Assembly: GCA_050950285.1 (NCBI GenBank)
Contig: JBMNHG010000006.1
Span: forward strand, 1-64,000
Source: Kiritimatiellia bacterium
Lineage (GTDB): Bacteria; Verrucomicrobiota; Kiritimatiellia; RFP12; JBMNHG01
Reading direction: 5' to 3'
DNA: 64,000 bases
Part shown: positions 1 through 64,000 of the stretch, one piece after another
Layout of the letters: each line of letters begins with the position of its first letter
Position numbering within the stretch: position 1 is the first letter of the stretch
The notes under the pieces: model-generated
Database searches by the model: none
What the model saw: only the letters and a program-made list of their open reading frames with translations
Told to the model about the DNA's origin: nothing
Position numbers and translations under genes: made by a program

Positions 1-1
1 A

Positions 2-894
2 CTATTCTACTTTTTTAACTTCTTTTTCTGTAATATTATCAAAAGATATTCCTTTTGGGAAGAACTGTCTGATTAATCCGTTTGTATTTTCGTTTGAGCC
101 TCTTTCCCATGAATGGTATGGATTAGCAAAGTAAATATCTATCTTGGTTTCTTTTCAATTAATTCGTGTTCTGCATTCTCTGTTCCATTGTCATAAGTAC
201 AAGTTAATCTTTTGCTTCTTGGAATAGTTTTAAACATAGCTACGGTCTTCTCTTTCATCTCTTCTGCTGTTTTGTTTTTCATTAAGCCTATCTTCACGAG
301 TCCGCTTTTTCTTTCCACATGGGTTAACAATACTTTGCCTTTTCTATTCTTTCCCCAAACAGTATCTCCCTCCCAGTCTCCAACCCTTTCCTTGTTCTCA
401 ACAATGCTAGGACGAAGAGAAATGTTTTTCTTTTTCTCAAGTTCCTTTCTTTGCTTTATTCTTAAACTAGTTCCTCTTCTTATTCTGTATTTACCTTTCT
501 GACACCTTAAATATTTAACTAATTCAGGACGTTTTTCATAGATAAAATTATATATACTATCTTTTCCTATTATGATTCCTTTTTTTCTTAACTTTCCGCT
601 AATTTCCTCAGGACTCCAATACTTTTTTAAATACCTGACCACAGTTCTTCTTAATTTAGGATCATTGTCTATTTTACGAAATCTCTTGTTGGCTTTAATT
701 CTATTGTTCTTAGTTATTTTCTTAGCTATTCTAGCATCATATACCTTGTCTTCTCTGCATTTCTTTGTTCTTTCTCTCCAGATTGTAGTTCTGTCTTTGT
801 TTAATAATTTAGCAATGTCTTTCTTTTTTAGGTTAGCTCTAAACAAAACAGCTAGCTCATTTCTTTGATTTGGTGTAATATGTGTATAGGACAT
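2..894 (-). mobile_element. IS30-family transposase, frameshifted near 150 and with an early stop near position 2 (pseudogene or sequence error)
   Basis: ORF 139..894 has an N-terminal HTH (IAKLLNKDRTTIWRE), WSPEEIS, GDWEGDTV and TYDNGTE. Another frame at 2-150 continues with IYFANPYHSWERGSNENTNGLIRQFFPKG, the IS30 DDE signature. A possible element end lies near 970-992. Confidence 0.9.
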
Positions 895-1081
895 CTTTTT
901 TGTGTTTATATTATTTTATTACTTATACAAGATATTATACCACAAGAGGTGTCCTTTTGTATTTTAGAAATGTTGCAGTTCGGAGTAGAATGTAGCGACC
1001 ATGCTTTGACAAAGAACTCATCTCATGTCATAATAATGTCATTCTTAAAAATATAAAAAATAATTAATTAAATAAATAATT

Positions 1082-2076
1082 ATGAAAACCAAAATTTTAT
1101 TTTCCTCACAGCATTTCTAATACTTGGAGTTTTTTGCATTTCAAGGGTAAATGCAACAGTAGATAACATGAGCAATTTTCAAGTCAATTCTTGTAATTTA
1201 CAGAATTTATCAACTTGTAATAGAAATGATTTATTGCAACTTCTTATCAAGCTGATATTGGTGCTAAATTCAAAAGACGAAATCACACTAAATACTGGAA
1301 GCCCTAAAGTCACTGTTACATATCCAAAAGAAGGAGATGTTCTATATGCCGGTATGTCATATACAATACATTGGAAGGCAGAGAACTTAAAGGGAGATAG
1401 TTTTGTTGTTTATGTGAAGCTACCAAATCAGCCTATGCATTATTTGGAAACTTTACCAAAAGCGACGAATTCGTATACTTGGAAAATTCCAGAAGAATAC
1501 GCTGGCAAACAAATCAGTATTTGGGTCGGTAGCGAGTTAAACGGCGATCTCGAAACAATCGTTGGTAATGGAGAGGTATTGGTAAATGTTATTAAACGAC
1601 CAAACTTGCCAGATCTTGTTGTTCAAGACATCTATTATGATTCTGATTACATCAAAGTAAAATATTGCAATCTTGGCGATAGTTTCGGTTCAGGGGACTT
1701 TTTGATAAAACTACGCAACGAAGCTACAGGAAAAGAATTTCTAGGCAATAGCTACCACAGATTCAATATTCCTCAGCCAGGACACTGTGTCGATACAGGA
1801 GGATTTAATTGCAGCTTGATTGGTATCTCTTGTGGCGATAATATTCAAATTTCTGCAGAAGTAGATTATGAGAAGAGGGTAACTGAAAGTAATGAAAACA
1901 ATAATTCAATTACTAAATATATAGGGATTGCGGAATCTAAAAAGACATACAGATTTGTAGACGAGAACGAGGGGATAGAGTATGAATATCCAGTAAACTT
2001 AAATACTAAATTTATTAATACTCAAAAATGGCCTCCAGTCGCAACGGTCAAAACAGGCTCTTTCGTTTGTGTTCCT
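1082..2076 (+). CDS. AT-rich secreted protein with an Ig-like domain and a CARDB-like domain, truncated at the composition junction
   Basis: ORF 1168.. contains VTVTYPKEGDVLYAGMSYTIHW and LPDLVVQDI...VDYEKRVTESNENNN. A signal peptide (FLTAFLILGVFCISRVNA) lies upstream in frame, and ATG 1082 is out of frame by a slip. The C-terminal part of the 397-aa ORF is read-through into foreign GC-rich DNA. Confidence 0.7.
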
Positions 2077-2375
2077 GCGCCCCGCCGGCCTGAAGGAACG
2101 CTTCGTCCACGCCCCCTCCGACGGCCCGGCACCCCGGAGGCGGACCCTCCACGCCGCCATCCGGGTCGACGCGGCGGGCGTCCCGGCGTCGGTCGCGTTC
2201 GGCGACGATGCGGGCGCCTTCGCCTTCGAGGGGCTCCCAGCCTCCCCGCCGCCCCCCTGGCTTTCCCCGGGGGAGTGGGACCTCCTGCGGGTGACCGTCC
2301 GCGCGCGCGGCGGCCGCGGAGGAGGACGTCCTCGTCCGCTTCCTGCCCGACGGCGCAGTGATCCTTCTGCGGTAG
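2071..2375 (+). pseudogene. 3' part of a small toxin-partner protein, paralogue of 56027..56662 (5' end lost at the junction; frameshift near 2312)
   Basis: RRTLHAAIRVDAAGVP...AFEGLPASPPPPWLSPGEWDLLRVTVR, then after a frame change AAAAEEDVLVRFLPDGAVILLR*. This aligns by eye with RKTLSFEMRLDADGSP...AFPGLDLSPPPAWMFSTDWNRIEAVARG...ARLSDDAAIFILR*. Confidence 0.8.
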
Positions 2376-2379
2376 CGCC

Positions 2380-5300
2380 ATGGGACTCCTGCAGTCGATA
2401 CGCCATTGGATGTTCGCGGGCGCCTGCCTTGCTGTGCCGGCGTGCCGCTGCTCTTCTGCCTCGGCGCCTGGGCCGGGACGTCGCCCGGCCTGCGCCGCCT
2501 CTTCCGCGCTCTCGGCGACCGGTTCCGCTCGCTTGCGCCCCTCCGTCAGGGCGGCGCTCTCCGCCCTCCTGGCGGTCGCCACCCTGCACGGCGTCCCGAA
2601 GGTGCCGCCCGGAAGCAACGCCCCGTCTTCCGGCCCTCCCCCGGCGGGCATGCTCTCCGGCGGCCCTCCCGGCGCGGCCCGCGCGCGGCCCCTCCTCCGG
2701 CCCCCGCCTGACCGCCGACCAGTACCGGGCCGGCTTCGCGCTCCGCGCGCGTCGCCACCAATCCGTCGCCCGCCCTGGCCTCCGTTCCGTCGAACGCCGT
2801 CGTCCACGCCCCCTGGACCCGCTACGGGGTGGCCGAGGACACCTTCTGGCTCCCCGCCACCAAACTGGTCCTTCACCCTCGGCACCAACCGCGTCGGGGG
2901 GCTGCACGTCTCCAGCAGCGGAACGCTCTCCTTCGGTTGGCCCAAGGGCTCGCCCCGCGCCCGCCGGATGCCCGACGGCTCGGGCCTCGACTTCCTCGCC
3001 CCCCTGCAGACCTCCCTCGGCATCGTCCCGCCGGCCGGACGCTTCTGGCACGCCCCGACCGCCTCCAACAGCCTGCTCCTCGCCTGGCAGGACGTCTTCG
3101 CCGGCCGCGACGCCGGCCTCCCTGTCACCTTCCAGGCCGAACTCTTCCCCTCCGGCGACTTCGTCTACCGCTACGACTTGTCCCGGCTGTCCGCCACCAA
3201 CGCGCTGCCGGCTACCAACTGGGTCGTCGGCGCCCAGCACGGCGGCGGCGGCGAGACCTTCGCCTTCGGCGGCACGGGCGTCCTCGTCCACGGCCTCGAA
3301 CTCCACTGGCGCGCCTTCGGCATGCTCGACCCGGACGTCGCCGACCACGACGGCGACGGGCTCTCCACCTACGACGAGGTGATGGTCCACGGCACCGACC
3401 CCCGCCTGCCCGACACCGACCTCGACGGCGTTTTGGACGGCGCCGAAGTCGCCGCCGGAACGAGTCCGCTGCTCCGCGACACCGACGGCGACGGGCTCGT
3501 CGACGGCTCCGACCCCGATCCGCTGTCCCCGACGCCGCTCGACGACCTCGACGGCGACGGCATCCCCGATGCCTGCGAGACGGCGAAGTTCGGCTCCACC
3601 AACGCGGTGGACAGCCTCGCCTTCGACCCCGGCGGAACCGGCTTCCCGCTCTCGACGAAGATCGCCGCGGGCATGGACCCCTTCGCGGAGGCTTCCGCTC
3701 CGACGAACCTCGCCTGGAACCTCGCCTCCCTCAAGCTCTTCGACGCCTTCCGGTGCGACCTCCCCGCCGGCGGCACGAACCGGGTGTACGAGCGCACCTT
3801 CACGATCGACCGCGACGGCGGCTGGCAGCAGTACTTCCTCTCCGCCTCCTCGAATGCGCCCGCAGGCTGGTCGCTCGACGGCATGGCGCTCGAGTGGGCC
3901 GACTCCGAAGGCGGAAGCGGCACCGCGACCGCCTCGCCGCCCGACGACAGCCTCTGGCTGCCCGTCTCGACGAACGGCCCCGCGGAACTCACCCTGCGGC
4001 TCCGCGCCACCTCGACGAATTCGACCTGCGCCAGGCCGCTGTACCTGCTGGCCTGGGCGCCGGGCGTCCTCGTGGGCGGCGCCGGGGCGGCGGCGGAAAT
4101 CAACGGCGCGCGCTGCCAGGCCGTCGAATGGACGGGCGGCGGGACGTCGGTCGGCGTCCGGTACGACTTCTCCAACCGCCCCTGCCGCGCCGCGCCCTCC
4201 GAGATGGAGCAGGCCGCGCTCCTCGACCCGTTCCCCGGCGAAGCCCGCCTCGTCTTCACGCCGAACGACGCCTTCACGGGCGGCTCGCTCGCGGCGAAGG
4301 CGCCCGGCATCTACGACGTGCCCGGATGCACGATCGCCCCCGCGCCGCCCCCGGCGCGGCGGGGCGCCCGGGGCGCAGGCGGCCAGGGCGACCCCGGGGA
4401 AGGCCCGGTCGAACGCCTCCTCTTCTTCGATCCCCGCATCGCCTACGGCGACGGCCGCCACGGCGGATGCGGGACCACGCTCTTCTTCGACGCCGCGACG
4501 GGCGACTACGAGCCCGCTTCCGACTACCCCCTCGACAGCCGGTGCCTCCGGGAGGGCTGGCGGCAGGATGCCACGGGCGGCCACCCGTGCGACTGCAGGG
4601 CCGAAATCGGCTACGGCGACCCGGCGCTGGCCGCGTACTTCGACGAAACCGTCGAAGACGACGGCCTTCGCGCCACCGGCACCATCTTCTTCGACGGCAG
4701 GCCGGTCTGGAGCGGGGAGGCCATCCACCGCGTCGGCGAAAGATGCCACGACCCCTTCTACGACGAATGCGGCGACTGCGCGTCCGGATGCGCCGACGGC
4801 GACTGCGACGGCCTCGAAGGCGACGGCCCTCGGCTCGCTCGCCTTCCGCATCCCCCTCGGCATCCCCCGCGACGGCCAGGTCTCCGGCTTCCTCTGGTTC
4901 CGGGCGACGGAGCCGCTGCTCGTCGCGCCCGCCACCTTCAACCTGCTCGCCCGCGACGACGCCGCCGTCGCCGAAAGCGCCGCCGGCGGAACCCGCACCA
5001 TCGCCTGCTCCGACGCCCGAGGCCGCACCGTCGTCGTCGAACCGATCGCCCATGGCGTCCGGATCGCCGTCCGCAAGACCGCCGGCGACGAACTGGAGCA
5101 CGTCTGGGAGATCGCCAACGTCGGCGGGAGCCCGCGCCAAGTCGCGTTCAAGAAGATCAGCCGCCGGGACAACGTCATGCGCGACGTCGTCTACTCATAT
5201 CGTGGGGATGGGGAGTGGGCGTGCTTCGACAACATCGCGCAGACCTCCGAGCAGGTGATCCGCACCGACACGCTCGACGACGGCCCCCACGGCGTCCTCC

Positions 5301-8300
5301 GCGAAGAACGCATCGTGCGCGACGCCGCCGGCGCGATCCTCTCGCGGGACGTCGCCGAGTCCCGGCGCTTCGGCTGCGGGCAGGACGCGACGCTCCGCCA
5401 GACCTACCACGCCACGCTCGGCCTCGAGCCCGACGGCGCGCCCGGCCTGGTCGAAGACCATGCCTCCTACTGGACGGACGACGCCCACCCCCGCCGCAAC
5501 GGACGCCCCCGCCTCGTTTGGGGCGAGTCGCGCCCGTGGAGCTACCAGGCCTGGGACGCCGAGGGCCGCGAAATCCTCCGCCTCGACCCGCTCGACGGCT
5601 CGGCGGCACCCCTGGATTTTGTCGATCAGTCCGATCCGACCGATCTGACCGATCTGTCTGATTTCCCCACCATCACCGCCATCGCCACCGTCTCCGACTA
5701 CGCGCCGCTGGCGGGCGATTCCAATCCGCCCGCCGCCCTCGATTCCGTCCGCACCGAGTCGCGCCACCTCGTCCGCGACGGCGCGGCGACGTGCATCGGA
5801 CGCACCTGGCACGTCCATACCGTCGGCACGGACACGGTGGGCCGCGCCTTCGCGACCGTGAAGACGATCCGCGCCTGCTCCCCGACCGCCGCCTTCGACG
5901 ACCCCGGCAACGCCGTCTCGACCGCCACCCGCTTCGACGCCGACGCCCCCGGCATCCCGCTGCTCCTGCGCGGCCGCCCGCTCGAATCCACCGACGAAGA
6001 CGGCGTGACCACCGCCTGCGACTACGCCCTCGGCGACTACGACCCCGCCACCCGCACCTTCGCCCCCGGCGGTTCTGGAACCGCGCTCCGCACCATCGCC
6101 CGGCGTTCCTATCGGTCCAATCCGTCCGATACGTCCGATCTGACCATCCAAGATTCCGCGCACGGCACGACGCTCTACTCCGCCACCCTCCTTCACGCCA
6201 CCGGTGAGACGCTCGACTGGCAGGCGCACCTCTACGACGACAAGAACCGCCTCCGCTCCACGCTTTACTCCGACGGCTCCACCTCCACCAACGCCTACTC
6301 CTGCTGCCGCCTGCTCTTCACCATCGACCGCGACGGACGGAAGACCGAGCGGCTCGCGCAGACCGGCACAGACCACTTGCGATACGCCATGCTCGACGTG
6401 TCGTTTCCAGAGCTCCCGCAAAACGAAGGCGGTCCTTCCGGCTACTACTTCGCCGTGCCGGGTGCCTATTCATATGCCCGCACCTACGACTTCCGGGCGA
6501 CGGAGCACAGTTTCGATGCGATGGGCCGGCGCATCCGCACCCGCGAACTCGCGACAAACCCCGATCGCTCGCAAGACATCGCGACGCTTCGCAAAACCAG
6601 CTATGGATGGGAAGCGTCGGAAACCACCAGCTACCCCCATGGCATATCCGACTTCCAGGTCCACACCGACGCGCGGGGACTCGTCACCCAAACCGCGTTC
6701 ACGCAAACCCCCGCCGAAACCATCCGGACGACGGACACCTTCGACGGCACCGCGCTTCTGATGCGCACCACCTCGCGCACCGTGCGCGGCGGCGGTTCCA
6801 CCACCCGCCGGGAATGGGACGGCGAATGGACGGAAGCAAGCTCCACCACCACGTTCGCCCCGGACGGGCGGCGAATCGAAATCGCCACCCTTGCCACGTC
6901 CGACGCCCCCATGGTCACAAACAGCGTGGTGGAATACGACTTCCTCGGACGCATCGCCGCTTCCGAAACGCCGCTCTCCCGCACGGAATACGCCTACCAC
7001 GGCAGTTCGCGCCGCGTCGCGTCGGAAACGGAAGTCCGCTCCGGAAGCGTCGCGACGCCCCTCTACGACGAACTCGGCGACGCCATCGGCAGCGTGGCCG
7101 ACGGCGTGGCGTCGATGTCGCTCACCACCTACGAACTGCGCTCCAACGCCTGGTGGCGCGTCGCGACCTCCTTCCTGACGGCCGACGGCCGGACCAACGG
7201 GCTTTCCGTGTCCCGCACGCGCCTGACGGGGCTTTCCAACGCCCTGCGCTCCTGCGTCGAAACCGAGGCCGACGGCGCGACGACGCGCGTCACCACGTCG
7301 TTCGACCCGGTCGCCAAGGTGTCCACGGACACCCTCGAACGCACCGGCATGGCGACCACGACGCGCAAGCGCATGTTCGGGCGGGAGATCGAGGCGACGG
7401 ACGCCGACGGCGTCACCCGCTACAACTACTTCGACCCCTACGGTCGCGTCTACCTCACGCGGGAGTTCACGGGCGAACGCCTCCACTGGCGCACCCTCGC
7501 CATGCGCGACAGCGTCGGCGACGTCTACGCCTCCGCCCGCTTCATCGGCGGCACCCCGCACTGGAACAACGTCGCCCGGTTCAACGGCTTCGACTCGCGC
7601 GGCAACCTCGTCGCCTCCACCAATGAAATGGGGTACGTCACGCATTCGCTCTTCGACTCCGCCGGACGCCTCGCCGCGCGCTTCGGCGCGGCCTACCCCG
7701 TGGCCTACGGCTACGACGCGACGGGACGCCTGAAGTCCCTCTTCACCACGCGCAGCGGCGCAACGTGGGACGTCACGCACTGGAACTACGACCCCGCCAC
7801 GGGGCTGGTCACCAACAAGGTTTATGCCGACGGCTCCGCGCTTGCGCATGGCTGGACGCCCGACGGCCTGCCGGAGCGCACCACCTGGGCGCGGGGCGCA
7901 TGGCGTCATGTCGCGTACAACGACCGGCGACTTCCCGCCGCCGTCTCGTACTCCGACCCCGGCACGCCGGGCCATGAATTGTCCTACGACGCCTTCGGGC
8001 GGCTCGTCGCCGTGGCCGACGCCGCCGGACGCCGCCACGGCTACGCCTACGGCGCTTCCGCCGCCTCGCCGACGAACGAGACCGCCGCCGCGGACTCCGC
8101 CACGAACGCCATCGCCCGAATCCTCGACGCCAACGGCCGCCCGGTCTCCACGACCTTGCGCGTCAGCGGCGCACCGCGCGGCGGAACGTGGCATGCCTAT
8201 GCGGACTCGGGCAGGCTGGCGCACGTCGCCGCCACCAACGCCCAGGGGCGCGGGCTTGTGGCCGCCTACACCAACTTTCGCCGGGCGCTCGTTTGGCCAT

Positions 8301-10067
8301 TCGGTCGAACTGCCCTCCGGCGCGGTCTTCACGCGGACGCTCGCGCGCGACGCCTACCGCCCGAACCGCGTCACCTCCATTGCCCATGCGTTCGACGGCG
8401 TGGAGGTCAGCCGATACGCGCACACCTTCGATGCGCTCGACCGCCTCGCCGCCCGCAACGCCGACGCCTTCGGCTACAACGCCCGCTCGGAAGTCGTGTC
8501 CGCCACCGTCGCATCCAACGAATACGCCTACGCCTACGACCACATCGGGAACCACACGACTTCATCTGTTAACTCCGCCACGACGAGCTTTGACACGGCC
8601 AACGCCCTGAACCAATACACATCCTTCTCAAATCTTGTCCAATCCTGTAATCCTGTCCATGACCTCGATGGAAACATGCTGACCAATGGCGTTTGGTCTT
8701 ACACGTGGGATTGCGAGAATCGGCTTGTCACGGTGTCCTCAAACAACGTCTGCGTCGTTTCCAACGCCTACGACTATCTTTCCCGCCGCGTCCTGAAGGC
8801 CACGCCCGAGGCGGTTCACGCCTTCGTCTATGACGGCTGGAACTTGATCCACGAAACCGTGACGGCGGGCAACGGCGACGTTTCGGAAATCCAGTACTTC
8901 TGGGGGCCCGACCTCTCCGGCACGCTCCAAGGCGCCGGCGGCGTCGGCGGCTTGCTCGCCGTTTCCATCAACGGGCAGTTCTACCTGCCCTGCGTTGACA
9001 ACAACGGCAACATCACCGCCTACATCGACGAGCAAGGCGTCGCCGTGGCAGAATACACTTACGACGCCTTCGGTGGCACCATCGAAAAATCAGGGGCAAT
9101 GGCGGATGCCTTCGCCCACCGCTTCAGCACGAAGTACTATGATGCTGAAACCGGGCTGTATTATTACGGACGCCGTTTTTATTTGCCAACGCTCCACCGC
9201 TGGCTCAACCGTGATCCGATCCAAGAAAAAGGCGGAGCGAATCTGTATGCGTTTTGCAGGAATGATGGAGTGAACGCCGTGGATTTGCTGGGGCTTGCCT
9301 TGTATGCCTTTGATGGAACCTGGAATGACAAGGACAAAATGAAGCGTCCGACCAATGTCGCCAAGCTATATAGAGCCTATACGAAAGAAAAAAGCTATAA
9401 AAAAGGAATCGGAACGTCTAGCGTGACAAGGTTGATTGGTGGAGCGACGGGCGCTGGCGGGAAAAGTCGCGTTAAATCCATGTATGAAGATTTAGTAAGG
9501 ATTTACAACACACCCGATCCAACTGGCGAAAACCAGAAGATTGATGTCATCGGCTTCAGCCGTGGCGCGGCGCTTGCGCGCGATTTCGTGAACTACATCA
9601 ACGAGCAAGGCGGCGTGCCAATGACGACGAAAAGCGGCGAGAAGGTTGTTTGCCCCGTGAAGATTCGCTTCCTGGGCCTTTTTGACACGGTGGCCTCCTT
9701 TGGGATACCCGGAAATGGCGTAAACCTCGGATACGATCTCTCCATCCCCGGCAACGTTGAACATGTTCGCCATGCGATTGCCCAAGATGAATATCGCGGC
9801 ATGTTCCCCCTCTCGCCCGTTTTGGATCCGGACGGGACCGGTGTCGATCCAAGAATCGTTGAACGTCCCTTCCGGGGCTCGCATTCTGATATCGGCGGAG
9901 GATATGACGTTGGAGACCGATCGAATTTCGCCTTGAACTGGATGTATCACGAGGCCATCCGAGTGGGCGTGCCCTTTGGGCCGCTCAATCCCGAAGACAT
10001 CGGCGCAAGCGATCCGGTCATGCACGACACCGGAGGCACGGGGCCCCGGGACATCGATTATCCATAA
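2380..10067 (+). CDS. Giant Rhs/YD-repeat polymorphic toxin (about 2560 aa if frame-corrected) with N-terminal membrane segments, DxDxDG repeats, a Cys-rich linker, an Rhs core and a C-terminal Tle1/DUF2235 phospholipase; several frameshifts
   Basis: Coding frame passes through ORFs 2380.., 3569.. (from ~4826) and 7824.. (from ~8277), with further slips at ~2450-2860. Motifs: DHDGDGLSTYDE, DTDGDGLVDG, YD repeats, HRFSTKYYDAETGLYYYGRRFY...WLNRDPIQEKGGANLYAF...VDLLGL. The tip has AFDGTWN, TNVAKLY, GFSRGAALAR, FLGLFDTV and GSHSDIGGGY. Confidence 0.88.
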
Positions 10068-10091
10068 GGACCAGCAAGCGAGGAGATTGCC

Positions 10092-10487
10092 ATGAAGGAA
10101 AGGGCGATACGTCTTTTTTCAGCAGCGACGCTTTCCATTATGATGTCGGCGCTTGGGGGATGCATGACACGGGACTATGCGGTCGGTATAAGAAACCGAA
10201 CCGAAAAGATGATACATGAAGCCAGCGTTTCATACGATGGGTTCCAGTCGGTTGGAGGCACTTTAATAGCAGGCGGTAAATCTATACACCTTTTCCCAGA
10301 AGTCCCCATACCCAAGATTGCGCAAGTCGAATGGCAAACAGAAGACGGTGTTTTTCACCGGCGGAATGTCGAGGTTAAAAAGAACATGCCAAGAGGTTTT
10401 AAAGGGTATTTGATGTTTGAAATCACGGACGGGAAGGTTGTCCTCCTTTTCGAGGAGTACTATGAAATGCCTTCGGGTTTCAGATGA
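10092..10487 (+). CDS. Lipoprotein, putative immunity protein to the Tle1-like toxin (copy 1)
   Basis: Directly downstream of the toxin stop, with an AGGAG RBS, a lipobox LGG-C and lower GC than the Rhs core. Confidence 0.8.
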   Translation: MKERAIRLFSAATLSIMMSALGGCMTRDYAVGIRNRTEKMIHEASVSYDGFQSVGGTLIAGGKSIHLFPEVPIPKIAQVEWQTEDGVFHRRNVEVKKNMPRGFKGYLMFEITDGKVVLLFEEYYEMPSGFR

Positions 10488-10574
10488 AACCATGAGCCTT
10501 GGCGCAAATGAACGCGAGGCACGGGGCCCCGGGACATCGATTACCCATAAGGACCAGCAAACGAGGAGATTGCC

Positions 10575-10961
10575 ATGAAAGAAAGGGCGACACGTATTTT
10601 TCCAGCAGCGACGCTTTCCATTATGATGTTGGCGCTTGGGGGATGCATGACACAGGACTATGCGGTCGGTATAAGGAACAGAACCGAAAAGATGATACAT
10701 GAAGCCAGTGTATCATACGATGGATTCCAGTCTGTTGGAGGCACAATTGGAGCAGGTCGCGCTTCTGTACACCATTCTCCAGAAGTTCCAATCCCGGAAG
10801 TTGCACAAGTCGAGTGGCAAACAGAAGACGGTGTTTTTCATCGGCAGAATGTCGAGGTTAAAAAAAACATGCCAAGAGGTTTTGGCGTGTATTGGTATTT
10901 GATGTTTGAAATCACGGACAGGGAGGTTGTTCTCCGCTTTTTAGAAGACAGGGGGCAATAA
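10575..10961 (+). CDS. Lipoprotein, putative immunity protein (diverged tandem copy 2)
   Basis: Highly similar to 10092..10487 and preceded by a duplicate of the last codons of the toxin gene (about 10515-10550). Confidence 0.8.
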   Translation: MKERATRIFPAATLSIMMLALGGCMTQDYAVGIRNRTEKMIHEASVSYDGFQSVGGTIGAGRASVHHSPEVPIPEVAQVEWQTEDGVFHRQNVEVKKNMPRGFGVYWYLMFEITDREVVLRFLEDRGQ

Positions 10962-11029
10962 TACAGCGATGTGTTGGAAGCAATTCCCGTTTCAGAAATC
11001 CAAGGAGAGAATCTGGAAAACGCTACAAA

Positions 11030-14000
11030 ATGAATGGTGCAGTTAAAAATCCTAGCAAGCTTCATGCCATAGTGGAATTCTGTGGCGGGTGGCGATTTCG
11101 CATTGTGTTCGTGTGCATTTTCAATTGCACCTACGATGCAGTGGGATATGTGAATGCGCTCGGCTTCGCGGCGTCCGAGACGACGACGTACCCCGACGGC
11201 ATCGGCGACCACGTTGTCCACGTCGACCGGCGCGGGGTTCGCACGGTCACGACGCGCACGTCGCACGCCGACCGCGAGGAGAGCGTCACCCTGACGTTCT
11301 CGCCGGCGAACCCCGACGTTTGCGTCGTGGCGAGCACGAACATCGCCTACCGGAACGGGCGTTCCATCGCCATCCGAAGCTGGGACGGCGGCTGGACGCG
11401 CGAAACCTCGTGGAGCGACTACGCCGCCGACGGGACGCGGCGCGCCTTCTCCGTCACCGAGGCGTCGGATTCGCCGGGCGCGATCACGAATCAAATCGCC
11501 CACGGCGACTTCCTCGGGCGGACGGTGGCGACGCTGAGGCCCGGCGCCGCAGGCGCCTGGCTCGTCACCTCGAACGCCTACGACGGCGCGACCTCGCGCC
11601 TGGTTCGCTCGGAAACGACCGGACAGCCCGCCACGACCTACCTCTACGACGAGCGCGGCGAGATGGCGGCGACCGTCCAAAGCGGCGTCGAGACCGCGTC
11701 GGAAACCCGCTACGAGAACATCGGCGAAGCATGGTGGCGGGTGGACGTCCGCAGCACGGCGCGCGGGGGCGTCACCAACGCCGTCGCGACGACCCGCCGC
11801 CAGTTGACGGGGCTGTCCAACGCCCTGCGGAGCCGCACGGTGAACACCGGCCCGAACGGCTCGACGACGACGGAATCGGGCAGCTACAACCCGCAGACTT
11901 GCGAACTGACGATGGTTCGCGCAACCGATTCGGCAACGCCATCCGCCACCGTCTCGAAGTTCGGGCGTTCAATTCGCCGCGAGACGCTGCGCGAAACCGT
12001 TTACAACTACTTCGACCCGCTCGGGCGCGTTGCATACTCGGAAACGCGCGACCCTGAAACGGGCGTCTATTCCCATTTCCGCTGGTCGGGACTCGACGAG
12101 TCCGACAACGAGACCCACTACGGCATTTATTATTACGACGACGATCTGCACGTCACCGGATCGAGAACCTTCGACGCCTTCGGCCGCGAAACGTCCCACA
12201 CCGACACGTTCGGCAACACCGTGACAACGACCTACGACGCTCTCGGGCGTCCGGTTGCCGCCACCGGTGCGACCTACCCCGTGGCCTACGGGTACGACGC
12301 CGCCGGCCGCACGACCGCCCTCGCCACCGCCCGAGGCAACGCCGCCGGCTTCGCCGCCCTCGCCGTCCAGCTTGCCGGAGGCGCGTCCCTCGCATCCCTT
12401 GCGTCCCCTGCGTCCCTCGATCTCACCGCCTGGAACTACGACCACGCCACCGGACTTGCCACCAACAAGGTCTACGCCGACGGATCAGCCGTTTCCTACG
12501 CCTACACCCCCGACGGCAAGCTTTCTGCTCGCACCTGGGCGCGCGGCCTCGCCACAACCTACGCCTACAACCCCGACGGCTTGCTCACCGCCACCACCTA
12601 CAGCGACAACACGCCGGACATCGTGCTGACATACGACCTCTTCCAGCGCCCTGCTTCCGCCTCCAACGCCGTCGCGCGATACGCCTACCAGAACAGCCAC
12701 CTCGGCACCGCCACCAACGAGACGGCCATGGTTGGCGGCGACACCGCGACCCTGGCCCGTACCCTGGACAACCGCCACCGCCTGGCGGAACTGCGCAGCG
12801 GCAATGCCGCCCCCGTCCATTACGGCTACGACTCCGAAAGCCGTCTTTCCACCGTCTCGAATGATACCTTTTCGGCAAGCTACGCATATACTGATGACGC
12901 CTGGGACGCCGGATACACCATCACGCAGACCAACGGGATAGTTCTCTCCCGTACCGTCATCCGCGACCGGTACCGCCGCCACCTTGTCACGGTCATCACC
13001 AACAGCGCCAGCGGCGTGCCGCACAACCCGCTGGCCTACACCTACGACCTCCTCAACCGCGTCACGTCACGAAACGCCGACACCTTCGACTACAACGCCA
13101 GAAGCGAAGTCACTTCCGCCATCATCCAGCCCGCCCACACCAACCGCTACGCCTTCGACAACATAGGCAACGCGCTGTGGGCCTCGCTTAACTCCGTCAC
13201 GAACATCTACACCGCCAACGAACTGAACCAGTATTTCCTGATTTCCAATCATGTCAATCATGTCAATCCTGTCCAAATTTCTCCCGTATACGATTTAGAC
13301 GGCAATATGACATGGGACGGGCGTTTCAGCTATGCGTATGATGCCGAGAACCGCCTCGTCGCCGCCTATTCCAACGGCCTGTGCGTAGTCTTCAACGCCT
13401 ACGATCATCTTAGCCGCCGCGTGTTGAAAATCTCACGCGGAGGCGCGGAGACACGGGGATTTGTTTATGACGGCTGGCTGCCGGTTCTCGAAATCGTCGC
13501 TACCGCCGCGGGAGTGACCACCAACCACTACGTCTGGGGCAAAGACCTATCCGGCACGCTCCAGGGCGCGGGCGGCGTCGGTGGTTTGCTGGCGGTACAG
13601 ATGGGCGGCACATGGTACTTCCCGTTCTACGATAACAACGGGAATATCACGGCCTATGCCGATAAAACCGGTTCTATCGTGGCGGAATATGTTTATGATG
13701 CCTTCGGTGGTACCATAGCCCAATCCGGCAGTATGGCGGATGCCTTCGCCCATCGTTTCAGCACTAAATACTACGACTCCGAAACGGGCATCTACTACTA
13801 CGGCTACCGATTCTACTCCCCTGAACTTATGAGGTGGCTGAACAGGGATCCGATTCAAGAGGAAGGCGGTTTCAACGTATATGCGTTTTGCGAGAATGAC
13901 GCAAGGAACTCATTTGATGTTTTCGGACTTCAGAGCAAACCAAAAGTCCAATGTTCTAAAAAAGACAGTCCAATTTCATTTCGTTTTGATGGAAAAACTT

Positions 14001-14509
14001 TAAGTACAACAGGTTTTAGTTTGGATGCGGTGTCAGGACGTCCAATACGTGAGACAAACACATCCTGGGTCTCAACAGATACATTTTTCGGCATTCCTGT
14101 ATATGGAGGGATTGAGCGAACAACAGAGTATGATTACTCCGTAGAGCGTCAGAAACTCAAAAATGTCGGGCCTGTTCCGAAAGGAAGTTATTGGATTAAC
14201 GTGAATGAAGGAAGAACCCCAATAACTAGTCCATACAGCCACATCGTCAAATCTTCGGGGTGGGGGAGCTATAGTTGGACTTTACATGTGGATCCTATGA
14301 CGGAAACATATGGACGAAGCGGTTTCTTTATACATGGTGGCGATAGATGGGGGTCTGCGGGATGCATCGACCTTCAATACGGAGACAGCAAATTCAGGGA
14401 CTTTTTGAAAGGCTTGTGTGACTGCTACATACCCATTGAGGTTGAGTATCCAACACCGAATGTCCAAAAAACGGAACGTCATGTCTCTTGGTATCTCTTC
14501 ATGTTTTAA
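11030..14509 (+). CDS. Orphan Rhs cassette with a C-terminal Tlde1/DUF2778 (L,D-transpeptidase-fold) toxin
   Basis: Rhs homology begins at about 11150 (ASETTTYPDGI matches ASETTSYPHGI of Rhs1). The core ends WLNRDPIQEEGGFNVYAF...FDVFGL. The tip has AVSG, GPVPKGSYWI and YGRSGFFIHGG...GSAGCIDL. Confidence 0.88.
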   Translation: MNGAVKNPSKLHAIVEFCGGWRFRIVFVCIFNCTYDAVGYVNALGFAASETTTYPDGIGDHVVHVDRRGVRTVTTRTSHADREESVTLTFSPANPDVCVVASTNIAYRNGRSIAIRSWDGGWTRETSWSDYAADGTRRAFSVTEASDSPGAITNQIAHGDFLGRTVATLRPGAAGAWLVTSNAYDGATSRLVRSETTGQPATTYLYDERGEMAATVQSGVETASETRYENIGEAWWRVDVRSTARGGVTNAVATTRRQLTGLSNALRSRTVNTGPNGSTTTESGSYNPQTCELTMVRATDSATPSATVSKFGRSIRRETLRETVYNYFDPLGRVAYSETRDPETGVYSHFRWSGLDESDNETHYGIYYYDDDLHVTGSRTFDAFGRETSHTDTFGNTVTTTYDALGRPVAATGATYPVAYGYDAAGRTTALATARGNAAGFAALAVQLAGGASLASLASPASLDLTAWNYDHATGLATNKVYADGSAVSYAYTPDGKLSARTWARGLATTYAYNPDGLLTATTYSDNTPDIVLTYDLFQRPASASNAVARYAYQNSHLGTATNETAMVGGDTATLARTLDNRHRLAELRSGNAAPVHYGYDSESRLSTVSNDTFSASYAYTDDAWDAGYTITQTNGIVLSRTVIRDRYRRHLVTVITNSASGVPHNPLAYTYDLLNRVTSRNADTFDYNARSEVTSAIIQPAHTNRYAFDNIGNALWASLNSVTNIYTANELNQYFLISNHVNHVNPVQISPVYDLDGNMTWDGRFSYAYDAENRLVAAYSNGLCVVFNAYDHLSRRVLKISRGGAETRGFVYDGWLPVLEIVATAAGVTTNHYVWGKDLSGTLQGAGGVGGLLAVQMGGTWYFPFYDNNGNITAYADKTGSIVAEYVYDAFGGTIAQSGSMADAFAHRFSTKYYDSETGIYYYGYRFYSPELMRWLNRDPIQEEGGFNVYAFCENDARNSFDVFGLQSKPKVQCSKKDSPISFRFDGKTLSTTGFSLDAVSGRPIRETNTSWVSTDTFFGIPVYGGIERTTEYDYSVERQKLKNVGPVPKGSYWINVNEGRTPITSPYSHIVKSSGWGSYSWTLHVDPMTETYGRSGFFIHGGDRWGSAGCIDLQYGDSKFRDFLKGLCDCYIPIEVEYPTPNVQKTERHVSWYLFMF

Positions 14510-14531
14510 ATTCCAGTCCGCACATTTTGAT

Positions 14532-14825
14532 ATGATTTTACATGCTATGAAACGATTTCGCATTTTTCTTGGTTTTACGTCTCTTGTTTTATTCCAGCTC
14601 GCTATTGCCTGCGCCATGACATGCATAGCAAACACATTGAATGTCAGATATATGGCTTGGGTGGTATTGGTGCTATGGCTGGTGTCGGTTGGGTTGTGCA
14701 TTGGCTTTTTTGCCAAAAATTCGATGACAAAAAAAATCTTGTATTCATTTTCCCTCATCGTTTCCTTGCTAATTTATCTTATTATGGACGTAGTGTTTAA
14801 TATTTTCCCGCGGGTTTTCTATTGA
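14532..14825 (+). CDS. Small multi-TM membrane protein, putative immunity protein to the Tlde1-like toxin
   Basis: AT-rich ORF just after the toxin stop, with three hydrophobic stretches. The start is ATG 14532 or 14547. Confidence 0.65.
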   Translation: MILHAMKRFRIFLGFTSLVLFQLAIACAMTCIANTLNVRYMAWVVLVLWLVSVGLCIGFFAKNSMTKKILYSFSLIVSLLIYLIMDVVFNIFPRVFY

Positions 14826-14899
14826 GCACGGCATTCGAAAAAGATTACAATGATCTTATGATCCCACAGTCATTCAGAACAAAACGCAAACACACCGTA

Positions 14900-16154
14900 C
14901 TTGCGACCACCCGCGACGGCACGATGTGGGACTCCACGCATTGGCACTACGACCCTGCCACGGGACTGCTCACCAACAAGGTCTACGCCGACGGATCAGC
15001 AGTGTCCTATACGCACAACCCCGACGGCAGGCTTGCCGCCCGCACCTGGGCGCGTGGACTCGCCACAACCTACGCCTACAACCCCGACGGCTTGCTCACC
15101 GCCACCACCTACAGCGACAACACGCCGGACATCGTGCTGACATACGACCTCTTCCAGCGCCCTGCTTCCGCCTCCAACGCCGTCGCGCGATACGCCTACC
15201 AGAACAGCCACCTCGGCACCGCCACCAACGAGACGGCCACGGTCGGCGGCGACACCGCGACCCTGGCCCGCACCCTGGACCACCGCCACCGTCTGGCCGC
15301 ACTGCGTATCGGCAATGCCGCCCCCGTCCACTACGGCTACGACACCGAGAACCGGCACTCCGCCGTCTCCAACACCGCCTTCCGCGCCACCTACGCCTAC
15401 ACCTCCGACGGTTGGGATGCGGGCTATTCGGTGGCCTTGACGAATGGCGTCGTACTTGCCCGCAACCTGACCCGCGACCCCTACCGCCGCAGTCTGGTAA
15501 AAGCCATCACCAACAGCGTCAGCGGCGTGCCGTACAATCCGCTGGCCTACACCTACGACCTGCTTAACCGTGTCACGTCACGAAACGCCGACACCTTTGA
15601 TTACAACGCCAGAAGCGAAGTCACGGCGGCCATCATCCAGCCCGCCCACACCAACCGCTACGCCTTCGACAACATAGGCAACGCGCTGTGGGCCTCGCTT
15701 AACTCCGTCACGAACATCTACACCGCCAACGAACTGAACCAGTATTTCCTGATTTCCAATCATGTCAATCATGTCAATCCTGTCCAAATTTCTCCCGTAT
15801 ACGATTTAGACTGCAATATGACATGGGACGGGCGTTTCAGCTATGCGTATGACGCCGAGAACCGCCTCGTCGCCGCCTATTCCAACGGCCTGTGCGTAGT
15901 CTTCAACGCCTACGATCATCTTAGCCGCCGCGTGTTGAAAATCTCACGCGGAGGCGTGGAGACGCGGAAATTTGTCTACGACGGCTGGCTGCCGGTTCTC
16001 GAAATCGTCGCCACCGCCTCGGGCGTGACCACAAATCATTACGTGTGGGGACGCGATCTATCTGGAAGCATGCAAGGCGCGGGCGGCGTCGGCGGCTTGC
16101 TGGCGGTACAGATGGGCGGCGCGTGGCACTTCCCGTTCTACGACAACAACGGAA
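14900..16154 (+). pseudogene. Orphan Rhs core fragment (5' exon of the group II intron)
   Basis: Near-identical in long blocks to 12460-13630. It ends at FYDNNG immediately before the intron GTGCG. Confidence 0.85.
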
Positions 16155-18086
16155 GTGCGCCAAGCGAAGCTCGGCGCTTCTTGCGGGGTGGAAGTCCCCG
16201 CCGAGTAAGGACCAGCCATCCACTCGTACCGAGTGTTGGCACTATGGAAGAGGAGTCGAATCCGAATGAAGTAGTGTAAGCGTACACAGGGAACTTCGCA
16301 GGCCGCAGGGAGGATGCACCCTCCCGAAGCGGTTCAGCCCCGTTAATTGATCATGCGCAGGGCGACATGTTTGCCGACATGGAAGCCAGCAACAAGGACG
16401 CGCAACCGGCTTGCGTCCGGTGACTGCGCCGGGGTCTACGGCGCGCGGCATGCGGAGAGAGAAGCGAACGGGAACTTGGGAGACCCGCCGCCGTCCGCGT
16501 CCGCGAGGGCGCGGTAGCGGCCGCCGAGCCGGAAGGGAAGGCGGCGCGACGCGGCGGCGGGAGTCAGACCGCCCCATAGTACTCCGGGACGGGCGAGCCG
16601 GTCACACGGGGAAGGGGGCGGCGGGGCTGCGAAGCCCGCAAAGGAAACAGGAAAGATGGACACGACAGGCTGTCAAACACTGCAAACCTCACTGCGGGGA
16701 ATAGCGGATCGGGCGCGACGCGACCCGAAGGCGCGATTCCGCGACGTGTACAGGCTGCTCAACGAGGCGAACCTGCGCGAGTGCTTCCGGGCGTTGCGCA
16801 GGGACGCCGCGCCGGGGATTGACCGGGTGACGTTCGACGACTACGAACGCGACCTCGACGCCAACCTCGCGGCGCTGGTCGAGCGGCTCAAGCACAAGCG
16901 GTACCACGCCCGACTGGTGCGCAGGGTGAACATCCCGAAGGGGGGCGGGAAACTGCGTCCCCTCGGAATCCCTGTGCTGGAGGACAAACTTCTGCAAATG
17001 GCCGTGGCGAAGGTGCTCACGGCGATCTACGAAGAGGACTTCCTGCCGGCGAGCCGGGGCTACCGTCCCGGCGGCGACGCCCGCGAGGCCAGCCGCGAAT
17101 GGGCGGCGAGGCTCGGCGGGGGGAGCTATGCGTGGGTGGTCGATGCGGACATCAAGGGCTTCTTCGAGCACGTCGATCACGACTGGATGCTCAGGATGCT
17201 GGAGCTTCGCATCGACGACAAGCCGTTTCTGCGGCTGGTGCGCAAATGGCTCAAGGCGGGGGTGCTGGAAACGGACGGACGGGTGCTGCATCCGACGGAG
17301 GGGACGCCCCAAGGCGGGGTGGTCTCGCCGGTGCTGGCGAACGTCTACCTGCACTACGCGCTCGACCTCTGGTTCGACCGCGTGGTCAGGAGGACGACGT
17401 CGGGCCGCTGTGTGATGCTGCGCTACGCCGACGACTTCGTGGTCGCCTTCGAGCGGCGCGAGGACGCGGAACGCTTCCTTGGGGAGCTGCCCGGGCGACT
17501 GGGCAAGTTCGGCCTGGAGCTCTCGGGGGAGAAGACGCGGCTGGTGCGCTTCGAGCGGGGCAACCCGTCGGGCGACAACGGCGGCTTCGACTTCCTGGGG
17601 TTCCAGTACCACTGGGAGCGTACGCGAAACGGACGCTGGAAGGTGCAGCGCCGGACGGCTCCGAGCCGTCTCCGGCGGTCGGTGGAACGCTTCGCCGAGT
17701 GGATCAAGGCCAACCGGGGCGGACGCCTGCCCGTTCTCATGGAACGGCTGGGGCGCAAGCTCGCGGGGTACTGGCAGTACTACGGCGTGACGGGCAACGG
17801 GCGCAGCCTGTGCAAGTTCTGGAGGCAGGTGGTGGCTGGGCTCTACAAGTGGCTCAACCGCAGAAGCCAGAAGCGGGGCTTGACCTGGGTCCGTCTCAAT
17901 GCGATCCTCAAGCGCCACGGGGTGCCGGGACCGCGGATCACCGAGAGCGGGCAGATGCTGTTTTCCTTCATGGGGGCGCGTTGAAGACCGAGTGCAAAGC
18001 GAGCAGTCCCGAAGAGCCCGGTGCGGGAATTCCGCACGCCGGGATCCGTGCGGGGGGCGCCCGGCAACGGGCGTCCCTACCGCGAT
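16155..18086 (+). mobile_element. Group II intron (IIB-like, no endonuclease domain)
   Basis: 5' GTGCG at 16155. Domain V GAGCCCGGTGCGGGAATTCCGCACGCCGGGATC at about 18014-18046. Domain VI ends CCCTACCGCGAT at 18086 with the bulged A at -8. It encodes an RT/maturase. Confidence 0.93.
16656..17984 (+). CDS. ltrA: Group II intron reverse transcriptase/maturase
   Basis: APGIDRVT, RPLGIP, DADIKGFF, GTPQGGVVSPVLANVYLH, RYADDF, FDFLGF, and maturase X domain GYWQYY...WLNRRSQ. Confidence 0.95.
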   Translation: MDTTGCQTLQTSLRGIADRARRDPKARFRDVYRLLNEANLRECFRALRRDAAPGIDRVTFDDYERDLDANLAALVERLKHKRYHARLVRRVNIPKGGGKLRPLGIPVLEDKLLQMAVAKVLTAIYEEDFLPASRGYRPGGDAREASREWAARLGGGSYAWVVDADIKGFFEHVDHDWMLRMLELRIDDKPFLRLVRKWLKAGVLETDGRVLHPTEGTPQGGVVSPVLANVYLHYALDLWFDRVVRRTTSGRCVMLRYADDFVVAFERREDAERFLGELPGRLGKFGLELSGEKTRLVRFERGNPSGDNGGFDFLGFQYHWERTRNGRWKVQRRTAPSRLRRSVERFAEWIKANRGGRLPVLMERLGRKLAGYWQYYGVTGNGRSLCKFWRQVVAGLYKWLNRRSQKRGLTWVRLNAILKRHGVPGPRITESGQMLFSFMGAR

Positions 18087-18932
18087 ACGCACTGTGGACC
18101 TCGCTTAACGCCGTCACCAACATCTACACCGCCAACGAACTGAACCAGTATTTCCTGATTTCCAATCATGTCAATCCTGTCCAAATTTCTCCCGCATACG
18201 ATTTAGACGGCAATATGATATGGGACGGGCGTTTCAACTACACGTATGATGCGGAAAACCGCCTCGTCGCCGCCTATTCCAACGGCCTGTGCGTAGTCTT
18301 CAACGCCTACGACCACCTGAGCCGCCGCGTGTTGAAAATCTCACGCGGAGGCACGGAGACACGGGGATTTGTTTATGACGGCTGGCTGCCGGTTCTCCGA
18401 AATCGTCGCCACCGCCTCGGGCGTGACCACCAACCACTACGTCTGGGGCAAAGACCTATCCGGCACGCCTCCAGGGCGCGGGCGGCATCGGCGGACTCCT
18501 GGCGGTACAGATGGGTGGCACATGGTACTTCCCGTTCTACGATAATAACGGCAACATCACAGCCTATGTTGACGAGACCGGCGCCATCGTGGCCGAGTAC
18601 ACCTACGACGCCTTCGGGCGCACCATTGAGGCTACCGGCTCCATGGCCGACGCCTTCCTCCACCGTTTTTCGACCAAATACTACGATGCCGAAACCGGGC
18701 TCTACTACTACGGCTACCGGTTCTACGCGCCCAAACTGATGCGGTGGATCAATAGGGATCCGATTCAAGAGAAGGGTTTCGTTTTCAGTTTGTATAACGA
18801 GAAAATTTCAGACGCTGAGACACTGGCTATTCCCTTCCCAGATTTCGAAACATATTATTTGTACAATGTAGAAGAATTGACGAAAGGTGGGAATTGCAAT
18901 CCAGTTATGTTTATCCTTAACAGTCCACTAAA

Positions 18933-20949
18933 CCGAAGTTCCAGCGGCTCTTTCATGCCCGAAACGGCCATATTTTCTTGATTTAGCGGCATTCCGGCAC
19001 CCCTAAGGCAGCAAAATCCGTTCCATTTGCGCCCATGTAATTGTTAATAACTTTTTTGACGAAACACCATTTTTACGCTTGCATGAGACTGAAAGGTCTG
19101 CTAAATTGAGCCCATGTACATTGACATCGTGCCGAACCGCAAATCCCCGCCCGCAATCCTGCTGCGCGAGAGCTGCCGCGAGGGCGGGCGCACCGTCAAG
19201 CGCACGCTTGCCAACCTGTCGATGCTGCCGCCCGAGGCGGTGGCGGCGCTGCGCGCCGCGCTCAAGGGCGAGCATCTTGTGGAGGCCGACAGCCTTTTCG
19301 AGATCGAGCGATCCCTGCCATGCGGCCACGTCAGGGCCGTCCGCACGGCAATGAGCCGGCTCGGCATGCGGGATCTGGTGTCGTCCAAGCCCTGCCCGGA
19401 GCGCGACATCGTGCTGGCGATGATAGCCCAGCGCATAATAGAGCCGGGCTCGAAGCTGGAGACGGTCTCCCTGTTCGGGGACTCCACGCTCGCGCAGGAG
19501 TTCGGCGTGCAGGACGTGGACGAGAACGACCTTTATGCGGCGATGGACTGGCTCGCGGCCCGCCAGCCCTTCATCGAGCGCAAGCTGGCCGGGCGGCACC
19601 TTGCCGAGGGGGCGACAGTCCTGTACGACGTATCGAGCAGCTCCTACTACGGCAAGCAATGCCCCCTGGCAAAGCGCGGATACAACCGCGACGGCCTCAA
19701 GCTGCCCGGCATCGTCTACGGGCTTATGACCGATACCGACGGCAGGCCGGTCGCGGTGCGGGTGTATCCCGGCGACACCGCCGACCCGGTGACGGTGCCG
19801 GACCAGATCGACCGGCTGCGCGGGGGCTTCGGCATAGCGCGGTTCGTCTTCGTGGGTGACCGCGGCATGCTGACGAACACGCAGATCGACCGCCTGCGGC
19901 AGCAGGAGGGCTGCGGCTGGATATCCTGCCTGCGAAGCTCGGACATCCGCAGGCTGCTGGAGACACGCGATCCCTCCGGTGCGCCGCTGTTCACGCAGGG
20001 CAACCTGGCCGAGATCATCCATCCCGACTTCCCCGGCGAGCGGCTGGTGGCCTGCTACAACCCGGTGCTGGCGATGGACCGCGCCCGCATGCGCGGCGAG
20101 CTGCTGGAGTCCACCGAGAAGGATCTCGTCAAGCTGCGCGACCATGTGGGGCGCCGGAGGAGGAAACCCCTGACGGCAGCCGAGATCGGCGTCAGGGCGG
20201 GACGCGTGATCAACCGCTACAAGGTCGCCAAGCACTTCAGGCTGGACATCGCCGACAACCACTTCGGCTGGGAGCGCGACACGGAATCCATCGCCCGCGA
20301 GGCCGCCCTGGACGGCATCTACGTCGTGCGCACCAGCGAGACGCCCGAGTCGCTTTCCGCAGAGGACGCGGTGCGCGCCTACAAGAGCCTGGGCGACGTC
20401 GAGCAGGCCTTCAGGACCTTCAAGGGCGTCGATCTGCTCGTCCGCCCGATCTACCACCGCCTGGAGGACCGCGTGCGCGCGCACGTGCTGCTGTGCATGC
20501 TCGCCTATTACGTGGAATGGCACATGCGCCAGGCCCTGGCCCCGCTGCTCTACGCCGACGAGGAACTGGAAGCCGCCCGCGCCAGCCGCGATCCCGTCGC
20601 CAAGGCGCAGCCCTCGGAAAACCTCAAGCGCAAGCGCGCCCGGAAACGCACGCAGGACGGACTGCGGCTCCGGCGCTGGGACGGGCTGCTTGGCGCGCTA
20701 TCGACACAGGTGCGCAACACATGCTGTTTCGGAGAAGGCAGAACCGCCGTGCGCTTTACCCGCGACACGATGCCCAACGCCTTCCAGGCCAAAGCCTTCC
20801 GACTGCTCGAGGCGGACCACGCCTGCTGGCGGAACAACAAGGGCGTTTCCATGTAAGCGGAACGGGAAAATGGCGCCAGAAAGCGCGTAGAATGCTTGCC
20901 TGCAAGGGTTTGCGAATGAGCAGGCTGTTGGAAATCGCTGGAACTTCGG
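18933..20949 (+). mobile_element. IS1634-family insertion sequence
   Basis: Perfect 14-bp terminal IR CCGAAGTTCCAGCG (18933-18946 and 20936-20949). 6-bp target duplication ACTAAA (18927-18932 and 20950-20955). Confidence 0.95.
19114..20856 (+). CDS. IS1634-family DDE transposase
   Basis: MYIDIVPNRKSPPAILLRES, LYDVSSSSY, RGYNRDG, VFVGDRGM, LDGIYVVRTS, VEQAFRTFK...RPIYHR...RVRAHVLLCMLAYY. Confidence 0.95.
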   Translation: MYIDIVPNRKSPPAILLRESCREGGRTVKRTLANLSMLPPEAVAALRAALKGEHLVEADSLFEIERSLPCGHVRAVRTAMSRLGMRDLVSSKPCPERDIVLAMIAQRIIEPGSKLETVSLFGDSTLAQEFGVQDVDENDLYAAMDWLAARQPFIERKLAGRHLAEGATVLYDVSSSSYYGKQCPLAKRGYNRDGLKLPGIVYGLMTDTDGRPVAVRVYPGDTADPVTVPDQIDRLRGGFGIARFVFVGDRGMLTNTQIDRLRQQEGCGWISCLRSSDIRRLLETRDPSGAPLFTQGNLAEIIHPDFPGERLVACYNPVLAMDRARMRGELLESTEKDLVKLRDHVGRRRRKPLTAAEIGVRAGRVINRYKVAKHFRLDIADNHFGWERDTESIAREAALDGIYVVRTSETPESLSAEDAVRAYKSLGDVEQAFRTFKGVDLLVRPIYHRLEDRVRAHVLLCMLAYYVEWHMRQALAPLLYADEELEAARASRDPVAKAQPSENLKRKRARKRTQDGLRLRRWDGLLGALSTQVRNTCCFGEGRTAVRFTRDTMPNAFQAKAFRLLEADHACWRNNKGVSM

Positions 20950-21447
20950 ACTAAATGGTTGGGATGACAGGGGACTGGATATTACGCTTGAGACCGGCAA
21001 CAATGGTGCAAATGACCTTAACAACAAGTATCATCAAGCGGTTTGTGTCGACACGTGGGTTAATGGCAATGGAAGGAATGCCTGTAACGAACAAAACAAG
21101 TGGCAATGTTGTCATTTGGGGAAGAGATGCTTTTCGTTTGGCAAGGTACCAGGATTAGAGGGCGGTCAACTGCCCCATTTTTCATCGAGTTGGCTGGGCT
21201 GGAGCAGTACTGTTGTTGGCGCAATTCTTCAGGGAGAGATTTACTCTCTTGCCGCCGTTCCGGGGGCAACGATTGATCGACGTTACGTCACAACAATGAC
21301 ACAAGACTTCAACTGGGAGCGCTACATGTGGCGAAGTCGAATGTACACACGCGATGCGTATTCTGTTGCACGGCATAATTGCCGGAAGTATTCCCAATGG
21401 GAATTTAGAGATGCGCCATATCATTGGTAATGTAGGAGATGCTACTA

Positions 21448-21834
21448 ATGCAAAAACGCACTTACTGGTATTGGGGCGGAACGCTCGGAACGCTCATTAT
21501 CATTGGATGTGCCCTAATTGTCTTACAGGGGGACACAATAACACCAAAGGACAGGACGATTGGAAACTTAGGGCGGATTGAGTTCCTCCTTGTTGAGTTT
21601 GTTGATGCGTTTTCGCACTTCCCTGACACATTAACCGAACTGACTAATTCCCTAACGTCTAGTTTTCAACTGGACGATGGGTGGGGCCACCCCATTTGCT
21701 ACATAAAAACGAATGACATTGTAATCTTGCGCAGTTATGGGAAAGATGGATTGCCCGGTGGAAGTGGTGACAATGCGGACATTGATCTCCATTGTCGAAT
21801 ACGGCTTGGGCCAACCCTTGAAGAGATCAAATAA
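21448..21834 (+). CDS. Membrane-anchored GspG(T2SSG)-like domain protein in the immunity position
   Basis: N-terminal TM, then DGWGHPICY...LRSYGKDGLPGGSGDNADI, resembling the GspG C-terminal DPWG...SxGxDGxxGGxGxxADI. There is no prepilin G/FTLxE motif. Confidence 0.7.
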   Translation: MQKRTYWYWGGTLGTLIIIGCALIVLQGDTITPKDRTIGNLGRIEFLLVEFVDAFSHFPDTLTELTNSLTSSFQLDDGWGHPICYIKTNDIVILRSYGKDGLPGGSGDNADIDLHCRIRLGPTLEEIK

Positions 21835-21940
21835 CAACATGCCAAGAGGTTTTAAAGGGTATTTGATGTTTGAAATCACGGACGGGAAGGTTGTCCTCCT
21901 TTTTGAAGAGTACTATGAAATGCCTTCGGGTTTCAGATAA
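21835..21940 (+). pseudogene. 3' fragment of a third copy of the Tle1 immunity lipoprotein gene
   Basis: Almost identical to 10383-10487 (NMPRGFKGYLMFEITDGKVVLLFEEYYEMPSGFR*). Confidence 0.9.
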
Positions 21941-21947
21941 ACCGATT

Positions 21948-22228
21948 CACTAGCATCCCATAGGCTTGCCGGAATCACTCCGGCCTTCACCCGTTGGAAG
22001 TCAGCGCACGCGCTCAAGACGAGAGCGTCAGACCGGATTGAAAAAAAGGTCTGACCTCCTGGCCGTCTGCTTGTAACCTACAGGCATTATGAAAAAAAGC
22101 GACCAAGGCGCGTAAACGCGCAACCGAGAGGCCAGCGAGAACATCGTACACCACCCTGCGTCAGAGCGTCCAGTGGATTCCCGCGGGATTGCCGGACAAG
22201 ATCGCGCGCTCCGCCGGGGTCCGGGCGT
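21948..22228 (+). mobile_element. Truncated left end of a related IS4-family element
   Basis: Starts with the same IR CACTAGCATCCCATAGGC, repeats the pre-ATG sequence TGTAACCTACAGGCATTATGAAAAAA, and encodes degenerate VYTTLRQSVQWIPAG. Confidence 0.8.
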
Positions 22229-22489
22229 CCCACTGCGCGAAAACATCCGCCACATTCTTGATGGTGAGCTTTCTGCCCGAGGCCTCCACCCTGGCAAGCG
22301 CCGCGTCGACCGCCTCCCGGAGCCCGGCGGTCAGCCGTCCGTAGACCCCGTCCGCTGCGACCAACCAGCGGACCTCCGCCTCTCCAGGCTCGCGGCCAGC
22401 TCGTCCGGCGGCAGATTCGGGAACGCCGACATCGGCACCCCCGCCGCCTTCGCCGGAATCAAGATTGCCGCCGTGCTTCTGGAAAAGGT

Positions 22490-24047
22490 CACTAGCATCC
22501 CATAGGCGGACCGGCAACCGGACGGTTCCCGCAGTTGGCACACTTTAGGGGCGGGGAGTTGCCTCTAAAGATTTTCAAAAAAGTGTCGGCTTCGGAGGCG
22601 TCTGCCTGTAACCTACAGGCATTATGAAAAAACGACTCCCCCAATTGCTTGGGTTCGCGCCTCCGAAACCGACGAAGACAGTGTACACCGTGCTGCGGCA
22701 GCTCGTCCAGTGGATTCCCGCCGGGATGATCCAGCGGCTCGCCGAAGAGTATAAGCTCGACATCCGCAAGTGGTCGGCGGTGAGCCATGTGGTCGCGCTG
22801 ATGTACGGCCAGCTCGCGGGCTGCGACAGCCTCAACGGGATCGTGGACGCGGCGCGCGTCCACGAGAGCGAGTGGCGCAACATCCGGGGGGCGCAGCCGC
22901 CGAAGCGCAACACGTTCTCCAACGCGAACCGGCACCGCGACGCGGCCATGGCCGAGCGGCTGTACTGGGAGGTCTTCGACCATCTGGTCACCGTCTGCCC
23001 GGGGTTCGGGCAGTACAAGAGGCACAAGGGCTTCCTCGCGCGGATGAAGCGCGGCATCTTCGCCATCGACTCCAGCACGATCAAGCTGTGCCTGAACTGC
23101 ATCGACTGGGCGCGGCACCGCAGGAAGAAGGCGGCGGCGAAGCTGCACATGAACCTCGACGTGGGCAGCCGCCTGCCCGCCGCCGTCGTCGTGGAGGACG
23201 CGGGCCACCACGACTCCACCCGCGCGAAGGCGCTCTGCGCCGGGCTGAAGGCGGGCGACGTGTGCCTCGCCGACCGTGCCTACACGGACTTCTCCTTCCT
23301 CGCCGACCTGCGGGCGCGCGGCATCTTCTTCGTGGTCAGGCAGAAAACGAACATGAAGTTCAAGCGCGTCAAGCGCCTGCCGGAGAGCCGGGACGCGGGC
23401 ATCGTCGGCGACGAACTCGTCGAGCCCGCCCTCGCCCGCTCCAAAAAGCTCTATCCCGTCCCCCTGCGCCGCGTGACCGCGAACGTCGAGGTGAACGGCA
23501 AGATGAAGGAGATGACTTTCCTGACGAACAACCTCGGCTGGAGCGCGCGCACCATCGCGGAACTGTACCGGGCGCGGTGGGCCGTCGAGCTGTTCTTCAA
23601 GGAAATCAAGCAGACCTGCCAGATCCGCGACTTCGTAGGGTACAACGAGAACGCGGTCAAGTGGCAGATCTGGACGGGGATGCTCGTGCATCTCCTGCTG
23701 CGGTTCATGAGCCATGTCGCGGACTGGAAGCTGAGCTTCTCGCGCCTCGCGGGCGTCGCGCGCGCGGCGGTGTGGGTCAAGCGCGACCTGATTGAGATGC
23801 TCAAAATCTATGGGACAGCACCGCGGCCAAAACCGGGTGAATCCCGCGAAAAACCCCCGCCCATACAGGCCTTTTTCGATTTCTGGCGGCTCGACTATGG
23901 GACAGCAGGGCCGTAAAACCCAGTAAAAACGCGAAACGGCCGGTCGCTCCGGGAAAACCTCAAACCTGAAACCACAAAAAAGACATCAAAAACCCAAGCA
24001 AATCCGCATGGGTAAGGGTGAATTGTGCCGCCTATGGGATGCTAGTG
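22490..24047 (+). mobile_element. IS4-family insertion sequence
   Basis: Perfect 20-bp IR CACTAGCATCCCATAGGCGG (22490-22509 and 24028-24047). 9-bp target duplication GGAAAAGGT (22481-22489 and 24048-24056). Confidence 0.95.
22624..23916 (+). CDS. IS4-family transposase
   Basis: FAIDSSTI, AKLH, LADRAYTDF, FLTN, IAELYRARWAVELFFKEIKQ (Y-R-E-K signature), NENAVKWQIW. Confidence 0.95.
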   Translation: MKKRLPQLLGFAPPKPTKTVYTVLRQLVQWIPAGMIQRLAEEYKLDIRKWSAVSHVVALMYGQLAGCDSLNGIVDAARVHESEWRNIRGAQPPKRNTFSNANRHRDAAMAERLYWEVFDHLVTVCPGFGQYKRHKGFLARMKRGIFAIDSSTIKLCLNCIDWARHRRKKAAAKLHMNLDVGSRLPAAVVVEDAGHHDSTRAKALCAGLKAGDVCLADRAYTDFSFLADLRARGIFFVVRQKTNMKFKRVKRLPESRDAGIVGDELVEPALARSKKLYPVPLRRVTANVEVNGKMKEMTFLTNNLGWSARTIAELYRARWAVELFFKEIKQTCQIRDFVGYNENAVKWQIWTGMLVHLLLRFMSHVADWKLSFSRLAGVARAAVWVKRDLIEMLKIYGTAPRPKPGESREKPPPIQAFFDFWRLDYGTAGP

Positions 24048-24747
24048 GGAAAAGGTCGCTCTGCAGCTCCACCACATACATGTCGCCGCCGTCCCGGTCT
24101 TCCGCCGCCACGCGCGCCCAGCCGAACGCCCCGCCCGGATAGTCGGAAAAGTGATTGCGCCCGTACCCGTGCTCGGTCCCCGGCGTGCCCAGCAGCAGCG
24201 AGTACGCCTTCATCTTCCGCTTCCATCCGGACCCGAACACGTTTTCCAGGCCGTAATCCGCGAATTTTACGACCGGACGCGACTCGATATGCAGAATCTC
24301 GCCGTCCGCCGCAGCCCTCACCTCCGCCATCGGAACGCGCTTGGCCCCATGCGCGAACACGCGGTCGAGCGCGGACGATATGATGCGCTTCTCGATCTGC
24401 TTGGTCCCCGGCTTGTTCAGCAGCTGCTCGACCTGCGGGCGAGACACTTCGCGCCCTTCCAGCGCGCGGAAGTGCGGCGCATTCCACAAGGCCAGCGTCG
24501 GCCCATCGCCCGCTCCCACAGCCGGAGACATGAGAGAGAAGCGCACGTCCGGCGTCTCGGGGTTCGCCCACTCGCCGGGCGGGATCAGGCGGCCGAAGTC
24601 GTCAAGCTGGAGAGGGTCGGCGTACTCGCGCACCATCTCCGCGAGCCGCGCGTAGGCTTCTGGATGCTCCAGCTTCCACGCCTCGACGACGGCGCGCCAG
24701 GACGTCCACGTCCGGAGCCGCGTCGAGCGCCTCCTGAAGCCCGGCGG

Positions 24748-25262
24748 TCAGTTGCCCGTAGAGCCGCCCCGCCGCGATGCTCCAGCGCTTCTGCGCCTCT
24801 CCAGACTCGCGCTCAGCTCGTCCGGCGGCAGATTCGGAAACGCCGACATCGGAATCCCCGCCGCCTCCGCGTCCTCCAGAACCGCGTCCAGCAGCTTGTC
24901 CACCGCCCCCGGAACCTCCAGCGGGGGCGAGGAGGGACGGCCACGCAGCGTCTCCCCCGGCCACTTGCCGAGGATCACCGACGACGACCCGCCATCTTGG
25001 CCGACTCGATCTTCTCCTTCAGGCTGTGGCTCTCCTCGACGATCCCCCGCTCGAACGGAACCGGGTAGTCGAAGACGAACCACTTCTCCGCCTCCTCCAG
25101 CCTCCGCCGAAGCTCCGGCGGCCTGTCCAGCCGCGTCCACACCTCCTCCAGCGCCCTCTGCAGCGGGAGCAGCTCCGGCCAGTCCCGCTCCGCGTCCACC
25201 TCCCGCAGCCACGTCGTCGGATACTTCGCCTCCACCGGCCTGTTGCCCAGATTCATCCTCAT
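24748..25262 (-). CDS. Hypothetical protein nested in an alternative frame of the polyvalent-protein gene (one probable frameshift near 24975)
   Basis: Strong AGGAGG RBS before ATG 25262 and globular composition (MRMNLGNRPVEAKYPTTWL...), while the host frame is Gly/Ala low-complexity over the same interval. Confidence 0.55.
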
Positions 25263-25910
25263 AGCCTCCTGCTCGTATGCCTATCGTTTCCTTGCGGCCC
25301 GCCCCGATTGCCTTCGAGACGGAGCCTATTCTGTCAAAATTCCGCGCGATGCGCAAGTAAATCGGCAGCGCCTGCGCAAGCACGTCCGGACGCTTGGCCG
25401 CGCCGTCGCCGTCGCCGTCCGTCTTCTCGAACGTGAACGTCTCGTCCGTGTAGACCATCGCGTGGCCTGCGGCGCGGATGCGCTCCAGCAGGGACGCCGT
25501 CCGTCGGTAGAGGGCGACGCCGTGCGACTCGGGCTTGACCTTCTCGAACGACACGGCGCCGTCCTTGCCGACGCGCCGCTCGTAGCCCTCGTAGCCCGTC
25601 GTGTCCACGTAGGGCGGATCGACGAACGAGATCACGTCGTCTCCGCGCGCGACCTCGGCGGCGAACGAGTCGCCCTGCTTGATCGTGACCTTGCCGCCCT
25701 TGACGCGCGTGAACTCGTCGTGGACGCGCCAGAGCGCAAGGCCGTTCTTTTTTGCCGTGGTGGCGATGTCTTGTCTGAACCGTCGCTTGAACCACTCCGC
25801 GCGCTCTTCGTTCGGCAGGTCGCGCGTCTTCTTCTTGCCGTCGACGACCACCGTCTGGCTCGGGTCGTTGTTCGCCCGGTCGCCGCTTGCGCGTTCGCGA
25901 ACAACTGCAA

Positions 25911-25929
25911 GGGGGGGGGGGGGGGGGGG
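25911..25929. repeat. G19 homopolymer
   Basis: 19 consecutive G between unrelated coding regions. Confidence 0.95.
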
Positions 25930-26023
25930 CGCATGTGAAAAAGGATGGTCGCAGGCGGTCGCGAATCGCGAGGGTCGGGCCAAGGGAAACCCTTCTATCG
26001 CGGCCCGAAAGAGTCGTGCCCGT

Positions 26024-28190
26024 TTATTGCGTCAACCGATCATAATCGGCGCGCGAGAGCAGATAGACGGGCGAAGACGAGAGGTGCAGCGATACGCATC
26101 CGTCTGTTTCCCGCGCAGCTGGACGGACACGTCCGACGACATCCACGGAAACGAGTTCGCCCTCCGGCGGCTTGAGCGTGAACCACTCTCCTCCCGGATG
26201 TGTCGACCACGCCATGACGGTTGGGCCGAACCGTGCGGCTTGCATGTGCTTCGATCCGGTTGTGATCCGTTCATACGGCAGGCCATCCGTGAGCGCCACA
26301 GCCGTGTAAAGGGCGGCTTCGGCCGGGAAATGGGCGATCGGGATGTCGCCGCCATCCGACGTCTTCACCCACGGGATAAGGTGCGCGATCTGCAAGTAGT
26401 TCGTGGCCGATCCAGCCCAGGCCGTCAGCTTAGCGACCATATCCGCCTGCCACCGTCTGGCATCGTCGCCGTGGCTGCACCGCGCCCCGCATTCGCCCAG
26501 ATAAAAAAGCTTGTCGTTCTCGCGTCCCAACGCCGAACGATAAGCGACTTCCACGCCACATCCCGATTCGTCTTCGGAATTCGTGATGTGGCGGTCGCCC
26601 AATTTCGGCGGATGTTGCGGATACGCATGCACATCCCAAACGTCCACATAGCGTTCCATTCCATTCGCGAGACATCCTTTGAACCAGTCGCTGTTGCCAA
26701 CGCGAACGAGCGACCCTCCGGTGTAGACCGCCTCCGGCCTGATTGCCTTCACCGCCTCGTATTCCATCTTCGTGCGCGCCGTCCAGATCTCCGGAGTCTT
26801 CTTGAACTGCGGCCTCGATATGTCGATCTCATTCCAGGCCTTGAAGATCCGTGTGTACGGCGCGGCGTTGCTCACCGCCGCAAGTTTGCCGATGAAATTT
26901 TCCGACCCCCAGGGGTCGAGGAAATCGGCCGTCATGGTGATTCCCCTCGCCGCCGCCTTCGGCCAGATGTTCGTGTCGGACGCCGAACCGCCGACGTTGT
27001 GGAGAATCCCCATGCGCTCCATCCACGTGAAGATGCCGTCGGAGTTCGCGCCGTTCACCCAGTAGAAGCAGCTCGCGGTCTTCATCTTCCCCGCGCGGTA
27101 GCGTTCCCGCATGGACACCGTGCCGCCGATCACCGAGAAACCATCCGCGGGGAAGACGAAGATCCTCCGTCCTTCCGTGTCGTTGAATGGTCGTGTGGAT
27201 CGAATAATAACCCGTCTCGCCAGCCGTACACAGGGCGGCCGTGTTCGTGCCGGGGACTGTGATCGGATAGGTGATGCGCGCTGTCTCCCGGCCGTCGAAA
27301 TCGCGCACGACCTGTTCGACAACCGCATCGAACGTTTCCGGACAAGCGGGAATCAGGGTCTCCTGCCGCGTATCTTCCTGCGTGGATTTTGGCTTCTTGG
27401 ACTTCGCCCACGGATAATGGATCGCTGTCGTCACCGACAGGTTTTCGCCCGGATGCGGCAGGTTCGCCACTGCGGAAACATTGACGATCGCGTTCATCTG
27501 CCCGAGCGCATTGCGTGCAACGGGATCCGTTTCCGGATCGTTCACGTCCGAGGCGAGCCCGGCCGCATCCTTGAATTCCGCATCGAAGAATATCCGCTCG
27601 CCTGCCTGCTGCCGGGTGTAGAGCTTGAGCATCACGAAATTGACTCCCGCCTTGAGGGGGATCGGGAGCGTACTCGTAAGACATCCGACCTCGATATCGA
27701 CCGTTCGTTCGTTGCCTTGGTCGGTGATGCCGACGGTTTTCCCCTTTCGTTTCCGCCGGAGACGGTTCGTCTCTTCCACACGCACGCCGTTCACGAACGC
27801 GCATGTTGCGTATCCGCTTTGCGTCACTTCCAGGTCAACTGTTTTCGCCTCGTCCGATTCCACGTACAGCGCCGCATAGGAACATCCCCTTGCCCATGTG
27901 AAGTCGCCGCCCTCCTCGGCGATGACGTACCCCGCATCGGTTCGCACGACCCCCGTCCAGTTGGTCCAGCATGTCGCATCAAACCGTTTCACCGGCACGG
28001 CATCGCCCGCACACGGCCGCACTTCGTTGTCGAAATCGACACCCAGAAGCATCAGTCCCGCCGGTCCCGCCCACGTCCCGGCGCACAACCACTCCTCCGC
28101 ACGCCCATCCGTGATCGGCCTCATCCCCGCATCGACGCCATCACACAGGATGACGGAAGCGATCACGGCAAGCCCTGCATATCGAAACAT
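26024..28190 (-). CDS. Secreted putative glycoside hydrolase (clan GH-A TIM barrel) with an N-terminal beta-sandwich; frameshift near 27185
   Basis: Signal peptide MFRYAGLAVIASVILCDGVDA. AWNEID (acid/base), YEAVKAIRPEA, DVWDVHAY and FYLGECG (nucleophile). Joined from ORFs 26829..28190 and 26024..27328. Confidence 0.7.
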
Positions 28191-28203
28191 ACGAAGCCTC
28201 CCA

Positions 28204-30805
28204 TTATCGGATGCTGAACAGAAATCCGTTTGAGGGGACTTCGTAACGGATGATCACGACACCGCTTCCACCCCTGGCCCCGGCTGCGGCCGTGTGCCCC
28301 GAATGCCCTCCTCCTCCTCCGCCGCCGCCTGTGCCCGGCGTACCCTCCACCGCCGCGACGGACAGCGCGATTCCGCCGTCGCCGCCGCCGCCGAGACCTC
28401 CTTGGGGATGGATCCCTCCGGAACCGTGTCCGCCGCCGCCGCCGCCGCCGTACCATTTCAGCTCGCCGGAGAAATCGCACGCCACGCCATCACCGCCGAC
28501 TTCCAAGGTTCCGATGCCGTCCGCACCGCCGCCAGACCCGCCGTATGCGTTCACATTGATACTGTCGTATGTCCCCTTGCAGCCGCCGAACCCGCCCCAC
28601 TCTTCACGTCCTGATCCCGCATCGGGCACACTCGCTTCCGACAGGTTGCTCCGTCCGCCGCCACCACCGGAAGCGCCGATGCCGCCACTGACGTTGCAAC
28701 CGCCGCCGTATCCGCCTCCCGGAACATAGTAGTTCGCAAAAATCGAGGCTCCACCAGACTCGCCGCAGGTCGAGCCGCCAATAGGATTTGCAGATCCCGC
28801 GCCGCCTCCCGGACCACCGGCGCCGACCGTAACGGGATACGTTCCCGGCGAGAGAACGAGATTCGTGACGATCAAAACGCCGCCGCCGCCGCCACCGCCG
28901 CCGCCGTTGTTGCCGCCGCCGCCGCCGCCGCCCACGACGAGCAGCGAGACGCGGCCCCACGCGGGCATCGTGAACGTGTCGTTCCCGGTGAATGTGTGGA
29001 CACGATACCGGCGCCCGTTTTTCGAATGCGACGAAATCTCGCCGCCCTGCGCCTCCCGCGTCAGGTCGGGATAACCGAACTCAGCCTCACAGTAGCGGAC
29101 GACGACCTGGCCGGAACCGCCGGTTCCAGCGACCCCGGCCGCCCAACCCTGGTTCATCGCCTGTCCCGTCCCTCCTCCCCCTCCTCCAGAGAACGGTTCG
29201 GCGTCTTCGCCGATCGTTTGGGAAATCCCGCGTCCGCCGCCTCCCGGCACCCATGTGCGGTTCTGCGTGCCGTTGCCGCCTCCCGCGTAGTAAAAGGCAT
29301 GGCCGGAAACACGGTATAGCATGCCCGTTCCACCCGCGCCGCTGTTGATCCTGTTTCCGCTTGTGACATTGCCTCCCGGGCTTCCTATCCCGCCGCCGCC
29401 GCCCGCGCCGCCGTTGTTGTATCCCGTGCCGCCGACATTCCCTTGTCCCTCCGTACACGCGCCGCCCGGGGATGTCGTGCCGTTGTTGCGCGCGCCGCCG
29501 CCCCCTCCGGAACCTCCGGCTGCACCGCCAACGTTCGCACTGCCGCCGCGGCCGCCGCCGACCGCCGTGAACCCCAGCGCGGACCGAGTTTCCGCCGTTG
29601 GCGCCTGCGTCGCCGCCTCTGCCGACGACGATGTTATAGGTGCCGGCAGGAACCCTCAGCGCGTTCGTGTGGATAACGCCGCCCGCGCCTCCTCCGCCGC
29701 CGCGCGAACCGTTCGATCCTCCTCCGCCGCCTGCGACCATGAGGAGTTCCACTTCCGTTTCCTCCGAGAACGTGAGCTGTCCATCTGCAACGAACGATCT
29801 CGAGATGTATCCGTCGTCCCACACCGCAGTACCGCCCCAGGCCGTCACCTTCCCCGTCGACACATCGGCGCGCCCGGTGTTCTTCCAGCGCAACATCACG
29901 ACCCCGGAACCGCCCGGACCGCCGGGGTATCCCGTGTTGGCGTTCCGTCCGCCGCCGCCTCCGCCGCCGCCGGTCAGGTTCTCGCCCGCTCCGCCGGTTC
30001 TCGTGGAATATGCGCCGTCGCCGCCGCCGCCCAAACCGCCGGACCCGGCGACGGAAGAATTGCCGTTGCCGGTTCCTCCGCCGCCTCCGCCGCCATACTG
30101 TTTTTCGAGGCCGGTTATGGCACAGGCGAACCCGTTGCCGCCGTTCCCGCACTTGTAGACAGTGGTCGTCGTCGCGAAATCCTCGCTGATGACGAGGGTG
30201 ACGGTAGCGTCGCTGCCCAAGCCGCCGCCGCCGCCACCGCCGCCGCCGACCGCAGGGATGGTAAACCATGACGCCGTGTTGTCGTTCGTGCTTGCACCGC
30301 CGCTGTATCCCTGCCCGTCAGTGCCGGTTCCGCCAGGAAATGCCCGTTTGATGTTGTGGACGCCCCCGTTGCCGGCGCCGCCGCCACCTCCGGAACCGCC
30401 GTTGCCTCCGGCCGCCGCGACACCCCCGCCTCTACCGCCGCCGATCGCCGTCCACCCGAAAATCGAGGAGTCGCCGCCGTTGGCGTCACTGGCACCGCCC
30501 GTACCCACACACACGGTGTAATCGCCGCAGGAAACCAGATGGTTTGTTTCGAAAATGACGCCGCCTCCGCCGCCGCCACCGCCCGCATTCGAACCGCCGC
30601 CACCGCCACCCGCGACCACGAGGACATCCACCTCGCCCGGGCTCGTCACCGTGAACGACCCGTTGTTCGTGAACGTGAGGAGGTCGTATTCGCCAACCTG
30701 CGCCAGCACGGCCGTATCCGGGATATTCGCAATTTCGATGTTGCCGCCGAACACACCGCACGCACATGCGACCATCATGGTTCCGCACACCCTTGCTTTC
30801 TTCAT
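28204..30805 (-). CDS. Secreted glycine-rich repeat protein with three Gly-rich domains; frameshift near 29582
   Basis: AGGAGG RBS and signal peptide at 30805. Three units of xLxVxGGGGG...YGGGGGGG...GGSGxVxxR. Ends YEVPSNGFLFSIR*. Confidence 0.8.
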
Positions 30806-31056
30806 CGTTCGTCCTCCTGGTATTCCCCCGATGCTCCCGGTGGCATGACGAAGCACAATACGTCGTCATTGGAAAGGTTTGCACATTCCGAGATGTTTGT
30901 CCATCCTCTTTTTTTTTAACGACCAAGTGAACTTCTGTTTTTGCCGGGCGGGCGATGCCATGCTATGATGTGGTTTTGCATTTTGCATTTTTGCATGCCC
31001 CCCTTGGGGCACGTCCTCTTTTTGTTCCCGTATCCACCGTTTGTTTGGAATCGTCC

Positions 31057-32373
31057 ATGTCGAACATACGCGTCCGCTTCGCTCCCAGTCCCACCGGCAA
31101 GGTCCACATCGGCAACATCCGCGCCGCCATCTTCAACTGGCTCTTCGCCCGCCACGAGGGCGGCAAGTTCCTGCTCCGCGTGGAGGACACCGACCGCGAA
31201 CGATCCACCCCGGAGGCCATCCGGACCCTTCTCGACTGCATGGCGTGGCTCCAGCTCGATTACGACGAGCCGGTCGTCTACCAGTCGCACAACGTCGGGG
31301 CGCATCTCGCCGCCGCCGGGGAACTCCTCGCCGCCGGACGCGCCTACAAGGAAGACAAGGGCGGGAAGGGCGAATGCATCGTTTTCCGCATGCCCCGGGG
31401 ATGCCGCCTCGAATTCACCGACCTCGTGAAGGGCCGGATGAAGAAGAAGGCCGAGGACACGCAGGACTTCGTCATCGTCCGCTCGGACGGGTCGCCCGTC
31501 TTCCACCTCGCCAACGTCGTGGACGACATCGCCCAGGGCATCACCCACGTCATCCGCGGCGACGACCACGTCGAGAACACCTTCAAGCACATCGAGCTCT
31601 TCAAGGCGCTGGGCCACGAACCGCCGCAGTACGCCCACCTTCCCATGATCGTGAACAACGAAGGCAAACCCTATTCCAAGCGGGACGGCGCGGCCTTCGT
31701 CGGCGAGTTCCGCGAACAGGGCTTCCTCCCCGAAGCGCTCTTCAACTTCCTGCTCCTCCTCGGCTGGGCGCCGGGCGACGACCGCGAGGTGATGACGCGC
31801 GAGGAGATGATCGAGGCCTTCACCCTCGACCGCTGCCGCTCCAGCGCCTCGCGCTTCGACCTGAAGAAGCTCGCCTGGATGAACGGCGAGTACGTCCGCG
31901 CGATGCGCCCCGAAGACTTCCTCGACGCCTTCGCGGCGCGCCTCTCCGACGCCCGCTTCGACCTCTCCGCCGTCCCGCCGTCCGCCCTGGCCGAAATCGC
32001 CCGGCTCGTCCAGCAGCGCACGCGTTTCTTCGCGGAGATCCCCGGAAACTGCGCCTATTTCTTCACCGAGGACTATCCCTTCGATCCAAAGGCCGTCGCG
32101 AAACGCCTCGCTTCGCCCGAGGCCTTGGCCTTGCTTCGGGACGTGGCGGACGCCTTTGCCGCCCTTCCGGACTTCACGGCCGAAAGCGCCGAGGCCGCCC
32201 TCCGCGCGATGGGCGAAGCGCGCGGCTCCGGTCTCGGCGCACTGGTCCATCCCGTGCGCGTGGCGGTTTCCGGCATGGGGGAAGGCCCCGGGCTCTTCGA
32301 AATGCTCGCCCTTCTCGGGCGCGACCGCGTCATCGCCCGCCTCCGGAAGGTCGCCGGGCAAACGTCCGGATGA
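31057..32373 (+). CDS. gltX: Glutamate--tRNA ligase
   Basis: VRFAPSPTG, HIGN, LRVEDTD, ITHVIRGDDH, PYSKRDG (KMSKS equivalent), anticodon domain PVRVAVSG. Confidence 0.97.
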   Translation: MSNIRVRFAPSPTGKVHIGNIRAAIFNWLFARHEGGKFLLRVEDTDRERSTPEAIRTLLDCMAWLQLDYDEPVVYQSHNVGAHLAAAGELLAAGRAYKEDKGGKGECIVFRMPRGCRLEFTDLVKGRMKKKAEDTQDFVIVRSDGSPVFHLANVVDDIAQGITHVIRGDDHVENTFKHIELFKALGHEPPQYAHLPMIVNNEGKPYSKRDGAAFVGEFREQGFLPEALFNFLLLLGWAPGDDREVMTREEMIEAFTLDRCRSSASRFDLKKLAWMNGEYVRAMRPEDFLDAFAARLSDARFDLSAVPPSALAEIARLVQQRTRFFAEIPGNCAYFFTEDYPFDPKAVAKRLASPEALALLRDVADAFAALPDFTAESAEAALRAMGEARGSGLGALVHPVRVAVSGMGEGPGLFEMLALLGRDRVIARLRKVAGQTSG

Positions 32374-34601
32374 AGCCGATGGCGCCTCCCCCCGCAGATG
32401 ACGAGATCTTCGGCGCGCTGCGCCGCCACTTCCACCACGACCGCTTCCGCGACGGCCAGATCGAGGTGATCCGCGACGTCCTCGCCGGACGCGACGCCGT
32501 GGTGGTGATGCCCACCGGCTCCGGAAAGTCGCTTTGCTACCAGCTTTCCGCCCTGCTCCTTCCGGGCTCCACCCTTGTGGTCTCGCCCCTCATCTCGCTC
32601 ATGAAGGACCAGGTGGACGCCCTCGTCCGCCAGGGCATCCCCGCCACCTTCGTGAACTCGTCCCTTTCCGCGGGCGAGACCGCCGGGCGCCTCGACGACA
32701 TCGCGGCAGGCCGCGTGAAGCTCGTCTACGTGGCCCCCGAACGCTTCCGCAACAGGCACTTCCTCGACGCCATCCGCCACGCGGGCGTCTCGCTGCTCGC
32801 CATCGACGAGGCGCACTGCATCTGCCAGTGGGGCTACGACTTCCGCCCCGACTACCTGAACCTCCGCTCCGCCGTGTCGCTTTTCCCCGGCGTCCGCGTG
32901 ATGGCCGTGACCGCCACGGCCACCCCCGAGGTCCGCAGGGACATCGTCGCCAGCCTGGGCCTCGGCGCCAACGGGCGCGACGCCCCCGCCGTGCACGTGC
33001 ACGGATTCGCGCGCCCCGGCCTGCGCCTCGGCGTCGTTCGCTGCCCCACCCACGAGGCCAAGTTCCGCCGCGTGGAGAAGCTGGTCGAGGACTGCGGTTC
33101 CGGCATCGTCTATGTCGCCACGCGGAAGCAGGCCGAACGCGTCTACGAGCGCCTCGGGTTTTTCGCCGCCGGGAAAAAACGGCATGCCGCGAAAGACGGC
33201 GCCACCGCGCCGGAGGTCATCCTCTATCACGGCGCGCTGCCGGAGGGCGAACGGACGGCCGCGCAGGACCGCTTCGTCAAGGCGGCGTGCCCCGTGGTGG
33301 TCGCCACCAATGCCTTCGGCATGGGCATCGACCGCGCCGACCTCCGTTTCGTGGCCCACTGGGATCTCCCCGGCTCCATCGAGGCCTACTACCAGGAAAT
33401 CGGCCGCGCGGGGCGCGACGGGCTCACCTCCTGCTGCGAGTTGCTCTACAACTACGTGGACATCCGCACCCAGCAGTTCTTCATCGACGCCGCGAACCCG
33501 TCGCAGGCCGATGTCCGCTCCTTGCTCGCCGTCCTGCGCATCGACTGCGCCCGGGGGCCCGCGACCCGGTCCGGCGACGACTGGGCCCAGGCCGCCCATC
33601 TCAAGAACGGCATCCTCGCCCGGACCATCCTCGGCATCCTCGAACGCGCCGGCCTCGTCCGCATCTCGCGCGCGCCGGGCGCCCGCGAGAACACCGTCGA
33701 ACTCGTTCCCGGCGCCGACCCCGCCGTGCTCGACCGGCAACTCGCCCTGCTCGGCAAAAAACGGGCCCTCGACCAGGCGCGGCTCGACGCGATGGCGCGC
33801 TATGCCGACTGCCGTTCCTGCCGCCATGCCTACATTCTCGAATACTTCGGCGAGCAACCGCGGCGCGGCTCCTGCTCCGCCTGCGACCGCTGCCTGGGAC
33901 GCTCCTCCGACGGCATGCCGCCCCTCACGCCCGCGCAACGGGTCGTGGTGGCCAAGGTGCTCTCCTGCGTGGCGCGCATGAAGGGACGCTTCGGCGCGCG
34001 GCGCATCGGACAGGTGCTCACGGGCGACTCCGATCCCGCCCTCGAGGAAAAGGGCCTCACCCGGCTTTCCACCTTCGGCATCCTTCCGGAACTCCGCCCC
34101 GCCGACATCTCGCGCCTCCTCGACGAACTCGCCGACGCCGGTTGCGTGGCGGTGGGCGACGACGAATATCGCCAGGTGTCCATCACCCCGAAGGGCATGG
34201 GCGTCGCCCGGAACCGTCCGCAGTTCGCCGGCTTCGCCATGCCGTGGCCTCTCGCGAGCCTCCCGGATCCCGCGCCCTCCGCCCCGTTCCCGAAGCGCCG
34301 TCTTCCCGCTGCGGCATCGCCCTCCCCATCCGGCGCCGCCCCAGGCCCGGACGACGGCGCCGCACGCGACCCCAACGCGGTGAAACGGCGAATCGCGGCG
34401 CTCAAGGCCTGGCGCAAGGCCGCGGCCGCCGGACACGGCGTCGCCCCGTTCGTGGTGCTCTCCAACAAGAGCCTCGAGGCCATCGCCCGCGCCGACCCCT
34501 CCACCCGCGCGGAACTCCTCCGCATCTACGGCATCGGCCCCGTCCGCGCCGACGCCTACGGGCAAGGCATCCTCGACACGCTCGCCGGCCTCCGCGAGTG
34601 A
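32370..34601 (+). CDS. recQ: RecQ-family ATP-dependent DNA helicase with RQC and HRDC domains
   Basis: MPTGSGKSLCYQ, DEAHC, ATNAFGMGID, YYQEIGRAGRDG, Zn-binding Cys cluster, C-terminal HRDC. ATG overlaps the gltX stop (ATGA). Confidence 0.95.
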   Translation: MKPMAPPPADDEIFGALRRHFHHDRFRDGQIEVIRDVLAGRDAVVVMPTGSGKSLCYQLSALLLPGSTLVVSPLISLMKDQVDALVRQGIPATFVNSSLSAGETAGRLDDIAAGRVKLVYVAPERFRNRHFLDAIRHAGVSLLAIDEAHCICQWGYDFRPDYLNLRSAVSLFPGVRVMAVTATATPEVRRDIVASLGLGANGRDAPAVHVHGFARPGLRLGVVRCPTHEAKFRRVEKLVEDCGSGIVYVATRKQAERVYERLGFFAAGKKRHAAKDGATAPEVILYHGALPEGERTAAQDRFVKAACPVVVATNAFGMGIDRADLRFVAHWDLPGSIEAYYQEIGRAGRDGLTSCCELLYNYVDIRTQQFFIDAANPSQADVRSLLAVLRIDCARGPATRSGDDWAQAAHLKNGILARTILGILERAGLVRISRAPGARENTVELVPGADPAVLDRQLALLGKKRALDQARLDAMARYADCRSCRHAYILEYFGEQPRRGSCSACDRCLGRSSDGMPPLTPAQRVVVAKVLSCVARMKGRFGARRIGQVLTGDSDPALEEKGLTRLSTFGILPELRPADISRLLDELADAGCVAVGDDEYRQVSITPKGMGVARNRPQFAGFAMPWPLASLPDPAPSAPFPKRRLPAAASPSPSGAAPGPDDGAARDPNAVKRRIAALKAWRKAAAAGHGVAPFVVLSNKSLEAIARADPSTRAELLRIYGIGPVRADAYGQGILDTLAGLRE

Positions 34602-34734
34602 GGCGGCCCGTCGCGGCCGGAGCGGGATTGCCAAGCGGTTTCGTGCGCGGTATACTGTGCCGCATTCCAGGACCCAACGTGGATACACAGGCCGGTGCGC
34701 GCCTGGCGAATCGCCGGCCCAAGGAGACGTCATC

Positions 34735-35658
34735 TTGTCCGAATCGATCGTGATCGTCGGCGGGGGCCCCGCCGGACTGACCGCCGCCATCTACGCGGCA
34801 CGCGCCCGTCTTTCCCCGGTGGTGGTCGAAGGCATGCTGCCGGGCGGGCAGATCGCACAGGCCACCGACATCGAGAACTATCCGGGGTTCGTGAATCCCC
34901 GGGCCGGCGCCGATCTCGTGGCCGACATGCGCGCACAGGCCGGGCGGCTGGGCGCCCGCTTTCTCGCGGACGAGGTCGCCTCGTGCGAGCTGCGCGCCCC
35001 GGAGCACCTGCTCCACCTTGCCTTCGGCGGGGATCTCGCCACCCGGACGTTGATCGTCGCGACGGGCGCTTCGGCCCGCTACCTGGGCCTGCCGTCCGAG
35101 ACGCCGCTCATCGGGCGAGGCATTTCCGCCTGCGCCACCTGCGACGGCGCCTTCTACCAAGGGCAGAGGGTGGCGGTGATCGGGGGCGGCGACACCGCGA
35201 TGGGGGACGCCCTCCATCTCTCGCGCATCGCCTCGCACGTCACCATCGTGCACCGTCGCGACGCCTTCCGCGCCTCGAAGATCATGGCCGACCGCGTGCT
35301 GGCCACCGGGAACATCGACGTGGCGTGGAATTCGGTGGTCGAATCCTTCGCCGATCCCGGGAAGGGCGAAGTGACCTCGATCCGCCTGCGCGACACCCGC
35401 AGCGGCGCGCTTCGCGATTTGCCCGTGCAAGGCGTCTTCATGGCCATCGGCAACACGCCCAACACCGCGTTCCTCGGCGGCCAGCTCGCCCTGGACTCGC
35501 AGGGGTACATCGTGACCGACCGCTTCCGCACGAGCGTGGAAGGGGTCTTCGCGGCGGGCGACGTGCAGGATCCGCACTACCGCCAGGTGGTGGTGGCGGC
35601 GGGCGCCGGCTGCGCGGCCGCCCTCGAGGCCGAGCGCTACCTCGCCGGACAAGGCTGA
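34735..35658 (+). CDS. trxB: Thioredoxin-disulfide reductase
   Basis: GGGPAGLTAAIY, CATCDG, GGGDTA, GVFAAGDV. TTG start after an AAGGAG RBS. Confidence 0.96.
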   Translation: MSESIVIVGGGPAGLTAAIYAARARLSPVVVEGMLPGGQIAQATDIENYPGFVNPRAGADLVADMRAQAGRLGARFLADEVASCELRAPEHLLHLAFGGDLATRTLIVATGASARYLGLPSETPLIGRGISACATCDGAFYQGQRVAVIGGGDTAMGDALHLSRIASHVTIVHRRDAFRASKIMADRVLATGNIDVAWNSVVESFADPGKGEVTSIRLRDTRSGALRDLPVQGVFMAIGNTPNTAFLGGQLALDSQGYIVTDRFRTSVEGVFAAGDVQDPHYRQVVVAAGAGCAAALEAERYLAGQG

Positions 35659-35716
35659 GGAAACCCCTTCCCTCTCCGCCGCGCGAGGGGACGCGGACCG
35701 GGGACGGAAGACCGCG

Positions 35717-37738
35717 TCATTGCACCGTCGCGCCGGGGAGGGCGGCGGGATCGGCCGAAACCAGCGCGAACGAGCCGTCGGGGTTCGCGGCGAAGACGAC
35801 CATGCCCTCGGAGACGCCAAAGCGCATCTTCCGCGGAGCGAGGTTGGCGACGATCACCACGGACTTGCCCGCGAGCGTCTCGGGCGCGAAGTCCTTTCGT
35901 ACGCCGGAGAAGATCTGCCGCGTCCTGCCTTCGCCGGCATCGACCGTGAGGCGGAGCAGCTTGTCCGCGCCTTCGACCGTCTCGGCCGCCAGGATCCGGG
36001 CGACGCGGAGGTCGATCTTCGCGAAGTCGTCGATGGCGATCTGCGGGGCGAGGGGCTGGATGGGGGACGCCGGGGCGGCGGGCGCCATGGACTCGGCGGA
36101 GTCCGCGACCACCGCTTCCACGTCCTTGTTGTCGATGCGCGTGGCAAGGTAGGCGTAGGGGGCGATGGCGCGGTTCTCGATGTCCTTCAGGAGGTCGGCC
36201 CAGACGTAGGGCTCCTCCCGGAAGAGCCCGGCGACCTTGGCGGCGTATTCGGGCAGCACGGGCTGGAGGTAGATGGCGAGCACCCGGAAGAGGTTCAGCG
36301 TGGAGGTGAGCACCTGCCGCACGGCCTCGGGATCGGTCTTCACGAGCGACCAGGGGGCCTTGCCGTCGAAGTATTGGTTGGCGAGGTCGGCGAGGTCGCG
36401 CACTTCCACGATCATCTTGCTGAAATCGCGGGCTTCGTAGTGCCTCGCGATTTCATCGGCTCGGGAACGCGCCTTCCCGACGAGTTCCCGGCCCTCGGCA
36501 TCCATCGTTCCGGTTTGGCCGCCGAAGTTCTTGTGCAGCATCTGCGCGCCGCGCGAGGCGAGGTTGGTCACCTTGCCCACGAGGTCGGAATTCACGCGCC
36601 CCACGAAGTCCTCGAGGTTGAGGTCGATGTCGTCCGTGGTTCCATTCAGCTTGCACGCGTAGTAGTAGCGGAGCGCCTGGGCGGGCAGGTGGTCGAGGTA
36701 GGTGCGGGCGTTGATGAAGGTGCCCTTCGACTTGCTCATCTTCTCGCCGTTCACGGTGAGGAAGCCGTGGACGAAGACGCGCGTGGGGCTTTCGAGGCCG
36801 GCGGCATGGAGGAGCGCGGGCCAGAAGAGGCAGTGGAAGCGGACGATGTCCTTGCCGATGAAGTGGTACTTCTCGACCTGCGGATCCTGCCACCAGTCCT
36901 CGAAGGACTGGCCGTTCCGGTCGCACCAGTTGGCGAGCGTGGCGAGGTAGCCGACGGGCGCGTCCAGCCACACGTAGAAGTATTTGCCGGGATGCCCGGG
37001 GATTTCGAAGCCGAAATAGGGGGCGTCGCGCGAGATGTCCCACGGAAGGAGTTCCTGGTCGTCGCCGAACCACTCCATGAGCTTTCTGGCGACGTCCGCG
37101 GGCGTGTGGCCGTCGATCCAGTCGCGCAGGTATTCCTTGTATCGGGCGACGTTGAAGAGGATGTGCTCGGCCTCGCGCGTTTCGAGGTCGCGCGATCCGC
37201 AGGTGGCGCAATGGGCGTCTTTGAGGTCGGCGGGGGAATAGGTGGAGCTGCAGGCGTCGCAGGAGTCGCCGTATTGGTTCGCGGCGTCGCATTTCGGGCA
37301 GGTGCCCTTCACGAAGCGGTCGGGGAGGAACATCGCGCATGAGGGGCAGTAGAGCTGCCGGATGGAGGTGGCGAGCAGGGCGCCGTTCTTGTCCAGTTCC
37401 GCAAAGATGCGGTTGCAGAGGGCTTGGTTCTCGGGGGAGTGCGTGGTGTAGTAGTTGTCGAACTTCACCTGGAAATCGGCGAAGTCGCGGGTGTGTTCCT
37501 GCCAGGACTCGGCAATCACTTCCTCGGGGGTGCGGCCCTCCTTGCGGGCGCGGATCATGATGGGCGTTCCGTGGGTGTCGTCCGCGCAAAGGTAGATGCA
37601 GTCATGGCCGCGCATCTTCTGGAAGCGAACCCAGAAGTCGGTCTGGAGATATTCGACGAGGTGGCCGAGATGGATGGCTCCGTTCGCGTAGGGGAGGGCG
37701 GAGGTCACGAGGATGCGGCGGGAGGGGGAGCCTGGCAT
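35717..37738 (-). CDS. metG: Methionine--tRNA ligase with C-terminal tRNA-binding domain
   Basis: [13 protein letters not shown], four CxxC knuckle motifs, [22 protein letters not shown]. Confidence 0.97.
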
Positions 37739-37810
37739 GGGAAGATCCTTTCGAAAACGGGGGCCCGCACTCGTGGCGGGGTGGGGGAGGGCTTGCGCGC
37801 CGGGGCTGCG

Positions 37811-39289
37811 TCAGGCGTCGCGAAGGACCGGGAAGAGAATTACGTCGCGGATGCTGTAGCAGCCGGTGAGGAACATCACCAGCCGGTCGACCCCGATGCC
37901 GAGGCCGCCCGCAGGGGGCATGCCGTGCTCGAGGGCGAGAATGAAGTCCTCGTCCAGTTTCTCGACGTCGTCGCCGACCTGCGCGGCGAAGGCCTTGCGC
38001 TGCTCGATGGGGTCGTTCTGCTCGGTGTAGCCGGGGCAAAGCTCCTTGCCGCCCACCACGAACTCGAAGACATCCGCGCAGGAGGGGTCGTCCGGGCAGG
38101 TCTTGGCGAGGGGCACGAACTCGCGCGGCACGCGCATCACGAAGGTGGGCTGTACCAGGGTGCGTTCGATCCGCTTGTCGTAGATCTCGCGGGTGACGAG
38201 GAGGTGGCCCCAGGAGGGATCGATCGCGACGCCCATGGCCTCCGCCTTGCCGCGGGCGGTGGCGTCGTCGAGCTCGAACCAGTCGTCTCCCATCCAGTCC
38301 TTCACGAGGTCGGCGTAGCGGACGCGGCGGTAGGGCGGCGTGAAGTCGATGAGGTTCTTCTCCGTTTCGCCGTATTCCACGGTCATCGACCCGACGACGC
38401 GCTCGCACAGGCGGGGAAGGAGCCCTTCGAGGATGTCGATCATCGAGTGGACGTCGCCGTAGGCTTCGTAGACCTCGAGCACGGTGAATTCGGGGTTGTG
38501 GGTGCGATCCAGGCCCTCGTTGCGGAAGTCGCGGTTCAGTTCGAAGACCTTGTCGAAGCCTCCCACGAGCAGGCGCTTGAGGTAGAGTTCGGGGGCGATG
38601 CGCATGAACATGTCGCGGTCGAGCGCATTGTAATGGGTGACGAAGGGGCGCGCCGCGGCGCCGCCGGCGTGGGGTTGCAGCATGGGCGTCTCGACCTCCT
38701 GGAAGCCGCGTTCCTCGAGGAAGGCGCGGGCTTCGCGGACGATCGCGATGCGCTTGTTGAAGACGTCGCGCACCTCGGGATTGGCGATGAGGTCGAGGTG
38801 ACGATGGCGATAGCGCAGTTCGGTGTTGGTGAGGCCATGCCACTTCTCGGGCAACGGCAGCAGCGCCTTGCCGAGGAGCGTCCAGCGCCGGACGCGCACG
38901 GTCATCTCCCCCGTCTTCGTGATGAACATCTCGCCTTCGACGCCGATGTGGTCGCCGATGTCCAGCAGCCGGAAGGCCCGAAGGATCTCGTCGCCCACGA
39001 CATCCTTCTTCACGAGAATCTGCAGGCGGGCGGAACCGTCGTTCAGGTCCGCGAAGACGGCCTTGCCCATGCCGCGCTTGAGGATGAGCCGCCCGGCGAT
39101 CGAAACCGTCTTTTCCTCCTCGTAGGCGGCGCGCACTTCATCGAGGGTGCCGGTGCGGGTGTAGGCCTGGCCGTAGGGGGTATAGCCCATCGCTTCGAGC
39201 TGGCGCATGTTTTCAAGGCGCTGCTCGCGATAGCTCAGGGCGACGGAAGGTGTGGGTCCGGAAGTCGAAGGGTTCATGGGGGGATGCAT
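37811..39289 (-). CDS. lysS: Lysine--tRNA ligase (class II)
   Basis: LPLPEKWHGL, GGAAARPF, RIAPELYLKRL, FRNEG, HNPEFT, GMPPAGGLGIGVDRL. Start is 39289 or 39277. Confidence 0.97.
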   Translation of the reverse strand: MHPPMNPSTSGPTPSVALSYREQRLENMRQLEAMGYTPYGQAYTRTGTLDEVRAAYEEEKTVSIAGRLILKRGMGKAVFADLNDGSARLQILVKKDVVGDEILRAFRLLDIGDHIGVEGEMFITKTGEMTVRVRRWTLLGKALLPLPEKWHGLTNTELRYRHRHLDLIANPEVRDVFNKRIAIVREARAFLEERGFQEVETPMLQPHAGGAAARPFVTHYNALDRDMFMRIAPELYLKRLLVGGFDKVFELNRDFRNEGLDRTHNPEFTVLEVYEAYGDVHSMIDILEGLLPRLCERVVGSMTVEYGETEKNLIDFTPPYRRVRYADLVKDWMGDDWFELDDATARGKAEAMGVAIDPSWGHLLVTREIYDKRIERTLVQPTFVMRVPREFVPLAKTCPDDPSCADVFEFVVGGKELCPGYTEQNDPIEQRKAFAAQVGDDVEKLDEDFILALEHGMPPAGGLGIGVDRLVMFLTGCYSIRDVILFPVLRDA

Positions 39290-39468
39290 TTTCGCAGGTA
39301 CGGCGGCGCGCCGCAAGATTGATTTGGCGGAACGGCGCGCCGCGCGCATCGCCGCCCACGCTGCAACGAGGCCCGAAATTCGCCATTTGCCCGTTCGTGG
39401 AGGAGATGTTTTCGTTTGCCCGTCCGACAGCGGGGAAGGTACACTGGAGGGAATTCCTGGAGGTTTGC

Positions 39469-42400
39469 ATGTCGATTCCGAAGTCTTTTCCCGCCGCTCT
39501 CCCCGTGCTGTGCATGGCGTCGATGGCCTTCGCCACGCACCCCGGACAGAGGGTGTCCACCCCCATCGCCCGCGCGATGGTGGATGTGGAGCATAGCGCC
39601 GTGTGGGTCGAAGGCGCGGAGACCAAGGATGGCTACATCTCGTCGGAACGCGTCCTGTGGACCCGCGACGACCGGATCCACTCCCCCTATGGCGAGCATT
39701 TCAGCGACGCCGCAAAGCAGGGGCCCCGCCACCTCCGCTACGCCTTCACCGAACCGGTCCCCGTCGGAAGCCTCTTCGCCTGCACGGGCGACCGCGTGAC
39801 CCTCCTGCGCGAAGACGCCCCGTTCCCCGGCGACATGGCCGATGAATCGCACTGGATCGACGGCGAGCGCCTCGAGGCCGATGGACGCGTCGTCTCCGGG
39901 AAACGCGATGGCTACATCGTCTGGACCTTCCCCGAAGGAACCCGGACCCGCGCCGTGCGCGTTTCGCATGTGCCAGGCCCCCTCGACCCCGACCGCCGCG
40001 GCTGGGTCAACAGCCTTCTCCTCCTCCCGTACCGCTGCCAGCCGCTGTCGATGTTCGCCCGCGTCCACGCCGAGGTGAACCCCAATTCCGCCCGGAAGAT
40101 CGTCAACCAGGTCCACGACGGGCTGGGGCAGACCTGGAGCAACGTCTCCGGCCGCCAGCCCATCGAGGAGCTGCCGATGGTGGACAAGGAGAATCCCGGC
40201 ATCGTCTGGCTCTCCTGGCCGGAGGCCGTCTCCATCGATTCCATCGTCGCCATCCACACCGGCTTCGGGGCGGTGGAGGTGGATGCCTTCCGCGGCCCCG
40301 GCGACCGCGACCCCGGCACCGCCCGCGAGGACGACTGGGAGTTCGTCCAGGCCTTCGACGGCATGGAGCTCAACTTCCCCACCACCTGGCCGAATGTGAT
40401 GAACTTCGACAAGACCCTCACCACCCGCGCCATCCGCTTGCGGATGGTGGACAAGATGGTCTGCGGACACGACCACGTGAAGAACGAGAACCGCGGCGGC
40501 AAGCGCGTCTATCTCGACGAACTTCTCGTGCTGCGCCGCATGGGGAAGGGCGAGCCGTTCGCCGCCCCCGCGTTCGCGGCGCGCCTGAACAAGCCGCTGA
40601 CGCCCCCCATCCCCGTCCGCTTCCGCCTTCCCGACGACGGCTTCGTCACCCTCGTGATCGAGGATGCCGACGGCAAGCGCATTCGGAACCTCATCGCGGA
40701 CACCCCCTTCAAAAAGGGCAGGAACGTGGTCTGGTGGGACGGGACGGACGATCTGGGCCGCGATGTCGACGCCGCCGGCCACGGCGTCTTCCGCATTCCT
40801 CCGCAGGCGGTCGAACCGGGCACCTACACGGTGCGCGGCCTCTGGCACAAGGGAATCCGGCCCGTGTACGAGTTCGGCGTGTATGCGCCGGGGCGCTGGG
40901 TGGCCGGGGACGACGGAAGCGGCTGGCTCGCCAACCATTGCAACCCGCAAGCCGCCGCCTTCGTCCCCGCCGAACTCTCGCCCCTCGGCGAGCCGCTCGC
41001 CTACCTCGGCGCACTGGTCACCGAAGGCCCCCACGGCTTCATCTGGGTGGACATGGAGGGGAACAAACGCGGCGGCCTCCACTGGATCGGCGGCAACTGG
41101 GTCGCCGCCCCCTTCATCGCCAGCGACTGTGGCCCCAGCCCCGACCCGGAGAGTTCGGTCTTCGTGGCCGGATGCTTCGGACAGGACGGAGACGATTCCA
41201 TCTCCGAAATCCGCATCAACGCCATCCGGAAAGAGGACGCCCGCCGCGTCCGCCAGGTGGGCCGCATCCCGATTTCCGACGACTTCAAGGGCGACAAGGC
41301 GCAGCAGTTGGCCGGTCTCGCCGTGTACGACAACGTCGTCGCCTTCTCGCTCCCGCTTCAAGACGCGGTCTGGTTCGTGGGCGGCGGGGACGGGGCGATC
41401 CGGCGCAAGGCCGAGAACCTCCCCAACCCGCGCGGCATCGCCTTCGATCCCGCCGACGGCTCGCTTCTCGTCCTCTCCGGCAATCGCATCGTGCGCCTCC
41501 CGCCGGACGGCGGCGAGCCCTCGACCCTCGCGGGCGACGGGCTGGAGGACCCGCGCGGCATCGCCGTCTCGCGCGACGACGGCTCCATCTACGTGAGCGA
41601 TTGCGGAAACTGCCACCAAGTGAAGGTCTTCGACCGCCAGGGCGGCCTTGTCCGCACCGTCGGCCGCGCCGGCGTGCCGAAGGCGGGCCCCTACGACGAA
41701 CTCCAGATGCACTGCCCGCATGGCATCGCCATCGACAACCGAAACCGCCTGTGGGTCGCCGAGAACGACAGCATGCCCAAGCGCGTTTCGCTCTGGGACG
41801 ACCAAGGGAACCTCCTCCGCGCCTGGTACGGCCCCGCCAAGTACGGGGAGGGCGGCACCATCGACTCCGTCCATCCCGAACGCTTCTACTACGCGGATGG
41901 CGGCGGGACGCTCGAGTTCGCCATCGACTGGGAGACCGGAGAAAGCCGCCTCGTGAACGTCCTCGCCCGCAATGGCGACTACGGATTCCCATGCCCCGGC
42001 GGATACGGCGACTGGGGCGGAATGCCCGAGTATGCGGTCTACCGGAAGGGGCGCCGCTACCTCTCGAACTGCTACAACAACTGCCCGATCGCCGCACCCT
42101 CCACGATGTCGGTCTACCTCGACAACGGCGACGGCACGATGCGCCCGTGCGTCTCCATGGGACGCGCCGACAACTGGCGCGCCATGCTCGACCGCGAAGA
42201 GTTCCACGCCCGCTGGCCCGATCCGGACAACCGTTCACAGGGCTTCTACATCTGGTGCGACCAAAACGACGACGGCCGCGTGCAGCCCCCCGAAGTCGCC
42301 ATCGACCCGAACCCCGGCTGGGGCCCCATCCTCATGCCCGATCTCGCCGTGACCGTCTCCAACTTCCGCGGCCAGGCCATCCGCCTGCATCCGCAATGGG

Positions 42401-43803
42401 CCGGCGATTCCCCCGTCCCGCGCTACGACCTCGACCACCTCGAAGTCCTCGCCGAGAACGTCTACGGATCGATGTCCGACGGCGGCGACTACGTGCTCGC
42501 GGACGACAGCGACGAGGTGGTGATGACCAAGGGCGCCGCCCCGTTCAGCCCCTATTCCTTCACCGGAACGAAGAAGGGGAAGGTCGTCTGGAGCTACCCC
42601 ACCCTGTGGCCCGGCCTCCATGCCTCGCACTCCGCGCCCGCGCCTTCGGAGCCCGGACAGCTCTTCGGCACCGTCCGGAACCTGGGCCCGATGTTCAGCC
42701 CGAAGGGTGCGAAGGTCGGCCCCGTCTGGCTGATGTCCGGAAACACCGGATCGGTCTATCTCTTCACCCGCGACGGCCTCTTCGTGACGAGCGTCTTCGG
42801 CGACGGCCGCCAGTGCCAGCGCCTCAACCGGGGCGTCCCCGTGGAGAAGCGAGGCCTCGTGCTCGAGAACTTCACCCTCGACGGCGAGAACTTCTGGCCC
42901 ACCTCCACCTGCACGCCGGACGGCACGGTCTACATCACCGCCTGCAGCCGCGTGATGCGAGTGGACGGCCTGGATACGATGCGGCGCATCAGGCCCTTCA
43001 CGATCAAGGTCACCCCGAAGGACCTCGAGAAGGCCCGGTCCTACCGCGTCGCCACCGAAAAACAGCGCCGCGAGCGCGAAGGATCCGGCCTCCTCCGGGC
43101 CTCCATCCTCCCGCAGGACGCGGTGGCCATCGACGGGACCTTCGACGACTGGAACGACGCCGTCCGCGTCGACATCGAGCGGCAGGGCGTCCATGCCTTC
43201 TTCGATTCGAATTCCGCCCCCTTCGACATCCGCGGCGCGGCGGCCGTGGCCGGCACGAACCTCTGCCTCCTCTGGGAGACCGGCAACCGCGACCTCCTCC
43301 GCAACAGCGGCGAGAATCCCATCGCACTCTTCAAGACCGGCGGCTGCCTCGACTTCATGCTCGGCACGGACGCGTCGGCCGACCCCGACCGCCCCCGCCC
43401 CGTCGATGGCGACCTGCGCCTCCTCGTGACGCGCGTGGGCGACCAGACCAAGGCACTGGTCTATCGGCAGGTCGTGGCCGATCCCGACCCCGCCCGGCGC
43501 GTGCCCTTCAGCTCGCCTTCCCGCACCATCCCCTTCGACCGCGTGGACGATGTGGGCGGATCGGTCGCCCTCGCCTGGGACGACCAGGGACGCTTCGAGC
43601 TTTCCATCCCGCTCGACCTCCTCGGCCTCGCCCCCGAGGACGGCCTGCGCCTCAAGGCCGACATCGGCGTGCTGCGCGGCGACAACCACGTCACCATCGC
43701 CCGAAACTATTGGTCGAACAAGTCCACCAACATCACGAAGGATGTCCCGTCGGAGGCCGAACTCATGCCGGCGCTCTGGGGGACCCTCGAATTTTCCGAG
43801 TAG
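39469..43803 (+). CDS. Large secreted protein with a FlgD-like Ig domain, NHL/beta-propeller repeats and a C-terminal CBM9/DOMON-like domain
   Basis: GGAGG RBS and signal peptide. VTLVIEDADGKRIRNL...WWDGTDD (FlgD-like), repeated PRGIA/PHGIAID NHL blades, IDGTFDDW...FELSIPL. Confidence 0.75.
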   Translation: MSIPKSFPAALPVLCMASMAFATHPGQRVSTPIARAMVDVEHSAVWVEGAETKDGYISSERVLWTRDDRIHSPYGEHFSDAAKQGPRHLRYAFTEPVPVGSLFACTGDRVTLLREDAPFPGDMADESHWIDGERLEADGRVVSGKRDGYIVWTFPEGTRTRAVRVSHVPGPLDPDRRGWVNSLLLLPYRCQPLSMFARVHAEVNPNSARKIVNQVHDGLGQTWSNVSGRQPIEELPMVDKENPGIVWLSWPEAVSIDSIVAIHTGFGAVEVDAFRGPGDRDPGTAREDDWEFVQAFDGMELNFPTTWPNVMNFDKTLTTRAIRLRMVDKMVCGHDHVKNENRGGKRVYLDELLVLRRMGKGEPFAAPAFAARLNKPLTPPIPVRFRLPDDGFVTLVIEDADGKRIRNLIADTPFKKGRNVVWWDGTDDLGRDVDAAGHGVFRIPPQAVEPGTYTVRGLWHKGIRPVYEFGVYAPGRWVAGDDGSGWLANHCNPQAAAFVPAELSPLGEPLAYLGALVTEGPHGFIWVDMEGNKRGGLHWIGGNWVAAPFIASDCGPSPDPESSVFVAGCFGQDGDDSISEIRINAIRKEDARRVRQVGRIPISDDFKGDKAQQLAGLAVYDNVVAFSLPLQDAVWFVGGGDGAIRRKAENLPNPRGIAFDPADGSLLVLSGNRIVRLPPDGGEPSTLAGDGLEDPRGIAVSRDDGSIYVSDCGNCHQVKVFDRQGGLVRTVGRAGVPKAGPYDELQMHCPHGIAIDNRNRLWVAENDSMPKRVSLWDDQGNLLRAWYGPAKYGEGGTIDSVHPERFYYADGGGTLEFAIDWETGESRLVNVLARNGDYGFPCPGGYGDWGGMPEYAVYRKGRRYLSNCYNNCPIAAPSTMSVYLDNGDGTMRPCVSMGRADNWRAMLDREEFHARWPDPDNRSQGFYIWCDQNDDGRVQPPEVAIDPNPGWGPILMPDLAVTVSNFRGQAIRLHPQWAGDSPVPRYDLDHLEVLAENVYGSMSDGGDYVLADDSDEVVMTKGAAPFSPYSFTGTKKGKVVWSYPTLWPGLHASHSAPAPSEPGQLFGTVRNLGPMFSPKGAKVGPVWLMSGNTGSVYLFTRDGLFVTSVFGDGRQCQRLNRGVPVEKRGLVLENFTLDGENFWPTSTCTPDGTVYITACSRVMRVDGLDTMRRIRPFTIKVTPKDLEKARSYRVATEKQRREREGSGLLRASILPQDAVAIDGTFDDWNDAVRVDIERQGVHAFFDSNSAPFDIRGAAAVAGTNLCLLWETGNRDLLRNSGENPIALFKTGGCLDFMLGTDASADPDRPRPVDGDLRLLVTRVGDQTKALVYRQVVADPDPARRVPFSSPSRTIPFDRVDDVGGSVALAWDDQGRFELSIPLDLLGLAPEDGLRLKADIGVLRGDNHVTIARNYWSNKSTNITKDVPSEAELMPALWGTLEFSE

Positions 43804-43805
43804 CC

Positions 43806-44996
43806 GTGCCGACCTTCTCCATCACGGACCTCCCCCCCGAAGCGGCATGCCGCGAATCGTTCCTCGATGGCGGAATCGAGGTGCTCTCCCGCTCCGGCCT
43901 GCATCCCGTGGAACGGGCGCTGCTCGGCGTCTCCGCGCGCTTCGCGCCGGCGGCGCGCCACCTGGTCACCGGGAATCGAACGGGCGTCCTCCCGCTCGCC
44001 CTGCATTCCCTTGCGCCGTCCTCCTCCGTCGTCGCCCACGATTTCGACCTCCACCACCTCCGCGCGGTGGCCCGGAACCTCGCCAGGAACGGCATGCCGC
44101 AGGAGGACTTCCCGCGAACCCCCTTCGTTCAATCCACCACCCCCCTCGCGCTGTCGTGCCTGGACCGGCTTCCGGACGGCCCCTTCGATGTCGCGTGGTT
44201 GCAGGCCTCCCGGCGCGACACCGCGGCCGAAGTCGCCCGGGCGTGGCTCCAGGCCCTCCACGGCGCGCTGCTCGAAGGCGGCAGGTGCGTGGTGGCGGTA
44301 GACGGCCCCATCGCGTGGATGCAGGAGACGATGCGGGGCGTCTTCGGCAAGGTCTCCGTCCTGCCGCCCCGCGACGACGCAAGCGTGCTGGTGGCGCGCC
44401 GCGCCGGCGGGCTGCGGAAGCGGCGCTCCTTTTCCGCCACCTTCGAGGCGACCCTTCCGGACGGCCAGCCCGCGATGACCTTCACAACGATCCCGGGCGT
44501 CTTCGCCCACCGGCGCCCCGACGCGGGCGGACTCGCCCTGGCGGAGGTCGCCGCCCGGCGGATGGGAAAGGTCGACCGCCTCCTCGACCTCGGATGCGGA
44601 TGCGGGCTCGTGGGACTGCTCCTCGCGCGGCACGCCGGACACGTCGCCCTCGTCGATTCCGATGCCCGCGCCTTCGCCGCCACCCTCGCCAATGCGGAGG
44701 CAAACGGACTGGCCGACCGTTGCACGGTGGTGCTGGACGACGAAGGATTCGGCGGAGGGAGCCCCTTCGATGTCGTCGTGGGCAATCCTCCCTACTACTC
44801 CGACTTCGCCATCGCCGGACGCTTCATCCGCGAGGCGGGCGAGGTGCTTCGCCCCGGCGGCCTCGCTTTCATGGTGGCCAAGAACGCCCGCCAGCATGCG
44901 GAAATGCTCGAGTCCTCCGTCGGGCCGTGCACCATCGAACACCGGCGCGGATACCAAGTGGCCGTTGCCGTGCGCAGGAGCGACGGACCGCCATGA
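43806..44996 (+). CDS. Class I SAM-dependent methyltransferase, RsmC/RlmG-like two-domain protein
   Basis: PGVFAHRRPDAG, LDLGCGCG and VVGNPPYY, with a degenerate N-terminal MTase-like domain. Confidence 0.85.
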   Translation: MPTFSITDLPPEAACRESFLDGGIEVLSRSGLHPVERALLGVSARFAPAARHLVTGNRTGVLPLALHSLAPSSSVVAHDFDLHHLRAVARNLARNGMPQEDFPRTPFVQSTTPLALSCLDRLPDGPFDVAWLQASRRDTAAEVARAWLQALHGALLEGGRCVVAVDGPIAWMQETMRGVFGKVSVLPPRDDASVLVARRAGGLRKRRSFSATFEATLPDGQPAMTFTTIPGVFAHRRPDAGGLALAEVAARRMGKVDRLLDLGCGCGLVGLLLARHAGHVALVDSDARAFAATLANAEANGLADRCTVVLDDEGFGGGSPFDVVVGNPPYYSDFAIAGRFIREAGEVLRPGGLAFMVAKNARQHAEMLESSVGPCTIEHRRGYQVAVAVRRSDGPP

Positions 44997-45760
44997 TCGC
45001 CGCCACCGACGCCATTGCCTTGCGCATCCATCCCTTCTCGAACACCTCGCACATGGTGACGTGGCTCTCCCGCGAGTTCGGGAGGATTTCCACCTCGATC
45101 AAAGGGGCATGCCGCCCCAAGAGCTTCTTCCTGGGCCAGTACGACGTCGGGGCGACCTGCCAGCTGCTGTTCTACCGGCGGGGGAGCGACGGCGTTCATC
45201 CCGCCCGGGAATGCTCCCCGATACGACGTCGCGAAGGACTGCGCGAGGATTGGCGGAAGGCGGCCGCGGCGGGCTACGCCTGCGACTTCGCCGCCCGTCT
45301 CGCGCAACCGCTCCTCGAAGCGCCGGACCTCTTCGCCTTGCTGGAAGAGACGCTGGACCGGCTGGAGCAGGGCCAACGCGCCCCCGCCATCGAAGTCATG
45401 GCCTTCGAATTCGCGGCCCTTCGCCTGGCGGGCTTCACGCCCAACCTCGAGCTCTGCGAGGGATGTTCCGGCGTGGGGGGCACCCAGTGCCGCTTCGCCC
45501 TCAACGCCGGCCGCCCCGCCTGCCACCGGGCGCCGCCCGCGCCCGGCGAACCCACCGTGATGGTCCCTCCCGACGTCCTTCAAGCGCTCCTCGATTTCAC
45601 CCGGAACCCCGCCTGCGGCCTCGCGGATTCCTGGTCCGACCCCCAAATCCAACTCGGCCTGAACCGCTTCCTCTCCCTTTTCATCGGCTGCCACCTCGAC
45701 GTGCCGCCAGGAATACGGCGCGCCGCCTTCGAATGGATGGCCTTCAATCCGCGCCGATAG
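44993..45760 (+). CDS. recO: DNA repair protein RecO
   Basis: TDAIALRIHPFSNTSHMVTWLSREFGRI...KGACRPKS, FEFAALRLAGFTPNL and Cys residues. Confidence 0.88.
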   Translation: MIAATDAIALRIHPFSNTSHMVTWLSREFGRISTSIKGACRPKSFFLGQYDVGATCQLLFYRRGSDGVHPARECSPIRRREGLREDWRKAAAAGYACDFAARLAQPLLEAPDLFALLEETLDRLEQGQRAPAIEVMAFEFAALRLAGFTPNLELCEGCSGVGGTQCRFALNAGRPACHRAPPAPGEPTVMVPPDVLQALLDFTRNPACGLADSWSDPQIQLGLNRFLSLFIGCHLDVPPGIRRAAFEWMAFNPRR

Positions 45761-45804
45761 CGCTGCGGCGCTGTTTTCAGGACGGGCTGTCCATCGAGGG
45801 CAAG

Positions 45805-48235
45805 CCCCGTGGCGTGGTCGTAGTTCCAGGCGGTGAGATCGAGGGACGCAGGGGACGCAAGGGACGCGAGGGACGCGCCTCCGGCAAGCTGGACGGCGAG
45901 GGCGGCCGGCGGCGGCGTACCCGTAGGCCGCGCCGGTGGCGGCAACCGGACGCCCGAGGGCGTCGTAGGCGGTCGTCACGGTGTTTCCGAGGGCGTCGGT
46001 GCGGGACGTTTCGCGGCCGAAGGCGTCGAAGGTTCTCGATCCGGTGACGTGCAGATCGTCGTCGTAATAATAAATGCCGTAGTGGGTCTCGTTGTCGGAC
46101 TCGTCGAGTCCCGACCAGCGGAAATGGGAATAGACGCCCGTTTCAGGGTCGCGCGTTTCCGAGTATGCAACGCGTCCGAGCGGGTCGAAGTAGTTGCAAA
46201 CGGTTTCCCGCAGCGATTCGCGTTCAATCGTGCGACCGAACTTCGAGACGGTGGTGGATGGCGTCGCCGCATCGGTGGCGCGAACCGTCGTCACCTCGCA
46301 AGTCTGCGGGTTGTAGCTGCCCGACTCCGTCGTTGTCGAGCCGTTCGGGCCGGTGTCCACCGTGCGGCTCCGCAGGGCGTTGGACAGCCCCGTCAACTGG
46401 CGGCGGGCCGTCGCGACGGCGTTGGTGATGCCCTCGCTTGACGTGTTGCGGACGTCCACCCGCCACCATGCCCCGCCGATGTTCTCGTAGCGGGTTTCGG
46501 AAGCGGTCTCGACGCCGCTTTGGATGGTCGCCGCCATCTCGCCGCGCTCGTCGTAGAGGTAGGTCGTGGCGGGTTGTCCGGTCGTTTCGGTGCGAACCAG
46601 GCGCGAGGTCGCGCCGTCGTAGGCGTTCGAGGTGACGAGCCAGGCGCCTGCGGCGCCGGGCCTCAGCGTCGCCACCGTGCGACCGAGGAAGTCGCCGTGG
46701 GCGATTTGATTCGTGATCGCGCCCGGTGAAGCAGCGGGATGCCGGGGGCGTCCGTGTCGAAGCGGGTGGCGGTCGAGACGGCGTTGCCGGGGTCGCCGAA
46801 AGCGGCGTCCGGGGCGCGGGCGCGGACCGTCTTCACGGTCGCGAAGGCGCGGTCCACCGTGTCCGTGCCGACGGTGTGGATGAACCAGGTGCGTCCGATG
46901 CACGTCGCCGCGCCGTCGCGGACGAGGTGGCGCGACTCGGTGCGGACGGAATCGAGGGCGGCGAGCGGATTGGAATCGCCCGCCAGCGGCGCGTAGTCGG
47001 AGACGGTGGCGATGGCGGCCAGGCCGGGGTGATCGGACAGATCGGAGAGATCGGACGGGGCGGCCCAGTTCGCAAGCAGCCAGGGGACCTCCGAGCCGTC
47101 GAATTGGTCGAGGCGCAATATCTCGCGGCCTTCGTCGTCCCAGGCCTGGTAGCTCCTGGGTCGCGACTCGCCCCAAACGAGGCGGGGGCGTCCGTTGCGG
47201 CGGGGATGGGCGTCGTCCGTCCAGTAGGTGGCGTGGTCTTCGACCAGGCCGGGCTCGCCGTCGGGCTCGAGGCCGAGCGTCGCGTGGTAGGTCTGGCGGA
47301 GCGTCGCGTCCTGCCCGCAACCGAAGCGCCGGGACTCGGCGATGTCCCGCGAGAGGATCGCGCCGGCGGCGTCGCGCACGATGCGCTCCTCGCGGAGGAC
47401 GCCGTGGGGGCCGTCGTCGAGCGTGTCGGTGCGAAGCACCTGCCCGGAAGTCTGCGCGATATTGTCGAAGCACGCCCAGGACGGGGATGGGTACGGAGCC
47501 CCATCCCCACGATACATGACGTTGTCCCGGCGGCTGATCCTCTTGAACGCGATTTCACCCGGACTGCCGCCGACGTTGGCGATCTCCCAGACGTGCTCCA
47601 GTTCGTCGCCGGCGGTCTTGCGGACGGTGATCCGGACGCCATGGGCGATCGGTTCGACGACGACGGTGCGGCCTCGGGCGTCGGAGCAGGCGATGGTGCG
47701 GGTTCCGCCGACGGCGCTTTCGGCGACGGACGCGACCCAGCCGTACGCGGGCGGCAGCGACGAACGCAGCGCCTTGTCGACGGCGTCCACGTCGCCGTCG
47801 AAGTCGACATCGGGGTAGAGCCGCTGGCTGAGAACCGTGAAGGCGTTCGTGATGACGCGCGTCCCGCCGTCCCAGGCATATTCCCAGAGGATCTTCTCCG
47901 CCCCCGGCGAGGGGCTCTTCCCCAGCCCTTCGACGTAAATGGCTTCCCCGGCGGAAATCGATCCGGAGAACGATGCGCGCTTGCGGGCGTCGCGCCACAG
48001 CGCCAGACGCGAAGAGCAGGATTGCAGCGTCGCATAAGGCGTCGGCGGCTGGTGCTCGAGGCAGGGGCAGCAGGTGCCGTCGAACCGTCCCAAAGGATAA
48101 TAGGCGACAAGATTAGGCGGTTCAAGCCAGTCGGGATGCTCATCGAGCAAACGACAACGGGTGACGCGTCGCCGGGCTTCCCGAGGCAGCGAAGCGCCGT
48201 CGCCCTGGAATCGGAAGCAAAGCCATTTGGGATGG
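45805..48235 (-). pseudogene. Mosaic toxin pseudogene made of segments homologous to the non-Rhs toxin, Rhs1 and Rhs2
   Basis: 48235-47725 matches 54111-53472 (with an internal deletion), 47725-46730 matches 4965-5965, and 46728-45805 matches 11471-12450. Confidence 0.88.
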
Positions 48236-48266
48236 TTCTTTCGTGCGATAGATGACGCTTGCACGC

Positions 48267-49385
48267 TTACTCCGAAGGCTTCTTGCCGGACGCTTCTTCC
48301 TTTTTGGCGGCAGCCGCCCGCTCCTGCATGTACCCCACCAGTTCCGACGTGTCGTAGTCAATAAAGGCGTTGTTGCGTATTGCCTCATATGTGTAGCCTG
48401 ATGCACCCGGGTGGATCCCTAGTTGCCTTTCATGCGGCTTCCATGCCTCATAAAACCCTTCCTGTATCTCAGATTCGGGAAACGACCCCGTTGGGCGGGA
48501 CGGTTTCAAGGGGAAGCGTCCGATCGTCTTCCTGAATATCAGAAGGTTTTGAACGCGATCCATCATCGTGCTTTCATAGCCCATGATGCAAAACATATAA
48601 TGGAGTTTCTGATTCCACTTTGTGGCAAGCGTGTAGGGACGAGGCGAGATCTCATCCTCGCAATAGAACGCGACTTCTTTGGAAAAGTTTTTCCCCTCCG
48701 AGAAATAGTGCGGATAATGCCCCTCTTTTTCCTTGTACGCAAGCCACGCCTTCCGAAAATGCCCATGCCATTCGACCGCCAGATCGTCCTTTGTCTTCGC
48801 ACGGTACTGGTGCGGGGACTCCTCGTTCAAAATGTTGCGACGCACATGCAGCTTGCTTTCCTCTGTCTCAAACCGGGCGAGGCGCGCCTCGATTCCCTCC
48901 ACGGAGAAATCGAGATCCGCAATCAGGTGCCCAATGGGAATGCAGGCCAGGTGCTCGACCCGCCTTCTGATGGCATGGTTCCCATAGCCGCCGGGACGTC
49001 CCGCCCAGTCGGAAAAATCGAGCAGCCGGTCGGCCTGGCTCGCCCGTTCCCCGGTGCTCGCAGGCGAAAGAATGCGCAGGGCCTCCTCATCCACGGCCTT
49101 GACAAGCTCCAAGCCGAAATCGCGCTTCGCCTGTTCAAGTTGGATGCGCTTCGTGGATTCCCGGGGGAGCCAGTCCACCCAGCATTGGGAATGGATTTTC
49201 GGCGCGTCCCACCGGTTGGATTGCGCAACGGCGAAAAACCCCCGAAAGCCGGAGTCGGCAAGCGTTTTCCGCTGGATTGCGAGCGCCTTCATCTCTTCTT
49301 CATAGCCGGGCTCGGCCGATGCGGCGCAAAGCGGGGGCAATGCGGCGAGCGCGGTGCAAACGAGTGCTTTCAACAGATGTTTCAT
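48267..49385 (-). CDS. Secreted protein, putative immunity paralogue C
   Basis: Signal peptide MKHLLKALVCTALAALPPLCAA. Tandem paralogue of the next two genes. Alternative start at 49409. Confidence 0.8.
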   Translation of the reverse strand: MKHLLKALVCTALAALPPLCAASAEPGYEEEMKALAIQRKTLADSGFRGFFAVAQSNRWDAPKIHSQCWVDWLPRESTKRIQLEQAKRDFGLELVKAVDEEALRILSPASTGERASQADRLLDFSDWAGRPGGYGNHAIRRRVEHLACIPIGHLIADLDFSVEGIEARLARFETEESKLHVRRNILNEESPHQYRAKTKDDLAVEWHGHFRKAWLAYKEKEGHYPHYFSEGKNFSKEVAFYCEDEISPRPYTLATKWNQKLHYMFCIMGYESTMMDRVQNLLIFRKTIGRFPLKPSRPTGSFPESEIQEGFYEAWKPHERQLGIHPGASGYTYEAIRNNAFIDYDTSELVGYMQERAAAAKKEEASGKKPSE

Positions 49386-49411
49386 GAAGCGAGGTGTTGC
49401 CGTTTGCATGT

Positions 49412-50554
49412 CTATTCAGAAGGCTTCTTGCCGGACGCTTCTTCCTTTTTGGCGGCAGCCGCTTGCTCCTGCATGTACCCCACCAGTTCCGACGTGTCGT
49501 AGTCCATGAAAGCGTTGTTGAGAATCTGGGTGTAGCTTCTTGCAGCTCCGCTTCCTTTTTTGCCAAACTTTTTCTCATGCGGCATCCATGCTTCATAGAA
49601 AGCTTCGCGAACTTCTTCCCCCTCAAACGACCCCAATGGACGGGACGGTTTCAGAGGAAACCGCCCGATCATCTTCCTGAACAACAGGAGGTTATGGACA
49701 CGATCCGTGATCGCGTCGGTTTTCCCACGGACACAAAATAGAAAATGACGTTTCTGGCTCCATTTTGTGGCAAGCGTGTAGGGGCGAGGCGAGGATTCAT
49801 CCTCACAATAGAAGGAGATATGGCGTGGGAGATCTTTGCTTTCTTCATGATCGTAAGGGTAGCGCCCCCTTTCATCCTTGAATGCAAAAGCCGCCTTCCG
49901 GAAATGTCCATGCCATTCGACCGCCAGATCGTCCTTTGTTTTCGCACGGTACTGGTGCGGAGCTTCCTCGTTCAAAACATCGACCTGCATGCGCACCCAG
50001 CCCTGCTCCGTCTCAAGCCGGGCAAGGCGCGCCTCGATTTCCTCCACGGGAAAATCCAAGTCCGCAATCAGGTGCCCAATGGGAATGCAGGCCAGATGCT
50101 CGACCCGCCACTTGATGGCGAGGTTTCCATAGCCGCCGGGGCGTCCCGCCCAGCCGGAAAAATCGAGCAGCCGGTCGGCCTGGCTCGCCCGTTCCCCGGT
50201 GCTCGCAGGCGAAAGGACGCGCAGGGCCTCCTCCTCCACGGCCTTGACAAGCTCCAGGCCGAAATCCCGCTTCGCCTGCTCGAGTTGGATGCGCTTCGTG
50301 GATTCCCGGGGGAGCCAGTCCACCCAGCATTGGGAATGGATCTTCGGCGCGTCCCACCGGTTGGATTGCGCAACGGCGAAAAACCCCCGAAAGCCGGAGT
50401 CGGCAAGCGTTTTTCGCTGGATTGCGAGCGCCTTCATCTCTTCTTCATAGTCAGGCTCGGTCGATGCGGCGCAAAGCGGGGGCAATGCGGCGAGCGCGGT
50501 GCAAACGAGTGCTTTCAACAGATGTTTCACGAAGCGAGGTGTTGCCGTTTGCAT
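49412..50554 (-). CDS. Secreted protein, putative immunity paralogue B
   Basis: Same N-terminal part as copies A and C with a divergent central region. Start is ATG 50554 or GTG 50530. Confidence 0.8.
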   Translation of the reverse strand: MQTATPRFVKHLLKALVCTALAALPPLCAASTEPDYEEEMKALAIQRKTLADSGFRGFFAVAQSNRWDAPKIHSQCWVDWLPRESTKRIQLEQAKRDFGLELVKAVEEEALRVLSPASTGERASQADRLLDFSGWAGRPGGYGNLAIKWRVEHLACIPIGHLIADLDFPVEEIEARLARLETEQGWVRMQVDVLNEEAPHQYRAKTKDDLAVEWHGHFRKAAFAFKDERGRYPYDHEESKDLPRHISFYCEDESSPRPYTLATKWSQKRHFLFCVRGKTDAITDRVHNLLLFRKMIGRFPLKPSRPLGSFEGEEVREAFYEAWMPHEKKFGKKGSGAARSYTQILNNAFMDYDTSELVGYMQEQAAAAKKEEASGKKPSE

Positions 50555-50556
50555 GT

Positions 50557-51675
50557 CTACTCCGAAGGCTTCTTGCCGTCCGCCTCTTGTTTCCTGGCGG
50601 CAGCCGCTTGCTCCTGCATGAACCCCACCAGTTCCGACGTGTCGTAGTCCATGAAGGCGTTGTTGAGAATCTGGGTGTAGCTTCTTGCAGCCCCGCTTCC
50701 CTTTTTGCCAAACTTTTTCTCATGCGGCATCCATGCTTCATAGAAGGCTTCGCGGACTTCTTCCCCCTCAAACGACCCCAATGGACGGGACGGTTTCAGA
50801 GGAAACCGCCCGATCGTCTTTCTGAACAACAGGAGGTTTTGAACGCGATCCATCATCGTGCTTTCATAGCCCATGATGCAAAACATATAATGGAGTTTTT
50901 GATTCCACTTTGTGGCAAGCGTGTAGGGACGAGGCGAGATTTCATCCTCGCAATAGAACGCGATCTCTTTGGGAAAGTTTTCCCCCTCCGCGAAATGATG
51001 CGGATAATGCCCTTCTTTTTTCTTGTACGCAAGCCACGCCTTCCGAAAATGCCCATGCCATTCAACCGCCAGATCGTCCTTTGTCTTCGCACGGTACTGG
51101 TGCGGGGACTCCTCGTTCAAAATGTTGCGACGCACACGCAGCTTGCTTTCCTCTGTCTCAAACCGGGCGAGACGCGCCTCGATTTCCTCCACGGGAAACT
51201 CCAGATCCGCAACCAGGTGCCCAATGGGAACGCAGGCCAGATGTTCGACCCGTCTTCTGATGGCATGGTTTCCGTAACCGCCGGGACGTCCCGCCCAGCC
51301 GGAGAAATCGAGCAGCCGGTCGGCCTGGCTCGCCCGTTCCCCGGTGTTCGCAGGCGAAAGAATGCGCAGGGCCTCCTCATCCACGGCCTTGACAAGCTCC
51401 AAGCCGAAATCGCGCTTCGCCTGTTCAAGTTGGATGCGCTTCGTGGATTCCCGGGGGAGCCAGTCCACCCAGCATTGGGAATGGATCTTCGGCGCGTCCC
51501 ACCGGTTGGATTGCGCAACGGCGAAAAACCCCCGAAAGCCGGAGTCGGCAAGCGTTTTTCGCTGGATTGCGAGCGCCTTCATCTCTTCTTCAAAGTTGGG
51601 CTCGGTCGATGCGGCGCAAAGCGGGGGCAATGCGGCGAGCGCGGTGCAAACGAGTGCTTTCAACAGATGTTTCAT
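50557..51675 (-). CDS. Secreted protein, putative cognate immunity paralogue A
   Basis: ATG 51675 lies 25 nt after the stop of the 1438-aa gene, and a signal peptide is present. Confidence 0.8.
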   Translation of the reverse strand: MKHLLKALVCTALAALPPLCAASTEPNFEEEMKALAIQRKTLADSGFRGFFAVAQSNRWDAPKIHSQCWVDWLPRESTKRIQLEQAKRDFGLELVKAVDEEALRILSPANTGERASQADRLLDFSGWAGRPGGYGNHAIRRRVEHLACVPIGHLVADLEFPVEEIEARLARFETEESKLRVRRNILNEESPHQYRAKTKDDLAVEWHGHFRKAWLAYKKKEGHYPHHFAEGENFPKEIAFYCEDEISPRPYTLATKWNQKLHYMFCIMGYESTMMDRVQNLLLFRKTIGRFPLKPSRPLGSFEGEEVREAFYEAWMPHEKKFGKKGSGAARSYTQILNNAFMDYDTSELVGFMQEQAAAARKQEADGKKPSE

Positions 51676-51700
51676 GAATTCGCCTTTCGTGATATGGAGG

Positions 51701-54700
51701 TCAATAGGAATTGTATGTAAAGGGGGCGTTGTAGGTTTTTCGGATGTGGATGGTGTGCCGGAAAATCCGTCCGCGGCTTTTACGATTGGCCGAGGCTCCC
51801 GTCCCCCTGCCAAAGCCGAGCTGCAACGCGGCGGCGGCGGCGGACTTCGCCCCGTCCTCGTAGTTGAAGTCGTAGAGGTCTTGGATGTTGCATTCAAAAT
51901 CGACCGAGGTCACGACATACTGGGTTCCCGACAGCCAGGAATGCTGCTTCTGTATGGTGAAGCGGTATCGCGGATTGACCACGCGGCCGCGTCCGACGGT
52001 CGCGAAGGCGTCGAAGTCGTCAAAAGCCGGCCTGCCCGTTAAAAATTCGGCGGCCAGTGCATACCATCCGCCATAGTCGTCGCTGTTGCCGACGCGCTGC
52101 GTCGAGGGGACGACCCAGTTGACCGATGTTTGCGGGCTGAGGCTTGCGAAGAGGTTCGTCGCCCCTTCGCAAGGCATGTCATACCATCCGCCATCCTGCG
52201 GGAAAACGACGGTCGCATTGTTGGTGGCATTTGCCAAAACGGCTTCCGCGGCATCCTTGACGCAGGCGTTGTAGAAGGCGTGGAGCCGAGTTCCCGTTTC
52301 CGTCGGAAATTCAATGTACTGCGCCCCGGCCGTGTAGCTTTTCAACGCAAAAGGCGTCCGGTTAGCCATGAACTGCGAGACCTTTGACTCTTCGTCCCAG
52401 ATAAAATGTGAAATAGCCGCCGTTCCATTGTCGTCGAATGTCGCGCCGCTGTTGTGCGTCAGCCATTCCGTGAAGCCAGCCCCGTCCTCGAATGCGTTGA
52501 TGGGAACGCTGTTTGACGAACTGGGCTGCATGTCTGGCGCGATTCGTGCTACATCCCCGTTGTAGAGAAACAGCGCCAGGAAAGACCGGGCGTTGGGGGC
52601 GACAAGCGACGGCGTGCTTTGTCCCATGAAATGGACGAAGCCATCGATGTCTTCAAGATGCTCAGCGTACATTTCCTTCGAGATTCCGCGAAGGGTCGCG
52701 CAGCGCGGACTGTCGTCCGACTGTCGGCGATAGACCTCCAGCGGGAACGTCTGCTCGTGTTCATCGACAAGCCCGTTGCCGTTGACATCGAATCCGGCGC
52801 GGATTTCATAGGTCACCGTCTGTGCGTCGCCAGGGCCGGGGATGTTCATGTCCACGGCGGAACCAACCGCGGCCGGGACGGGGGCGTCGCTTCCGGCGAC
52901 TTTATTCTCTCCGTCGTAGGCGGCGCAGACGAAAAGGCTGCGCATGCCGGCAGGTTGGATGTCCAAGTCCAGGGAGACGCGGTATTTTCCGTCGGCAGGG
53001 TCGCCGACGACATAGAGGTGGTTGCGCGGAACGGCGTAGGACTCGTCGCCCACAACTTCCATGACCTCCGCATTCCCCGTGCTGTCGTCCTTGCGAGTCG
53101 GATTGAATATCTGGTTGACCTTGTTTGCCGTCTCCCACATCAGGTCAAGGGAAACATCCACCGCCGTCATCGTGAGCGACGCGCCGCAGTCGATGTTGGT
53201 GGCGCTGCCCGTGCCGAAGAAGCTGCTGGCCAGATGGGCCGTGCCGCCGCGGATCGCCTCGACGTAGAAGGTGTCGGTGCCGGAGGCGTCCCACGAAACG
53301 CCGCCGACGCCGTTGGTGACGGTCTGTCCGCAAACCAGCATCGGGCTTGCGCCGGGGGCGGGGTTCGCACTCCGCCACACGCGGAAGCCGCCGTGGCCGG
53401 AAAGCGCCAGCACATGCGCGCCGGGAAGGCCGACGTCCGTGCGAAGCTGCACCTTGCGGAAGGCGTTGCTGGCGACGGACACGACCCAGCCGTGCTCAGG
53501 CGGCAGCGACGAACGCAGCGCCTTGTCGACGGCGTCCACGTCGCCGTCGAAGTCGACATCGGGGTAGAGCCGCTGGCTGAGAACCGTGAAGACGTTCGTG
53601 ATGACGCGCGTCCCGCCGTCCCAGGCATATTCCCAGAGGATCTTCTCCGCCCCCGGCGAGGGGCTCTTCCCCAGCCCCTCGACGTAGATGGCTTCCCCGG
53701 CGGAAATCGATCCGGAGAACGATGCGCGCTTGCGGGCGTCGCGCCACAGCTCCAGACGCGAGGAGCGAGATCGAAGCGTCGCATAAGGCGTCGGCGGCTG
53801 GTGCTCGATGCAGGGACAGCAGGTGCCGTCGTAACGCCCGAGCGGACAGACGGGCATCAGGTCGTTGTCGGCGACGGGCATCGACGAATCGTTTTTGTCT
53901 TCCGAGACGCTGGCGTCGTCGTCGTCGTTGTTGACCGGCAGGGCCGTCCCGGCCGGGCCGCCGGGAACGCACCCGCAAAGGCAGTCCGGCGAAAGCATGG
54001 GCTCCAGCCAATCGGGAGGGTTGTCGACGAAGCGGCATCGGGTGACGCATCGCCAGATTTCCCGCGGCAGCGATGCGTCATCGTCCTGGAATTGGAAGCA
54101 AAGCCATTTGGGATAGCCGCTATCGGAATAAGGGACGGTGAATGTGTTCCCGGAATGGGTGGTGGAGTCGCCATCGAACCGCCACGTCGAAGTCCCTGCA
54201 AGCGCTGCGGGCTTGACGGACGCCGTGGCGCGGATGTCCTCCCGGCTGTGGAAGCAGAGCGGGTCGGGCGAAATGGCAATGGTGGGCTGGACGATCATCC
54301 CCGACGGCGTCAGGCGTCCGCCGGGAAGATCGCCCGGGGGCGCAGGCGCCCGGCGTCCGCGCGTGGCGGCCGGGACGAAGACGGGGTGCGGATCACGGAA
54401 GAACGCCCAGGCCGAGCCGAGCGTCATATCGAGCGACACGGTGGCGTCCACGGGGGCGAAGAGCGCGACCGGATGCACGACGCCCTCGCGGAGCCAGAGG
54501 GTGCGGGTCGCGCCGGCCGGGGCGCCGGCGGGGAAGACGACGGTGCGGTCGCCGACGGCGACCGAAACGGGGGCGCTGGGGGACGCCTCGACGGAAATGG
54601 CGGCCTGGAAGATCGACGGGGCGCCGTCCGCGGCGGCGCCGGGCGAGTCCGAAGAGGACCAGGGCGAGGTGCCGGCCATCGTCTCCAGCCAGTCCGCCCA

Positions 54701-56017
54701 GCCGTCGCCGTCGCTGTCGATGTCGTCGTTCACGGCGGGGTCGAGACCGTGGAGCAGCTCGTCGAGCAGCGAAAGGCCGTCGCCGTCGGCATCCGAATTC
54801 GCGTCGTCCCAGACGAACGGATTCGGGTCGATCCCGTCCGGCAGGCTGTCGCCGTCCGTGTCGGGATTCAGCGGGTCAGTTCCAAGCGCGATCTCCACGT
54901 CGTCGTCGAGGCCGTCGCCGTCGGAGTCGCGGAGCTGCGGGTCGGTGTGGTAAAGGAAAACCTCGTCCGGCGTGGCGAGGCCGTCGCCGTCCGGGTCGGG
55001 GTTCGCGGGGTCGTAGCCGCCGAAGGCCGTCCAGCGAAGCGAGAACTTGGGCGCGTTCGAGACGACCGCGCAGAGCGGCGTGGTCAGGACATTGCCACCC
55101 TCGAGACGGTACAGCGTGGCGCACAGGTGGTTCGAGGCGGTGCAGGCGTGCGCCGGCGTGCCGATCAGCGCCGTCTCGCCACCGCCCCCGGCCTGCGCAC
55201 CAACCACAAAATTCGTCATTCGTAATTCGTAATTCGTCATTCCGCTTAGATCGTAGCGGAAGACGAAATCGCCATCGGGGAAGAGCTCGGCCTGGAAGGA
55301 GACCGGGGCGTTCGTGGCGCGGTTCAAAAGCGCATTCTGCCAGGTGAAGCGGGCGGAGCCGGAATCGGTCGTGTCCGACCAAAACAGGGAGTTCGCGACG
55401 GGTGGCCGGCGGCTGGCGATTTTGTCCCAGTTCGCTTCGGGTGGGATGCCGAGGAGCGTGTGGAGCGGGGCGAGGAAGGCGATGGGGGAGCCGTCGGGCA
55501 TCGGTTGCGCCGCGGGCGAGGACTTCGGGCGGTCGAAGGCGAGCGTGCCCGACGAGGACACGTAGACGGAATCGTAGCGGTTCGTGCCGAGGGGGAAGCC
55601 GTCTTCGAGCGCCATCCAGAAGCCGTCCTCCGACGCCCCACGCTTGCGCCAGCGGTCGTGGACGACCGCGTTCGCCGGCGCCGACAGGTCGAAGGCGTCG
55701 TTCGTGGAAGCGTCGGACAGCGCGAAGCCCGCGAGCCGCTGGGCGTCGGTGAACTGGACGAGCGAGGATATGGCCGGCGGCGGCGAGCGCTGCGGCGCCT
55801 CCGGCCCCGGGTTCCTTTCGGGCTTCGAGCCGCCGTAGATGACGAGGGCGACCAGGAGGCTCAAGAGCACTGCGCGGAAGGCGGCGGGCTGCCGCCGGAA
55901 CGCGGCCAGCTTCCGCCGGGAAGGCGCGGAGCCGGCGATCCGCCTGGCGACAAGCAGCAGGATGGCGCCGGACGTCAGCCCCGTCAAAACGATTCCAGTC
56001 AACGTCAGGGCATCCAT
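51701..56017 (-). CDS. 1438-aa non-Rhs putative polymorphic toxin sharing the N-terminal module of Rhs1
   Basis: Two hydrophobic segments ending IYGGSK. W...G..ED.FW, LGTNR...VSSSGTL.F..PK, FLAPL and FQAELFP.GDFV.RYDLS are shared with 2380... DxDGDG repeats, Cys-rich segments and a lower-GC C-terminal region ending ...IQDLYDFNYEDG... Confidence 0.8.
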   Translation of the reverse strand: MDALTLTGIVLTGLTSGAILLLVARRIAGSAPSRRKLAAFRRQPAAFRAVLLSLLVALVIYGGSKPERNPGPEAPQRSPPPAISSLVQFTDAQRLAGFALSDASTNDAFDLSAPANAVVHDRWRKRGASEDGFWMALEDGFPLGTNRYDSVYVSSSGTLAFDRPKSSPAAQPMPDGSPIAFLAPLHTLLGIPPEANWDKIASRRPPVANSLFWSDTTDSGSARFTWQNALLNRATNAPVSFQAELFPDGDFVFRYDLSGMTNYELRMTNFVVGAQAGGGGETALIGTPAHACTASNHLCATLYRLEGGNVLTTPLCAVVSNAPKFSLRWTAFGGYDPANPDPDGDGLATPDEVFLYHTDPQLRDSDGDGLDDDVEIALGTDPLNPDTDGDSLPDGIDPNPFVWDDANSDADGDGLSLLDELLHGLDPAVNDDIDSDGDGWADWLETMAGTSPWSSSDSPGAAADGAPSIFQAAISVEASPSAPVSVAVGDRTVVFPAGAPAGATRTLWLREGVVHPVALFAPVDATVSLDMTLGSAWAFFRDPHPVFVPAATRGRRAPAPPGDLPGGRLTPSGMIVQPTIAISPDPLCFHSREDIRATASVKPAALAGTSTWRFDGDSTTHSGNTFTVPYSDSGYPKWLCFQFQDDDASLPREIWRCVTRCRFVDNPPDWLEPMLSPDCLCGCVPGGPAGTALPVNNDDDDASVSEDKNDSSMPVADNDLMPVCPLGRYDGTCCPCIEHQPPTPYATLRSRSSRLELWRDARKRASFSGSISAGEAIYVEGLGKSPSPGAEKILWEYAWDGGTRVITNVFTVLSQRLYPDVDFDGDVDAVDKALRSSLPPEHGWVVSVASNAFRKVQLRTDVGLPGAHVLALSGHGGFRVWRSANPAPGASPMLVCGQTVTNGVGGVSWDASGTDTFYVEAIRGGTAHLASSFFGTGSATNIDCGASLTMTAVDVSLDLMWETANKVNQIFNPTRKDDSTGNAEVMEVVGDESYAVPRNHLYVVGDPADGKYRVSLDLDIQPAGMRSLFVCAAYDGENKVAGSDAPVPAAVGSAVDMNIPGPGDAQTVTYEIRAGFDVNGNGLVDEHEQTFPLEVYRRQSDDSPRCATLRGISKEMYAEHLEDIDGFVHFMGQSTPSLVAPNARSFLALFLYNGDVARIAPDMQPSSSNSVPINAFEDGAGFTEWLTHNSGATFDDNGTAAISHFIWDEESKVSQFMANRTPFALKSYTAGAQYIEFPTETGTRLHAFYNACVKDAAEAVLANATNNATVVFPQDGGWYDMPCEGATNLFASLSPQTSVNWVVPSTQRVGNSDDYGGWYALAAEFLTGRPAFDDFDAFATVGRGRVVNPRYRFTIQKQHSWLSGTQYVVTSVDFECNIQDLYDFNYEDGAKSAAAAALQLGFGRGTGASANRKSRGRIFRHTIHIRKTYNAPFTYNSY

Positions 56018-56026
56018 GTCCTGTCC

Positions 56027-56662
56027 CTACCTCAGAATGAAAATGGCGGCGTCGTCGGAAAGCCTGGCCGTGATCGTCTCGTTTCGTGCGCCGGTTCCCC
56101 GGGCGACGGCCTCGATCCGGTTCCAATCCGTCGAGAACATCCAGGCGGGCGGCGGGGAAAGGTCGAGACCCGGGAAGGCGAGCGGCGTCGTGCCGTCCGA
56201 CAGCCCGAGCGCGCGCGGCGAGCCGTCGGCATCCAGGCGCATCTCGAAGGAAAGCGTCTTGCGCGTCTCCGTTCCGGCGGGATCGGCGGCAACGCGTTGC
56301 ACGGCCGCGTCGGAGGCGATGAACCACCGCCCGCAGTCCCAGCCCAGCGTCAGGCCGGTTTCCCCGGCGGAGAGGCTGCCCTCGCCGGACTCGTCCCTGC
56401 CGAAAGCCACTTGGACGTTGTTCGAGGGCGTGGCGTCGAACTGGAGCGAGACCGTGAACCGCCGCGTGTGTTCGCCCCACGCCCGCATGGCGACGTTGGT
56501 CGAGACCTCCATATCGGCAAAAGCGGGCGCGGGAAGGCGCGGCACGTCGAGCGCCGGCGCGGTCGCGGCAAGCGCCGCGGCGGCACAGGCGGCAATGGCC
56601 CGGAGAAAAACGGCGCGCCGCCGGGACCGCGGCCCAAGGGAGGACATGCAGCCTGCATCCAT
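56027..56662 (-). CDS. Small secreted partner protein encoded directly upstream of the toxin gene
   Basis: Signal peptide (RRRAVFLRAIAACAAAALAATAPA). Paralogue at 2071..2375. Stop lies 9 nt before the toxin ATG. Start is 56662 or 56647. Confidence 0.8.
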   Translation of the reverse strand: MDAGCMSSLGPRSRRRAVFLRAIAACAAAALAATAPALDVPRLPAPAFADMEVSTNVAMRAWGEHTRRFTVSLQFDATPSNNVQVAFGRDESGEGSLSAGETGLTLGWDCGRWFIASDAAVQRVAADPAGTETRKTLSFEMRLDADGSPRALGLSDGTTPLAFPGLDLSPPPAWMFSTDWNRIEAVARGTGARNETITARLSDDAAIFILR

Positions 56663-56762
56663 GGTGGGGAGCGTAGCACGGGCCAACGGCGGCGGCAACC
56701 CATTATTTGCCGTATTGGTTCAATGGTTCACTATGGTGCGCCCGCAAGCAGGGCGACGACGT

Positions 56763-57452
56763 TCAACAGCGGTGGGGCGATTGTTTCTTCACCACGAGGC
56801 AGCCCGCCATCATGTCGTGAAGGCCCTGTTTCCGCTTCGTAAATGCAACCATGACATACCCGGCGAACAAAAGCAGGATAGAGACGAGTTTGCTCCAATA
56901 GCGCCCGTTCGCCCGCGCAAAGCCGATCCGGTTCCCGTTCATGTCGGTGACCTGGATGCCGAGGGCCATTTTCCCGAGGGTTGCCTGTGCCGGAGACGAC
57001 TCAAGCAGCGTGAAGTACAACCAGTTCAGAACCATGCCCACAATCCTGCCGACCGTTTCAACAGCTTCGTTGATGGATATCATGTCCGCGCCAGATGCCA
57101 CCATAACGCCGCCCATGACGGCTCCAACAACGAATCCGACAATGAATCCGACAACAAACAAGACAACGGCGTCGATCAGGATGGCGGCAAAACGACGCCA
57201 AAACCCCGCATACGGAGTGGGAGGACGGACCGCCTGTGCAGTCAGGGGCGGAGGGGACAGCATCGGTGCCTGTAGACTGTCGGAAAGGAGGCCCTTTACC
57301 GACGAAGCTTTTACCCAATCCTTGAGTTCCTCCGTCCACACCATGGCGTCCCCGCTCAATCTCCGCGACTGGAGCATTTCTACCAGGACCTTTTCCGTCA
57401 CTGGTCCTTCTTGCTGGCCTGACGTGGCGTAGTACCACATGCGTTCATTCAT
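56763..57452 (-). CDS. RDD-family membrane protein with an N-terminal GYF_2 domain
   Basis: WYY...QQEGPV...MVWTEELKDW (GYF_2), YAGFWRRFAAILID, QATLGKMALGIQV, KQGLHDMMAG (RDD). Confidence 0.92.
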   Translation of the reverse strand: MNERMWYYATSGQQEGPVTEKVLVEMLQSRRLSGDAMVWTEELKDWVKASSVKGLLSDSLQAPMLSPPPLTAQAVRPPTPYAGFWRRFAAILIDAVVLFVVGFIVGFVVGAVMGGVMVASGADMISINEAVETVGRIVGMVLNWLYFTLLESSPAQATLGKMALGIQVTDMNGNRIGFARANGRYWSKLVSILLLFAGYVMVAFTKRKQGLHDMMAGCLVVKKQSPHRC

Positions 57453-57526
57453 GTCGTCCATCCTTTCATGGAATGTTCCGGCCGCCGGGGCGTCGCTCGA
57501 CGCGCACGGCAGGCCGTGGTTCGGCC

Positions 57527-57619
57527 TTAGGCCTTTTTCTTTCCGGGATCGTCCCGGATGCTCTCCATGGACCCGGTGCGGTCCAGGATCACGGCAATGT
57601 GCGTGTAGTCCTTCTTCAT
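57527..57619 (-). pseudogene. 30-codon remnant of a vWA-domain gene
   Basis: MKKDYTHIAVILDRTGSMESIRDDPGKKKA*: beta-strand plus DxTGSM MIDAS-like motif, with an AGGA RBS. Confidence 0.65.
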
Positions 57620-57662
57620 GGCGATTTCCTACTAACTCGGCCACAATTCATGCTGCAAAACA

Positions 57663-57711
57663 GGGGAACGGGTTTTCCAACCCGTGACACGGACAGGAAT
57701 GTCCGTGCCCC
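57663..57711. repeat. REP-like double hairpin
   Basis: ACGGGTT-ttcc-AACCCGT followed by CACGGAC-aggaat-GTCCGTG in an intergenic region. Confidence 0.6.
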
Positions 57712-57883
57712 TTCCCCAACTCCAAATTCCAGCTCCTCATGCCTGAATCTTCGTGAGCAGCGCTATTTGTGGCCGGGTTAGTAGTGTTGACGAAATACCG
57801 ACGATCCCACGTTTACGAATTCCGCCCCTGCCTGTCAAGGCTTTTGGGGCGGGCGCACATTTTGCGATATCGTTGAAGGCCCG

Positions 57884-58798
57884 TTATCGGTATTCGGGGA
57901 GTTGGGGTGCGGCCAGATGGATGGGGGTGTGGGTGTTGGGGTGGAGGACGACGAGGGAGCAGGAGCGGAGGAGGTAGCCGCAGTCTCCGGGGTTGGCGTC
58001 GGGGGCGTCTTCGCGCGGGAGGCCGCCGGGTCCGTAGAAGGGGTCGCCCAAGAGCGGTGCGCCCGCGGCGGCCAGATGGATGCGGATCTGGTGAGGGCGG
58101 CCGGTCAGCAGGTCGATCTCCCAGATGGCGCGGTCCGCGCGACGTCGCACGAGCGAAACGTGGCTTCGGGAGGGCTTGCCGCCGGGCGTGGCGGCATGGA
58201 CATGGCCGAGGCGGGGGTGGGGGAGGCGGCCGATGGGGGTATCGACCTCGAAGGCGTCGGGCAGGTGCGTGGCGGGTCCTGTCACGGCGCGGTAGCGTTT
58301 GCGGACGATGCCTTCGAAGCGAAGCGTGGTGTCGCGGAATTGGGCGGTCAATTCGCGGCGTGCCGTTTCCGAGCGCGCGAGCAGGAGGAGGCCGGAGGTT
58401 CCGCGTCCGAGGCGGTGGACGGGGGCGGGGGGCGGATCGCCCCAGCGCTTCCGGGCGAGGCGGAGGACGGTATGCTCGAGGTAGTTCGCGGCGGGAAGGA
58501 CGGGGAGGCCGGAGGGTTTGTCGATCGCGATCATCGCGTCGTCCTCGTACAGGACGGGGAAGTCCAGCGGGGCGGGGGGCTCTTCCCACGGGGGGCGCTT
58601 CCATTGCAGGCGCATTCCCGCGCGGAGGGGCTTGTCCGGGGAGAGGAGGGCGCCGTCGCAGGAGATTTCGCCGGAAAGACACCGTTCACGCCACGTATCG
58701 GGGGTGGAGTGGCGGTAGCGGGCGGCGTAGAAGTCGGCGACGCGGACCCCCTGGTCCGGGGGTTCCGTCCAGTCGACGTAGGTGCATCCCTGGTTCAC
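57884..58798 (-). CDS. RluA-family pseudouridine synthase homologue (motif II reads HRLGRGTSG)
   Basis: DKPSGLPV, VHRLGRGTSGLLL, KRYRA, LTGRPHQIRIHLA, PLLGDPFYG. Confidence 0.9.
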   Translation of the reverse strand: MNQGCTYVDWTEPPDQGVRVADFYAARYRHSTPDTWRERCLSGEISCDGALLSPDKPLRAGMRLQWKRPPWEEPPAPLDFPVLYEDDAMIAIDKPSGLPVLPAANYLEHTVLRLARKRWGDPPPAPVHRLGRGTSGLLLLARSETARRELTAQFRDTTLRFEGIVRKRYRAVTGPATHLPDAFEVDTPIGRLPHPRLGHVHAATPGGKPSRSHVSLVRRRADRAIWEIDLLTGRPHQIRIHLAAAGAPLLGDPFYGPGGLPREDAPDANPGDCGYLLRSCSLVVLHPNTHTPIHLAAPQLPEYR

Positions 58799-61542
58799 GG
58801 GGCCGCCGTGGGCCCGACGTCCCCGGCGGGCACGGGGATTTCCTCCGGAACGGGGGCTTCCGGCGCGGCGCCGGGCGCGGCGTCGGGCGCGAGGGTGACG
58901 CTCGTTTCCTCGTAGTCGAGGGTGACGCCCCGCAGCCGTTCGGAGGAGAGGTCGCTGAAGTGGATGAAGGGGACTTCGCCCTGCGGGGTGTCCAGCGCCT
59001 CGCGGATCTCGGGATCATCGGTGGCGCCGGGGATTTCCTCGTTGAGGCCGGTGAGGTTCCCGCTGAGCGGGTTGCGCGGCGGCATGACGGTTTCGCCGCC
59101 CTGCGACAGGATCTTCCGGGCCTGCCCGGGAGGAAGCGGATCGGCGAGGCGGGAGTGCGACCAGGCGGAGTCCCAGATGCCGTCGGTGTCGAGCGAGGCC
59201 TTGATGTTGCGGGCGTCGTCCTCCATTTCGGTGGAGGTGTCGATCACGCGCGGCGTGAGGAAGACGATGATTTCGGTGCGCGTGGAGATGTCCGTGTCGT
59301 GGCGGAAGAGCCAGCCGAGGAGGGGGATCGACCCGAGGATGGGCACCTTGGTGCGCGTGCGGGTGACGGAATTGTGGGCGAGGCCGCCGAAGACCACGGT
59401 TTCGCCGGACTGGACGGCGACGTCGGCGCCCATCGTGCGCGTGGAGAGCTTGGGATACTGGGAGTCGCCGATGCTCTCGTAGCCGTCGTTCGCCTGGATC
59501 TCCTGCTTGGCGGTGAGGGTGATGTAGCCGCGCTTGTTGATGCGCGGGGTGACGGTGAGCTTGATGCCGACGTCCTCGCTCTTGATGGTGTCGGTGGTAT
59601 AGGTGTCGTAGTGGGTCGAGCCTTCCTTCCAGTAGATGCGCTCGGTGGATTCGAGGGTGGCCTCCTTGTTGTCCATGGTGGTGATGCGCGGGGAGGACAT
59701 GAGGCGTGCGCGGCTGTCCGACTGGATGGCGGAGAGGAAGAGGTCCGTGTTGAGGTCGAAGACGGTGAGCCAGGCGCTGATGCCGCCACCGGCCGCGGCG
59801 AGGCTTTCGGCAGTGGTGAGGCCCATGGTGTTGACGGGGTTGCCCGAGCCTCCGCCGCCTGCGGTTGCGAAGGAGATGGCGGGGGAGGAGTTCTTCTTGC
59901 CGGAGTAGCTGACCATGGCGCGCTGGACCCAGTCCATGCCGGTCTCGTTCGAGTCGGTGAAAGTGACCGAGACGATGACGGTTTCGATCACGACCTGGGA
60001 AAGCTGGATGTCCATGTCGGCGATGATGCCCCTGACGGTTTCGACGTCGCCCTTCGATGCCATGATGATGATGGCGTTGGAGCGTTCGTCGGAGAGGATC
60101 TTCACGTCCTCCTTTTTGAGCTCGCCGAGCTTGGACTTCTTTTCGGCGGCGGGTTCGGCATCGGTCGTGACGCCTCGGCGGATGCGGTCCGAGGCTTCCG
60201 CGAGGGATTCGCTCTCGGTGCGGTCGTCTTTCCTGGCGACGGTGGTCTTGGCGTCGGTGTCGGATGCGGAAGAGGTGTTGCCGATGAGGTCGTTGAGCAT
60301 CGTCGCGACGTCCTTGGCCTGGGCGTATTCGAGGCGGACGACCTCGACGATCACGTCGGGGGCGGTTTGGACCTCCACGTCGAGGACGTTGATGATGCGG
60401 TCGAAGAAGGCCATGTTCTCGGGGCGCGTGATGATGATGAGCAGGTTGGTGCGTTCGTCGGCCACGATCTGCACCTTGCCGCGGATGACGCCTCGTTCGG
60501 CGTCCGCGACGAGGGTTTCCTGGATGGTGTTGCCGGCGGGCTCCGGCGTGGCGGCCTGCGGAGGCCGCCGGAGGGGGGGGCGGATGACGCCGGGCGGGGT
60601 GGCGGGGATCTGCTCGCGGACGATTCCGGGGGCGCCGGAGCTCCTCGATACGGGGGCTTCGGTGGGGCCTTGCTGTGCCTTCTGGGCTTCGGCGACGATT
60701 TCCTCGAGGCGCCTCTTGATGTCCACGGCCTTGGCGTACTTGAGGGGGCGGACGTTGGTTTCGTCGCGGATTTCGAGCGGCTGGTCGATGAAGCGGATGA
60801 TTTCCATCATGCGGTTCACGTTGTCGGTGGTGTCCGTCACGAGGATGGAATTGGTGCGTTCGAAGAGCTGGATTTGGCCGGAGTCGCGCTTGAAGCCTTC
60901 GAGGGCCTTCCGGGCTTCCTCGATGGTGATGTTCTTGAGGGAGATCATCTGGCTGACCATGCGTCCGTCTTCGACGTGCAGGCCGCCGTCGGGCTCTTCG
61001 AGTTCGGTGGTGATGCCGAGTTTCCGGAGATCCTTCGAGGGAAGCACCTTGAGGAAGACGTCGCCGTCGGGCACGAGCGAGATGCCGTGCATCACGAGGA
61101 CGGTTTCGATGGCGCGGAGGTACTCTTCGGGGAGGAGTTCGGACTGGCTTCGGAGGGAGATGGTGGCCTTGGGGACGGCAGGATCGATGAGGAGGGTCTT
61201 GCCGGTTTCGGCGGCGTAGGCGGCGAGGAGGATGTCGGAGGGGGCCTGTTCGAACTTGAGTTCGTAGCTCTTGGCGTCGCCGGGGGCGGACGTCGCGTCG
61301 TCAGCGGCGCTGGCGGGGGCGATGTCGGGGGGGAACCGCGCGGCGATGTCCTCGGCCGTTGGGGGGCGGATTCCGGGGGGGCGTTCGAGGCGGCGGACGG
61401 GGGCCTGCGCATCCTCGATGGGAGCGGGTTCTGCGGGCTCCTGGGCGAATGCGGGGAGGAGGAGGGCGGCACACAGGAGGGTGGTGGCGCCCCGGAAGAA
61501 GAGGGAGTGGCCGGTGGATTGGATCATGGCAGGAATCCTCAT
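58795..61542 (-). CDS. gspD: Type II secretion system secretin (GspD-like)
   Basis: Signal peptide, N0 domain, repeated N domains (ERTNSILV, ADERTNLLII, SDERSNAIII), QVVIETVIVSV, SSPRITTMDNKEA, DVGIKLTVTPRIN, KVPILGSIPLLGWLF, TEIIVFLTPRVI. Confidence 0.93.
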   Translation of the reverse strand: MRIPAMIQSTGHSLFFRGATTLLCAALLLPAFAQEPAEPAPIEDAQAPVRRLERPPGIRPPTAEDIAARFPPDIAPASAADDATSAPGDAKSYELKFEQAPSDILLAAYAAETGKTLLIDPAVPKATISLRSQSELLPEEYLRAIETVLVMHGISLVPDGDVFLKVLPSKDLRKLGITTELEEPDGGLHVEDGRMVSQMISLKNITIEEARKALEGFKRDSGQIQLFERTNSILVTDTTDNVNRMMEIIRFIDQPLEIRDETNVRPLKYAKAVDIKRRLEEIVAEAQKAQQGPTEAPVSRSSGAPGIVREQIPATPPGVIRPPLRRPPQAATPEPAGNTIQETLVADAERGVIRGKVQIVADERTNLLIIITRPENMAFFDRIINVLDVEVQTAPDVIVEVVRLEYAQAKDVATMLNDLIGNTSSASDTDAKTTVARKDDRTESESLAEASDRIRRGVTTDAEPAAEKKSKLGELKKEDVKILSDERSNAIIIMASKGDVETVRGIIADMDIQLSQVVIETVIVSVTFTDSNETGMDWVQRAMVSYSGKKNSSPAISFATAGGGGSGNPVNTMGLTTAESLAAAGGGISAWLTVFDLNTDLFLSAIQSDSRARLMSSPRITTMDNKEATLESTERIYWKEGSTHYDTYTTDTIKSEDVGIKLTVTPRINKRGYITLTAKQEIQANDGYESIGDSQYPKLSTRTMGADVAVQSGETVVFGGLAHNSVTRTRTKVPILGSIPLLGWLFRHDTDISTRTEIIVFLTPRVIDTSTEMEDDARNIKASLDTDGIWDSAWSHSRLADPLPPGQARKILSQGGETVMPPRNPLSGNLTGLNEEIPGATDDPEIREALDTPQGEVPFIHFSDLSSERLRGVTLDYEETSVTLAPDAAPGAAPEAPVPEEIPVPAGDVGPTAAP

Positions 61543-62135
61543 GGCGTTTCGGCGTCGGGGGAGGCGTCGGGCGATCCGGCGGGGGCAGACCCCGCGTCGT
61601 CGCGAAGGTAGGCGCAATACAGGGTGAAGTCGCCACGCAGCTGGCCGACGTTGTTGGGGGCGGGCCTCACATACATCTGGCGGATGTCGAGCATGGCGCC
61701 CTCCGCATGGAGGTCGTAGAGGAAGCGGACGAGGCTGTCGAGCGTGGCTTCGAAATCCTTGCAGACAATGGGCATCTCGTAGGCGTCGCCCGTGACGATC
61801 TCGGCGCCGATCTGGCGCTTGCCGATGCTCACCCCGTGGCGGCTGGCCACCTTGTCCATGACGCCCAGCCAGTAGGTGTCGACGCGGCGGTCGGAGGCGA
61901 AGACGGGCATCATGTCGCGCAGCTCGTCGAACTGGCGCCGCCATTCGGGCTCCTGACCGATGAGGGCGCGCTGCTCCCTCCGCTGGTCGGAGAGGGCTTG
62001 CCGGACGCGCCCCTTCTCGTTCCAGTAGGCGGGGGTGAGGCGGTCGCCCAGGACAAGCAGGAGCACGGCGTAGAGCACGACCATCACGGCGACACCGGCG
62101 AGGGCCTTTTCATGGTTGGAGGCGACGCTGCTCAT
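61539..62135 (-). CDS. GspM/PilO-like inner-membrane platform protein
   Basis: N-terminal TM, coiled coil, ferredoxin-like tail (LDSLVRFLYDL). Translationally coupled to its neighbours. Confidence 0.75.
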   Translation of the reverse strand: MSSVASNHEKALAGVAVMVVLYAVLLLVLGDRLTPAYWNEKGRVRQALSDQRREQRALIGQEPEWRRQFDELRDMMPVFASDRRVDTYWLGVMDKVASRHGVSIGKRQIGAEIVTGDAYEMPIVCKDFEATLDSLVRFLYDLHAEGAMLDIRQMYVRPAPNNVGQLRGDFTLYCAYLRDDAGSAPAGSPDASPDAETP

Positions 62136-63613
62136 CGGCGGCCTCCTTCCCTTTCGGGCTTCGGATCGAAACGGGCGTCCACTTCGAAGCGCTCGACCCT
62201 CCTGGCGGCGTTTCGGGTGGGGCCGGTGAGGGTGGAATTGTCGAAGAGGCCGCAGTTGGAGACGGCGTCCTGGAAGGCGTACACCTGGCGGGCTTCGGGG
62301 GCTTCGCCGGCGATCTTGAGGCCGTCTTCGCGGCGGTAGGTGAGGCTGGTGAAGAGGACCTCGTCGGGCAGGACGCCGACAACCACGCGCAGGCATTCGA
62401 GCATCGAGCGCGAGCGATCCATGTACGAGCGGATCAGGCGCACGCGGTCCCGGACATCCCGCACCTCGGCGTACGCGGGCTTGTCGCGTTCGACGGCCTC
62501 CCGCATCCGGGCTTCGATACGGTCGTGGATCTTGGGGGCGAGCAGCAGCCCCGCGAGCAGCAGCACCCAGGCGAGGCCGGCGACGGCCATGGCACCGAAG
62601 TAGCGCTTGCGGGCGACGGCGGAGAGTTCACGCTCCCGCCACGAGGCGGGCAGAAGGTCGAGGGGGGCGGATTGCGCGGCGCGGCGCGCGCATCCGGCTG
62701 CGGCGGGGCCGAGTTCCGCGAAATCGACGAAGCGAACCGGTGCGCCGCCGGCCGCCTTCGAAAGCATGTCGGGCAACTGCGGGCCGGGGGCGGCGTCCGA
62801 GACCAGCAACAGCTCTTCCACGGCCTTGCCGGAACCCTTGAGCTCGGCGCTCAGGAGGGAAAGCGTGAGGTCGAGTGCGAGGTCCTGCGGCGAACGCTCG
62901 CTTCCGAGGCTGCGGCAAAGCACCGGGGCGCCCCCTTCGAGCAGGAGCACGTCCCATTCGCCGGCACGGCCGATCAGCACCACGTTCCGCCCGTCGCCCT
63001 GGGGGAGGACACGCGCGGAGGACAGGGTCCACCACCAGCCCAGGAGGGCGGAATCGATGCGACGGGCTTTGAGGCCGGCACTGCTGAGACGCGCATCCCA
63101 GCGGTCGGCGGTCGGCTTCGGGAGCGCGGCGGCGAAGACGCGGAGCGTCGTCTCCGTCTCGGCGAGGGTCTCGTGGCTCGAGGCGAGTTCGTCGCCCGGG
63201 AAGGGGGAGATGGCCTCCATCTGCAGCGGGACGATCTCCTCGAGGTCGCCGCCCGCTTCGCTGGGAAGTTCCAGCACCTTCACCAGCAGCTGGGAGGTGG
63301 GGAGGGCAAGCGACAGCGTTCCCCCGCCGAGTTCGGCGGCGGCCCGGCGGAGGATGCCGGCCCATCGGGCGTCCTCGCGGCGATTCGACTCGTCGGCCGC
63401 ATCGGCATCGGGCGCGCGTCCGGCGGCTTCGGCGGAGGGTTCGTCCGGCGAGGCCGTCGATTCCGCGGAGTCGCCTCGGGGCGGGAGGGGCCAGAAGCCG
63501 GAGGCCTCTGCAGACCAGCCTTCGCCGGAGCGCGACATCCGCACGCCGTGAAGCCCATCCGGCCCCGCAACGAGCGACATCCAATCCGCGTTTTTTTTCT
63601 TCGGGAACATCAT
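62132..63613 (-). CDS. GspL-like (PilM+PilN-type) protein
   Basis: Actin-like cytoplasmic part (LALPTSQLLVKVLELP...ISPFP), LDLLP motif, a TM, and PilN-like LPDEVLFTSLTY...LKIAGEA. Confidence 0.78.
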   Translation of the reverse strand: MMFPKKKNADWMSLVAGPDGLHGVRMSRSGEGWSAEASGFWPLPPRGDSAESTASPDEPSAEAAGRAPDADAADESNRREDARWAGILRRAAAELGGGTLSLALPTSQLLVKVLELPSEAGGDLEEIVPLQMEAISPFPGDELASSHETLAETETTLRVFAAALPKPTADRWDARLSSAGLKARRIDSALLGWWWTLSSARVLPQGDGRNVVLIGRAGEWDVLLLEGGAPVLCRSLGSERSPQDLALDLTLSLLSAELKGSGKAVEELLLVSDAAPGPQLPDMLSKAAGGAPVRFVDFAELGPAAAGCARRAAQSAPLDLLPASWRERELSAVARKRYFGAMAVAGLAWVLLLAGLLLAPKIHDRIEARMREAVERDKPAYAEVRDVRDRVRLIRSYMDRSRSMLECLRVVVGVLPDEVLFTSLTYRREDGLKIAGEAPEARQVYAFQDAVSNCGLFDNSTLTGPTRNAARRVERFEVDARFDPKPEREGGRR

Positions 63614-63781
63614 TGAAAGCAAAAGTGTACCGAAACGGGGACGCCGTTCCAAGAAGAAAGGCATTTGCTTTTCCCCCATCCGAATCCGAATCCGAGGAGC
63701 AATGGAATTGACATCGCTCCCTTTGGGGTGTATCGTGTTTTCCGTTTTTTCTAGTTCCCAGACCTATAAGGAAGGTGTCTC

Positions 63782-64000
63782 GTGAATTTCATGGCTCCAT
63801 TGTTGTCGCTTCAGGAGATTGATGGTCGTATTCGCGAGTTGCAGCAGGAAATCCGCGACATACCCACGCGAAAGGGCATGGAGAAGGGCCGTCTCAGCGA
63901 TACGACGGAGCGCTTGGAAAGCGCAAAGGCGAAGTATCAGGGCATGCAGGCCAAGATTGCGGACCTCGACACCTCCATCGCCCTGCAGAACGAACGGATT
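63782..64000 (+). CDS. Coiled-coil protein of the C4 zinc-ribbon (DUF164/CT398-like) family, running off the window
   Basis: AAGGAAGG RBS and GTG start. MNFMAPLLSLQEIDGRIRELQQEIRDIP matches the typical LxxLQxIDxxI N-terminus. Confidence 0.7.
   Translation, partial: MNFMAPLLSLQEIDGRIRELQQEIRDIPTRKGMEKGRLSDTTERLESAKAKYQGMQAKIADLDTSIALQNERI

Follow-up and report, generated by a model that had tools for sequence, protein, structure and literature searches.

In the 64,000-nt window analysed here (the whole stretch of DNA, to which all positions without a contig prefix refer), a complete group II intron lies between two Rhs exons that appear to belong to separate cassette lineages and to different positions within them, a reading supported by the alignments of both flanks. 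The chimera probably arose by recombination between two intron copies residing at non-equivalent sites. The features concerned are given below; a slash in a protein motif or a residue pair marks the intron insertion point.

14930..16154, + strand: Rhs orphan cassette B, the 5' exon (tblastn with the cassette A protein, 88% identity, residues 464-871)
15668..15680, + strand: empty FDNIG/N target site (GACAACATAGGCA) inside cassette B (sequence; six-copy alignment)
16149..16154, + strand: ACGGAA, IBS1 of this copy, at positions -6 to -1 of the 5' exon
16155..18086, + strand: complete group II intron, 1932 nt, GTGCG...CGCGAT
16191..16444, + strand: ribozyme D1 to D4 (5' part); Rfam RF02005, 106.1 bits against a cut-off of 49 bits, full model 1-225
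16372..16377, + strand: EBS1 (TGCCGA), loop of the hairpin CATG/CATG at 16366-16381
16656..17984, + strand: intron-encoded protein, 442 aa, RT and maturase; Pfam RVT_1, E 4e-33
18012..18086, + strand: D5 and D6; Rfam RF00029, 36.2 bits, below the 40-bit cut-off, E 6e-5
18087..18932, + strand: 3' exon, from Rhs cassette C (alignment; tblastn matches spread over three frames)
18541..18553, + strand: empty YDNNG/N site (GATAATAACGGCA) in cassette C (sequence)
18933..20949, no strand assigned: IS element of 2017 bp inside the cassette C toxin tip; Pfam DDE_Tnp_1, DDE transposase ORF 19114-20856
20950..21430, + strand: rest of the cassette C toxin tip, 3' of the IS; 99.6% to C8:747779-746817

Intron anatomy and encoded protein

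The intron opens with GTGCG at 16155 and closes with CGCGAT at 18086. These limits were set by a head-to-tail intron pair (C8:823031/823032), and also by breaks of public unitigs at 16154/5 and 18078-18086. The hallmarks of group II introns are present, namely a 5' GUGYG, the AGC triad of D5, which opens with GAGCC, and a bulged A in D6, 7-8 nt from the 3' end, whose branch-point position is 18079. The RF00029 match aligns over the full model length and ends exactly at the last intron base, 18086. The first 22 ribozyme bases are identical in relatives from many phyla; 53 of 79 such relatives, in species-representative genomes, sit after ...GTTA or ...GTTG and not at a Gly-Asn codon pair.

The RT reading frame is intact in this copy, and a longest frame of 442 aa with the same start is found in five of the eight full intron copies of the genome. 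The GIIM maturase domain scored 20.8 bits, just under the 23-bit Pfam cut-off. The Pfam search of the 442-aa protein gave only RVT_1 and GIIM, with no endonuclease or HNH domain after the maturase.

EBS1 and the insertion motif

EBS1 occupies intron positions 218-223, in a loop that matches the consensus hairpin of the Rfam model. Among 14 copies it covaries with exon bases -6 to -1 (74 of 84 pairs formed, a value equalled by 0 of 5000 exon shuffles), and its changes are compensatory: TGCCTA occurs with TAGGCA, TTCCGT with ACGGAA and CGAGGA with TCCTCG, each pairing at six of six positions. This is, as read from the alignments, a clean natural case of EBS1 being retuned as the codons of one protein motif vary. 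The copy under study forms four of the six pairs, with a mismatch at -2, the weakest match among the 14 copies compared. The first-pass annotation had named another loop, TTGCGT, as candidate EBS1. That hexamer does lie at 16411-16416 and can form five of six pairs with ACGGAA, but its identity as EBS1 was rejected: it stays constant in 12 of 14 relatives irrespective of the exon, it forms 47 of 84 pairs overall (reached by 3742 of 5000 shuffles), and in the Rfam alignment it falls in the 3' strand of a consensus helix. For EBS2, D1 was scanned against exon bases -7 to -18; the sole candidate was the invariant stretch 79-85, which does not covary.

All eight Rhs 5' flanks in the genome finish GAYAAYAWHGGHA, giving the protein motif D-x-x-G/N. 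The visible non-intron 3' flanks begin with A in seven of eight cases, and the Ser-repeat flank of C8:823032 begins with T. Metagenome copies at least 85% identical show 5' flanks of the D-x-x-G type (L059, L074, L089) and 3' flanks of the N-VTEY type (L033, L034, L055, L093). Each Rhs core contains the motif several times (residues 713, about 761 and 871 in the cassette A protein), and dozens of paralogous cassettes contain it as well; genome-wide, 25 TAGGCA target sites are empty versus 3 occupied. The presence of the intron at multiple sites with a tuned EBS1 points to mobility. Among the public sequencing runs searched for this stretch, no RNA run contained it.

Two exons out of register

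Pfam RHS_repeat was detected in both exons and in the neighbouring cassettes. The open frame of cassette B starts at 14822 and continues for 451 open codons up to the intron, ending with ...FPFYDNNG and the first base of an Asn codon. The 5' flank finishes GACAACAACGGAA at 16142-16154, which confirms its earlier placement at the YDNNG codons. The 3' flank begins ACGCACTGTGGACC at 18087, at the residue-715 position (N-ALWTSLN...), passes the core end motif ...RWINRDPIQEKG, which stands before tip C, and enters the toxin tip; Tle1-like and Tlde1 tips are nearby (Pfam). This flank had been said to follow FDNIG normally, about 470 nt further upstream in the core, and indeed in cassette B the same sequence class (ACGCGCTGTGGGCC) starts at 15681 after GACAACATAGGCA, 474 nt before the intron.

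The two exons also carry different alleles of the repeated segment, as had been claimed: 15681-16154 and 18087-18551 are 87.8% identical, with one 9-nt unit fewer in the 3' copy, versus 95.1% and 95.0% to their respective closest paralogues. Tandem duplication of one cassette was rejected as the source of the repeat, since the segments are only 87.8% alike and each is nearer to other paralogues. Both flanks are unique in the assembly (best other matches 90.3% and 92.6%), the closest paralogue of the cassette C exon being C8:748626-747779 (92.6%). When the empty YDNNG/N site of cassette C was scored by the same rule as copy C3_573935, its ACGGCA would pair with this EBS1 at five of six positions, better than the occupied exon does.

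The claim that the exons splice in frame holds at the joint, which reads ...FPFYDNNG-N-ALWTSLN, but not for the product as a whole. Compared with five other copies, the 3' exon carries 1-nt C insertions at 18397/8 and 18468/9, so that the Rhs homology runs through three frames and only about 103 codons are read in the correct one; public contigs are mixed at 18468, some having the extra base and others lacking it. The toxin tip is interrupted by the IS, whose target duplication ACTAAA stands at 18927-18932 and 20950-20955 and whose site is empty in the paralogue at C8:7477xx; the stretch C8:747779-746817 is continuous with the paralogue of 18087-18932. Among the matches listed, the IS has relatives in 12 other stretches at 97.5-99.7%, ten of them full-length (about 2 kb).

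The exons are not those of a full-length Rhs gene with an N-terminal delivery region, and cassette B starts at the residue-464 position. For the nine intron copies with a readable 5' exon frame, the preceding open frames have only 40-728 codons. It is extremely improbable that the locus is a working gene whose intron is spliced out to give a new Rhs protein, one that contains a 157-residue core segment twice and delivers toxin tip C. Such a gene would have its in-frame exon junction, all the catalytic parts of the intron and an open RT frame to rely on. It would also have to work from an orphan 5' fragment of 451 open codons with no delivery region, with the poorest EBS1-IBS1 pairing of 14 copies, through two 1-nt insertions and with a toxin tip split by a 2-kb IS. 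The chimeric product is probably inert, silent and decaying, both exons being orphan fragments.

Intron copies and exchange among them

The genome has eight full and about four partial intron copies, the full ones being 97-99% identical. Collecting these copies with their flanks, as the first-pass annotation had suggested, gave three colinear copies, three non-colinear ones and the rest with other flanks. The colinear copies, in cassette A protein coordinates, are C3:573935 (871/873), one on C7 (713/715) and C2:684460 (871/873), which has no more than about 30 nt of Rhs sequence as its 5' exon. The non-colinear copies are the one under study, on C6 (871/715), C8:817490 (713/873) and C2:688273 (713/763). 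Nowhere in the assembly does the 763-type 3' flank have a 5' counterpart, and the 713-type 5' flanks (four) outnumber the 715-type 3' flanks (two). No re-pairing of the assembled copies renders all of them colinear.

No match to the intron was found in the one other genome of the same taxonomic family (92% complete, 170 contigs). A metagenome scan with the last 24 intron bases was followed through 80 of 100 stretches, most of which are distant introns sharing the D6 end only; the 3' flank of this copy is in none of the 80. A single metagenome copy, L089, is chimeric, and this chimera could itself be a contig mis-join.

The intron copies are mosaics of one another, with widespread mutual exchange. 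In a four-gamete test across the intron family, 294 of the 666 informative pairs of sites fail, and compatibility is higher between neighbouring sites than under permutation (P = 0.016). The copy under study differs from its nearest relative at 1 site in positions 1-779 and at 12 in 780-1600. With G at position 222, its EBS1 belongs to the YDNNG type and not to the TGCCTA type of the FDNIG-site copies, while the intron together with the first 269 nt of the 3' exon aligns with the native FDNIG-site copy on C7 at 96.8% over 2226 nt. A triplet breakpoint scan with this copy as child gave a best p of 4.4e-4 uncorrected in about 2400 tests, which is not significant after correction. The 3' half of the intron has no specific likeness to extant FDNIG-site copies, only three clustered sites being common with C8:823032.

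Origin of the chimera

The proposal in the first-pass annotation, that two intron copies at similar D-x-x-G/N codons recombined, remains the simplest account, and the two further non-colinear copies, the EBS1 typing and the mosaic introns agree with it. A retromobile intron, whose RT/maturase has no endonuclease, would find its DNA target through EBS1 pairing with the six bases before the Asn codon of D-x-x-G/N. Since this motif recurs within each core and across dozens of cassettes, the genome has same-sense copies at non-equivalent places in Rhs genes. A copy at the YDNNG site of cassette B and one at the FDNIG site of cassette C would then have recombined inside the intron, downstream of EBS1, leaving B(464-871), intron and C(715-tip). 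A crossover in the short similar exon motifs was considered and rejected: with the final six bases of the exon B-type and EBS1 YDNNG-type, the switch lies beyond intron position 223. As the Asn codon is always split after its first base, any such join would be in frame at the joint. The event may have been a direct-repeat deletion, or else sequence may have been exchanged reciprocally with the C8:817490 locus, whose flanks are the mirror image (713/873). Loss of a toxin tip and its immunity gene, as earlier suggested, would follow from a deletion; the reciprocal exchange fits equally well. The anatomy of the intron, the target motif, the EBS1 covariation, the non-colinear flanks and the mosaic copies are direct observations; we infer the event, its partner and any lost sequence.

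An assembly artefact is unlikely but by no means negligible. A wrong join inside the multi-copy intron of about 1.9 kb, such as a downstream swap with C8:817490, would mean that the real cassette B continues into a post-YDNNG exon and that cassette C is preceded by an FDNIG 5' exon. The C6 and C8:817490 copies are exact mirror images which one swap would make colinear, their introns are identical over 1-779 save position 142, leaving little for an assembler to hold, and both loci lie at most 17 kb from a contig end; the short Rhs-rich contigs C7 and C12 end in or near introns. Twelve sites do separate the two introns in 780-1568, and swaps cannot render all copies colinear. The nearest paralogue of the C8 5' flank (C2:217896-219997) runs into C2:219998-220477, to which the first 474 nt of the C6 3' flank are most closely related, but this argument depends on near ties (93.4 vs 93.2 and 93.1%). 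Public unitig-style contigs from four runs stop at the intron ends, and no contig crosses from one flank to the other. In these contig-level data the first 120 nt of the 3' exon (18091-18207 bin) are almost without depth in four of four runs, and the runs contain 0.52-0.71 of the query words, the intron alone being 55% of the query. Against a mis-join, the assembly resolves, within contigs, many longer and more similar repeats, including ten other full-length IS copies of about 2 kb (97.5-99.4%), 4-kb Rhs paralogues at 96-98% and the head-to-tail intron pair, which implies reads well over 2 kb.

It is very unlikely that the mismatch came from intron mobility and not from recombination between resident DNA copies. 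Incomplete reverse splicing at the FDNIG/N site of cassette C could be followed by reverse transcription that continues, on an unspliced donor transcript, into the YDNNG 5' exon of that donor, with repair by Rhs homology; alternatively, an RNA already trans-spliced could be retro-inserted. The RT frame is open in this copy and of 442 aa in five of eight full copies, the lineage has clearly moved among sites with a retuned EBS1, and the group II intron Ll.LtrB is described as joining RNAs of different genes (PMC7947834; PMC6248898). These routes nevertheless require several unusual steps, and bacterial retrohoming normally proceeds without flank conversion, according to PMC2504315. The mosaic copies already reveal ordinary DNA exchange between introns, which is sufficient alone.

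Relation to known introns and meaning for Rhs toxins

RmInt1 of Sinorhizobium meliloti chooses its targets mainly by RNA-DNA pairing and homes into an insertion sequence. The intron copies of Thermosynechococcus reportedly occupy different, unrelated sites via diverged EBS sequences; unlike them, the EBS variants here all correspond to codon variants of a single protein motif within a single gene family. Like Thermosynechococcus as described by Mohr et al. 2010 (PMC2882425), this genome holds many closely related group II intron copies. Like RmInt1 in the accounts of PMC4075523 and PMC4615759, the intron has RT and maturase, no DNA-binding/endonuclease domain and a high copy number, a likeness judged on Pfam domain content.

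Intron-mediated exon shuffling is already published for relaxase genes. For Ll.LtrB and Ef.PcfG, LaRoche-Johnston, Bosan and Cousineau 2020 (PMC7947834) describe natural relaxase genes with exons of different lineages, for which they credit DNA recombination, and they demonstrate trans-splicing at the RNA level. Like those introns, the present one is a sense-oriented mobile intron at a conserved codon position of homologous genes, with the switch of lineage exactly at the intron. The relaxase genes have one site each and their chimeras are colinear, whereas the Rhs motif recurs in the core and in dozens of cassettes, and Rhs joins can duplicate or delete core segments (871/715, 713/873, 713/763). 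The hosts here are polymorphic toxin cassettes and not relaxases, and they are known from DNA sequence alone. In main/orphan rhs recombination (Koskiniemi et al. 2014, PMC3967940), a core is fused to a different tip. As in that account, the arrays here consist of Rhs fragments that lack promoters, carry toxin tips and lie downstream of a main gene. The homology used there is the Rhs core itself; here it would be a 1.9-kb intron, which could join unlike or out-of-register exons. No description of group II introns in Rhs, YD-repeat or polymorphic-toxin genes was found in the open-access papers and preprints searched, and the Rhs gene setting and the joins between different sites look new.

In polymorphic toxins, Rhs included, diversity arises through exchange of C-terminal tips, for which the known route depends on core homology. 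The intron would supply an identical 1.9-kb homology wherever it is inserted, in the same codon phase, and recombinants would be in frame once spliced. Exon shuffling by introns, known until now from relaxase genes, would thereby reach a family of weapons that is large and evolves fast, as well as joins across the positions of a repeat protein. That the Rhs-homing lineage is a universal in-frame adaptor for toxin diversification, retained to sample a silent toxin repertoire, is decidedly improbable. If it were so, any core could be fused to any orphan tip by DNA recombination within the intron, or alternatively, with no change in DNA, through trans-splicing that links a main Rhs transcript to an orphan one consisting of a short 5' exon, the intron and a tip, of which C2:684460 would be an example.

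Structure and limits of the intron

The intron in the window is a complete group II intron, with a GTGCG start, matches to the D1-D4 and D5-D6 models and a reverse transcriptase/maturase frame. Below, a slash marks the insertion point, and paired numbers are residues of the protein of Rhs cassette A at the 5' and 3' flanks.

16155-18086, + strand: complete group II intron
16191-16444, + strand: ribozyme domains D1-D4 (Rfam RF02005, 106 bits)
16656-17984, + strand: open frame in domain 4, intron-encoded protein of 442 residues
18012-18086, + strand: D5-D6 (RF00029), aligned over the full model length and ending exactly at 18086

The RF00029 score was 36.2 bits, below the 40-bit cut-off (E 6e-5), and its alignment places the bulged branch-point A at 18079. 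The 442-residue protein matched RVT_1 (E 4e-33), the maturase domain GIIM fell just below the cut-off, and the domain search found no endonuclease domain. The intron ends were confirmed independently by two copies joined head to tail on contig C8 of the source genome, which read ...CGCGAT/GTGCG... at C8:823031/823032. Breaks in public unitig-style contigs at 16154/5 and 18078-18086 gave a second independent support.

Flanking exons and their probable decay

ends 16154, + strand: Rhs orphan cassette B, 5' exon (residues 464-871 of the cassette A protein, 88% identity)
18933-20949: IS of 2017 bp with DDE transposase, splitting the toxin tip of cassette C, target duplication ACTAAA

Cassette B ends with ...FPFYDNNG and the first base of the Asn codon, where the intron begins. 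The 3' exon, in cassette C, starts as A/CGCACTGTGGACC and encodes N-ALWTSLN, which is the residue-715 position; N-ALW normally follows FDNIG, as it does in cassette B and, elsewhere in the genome, at 24 further TAGGCA sites without an intron. The cassette B copy of the repeated segment and the 3'-exon copy were only 87.8% alike and were nearer to other paralogues than to each other (95.1% and 95.0%, respectively), and the cassette C copy has one 9-nt unit fewer. The first-pass annotation, which had read the intron as lying between exons from different positions of two Rhs cassettes, is confirmed in its observation: exon sequence and alignment agree with its exon origins and with the missing 9-nt unit, and translation of the joined exons bears out the frame it proposed, at the joint.

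Farther into cassette C are two single-C insertions relative to five other copies, at 18397/8 and 18468/9, which that annotation had missed, and the Rhs homology traverses three reading frames. The extra base at 18468 was present in some public contigs and missing from others, while that at 18397 was absent wherever a public contig covered it (three of four runs; depth 0 in run X3); these contigs may derive from paralogues. Cassette B lacks its N-terminal part, and the empty site of the IS that splits cassette C is seen in a paralogue on C8. Among the matches listed there were 12 other stretches of this IS (97.5-99.7%, 10 full-length), and several contig ends lie in or adjoin its copies. A large Rhs gene with a Tle1-like phospholipase tip (3569-10067) shifts frame between 8128 and 8295, with one extra C at 8279, in AACTTTCGCC, compared with a 94% paralogue on C8. 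Rhs sequence here has three single-C insertions (8279, 18397 and 18468) in a span of 10 kb, explained either by genuine decay or by a systematic error of the consensus.

Intron copies in the source genome

The source genome (12 contigs, 4.05 Mb) contains eight full-length copies of the intron (97-99% identity) and about four partial ones. Each of the eight Rhs 5' flanks ends in GAYAAYAWHGGHA. Of the eight 3' flanks that are visible and not themselves intron, seven begin with A, and the insertion thus always divides the G-N codons as GGN A/AY; the one that differs, beginning with T, is the Ser-repeat flank downstream of C8:823032. There were 83 matches to GAYAAYANNGGNA in the genome, followed by the intron in eight cases, and TAGGCA sites were empty in 25 cases versus three occupied. 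Nine copies had a readable 5' exon frame, and their upstream open frames of 40-728 codons are of orphan size.

Arrangement of intron copies
Colinear: C3:573935 (871/873), C7:30361 (713/715), C2:684460 (871/873)
Non-colinear: window copy, on C6 (871/715), C8:817490 (713/873), C2:688273 (713/763)
Other: a head-to-tail pair, a copy with an internal deletion and a copy truncated where its contig ends

The pair at C8:821093-824963 (L004, L008) is joined exactly head to tail, its members being 96.6% identical to each other. So exact a tandem is not accounted for by simple homing or crossover; an origin through template switching or a circular form would be a guess. The internally deleted copy (C3:579713-580409; L010, L021) has no ORF, positions 1-558 being joined to 1814-1932.

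A 474-nt segment of the Rhs core had more than 35 matching stretches over at least eight contigs, and the Rhs cassette load is unusually large for a 4-Mb genome. Elsewhere in the window, at 48253-51301, a 1145-nt unit occurs in three tandem copies (72-93% identity), which match three successive minus-strand frames of 380-446 aa.

Recognition of the target by EBS1

The alignment comprised nine copies from the genome and six metagenome relatives; pairing was scored for the 14 whose 5' exon was readable. Because the hairpin loop at 16366-16381 covaries with the last six exon bases, and a hairpin with a 9-nt loop is also present there in the Rfam consensus, EBS1 was assigned to 16372-16377. Pairing was 6/6 for TGCCTA-TAGGCA, TTCCGT-ACGGAA and CGAGGA-TCCTCG and 5/6 for TCCCGA-CCGGGA; in total 74 of 84 positions paired, a value reached by none of 5000 shuffles of exons among copies. 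TTGCGT, the EBS1 proposed in the first-pass annotation, is refuted, as it is constant in 12 of 14 relatives regardless of the exon and lies in a strand of an Rfam consensus helix. Its pairing (47/84) was matched by 3742 of 5000 shuffles. A scan for exon pairing found no EBS2.

The window copy was the weakest of the 14, with 4/6 pairing of TGCCGA against ACGGAA. The only EBS1 perfectly matching ACGGAA is TTCCGT of the deleted copy on C3; the same ACGGAA is also the exon end preceding the window copy, whose EBS1 fits it less well. In the C8 tandem, the first member pairs 6/6 with its YDNIG 5' exon, two G-U pairs included, and the second carries an FDNIG-type EBS1 and has the Ser-repeat site (tcctcgtcctcgag) after it.

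Origin of the mismatched junction

Recombination between intron copies is the best account of the mismatched exons. Exon identity switches exactly at the intron. The EBS1 of the window copy marks its 5' part as of the YDNNG type, while the FDNIG-site copies on C7 and at C2:688273 carry TGCCTA. A stretch made up of the window intron and the first 269 nt of the 3' exon aligns, at 96.8% over 2226 nt, with the C7 copy, which is native to its FDNIG site, so a crossover would have taken place within the intron, beyond position 223. Against its nearest relative the window copy has one difference in positions 1-779 and 12 in 780-1600. Among the eight full copies, 294 of 666 site pairs from 37 informative sites showed all four combinations, and compatibility was higher between neighbouring sites than in permuted data (P = 0.016); these patterns clearly point to segment exchange among the copies. 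A triplet breakpoint scan of the window copy gave a best p of 4.4e-4 over about 2400 tests, which is not significant after correction. The junction could have arisen by a deletion between two direct intron copies in neighbouring cassettes, as the first-pass annotation suggested, or the window copy could have exchanged reciprocally with C8:817490, the copy with mirror-image flanks; comparisons with the nearest paralogues gave near ties.

The main rival is that the assembler swapped sequence inside the intron repeat. The mirror-image flanks of the window copy and C8:817490 are what such a swap would leave, both loci lie close to the end of a contig, and introns mark the ends of small contigs rich in Rhs sequence. 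However, the assembly resolved repeats inside contigs, namely 10 other full-length copies of the IS at 97.5-99.4%, 4-kb Rhs paralogues at 96-98% and the tandem intron pair, and the 3' halves of the window and C8:817490 introns differ at twelve sites. Re-pairing the flanks among the assembled copies renders all of them colinear in no case; therefore at least some mismatched junctions are real, unless the assembly misses copies. The family has one other genome, a fragmented one, in which the intron had no match, and the window 3' junction was absent from every fetched metagenome contig. Most probably the structure in the window is a genuine recombinant, but an inert one. Of the earlier interpretation, the exon mismatch and intron recombination as its best account stand, and the choice of EBS1 does not.

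Relatives in metagenomes and other phyla

Metagenome copies with 85% identity or more to the window intron had D-x-x-G-type 5' flanks at loci L059, L074 and L089, such as LDANG/N-VTEYLSAEG and ...DQPG/N-MTGDG, and N-VTEY-type 3' flanks at L033, L034, L055 and L093; neither type was seen at L025, L035, L071 or L078. L078, L089 and L071 represent another class of target sites used by close relatives. L078 lies within tcgtcctcgtcctcg/tcctcgagcc, which its EBS1, CGAGGA, matches perfectly. L089 joins a YVYDANG 5' flank, in which a small YD-repeat gene begins, to the 3' flank of the Ser-repeat site natively occupied by L078, the two sharing the same 900-nt 3' flank; this junction could be a mis-join in the contig.

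The first 22 bases of the intron are common to introns of many phyla, and ...GTTA or ...GTTG, which are not Rhs codons, precede 53 of 79 such relatives in species-representative genomes. With this broad distribution at mostly non-Rhs sites, the Rhs-homing lineage appears to be one branch, since retargeted, of a wider intron clade. Two loci from Luteolibacter-labelled MAGs (L143, L166) carry a more distantly related intron that shares these first 22 bases. It follows ...YYGYRY, which resembles another conserved motif of the Rhs core end, and only a short Rhs-like stretch precedes this motif.

Intron-driven exon shuffling itself is already published. In lactococcal relaxase genes the two exons can differ in lineage, with the change falling precisely at the Ll.LtrB site, and trans-splicing gives rise to chimeric mRNAs (PMC7947834); the joining of an orphan to the main rhs gene by recombination is likewise known (PMC3967940). 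The literature searched gave no description of group II introns with Rhs, YD-repeat or polymorphic toxins. Three features are apparently new: the tuning of an intron lineage to a protein motif that recurs in a toxin family, the joins between non-equivalent positions, and the constant codon phase. The interest lies in this behaviour of the intron at the family level rather than in the single decayed locus of the window.

Follow-up and report, generated by a model that had tools for sequence, protein, structure and literature searches.

How does a bacterium without a T6SS deploy Rhs cages of 2500 aa? The question is raised by a window of 64,000 nucleotides, the whole stretch of DNA analyzed here, from a Kiritimatiellia bacterium (GCA_050950285.1, JBMNHG010000006.1:1-64000). 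The classification of polymorphic toxins rests on the delivery parts at their N-termini, a scheme in which coverage of PVC bacteria is poor. In the general layout, as set out in the main text of Zhang et al. 2012 (PMC3482391), trafficking or anchoring is the task of the N-terminal part, which is followed by a repeat stalk and a variable C-terminal toxin, with immunity genes. A preliminary description of the window had singled out two loci in which a small partner gene precedes a giant gene, and had proposed that the partner and the N-terminal module shared by the two giant proteins define an undescribed class of toxin delivery.

Two loci with one gene order

Locus B (51701-56662, minus strand) has the following layout:

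56030..56662, minus strand: partner B coding region, within an ORF at 56027-56698; likely start at 56662 (MDAGC...), C-terminal end ...DDAAIFILR followed by the stop codon
51701..56017, minus strand: giant protein B, 1438 aa, consisting of head, conserved middle region, and variable C-terminal domain
55829..56002, minus strand: two hydrophobic helices, giant B residues 6-24 and 45-63 (hydropathy scan, comparison with relatives)
54983..55765, minus strand: NIDO-like beta-sandwich head, residues 85-345 (AF2 model, pLDDT 83; hhalign against NIDO); predicted docking site of the partner
54638..54982, minus strand: TSP3-type calcium-binding repeats, residues ~346-460 (PF18884, E 6.7e-6; weak matches to CglD/MtsD TSP3 regions)
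53198..54640, minus strand: Cys-rich middle region, residues ~460-940 (blastp of segments against collected homologues)
51704..53200, minus strand: variable C-terminal domain, residues 940-1438, candidate toxin or enzyme
50557..51675, minus strand: copy 1 of a ~372-380-aa signal-peptide protein, candidate immunity
49412..50554, minus strand: copy 2, 380-aa signal-peptide protein, candidate immunity
48267..49409, minus strand: copy 3, 380-aa signal-peptide protein, candidate immunity
44795..48264, minus strand: degraded chimera of a B-like middle region and a type-A Rhs body, in several frames; orphan or recombination remnant

An alternative start for partner B is a TTG at 56698. In giant B, the two helices flank a basic loop and are followed by GGSKP. 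Residues 460-940 recur in homologues whose C-termini are PAD, C39-like, or B-like domains (blastp), and the C-terminal domain itself is homologous to P0004 and P0015, to a paralogue on C8 (32% identity over the tip), and to the G023 orthologue of giant B (the two orthologues being 41% identical over 1471 aa); genes like those for the 380-aa proteins come after B-like tips in both G023 and C8. The three tandem ~372-380-aa genes after giant B share 78-86% identity, and all encode signal peptides. Neither the C-terminal domain nor the 380-aa proteins matched a Pfam or NCBIfam family or gave a usable Atlas match, and their best match among PDB sequences (phmmer and profile search) was at E 0.98. 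Giant B has no RHS, YD, or Rhs-core match in Pfam or NCBIfam. Judged from its genes, locus B would be a polymorphic toxin in the broad sense, having a constant N-terminal part, a variable C-terminal domain, and a linked, co-varying downstream gene, and it appears to stand outside the Rhs/YD class, which is defined by RHS/YD repeats. The tip is a putative toxin.

Locus A sits at the start of contig C6, a chimeric contig start at which bases 1-2070, with 32% GC, meet DNA of 73% GC at 2071. Because this junction cuts the gene, partner A is truncated to its ~100 C-terminal codons. The features read, on the plus strand, as follows:

2072..2375, plus strand: partner A, last ~100 codons only, ending ...DGAVILLR followed by the stop codon; 1-nt insertion at 2304
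2380..10067, plus strand: giant gene A (type A), with head, Rhs cage, and Tle1-like tip
9297..10064, plus strand: Tle1-like phospholipase tip (PF09994, E 1.3e-37), after the Rhs core
10092..10487, plus strand: 131-aa lipoprotein, lipobox LGGC, candidate immunity to the Tle1-like tip
10575..10961, plus strand: 128-aa lipoprotein paralogue, 77% identical to the 131-aa lipoprotein
11030..14509, plus strand: headless orphan Rhs C-terminal fragment with a Tlde1 tip

RNA runs X15 and X16 cover only the AT-rich foreign part and a few short fragments and are uninformative on the expression of these genes. Single-base insertions split giant gene A over several frames, and partner A is frame-split in the same manner. 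RHS repeats were detected (PF05593, E 8e-13 and 1e-15; also TIGR01643), together with the Rhs-associated core TIGR03696 at residues 413-491 of the ORF at 7824-10064 (E 5.5e-22) and in L011 (E 7e-21). With repeats, core, and unrelated tips, locus A and its type-A paralogues would be classed as Rhs/YD toxins by domain content.

Several claims of the preliminary description are borne out by these data. The two loci have the same gene order, with the partner within 10 nt of the giant ORF (9 nt at locus B; 4 nt between the end of partner A and the ATG at 2380). The Pfam and NCBIfam scans agree that locus A combines Rhs with a Tle1-like tip and that locus B is free of YD repeats, and multiplied small secreted genes, candidates for immunity, follow both giant genes.

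The shared head contains a very divergent NIDO-like domain

The conserved N-terminal domain that had been proposed for both giants was recovered at 43% identity over 322 aa (E 5e-53), and the motifs listed for it recur in a 26-sequence alignment (W..G..ED.FW, LGTNR, VSSSGTL.F, PK, MPDGS, FLAPL, and FQAELFP.GDF..RYD). The shared head has a fixed order: two hydrophobic helices flanking a basic loop, the motif [GA]xxK(P), a beta-sandwich of ~220 aa, and TSP3 repeats. The two-helix N-terminus with [GA]xxK is present in 18 of the 18 non-GDSL sequences that have the region, and in one head subfamily a plain signal peptide replaces the two helices. A reading in which the first helix is non-coding and the true start yields a plain signal peptide was rejected because both helices and the basic loop are conserved, at the protein level, in relatives of other genera. 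TSP3 repeats (PF18884) were found in giant B at E 6.7e-6 (26.3 bits, cut-off 25), in giant A at E 1.8e-6, and in 18 of 31 scanned representatives.

On single head sequences, Pfam recognized TSP3 alone. The Pfam NIDO model (PF06119) matched none of 26 head members at E<=5, and nothing in the whole genome at E<=10. Profile comparison points elsewhere: in hhalign, the A2 profile aligned with four Pfam-NIDO sequences at 95.7% (E 9.7e-9) and with P0100 at 96.4% (E 1.4e-9), the latter alignment overlapping the Pfam NIDO match of P0100 at residues 298-368, and it matched G045:C4 at its Pfam-NIDO site (E 7e-12). NIDO clusters also rank 2-3 for the head in the Atlas search (score 0.86). The homology spans 115-157 columns and includes ...NG.l.F..., ...APf..., and ...tFQa.L..dG...f.Y. 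By profile homology, the head sandwich is a very divergent NIDO (nidogen-like) domain lying below the Pfam threshold. The function of NIDO domains is not established, and therefore the assignment gives ancestry rather than mechanism; a literature search on the NIDO domain in bacteria returned, by title and abstract, no bacterial NIDO function. Foldseek of the head model against the PDB gave no match at E<=1e-3, and a supersandwich-type fold was considered and set aside, the best VIA score (Z 5.2) being too weak to name a fold.

A lectin-fold partner is predicted to dock on the head

The partner family comprises proteins of ~200 aa (~211 aa for partner B). Partner B is 40% identical to the locus A fragment over 48 aa (E 2e-8) and 53% identical to a full-length type-A partner over 217 columns. 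All 18 aligned members have an N-terminal hydrophobic, signal-like segment, and the partner is predicted to be exported by Sec. The mean column identity of the family is 40%, with seven invariant columns among the 18 members, and the C-terminal tail is conserved, unstructured, and hydrophobic, the last residue being R or K. Partners matched no Pfam family, lectin families included, and no NCBIfam model; DUF7151 was rejected as an assignment, since its weak matches in 4 of the 18 members (best E 5e-4) lie below the cut-off. The AF2 model of partner B (pLDDT 80) has a ConA-like lectin fold, a predicted jelly-roll superimposable on that lectin/glucanase superfamily: Foldseek retrieved Emp46/47, calreticulin, and ERGIC-53 (probability 1.00, E ~5e-5, TM ~0.5), and VIA gave Z 8-11.7 for 52 chains.

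Modeled together, as the preliminary description had recommended, the partner and the NIDO-like head are predicted to bind. The complex models reached ipSAE 0.84, 0.83, and 0.86, and the best of three controls reached 0.00; the pass mark is attained by 116 of 157 solved complexes and by 2 of 215 mismatched pairs, counts that apply only roughly here because the alignments were our own. The models have 90-92 contacts, the runs agree in at least 97% of contacts, and partner pLDDT is at least 83. On the partner side, the interface includes D50, E52, N81, and G189, four of the seven invariant columns; on the head side, it includes the W..G..ED.FW motif, which lies on an N-terminal segment extra to NIDO. 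Thus, the most conserved motifs of both families meet in the predicted interface. The C-terminal tail of the partner lies outside it and would therefore be free for a third contact.

Linkage and cargo across genomes

The 4.05-Mb genome holds 18 loci with the shared head, loci A and B included. At 11 of the 18, the partner is reduced to an internal-deletion remnant of ~35-45 codons, and therefore any need for a partner must be met in trans at these loci. Elsewhere in the order, 14 adjacent pairs in 11 other genomes have the partner immediately upstream of the head, those of the divergent GDSL subfamily among them; the linked pairs have 30-80% protein identity and also occur with non-Rhs cargo. 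Gaps between partner and head across genomes are 4-10 nt, and the two genes are probably translationally coupled. The adjacency anticipated in the preliminary description was therefore recovered in other genomes, and a "dedicated" partner holds in the sense of this linkage, but the partner is not dedicated in cis, given the remnants. The head family comprises 225 representative clusters at E<=1e-30, and among the matches listed the module begins within the first 175 residues in 145 of 150 representatives; the partner family comprises 586 clusters at E<=1e-3, with no Pfam family among the best 120 of the 586. Most members found here come from a single order of Kiritimatiellia.

Cargo on the shared head is, from sequence comparison, interchangeable, comprising Rhs cages, non-Rhs domains, and, in relatives, enzymes. 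Among the four intact type-A Rhs proteins, identity is 71-99% for residues 1-1000 but only 14-18% for the tips (14-24% for the tips compared in the Rhs/YD class), in agreement with the C-terminal polymorphism expected earlier; these tips and those of two non-Rhs forms match no Pfam toxin family. Scans of homologues also agree with a shared module that carries either Rhs or non-Rhs cargo. Two earlier expectations have to be revised. A toxin-specific module is contradicted by head homologues that carry PAD, GDSL lipase, alpha/beta hydrolase, and M10 and C39-like peptidase domains, with RHS repeats in only 4 of the 31 scanned representatives, and a module without known relatives by the NIDO-like head and the ConA-like fold of its partner. 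Most of the cargo is without an assigned function, and PAD and GDSL lipase are not classic interbacterial toxins.

Small genes for exported proteins or lipoproteins, matching no known family, lie downstream of the type-A toxin genes. Their products bear a signal peptide or a lipobox, in keeping with Tle1-like and Tlde1 tips whose target would be the envelope, and may serve as immunity proteins.

Export route and competing explanations

As the preliminary description had reported by eye, the giant proteins have no recognizable trafficking domain: no PAAR, TssC, TPS, LXG, MuF, or SpvB signal was found in them. The genome (99.35% complete) gave no match to PAAR (PF05488) or TssC (PF05943), and no T6SS sheath was found; by this domain census, the giant proteins would not be T6SS effectors, which combine a PAAR domain with a T6SS encoded by the same genome. 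Similarly, two-partner secretion, which requires an N-terminal TPS domain and an adjacent TpsB, appears not to apply, the sole ShlB-type gene being at C11:338899, far from the loci. None of 40 flanking ORFs from 12 loci is a conserved transporter; they belong only to unrelated families and restriction-modification genes, and the type-A copies differ in upstream context. A GspD-like secretin (58798-61944) lies ~2 kb upstream of partner B, with two unrelated genes between.

The explanation that we favor, which we hold to be somewhat better than an even bet, is that the giant proteins are exported envelope proteins made of a head, a stalk, and exchangeable cargo, with the lectin-fold partner docking on the head as a membrane-proximal base. 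The two helices around the basic loop imply an N-out, loop-in, rest-out topology, and the TSP3 calcium-binding repeats would form the stalk. The exported lectin-fold partner of ~200 aa, encoded 4-10 nt upstream, would dock on the NIDO-like domain as a structural subunit; the heterodimer would form a base that keeps the protein in the envelope or sets its position there, perhaps through contact with envelope glycans, and the cargo would be presented distally. The head has been copied 18 times in the genome, most copies carrying what would be polymorphic toxins (Rhs cages with unrelated tips or non-Rhs domains), and candidate exported immunity proteins would be encoded after the toxin copies. 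Several points count against this explanation: (i) 11 of 18 loci are without a usable partner; (ii) the head model resembles no solved structure beyond Z 5.2, and the Pfam NIDO model does not score these proteins; (iii) a path for the giant proteins through the outer membrane is not apparent, and an inner-membrane hairpin would keep a protein of 2500 aa periplasmic, barring cleavage or an unusual envelope; and (iv) most cargo has no assigned function, PAD and GDSL lipase fall outside the classic interbacterial toxins, and the C-terminal domain of giant B and the 380-aa proteins are without matches. We infer surface-tethered delivery of the kind proposed in the preliminary description. More tentatively, and with doubt prevailing, the NIDO-like head and lectin-fold partner might be an undescribed trafficking and anchoring device that brings very large proteins, 2500-aa Rhs cages included, to the surface of a diderm PVC bacterium with no T6SS and no adjacent T5SS genes, the hairpin with [GA]xxK(P) being a processing or sorting signal. 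If true, this would add a polymorphic-toxin delivery class and would assign the first functional partner to a NIDO-type domain.

The same features could instead belong to a dedicated trafficking class, the reading of the preliminary description, with the partner as a periplasmic pilot or chaperone, the head as a secretion signal across the outer membrane through a secretin or other pore, and the hairpin cleaved at [GA]xxK(P). The tight conservation of the pair with its 4-10-nt gaps, the N-terminal position of the head in 145 of the 150 representatives listed, as for trafficking domains, the conserved motif directly after helix 2, the partner tail outside the predicted interface, and the secretin near partner B would all fit. 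We nevertheless consider this unlikely: neither the loci in relatives nor the type-A copies have a conserved neighbor that encodes a transporter, secretin, or protease, the partner is lost at 11 of 18 loci, and the ConA-like fold is not, to our knowledge, a bacterial secretion chaperone or pilot fold. The fold itself, which also occurs in lectins, CBM40 modules, and receptor-binding modules of phages, would suit a two-component toxin in which the complex is released or presented and the partner recognizes glycans of the target cell and aims the cargo, comparable to the B subunit of an A-B toxin or to phage receptor-binding proteins; types A and B also diverge in step within the one genome (partner 53%, head 44%). 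Predicted docking at the membrane-proximal end, far from the cargo, makes such a role distinctly improbable, as do the fairly conserved sequence of the partner (40% mean column identity, invariant interface residues), which is not hypervariable as arms-race binders often are, and the fact that a near-identical partner serves heads with unrelated tips.

Another possibility is that partner and head are not functionally coupled, the small upstream ORF being a passenger of recently duplicated Rhs elements. Across 4-8 kb, DNA identity among the type-A copies is 94-98%, so that conservation within this genome is uninformative on function, and the partner is a remnant at 11 loci. This reading is already contradicted by the cross-genome linkage, in which 11 other genomes keep the pair (30-80% protein identity), non-Rhs cargo included; moreover, the interface prediction passes against three controls, and the invariant residues of both families gather in it. 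We regard it as very remote.

With homology, fold, gene linkage, and cargo polymorphism as documented above, the loci are a new head-plus-partner form of polymorphic toxin or exoprotein systems, and the predicted docking of the head and its partner suggests a lineage-specific way of fixing toxins and enzymes to the cell envelope. The predicted heterodimer is testable and links the head family (225 clusters) with the partner family (586 clusters); NIDO, a domain also found in animal matrix proteins, gains a candidate type of binding partner; and the cargo (tips, PAD, lipases, and peptidases) is a source of uncharacterized toxin or enzyme domains and candidate immunity proteins.

Relation to known systems

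Rhs toxins are known as T6SS-linked effectors and in Sec-dependent forms, such as WapA of Bacillus subtilis. The type-A proteins resemble them in their RHS repeats, Rhs-associated core, and unrelated tips, and in the small downstream genes, orphan fragments, and recombination remnants nearby. They differ in having no PAAR, VgrG-type, SpvB, TPS, or LXG head; instead, there is a two-helix anchor with a NIDO-like domain and TSP3 repeats, an exported lectin-fold partner, and cargo that includes non-Rhs domains. T6SS prePAAR effectors have N-terminal transmembrane helices and Eag chaperones, and the likeness lies in a small accessory gene directly upstream of a giant, often Rhs, effector with initial hydrophobic helices. 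However, the accessory protein here combines a signal peptide with a lectin fold and is predicted to sit on the beta-sandwich rather than on the helices, and prePAAR, PAAR, and T6SS were not found.

In the scheme of Zhang et al. 2012 (PMC3482391), as given in the main text, the giant proteins would fall under the signal-peptide ("T2SS") toxins with RHS repeats. The 300,000 characters of that text covered here contain neither "nidogen" nor "thrombospondin," and none of the classes listed there pairs a NIDO-like head with a ConA-like partner; the PrsW class has an eight-helix peptidase domain, whereas the hairpin here has two helices. A literature search on Rhs in Kiritimatiellota found no paper, and one on polymorphic toxins and NIDO returned, by title and abstract, no NIDO head, the matches looking like nidovirus or EndoU contexts.

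Pfam NIDO (PF06119) is, like the head, an extracellular domain found N-terminally in large multidomain proteins; the head differs in falling below the Pfam threshold and in its extra N-terminal W..G..ED.FW segment, the predicted partner interface. We know of no NIDO domain or lectin-like partner in the teneurins of animals. These proteins share with the giant proteins an N-terminal membrane anchor, spacers (Cys-rich and calcium-binding), a YD shell, and a toxin-like domain at the C-terminus, a resemblance by architecture only; some head homologues carry the precomputed Pfam family TEN_YD-shell.

Two loci with a common head and an upstream partner

The giant proteins of locus A, which has Rhs cargo, and locus B, whose cargo is non-Rhs, had been described as sharing an N-terminal module, here called the head, and BLASTP bears this out with 43% identity between the two heads over 322 aa (E 5e-53). 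The small protein encoded just upstream (the partner) recurs as well: the partner fragment of locus A is 40% identical to partner B over 48 aa (E 2e-8), and a full-length partner of the type resembling locus A (type A), found elsewhere in the genome of this Kiritimatiellia bacterium (G000), is 53% identical to it. The gene order and features that the preliminary description gave for locus B match exactly the ORFs that we found. The features concerned are as follows:

2071-10067, + strand: locus A, its head common with locus B
56027-56698, - strand: partner B ORF, likely start at 56662, C-terminal end ...DDAAIFILR-stop
51701-56017, - strand: giant protein B (1438 aa), beginning 9 nt past the end of the partner ORF
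44795-48264, - strand: decayed hybrid gene in several frames, joining a B-like middle region to the Rhs body of a type-A gene, downstream of three 380-aa genes

The head of locus A is followed by RHS repeats, a Rhs-associated core, and a Tle1-like catalytic domain, and downstream of the giant gene lie two lipoprotein genes (lipobox LGGC) that are 77% identical to each other. Directly past these two genes is an orphan, headless Rhs C-terminal fragment with a Tlde1-domain tip (11030-14509, + strand).

Giant protein B begins with hydrophobic segments at residues 6-24 and 45-63 and carries TSP3_bac repeats; no RHS or YD signal was found in it. After it come three tandem genes for signal-peptide proteins of ~372-380 aa, with 78-86% mutual identity. 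Residues 460-940 of protein B are 30-59% identical to proteins ending in PAD, C39-like, or B-like domains, and residues 940-1438 match only the homologous proteins P0004 and P0015, a paralogue on contig C8 (32%), and an orthologue in the relative G023. Genes resembling those for the 380-aa proteins (25-29% identity) lie downstream of both this paralogue and this orthologue, and sequence searches returned no family or solved structure for either B residues 940-1438 or the 380-aa protein. In the hybrid gene, the B-like part corresponds to about residues 607-850 of protein B, at 54% identity, and the union of B-like and type-A sequence in one gene suggests that these elements have recombined.

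The head as a probable distant nidogen-like domain

The head domain is not recognized by Pfam. An AlphaFold model built from an alignment of 26 head domains is nearly all beta (pLDDT 83, pTM 0.85), and a Foldseek search of the PDB with this model gave no match at E<=1e-3. The best VIA-align match, to supersandwich-type domains at Z 5.2, is too weak for naming the fold. Four results from profile methods and small alignments nevertheless agree: (i) in the language-model protein Atlas, NIDO clusters occupy ranks 2 and 3 for the head (score 0.86); (ii) hhalign aligned the 26 heads with four NIDO sequences of the same phylum that Pfam recognizes at 95.7% (E 9.7e-9, 115 columns); (iii) hhalign against the homologous protein P0100 gave 96.4% (E 1.4e-9), with the aligned residues 276-435 covering its Pfam NIDO match at 298-368; and (iv) the HMM of the head alignment matches G045:C4:164713-165171 in another genome (E 7e-12), which is the site scored by the Pfam NIDO model. 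Therefore, the head is likely to be a distant NIDO (nidogen-like) domain.

Of the 150 best representatives, 145 have a head whose start falls in the first 175 residues. On its C-terminal side, the head is followed by TSP3-type DxDxDG repeats. In relatives of other genera, it is preceded by a helix, an R/K-rich loop, a second helix, and a [GA]xxK motif (often G[GS][ST]KP; 18 of 18 non-GDSL sequences with that region available); in the divergent GDSL subfamily, an ordinary signal peptide replaces the two-helix N-terminus. By the positive-inside rule, the loop would be cytoplasmic and everything past the second helix would lie outside the inner membrane.

Fold of the partner and its predicted docking onto the head

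An alignment of 18 partners, taken from different genomes, spans their whole length and has a mean column identity of 40%. Every partner has an N-terminal hydrophobic signal-like segment, just past which stands the conserved motif VP.LP.P.FADTEVSTN, and further conserved motifs are ATPSNNV.VAFG, GWD.G.WF, and RG. All 18 have a hydrophobic C-terminus with R or K as the last residue (AIFILR, VVFLLR, TILLLK; alignment columns 236-244). The partner has no Pfam or NCBIfam family; at E<=1e-3, its relatives form 586 clusters, and among the 120 best matches there was no Pfam domain and the few organism names given were Kiritimatiellia. The partner model (pLDDT 80) is a beta-sandwich whose last seven residues are unstructured. 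Foldseek matched it to Emp46/47, calreticulin, ERGIC-53, galectins, and legume lectins (E ~5e-5, probability 1.00), and VIA-align returned 52 chains with a Z of 8 or more, the highest being 11.7. Both programs thus place the modeled partner in the ConA-like lectin/glucanase fold.

When the head and the mature partner (residues 40-211) were folded together from their respective alignments, ipSAE reached 0.84, 0.83, and 0.86 versus 0.00 in all three controls, with 90-92 contacts, an agreement between runs of at least 97%, and a partner pLDDT of at least 83. Of the solved complexes, 116 of 157 reach the pass mark, as do 2 of 215 mismatched pairs; these counts are only roughly applicable here, as custom alignments were used. 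The predicted interface comprises partner residues 48-52 (FADxE), 79-82 (PSNN), 109-110, and 188-190 (RG), including 4 of the partner's 7 invariant columns, and head residues 37-50 (the W..G..ED.FW motif), 66-70, 79-85, and 106-116; the hydrophobic C-terminal tail of the partner, unstructured in the model, lies outside it. The partner is therefore predicted to dock onto the head. We know of no comparable solved complex.

Head and partner together would form a constant, membrane-proximal base carrying exchangeable cargo. The partner could act as (i) a structural or anchoring subunit, (ii) a pilot for secretion, or (iii) a lectin that recognizes the target. The latter two roles appear less favored, because the partner is predicted to dock at the N-terminal end of the giant protein, its sequence is conserved rather than hypervariable, and it serves heads bearing unrelated tips (the variable domains after the Rhs core). 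These same properties would suit a structural or anchoring subunit, the role that we favor.

Linkage of partner and head across genomes

Among 41 genomes (G000 and 40 relatives), a head match was found in 18 and a partner match in 19. Besides G000, the partner lies directly upstream of a head on the same strand at 14 places in 11 genomes (G002, G004 with four places, G010, G014, G021, G022, G023, G028, G033, G034, and G040). The proposal that the partner gene is linked to the head in other genomes was thus supported. Adjacency was not seen in six head-bearing genomes (G009, G016, G017, G025, G036, and G039). In G017, partner and head both sit at contig ends. Only short partner fragments were matched in G016 and G025; in each of the two, at least one fragment lies at the end of a contig, as do most of the head matches. 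The partner of G009 is on a different contig from the head, and none was found in G036. Heads without a detectable partner also occur in paired genomes (e.g., G033:C12 and G033:C14). In 301 genomes sampled from the phylum, strong head matches (E<1e-50) came only from the order to which G000 belongs; weaker ones, found in other parts of the phylum, may represent generic NIDO-like domains.

At one locus of G023 (L056, contig C31, 2889-3572), a partner is followed by a giant gene in which an AT-rich insertion takes the place of the NIDO-like domain; the small protein encoded by this insertion looked by eye like a member of the GxxExxY family.

Five G000 loci have a full-length partner. That of locus A is truncated by the start of the contig, and the C11 locus has a divergent one. 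The remaining 11 of the 18 loci hold a remnant of ~35-45 codons in which the signal-peptide start is fused to the last eight codons (...DGAVIL[LP]R-stop), for example:

C3:265675-265761: partner remnant
C8:754812-754898: partner remnant
C2:806339-806428: partner remnant

It appears that one remnant deletion was copied along with the toxin element. In cis, the description of the partner gene as dedicated thus does not hold. Because most G000 loci, including three of the four intact Rhs genes, hold only the remnant, the partner, if needed, must act there in trans.

Copies in the genome and diversity of cargo

A tblastn search of G000 with the head returned 18 copies, 16 of them type A with near-identical N-termini (MGLLQS[IM][RH]HWMFAGACLL...). 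Locus B is one of the remaining two, and the other is divergent:

C11, about 369200-372700: locus of the divergent subfamily in G000

Intact type-A genes comprise four Rhs genes (2460-2541 aa) and two non-Rhs genes (1192 and 1266 aa), whose C-termini differ and look genuine; the other type-A copies are broken by frame changes or contig ends. Downstream of the two non-Rhs loci, on contig C2, lies a series of ORFs on the same strand, two of them of ~380 aa (382 and 372 aa), and by tblastn the 380-aa protein matches C2:814490-815491, near these loci, at 27% identity. The four intact Rhs proteins are 71-99% identical over residues 1-1000, 61-89% across the body as far as the core, and 14-18% in the tips past the core, which substantiates the C-terminal polymorphism that had been proposed.

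Precomputed Pfam assignments for 91 head-profile homologues of up to 2000 aa gave GDSL lipase in 8, PAD in 3, and RHS/YD-shell, peptidase M10, C39-like peptidase, and NIDO in one each; when longer proteins were allowed, RHS/YD-shell was present in 4 of 35. The PAD, GDSL, M10, and C39-like domains were confirmed by hmmscan. Among 31 long representatives scanned, RHS was found in 4, PAD in 3, an alpha/beta hydrolase in 1, and TSP3 in 18, with nothing recognizable in 11. PAD (PF03068, protein-arginine deiminase) is the C-terminal cargo of P0008, P0009, P0017, P0235, P0253, and P0272, and P0008 has the PAD middle domain as well. The GDSL subfamily has its own gene order in four relatives (L048-L051), in which a partner-like gene precedes a head/TSP3/GDSL gene (~925 aa) and a WG-repeat protein gene (~590 aa).

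The cargo in G000 would consist mostly of polymorphic toxins. The Tle1-like and Tlde1 tips would putatively act on the envelope, and the candidate immunity proteins would be exported or lipidated.

Known systems and the route out of the cell

Similarity to prePAAR-Eag effectors, WapA, and teneurins is one of architecture only. Among described systems, the closest are Rhs/YD polymorphic toxins and the class of toxins with signal peptides in Zhang et al. 2012 (PMC3482391); in 300,000 characters of that article's text, the words 'nidogen' and 'thrombospondin' do not appear. In a literature search, neither a NIDO-type head nor Rhs proteins of Kiritimatiellota came up. The toxin logic is a known one. 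The head, its partner, and the complex predicted between them have not been described.

Models of the T6SS sheath and of PAAR had zero matches in G000 (99.35% complete), its single ShlB-type gene is distant from all these loci, and no common transporter, secretin, or protease was found among 40 ORFs flanking the loci of 12 relatives. It is therefore at the passage of a 2500-aa Rhs cage across an outer membrane that any delivery model is weakest. Upstream of partner B, and separated from it by an RDD-family gene and a pseudouridine synthase gene, is a secretin:

58798-61944, - strand: GspD-like secretin, 1049-aa ORF with Secretin, Secretin_N, and N0 domains and a long N-terminal extension

Sequence quality at locus A

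The window covers bases 1-64,000 of contig C6, with locus A near the contig start. Bases 1-2070 have 32% GC and the sequence from 2071 has 73% GC, the jump falling in the middle of the partner gene. The AT-rich contig start contains:

139-894, - strand: HTH_38 transposase-like ORF
from 1168, + strand: CARDB-like ORF

In the short-read contigs of two DNA runs, AT-rich pieces end or diverge at 2071, GC-rich pieces start at 2071 with different sequence in front, and no piece among the contigs listed bridges the junction; therefore, the start of C6 is probably chimeric. Coverage in two RNA runs was limited to the AT-rich part of the window start.

Compared with the intact paralogue at C2:213k, locus A contains seven insertions, six of 1 nt and one of 2 nt (at 2304, 2430, 2538, 2664, 2743, 2862, and 4827), mostly in G/C runs. 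These frameshifts could be genuine and locus A a pseudogene. However, the inserted bases from 2304 through 2862 are missing from the contigs of both DNA runs, which come from other samples and possibly from paralogues. Consensus errors at a contig end are therefore the probable cause of the frameshifts. Another contig, C9 (5.9 kb, 34% GC), may represent similar contamination.
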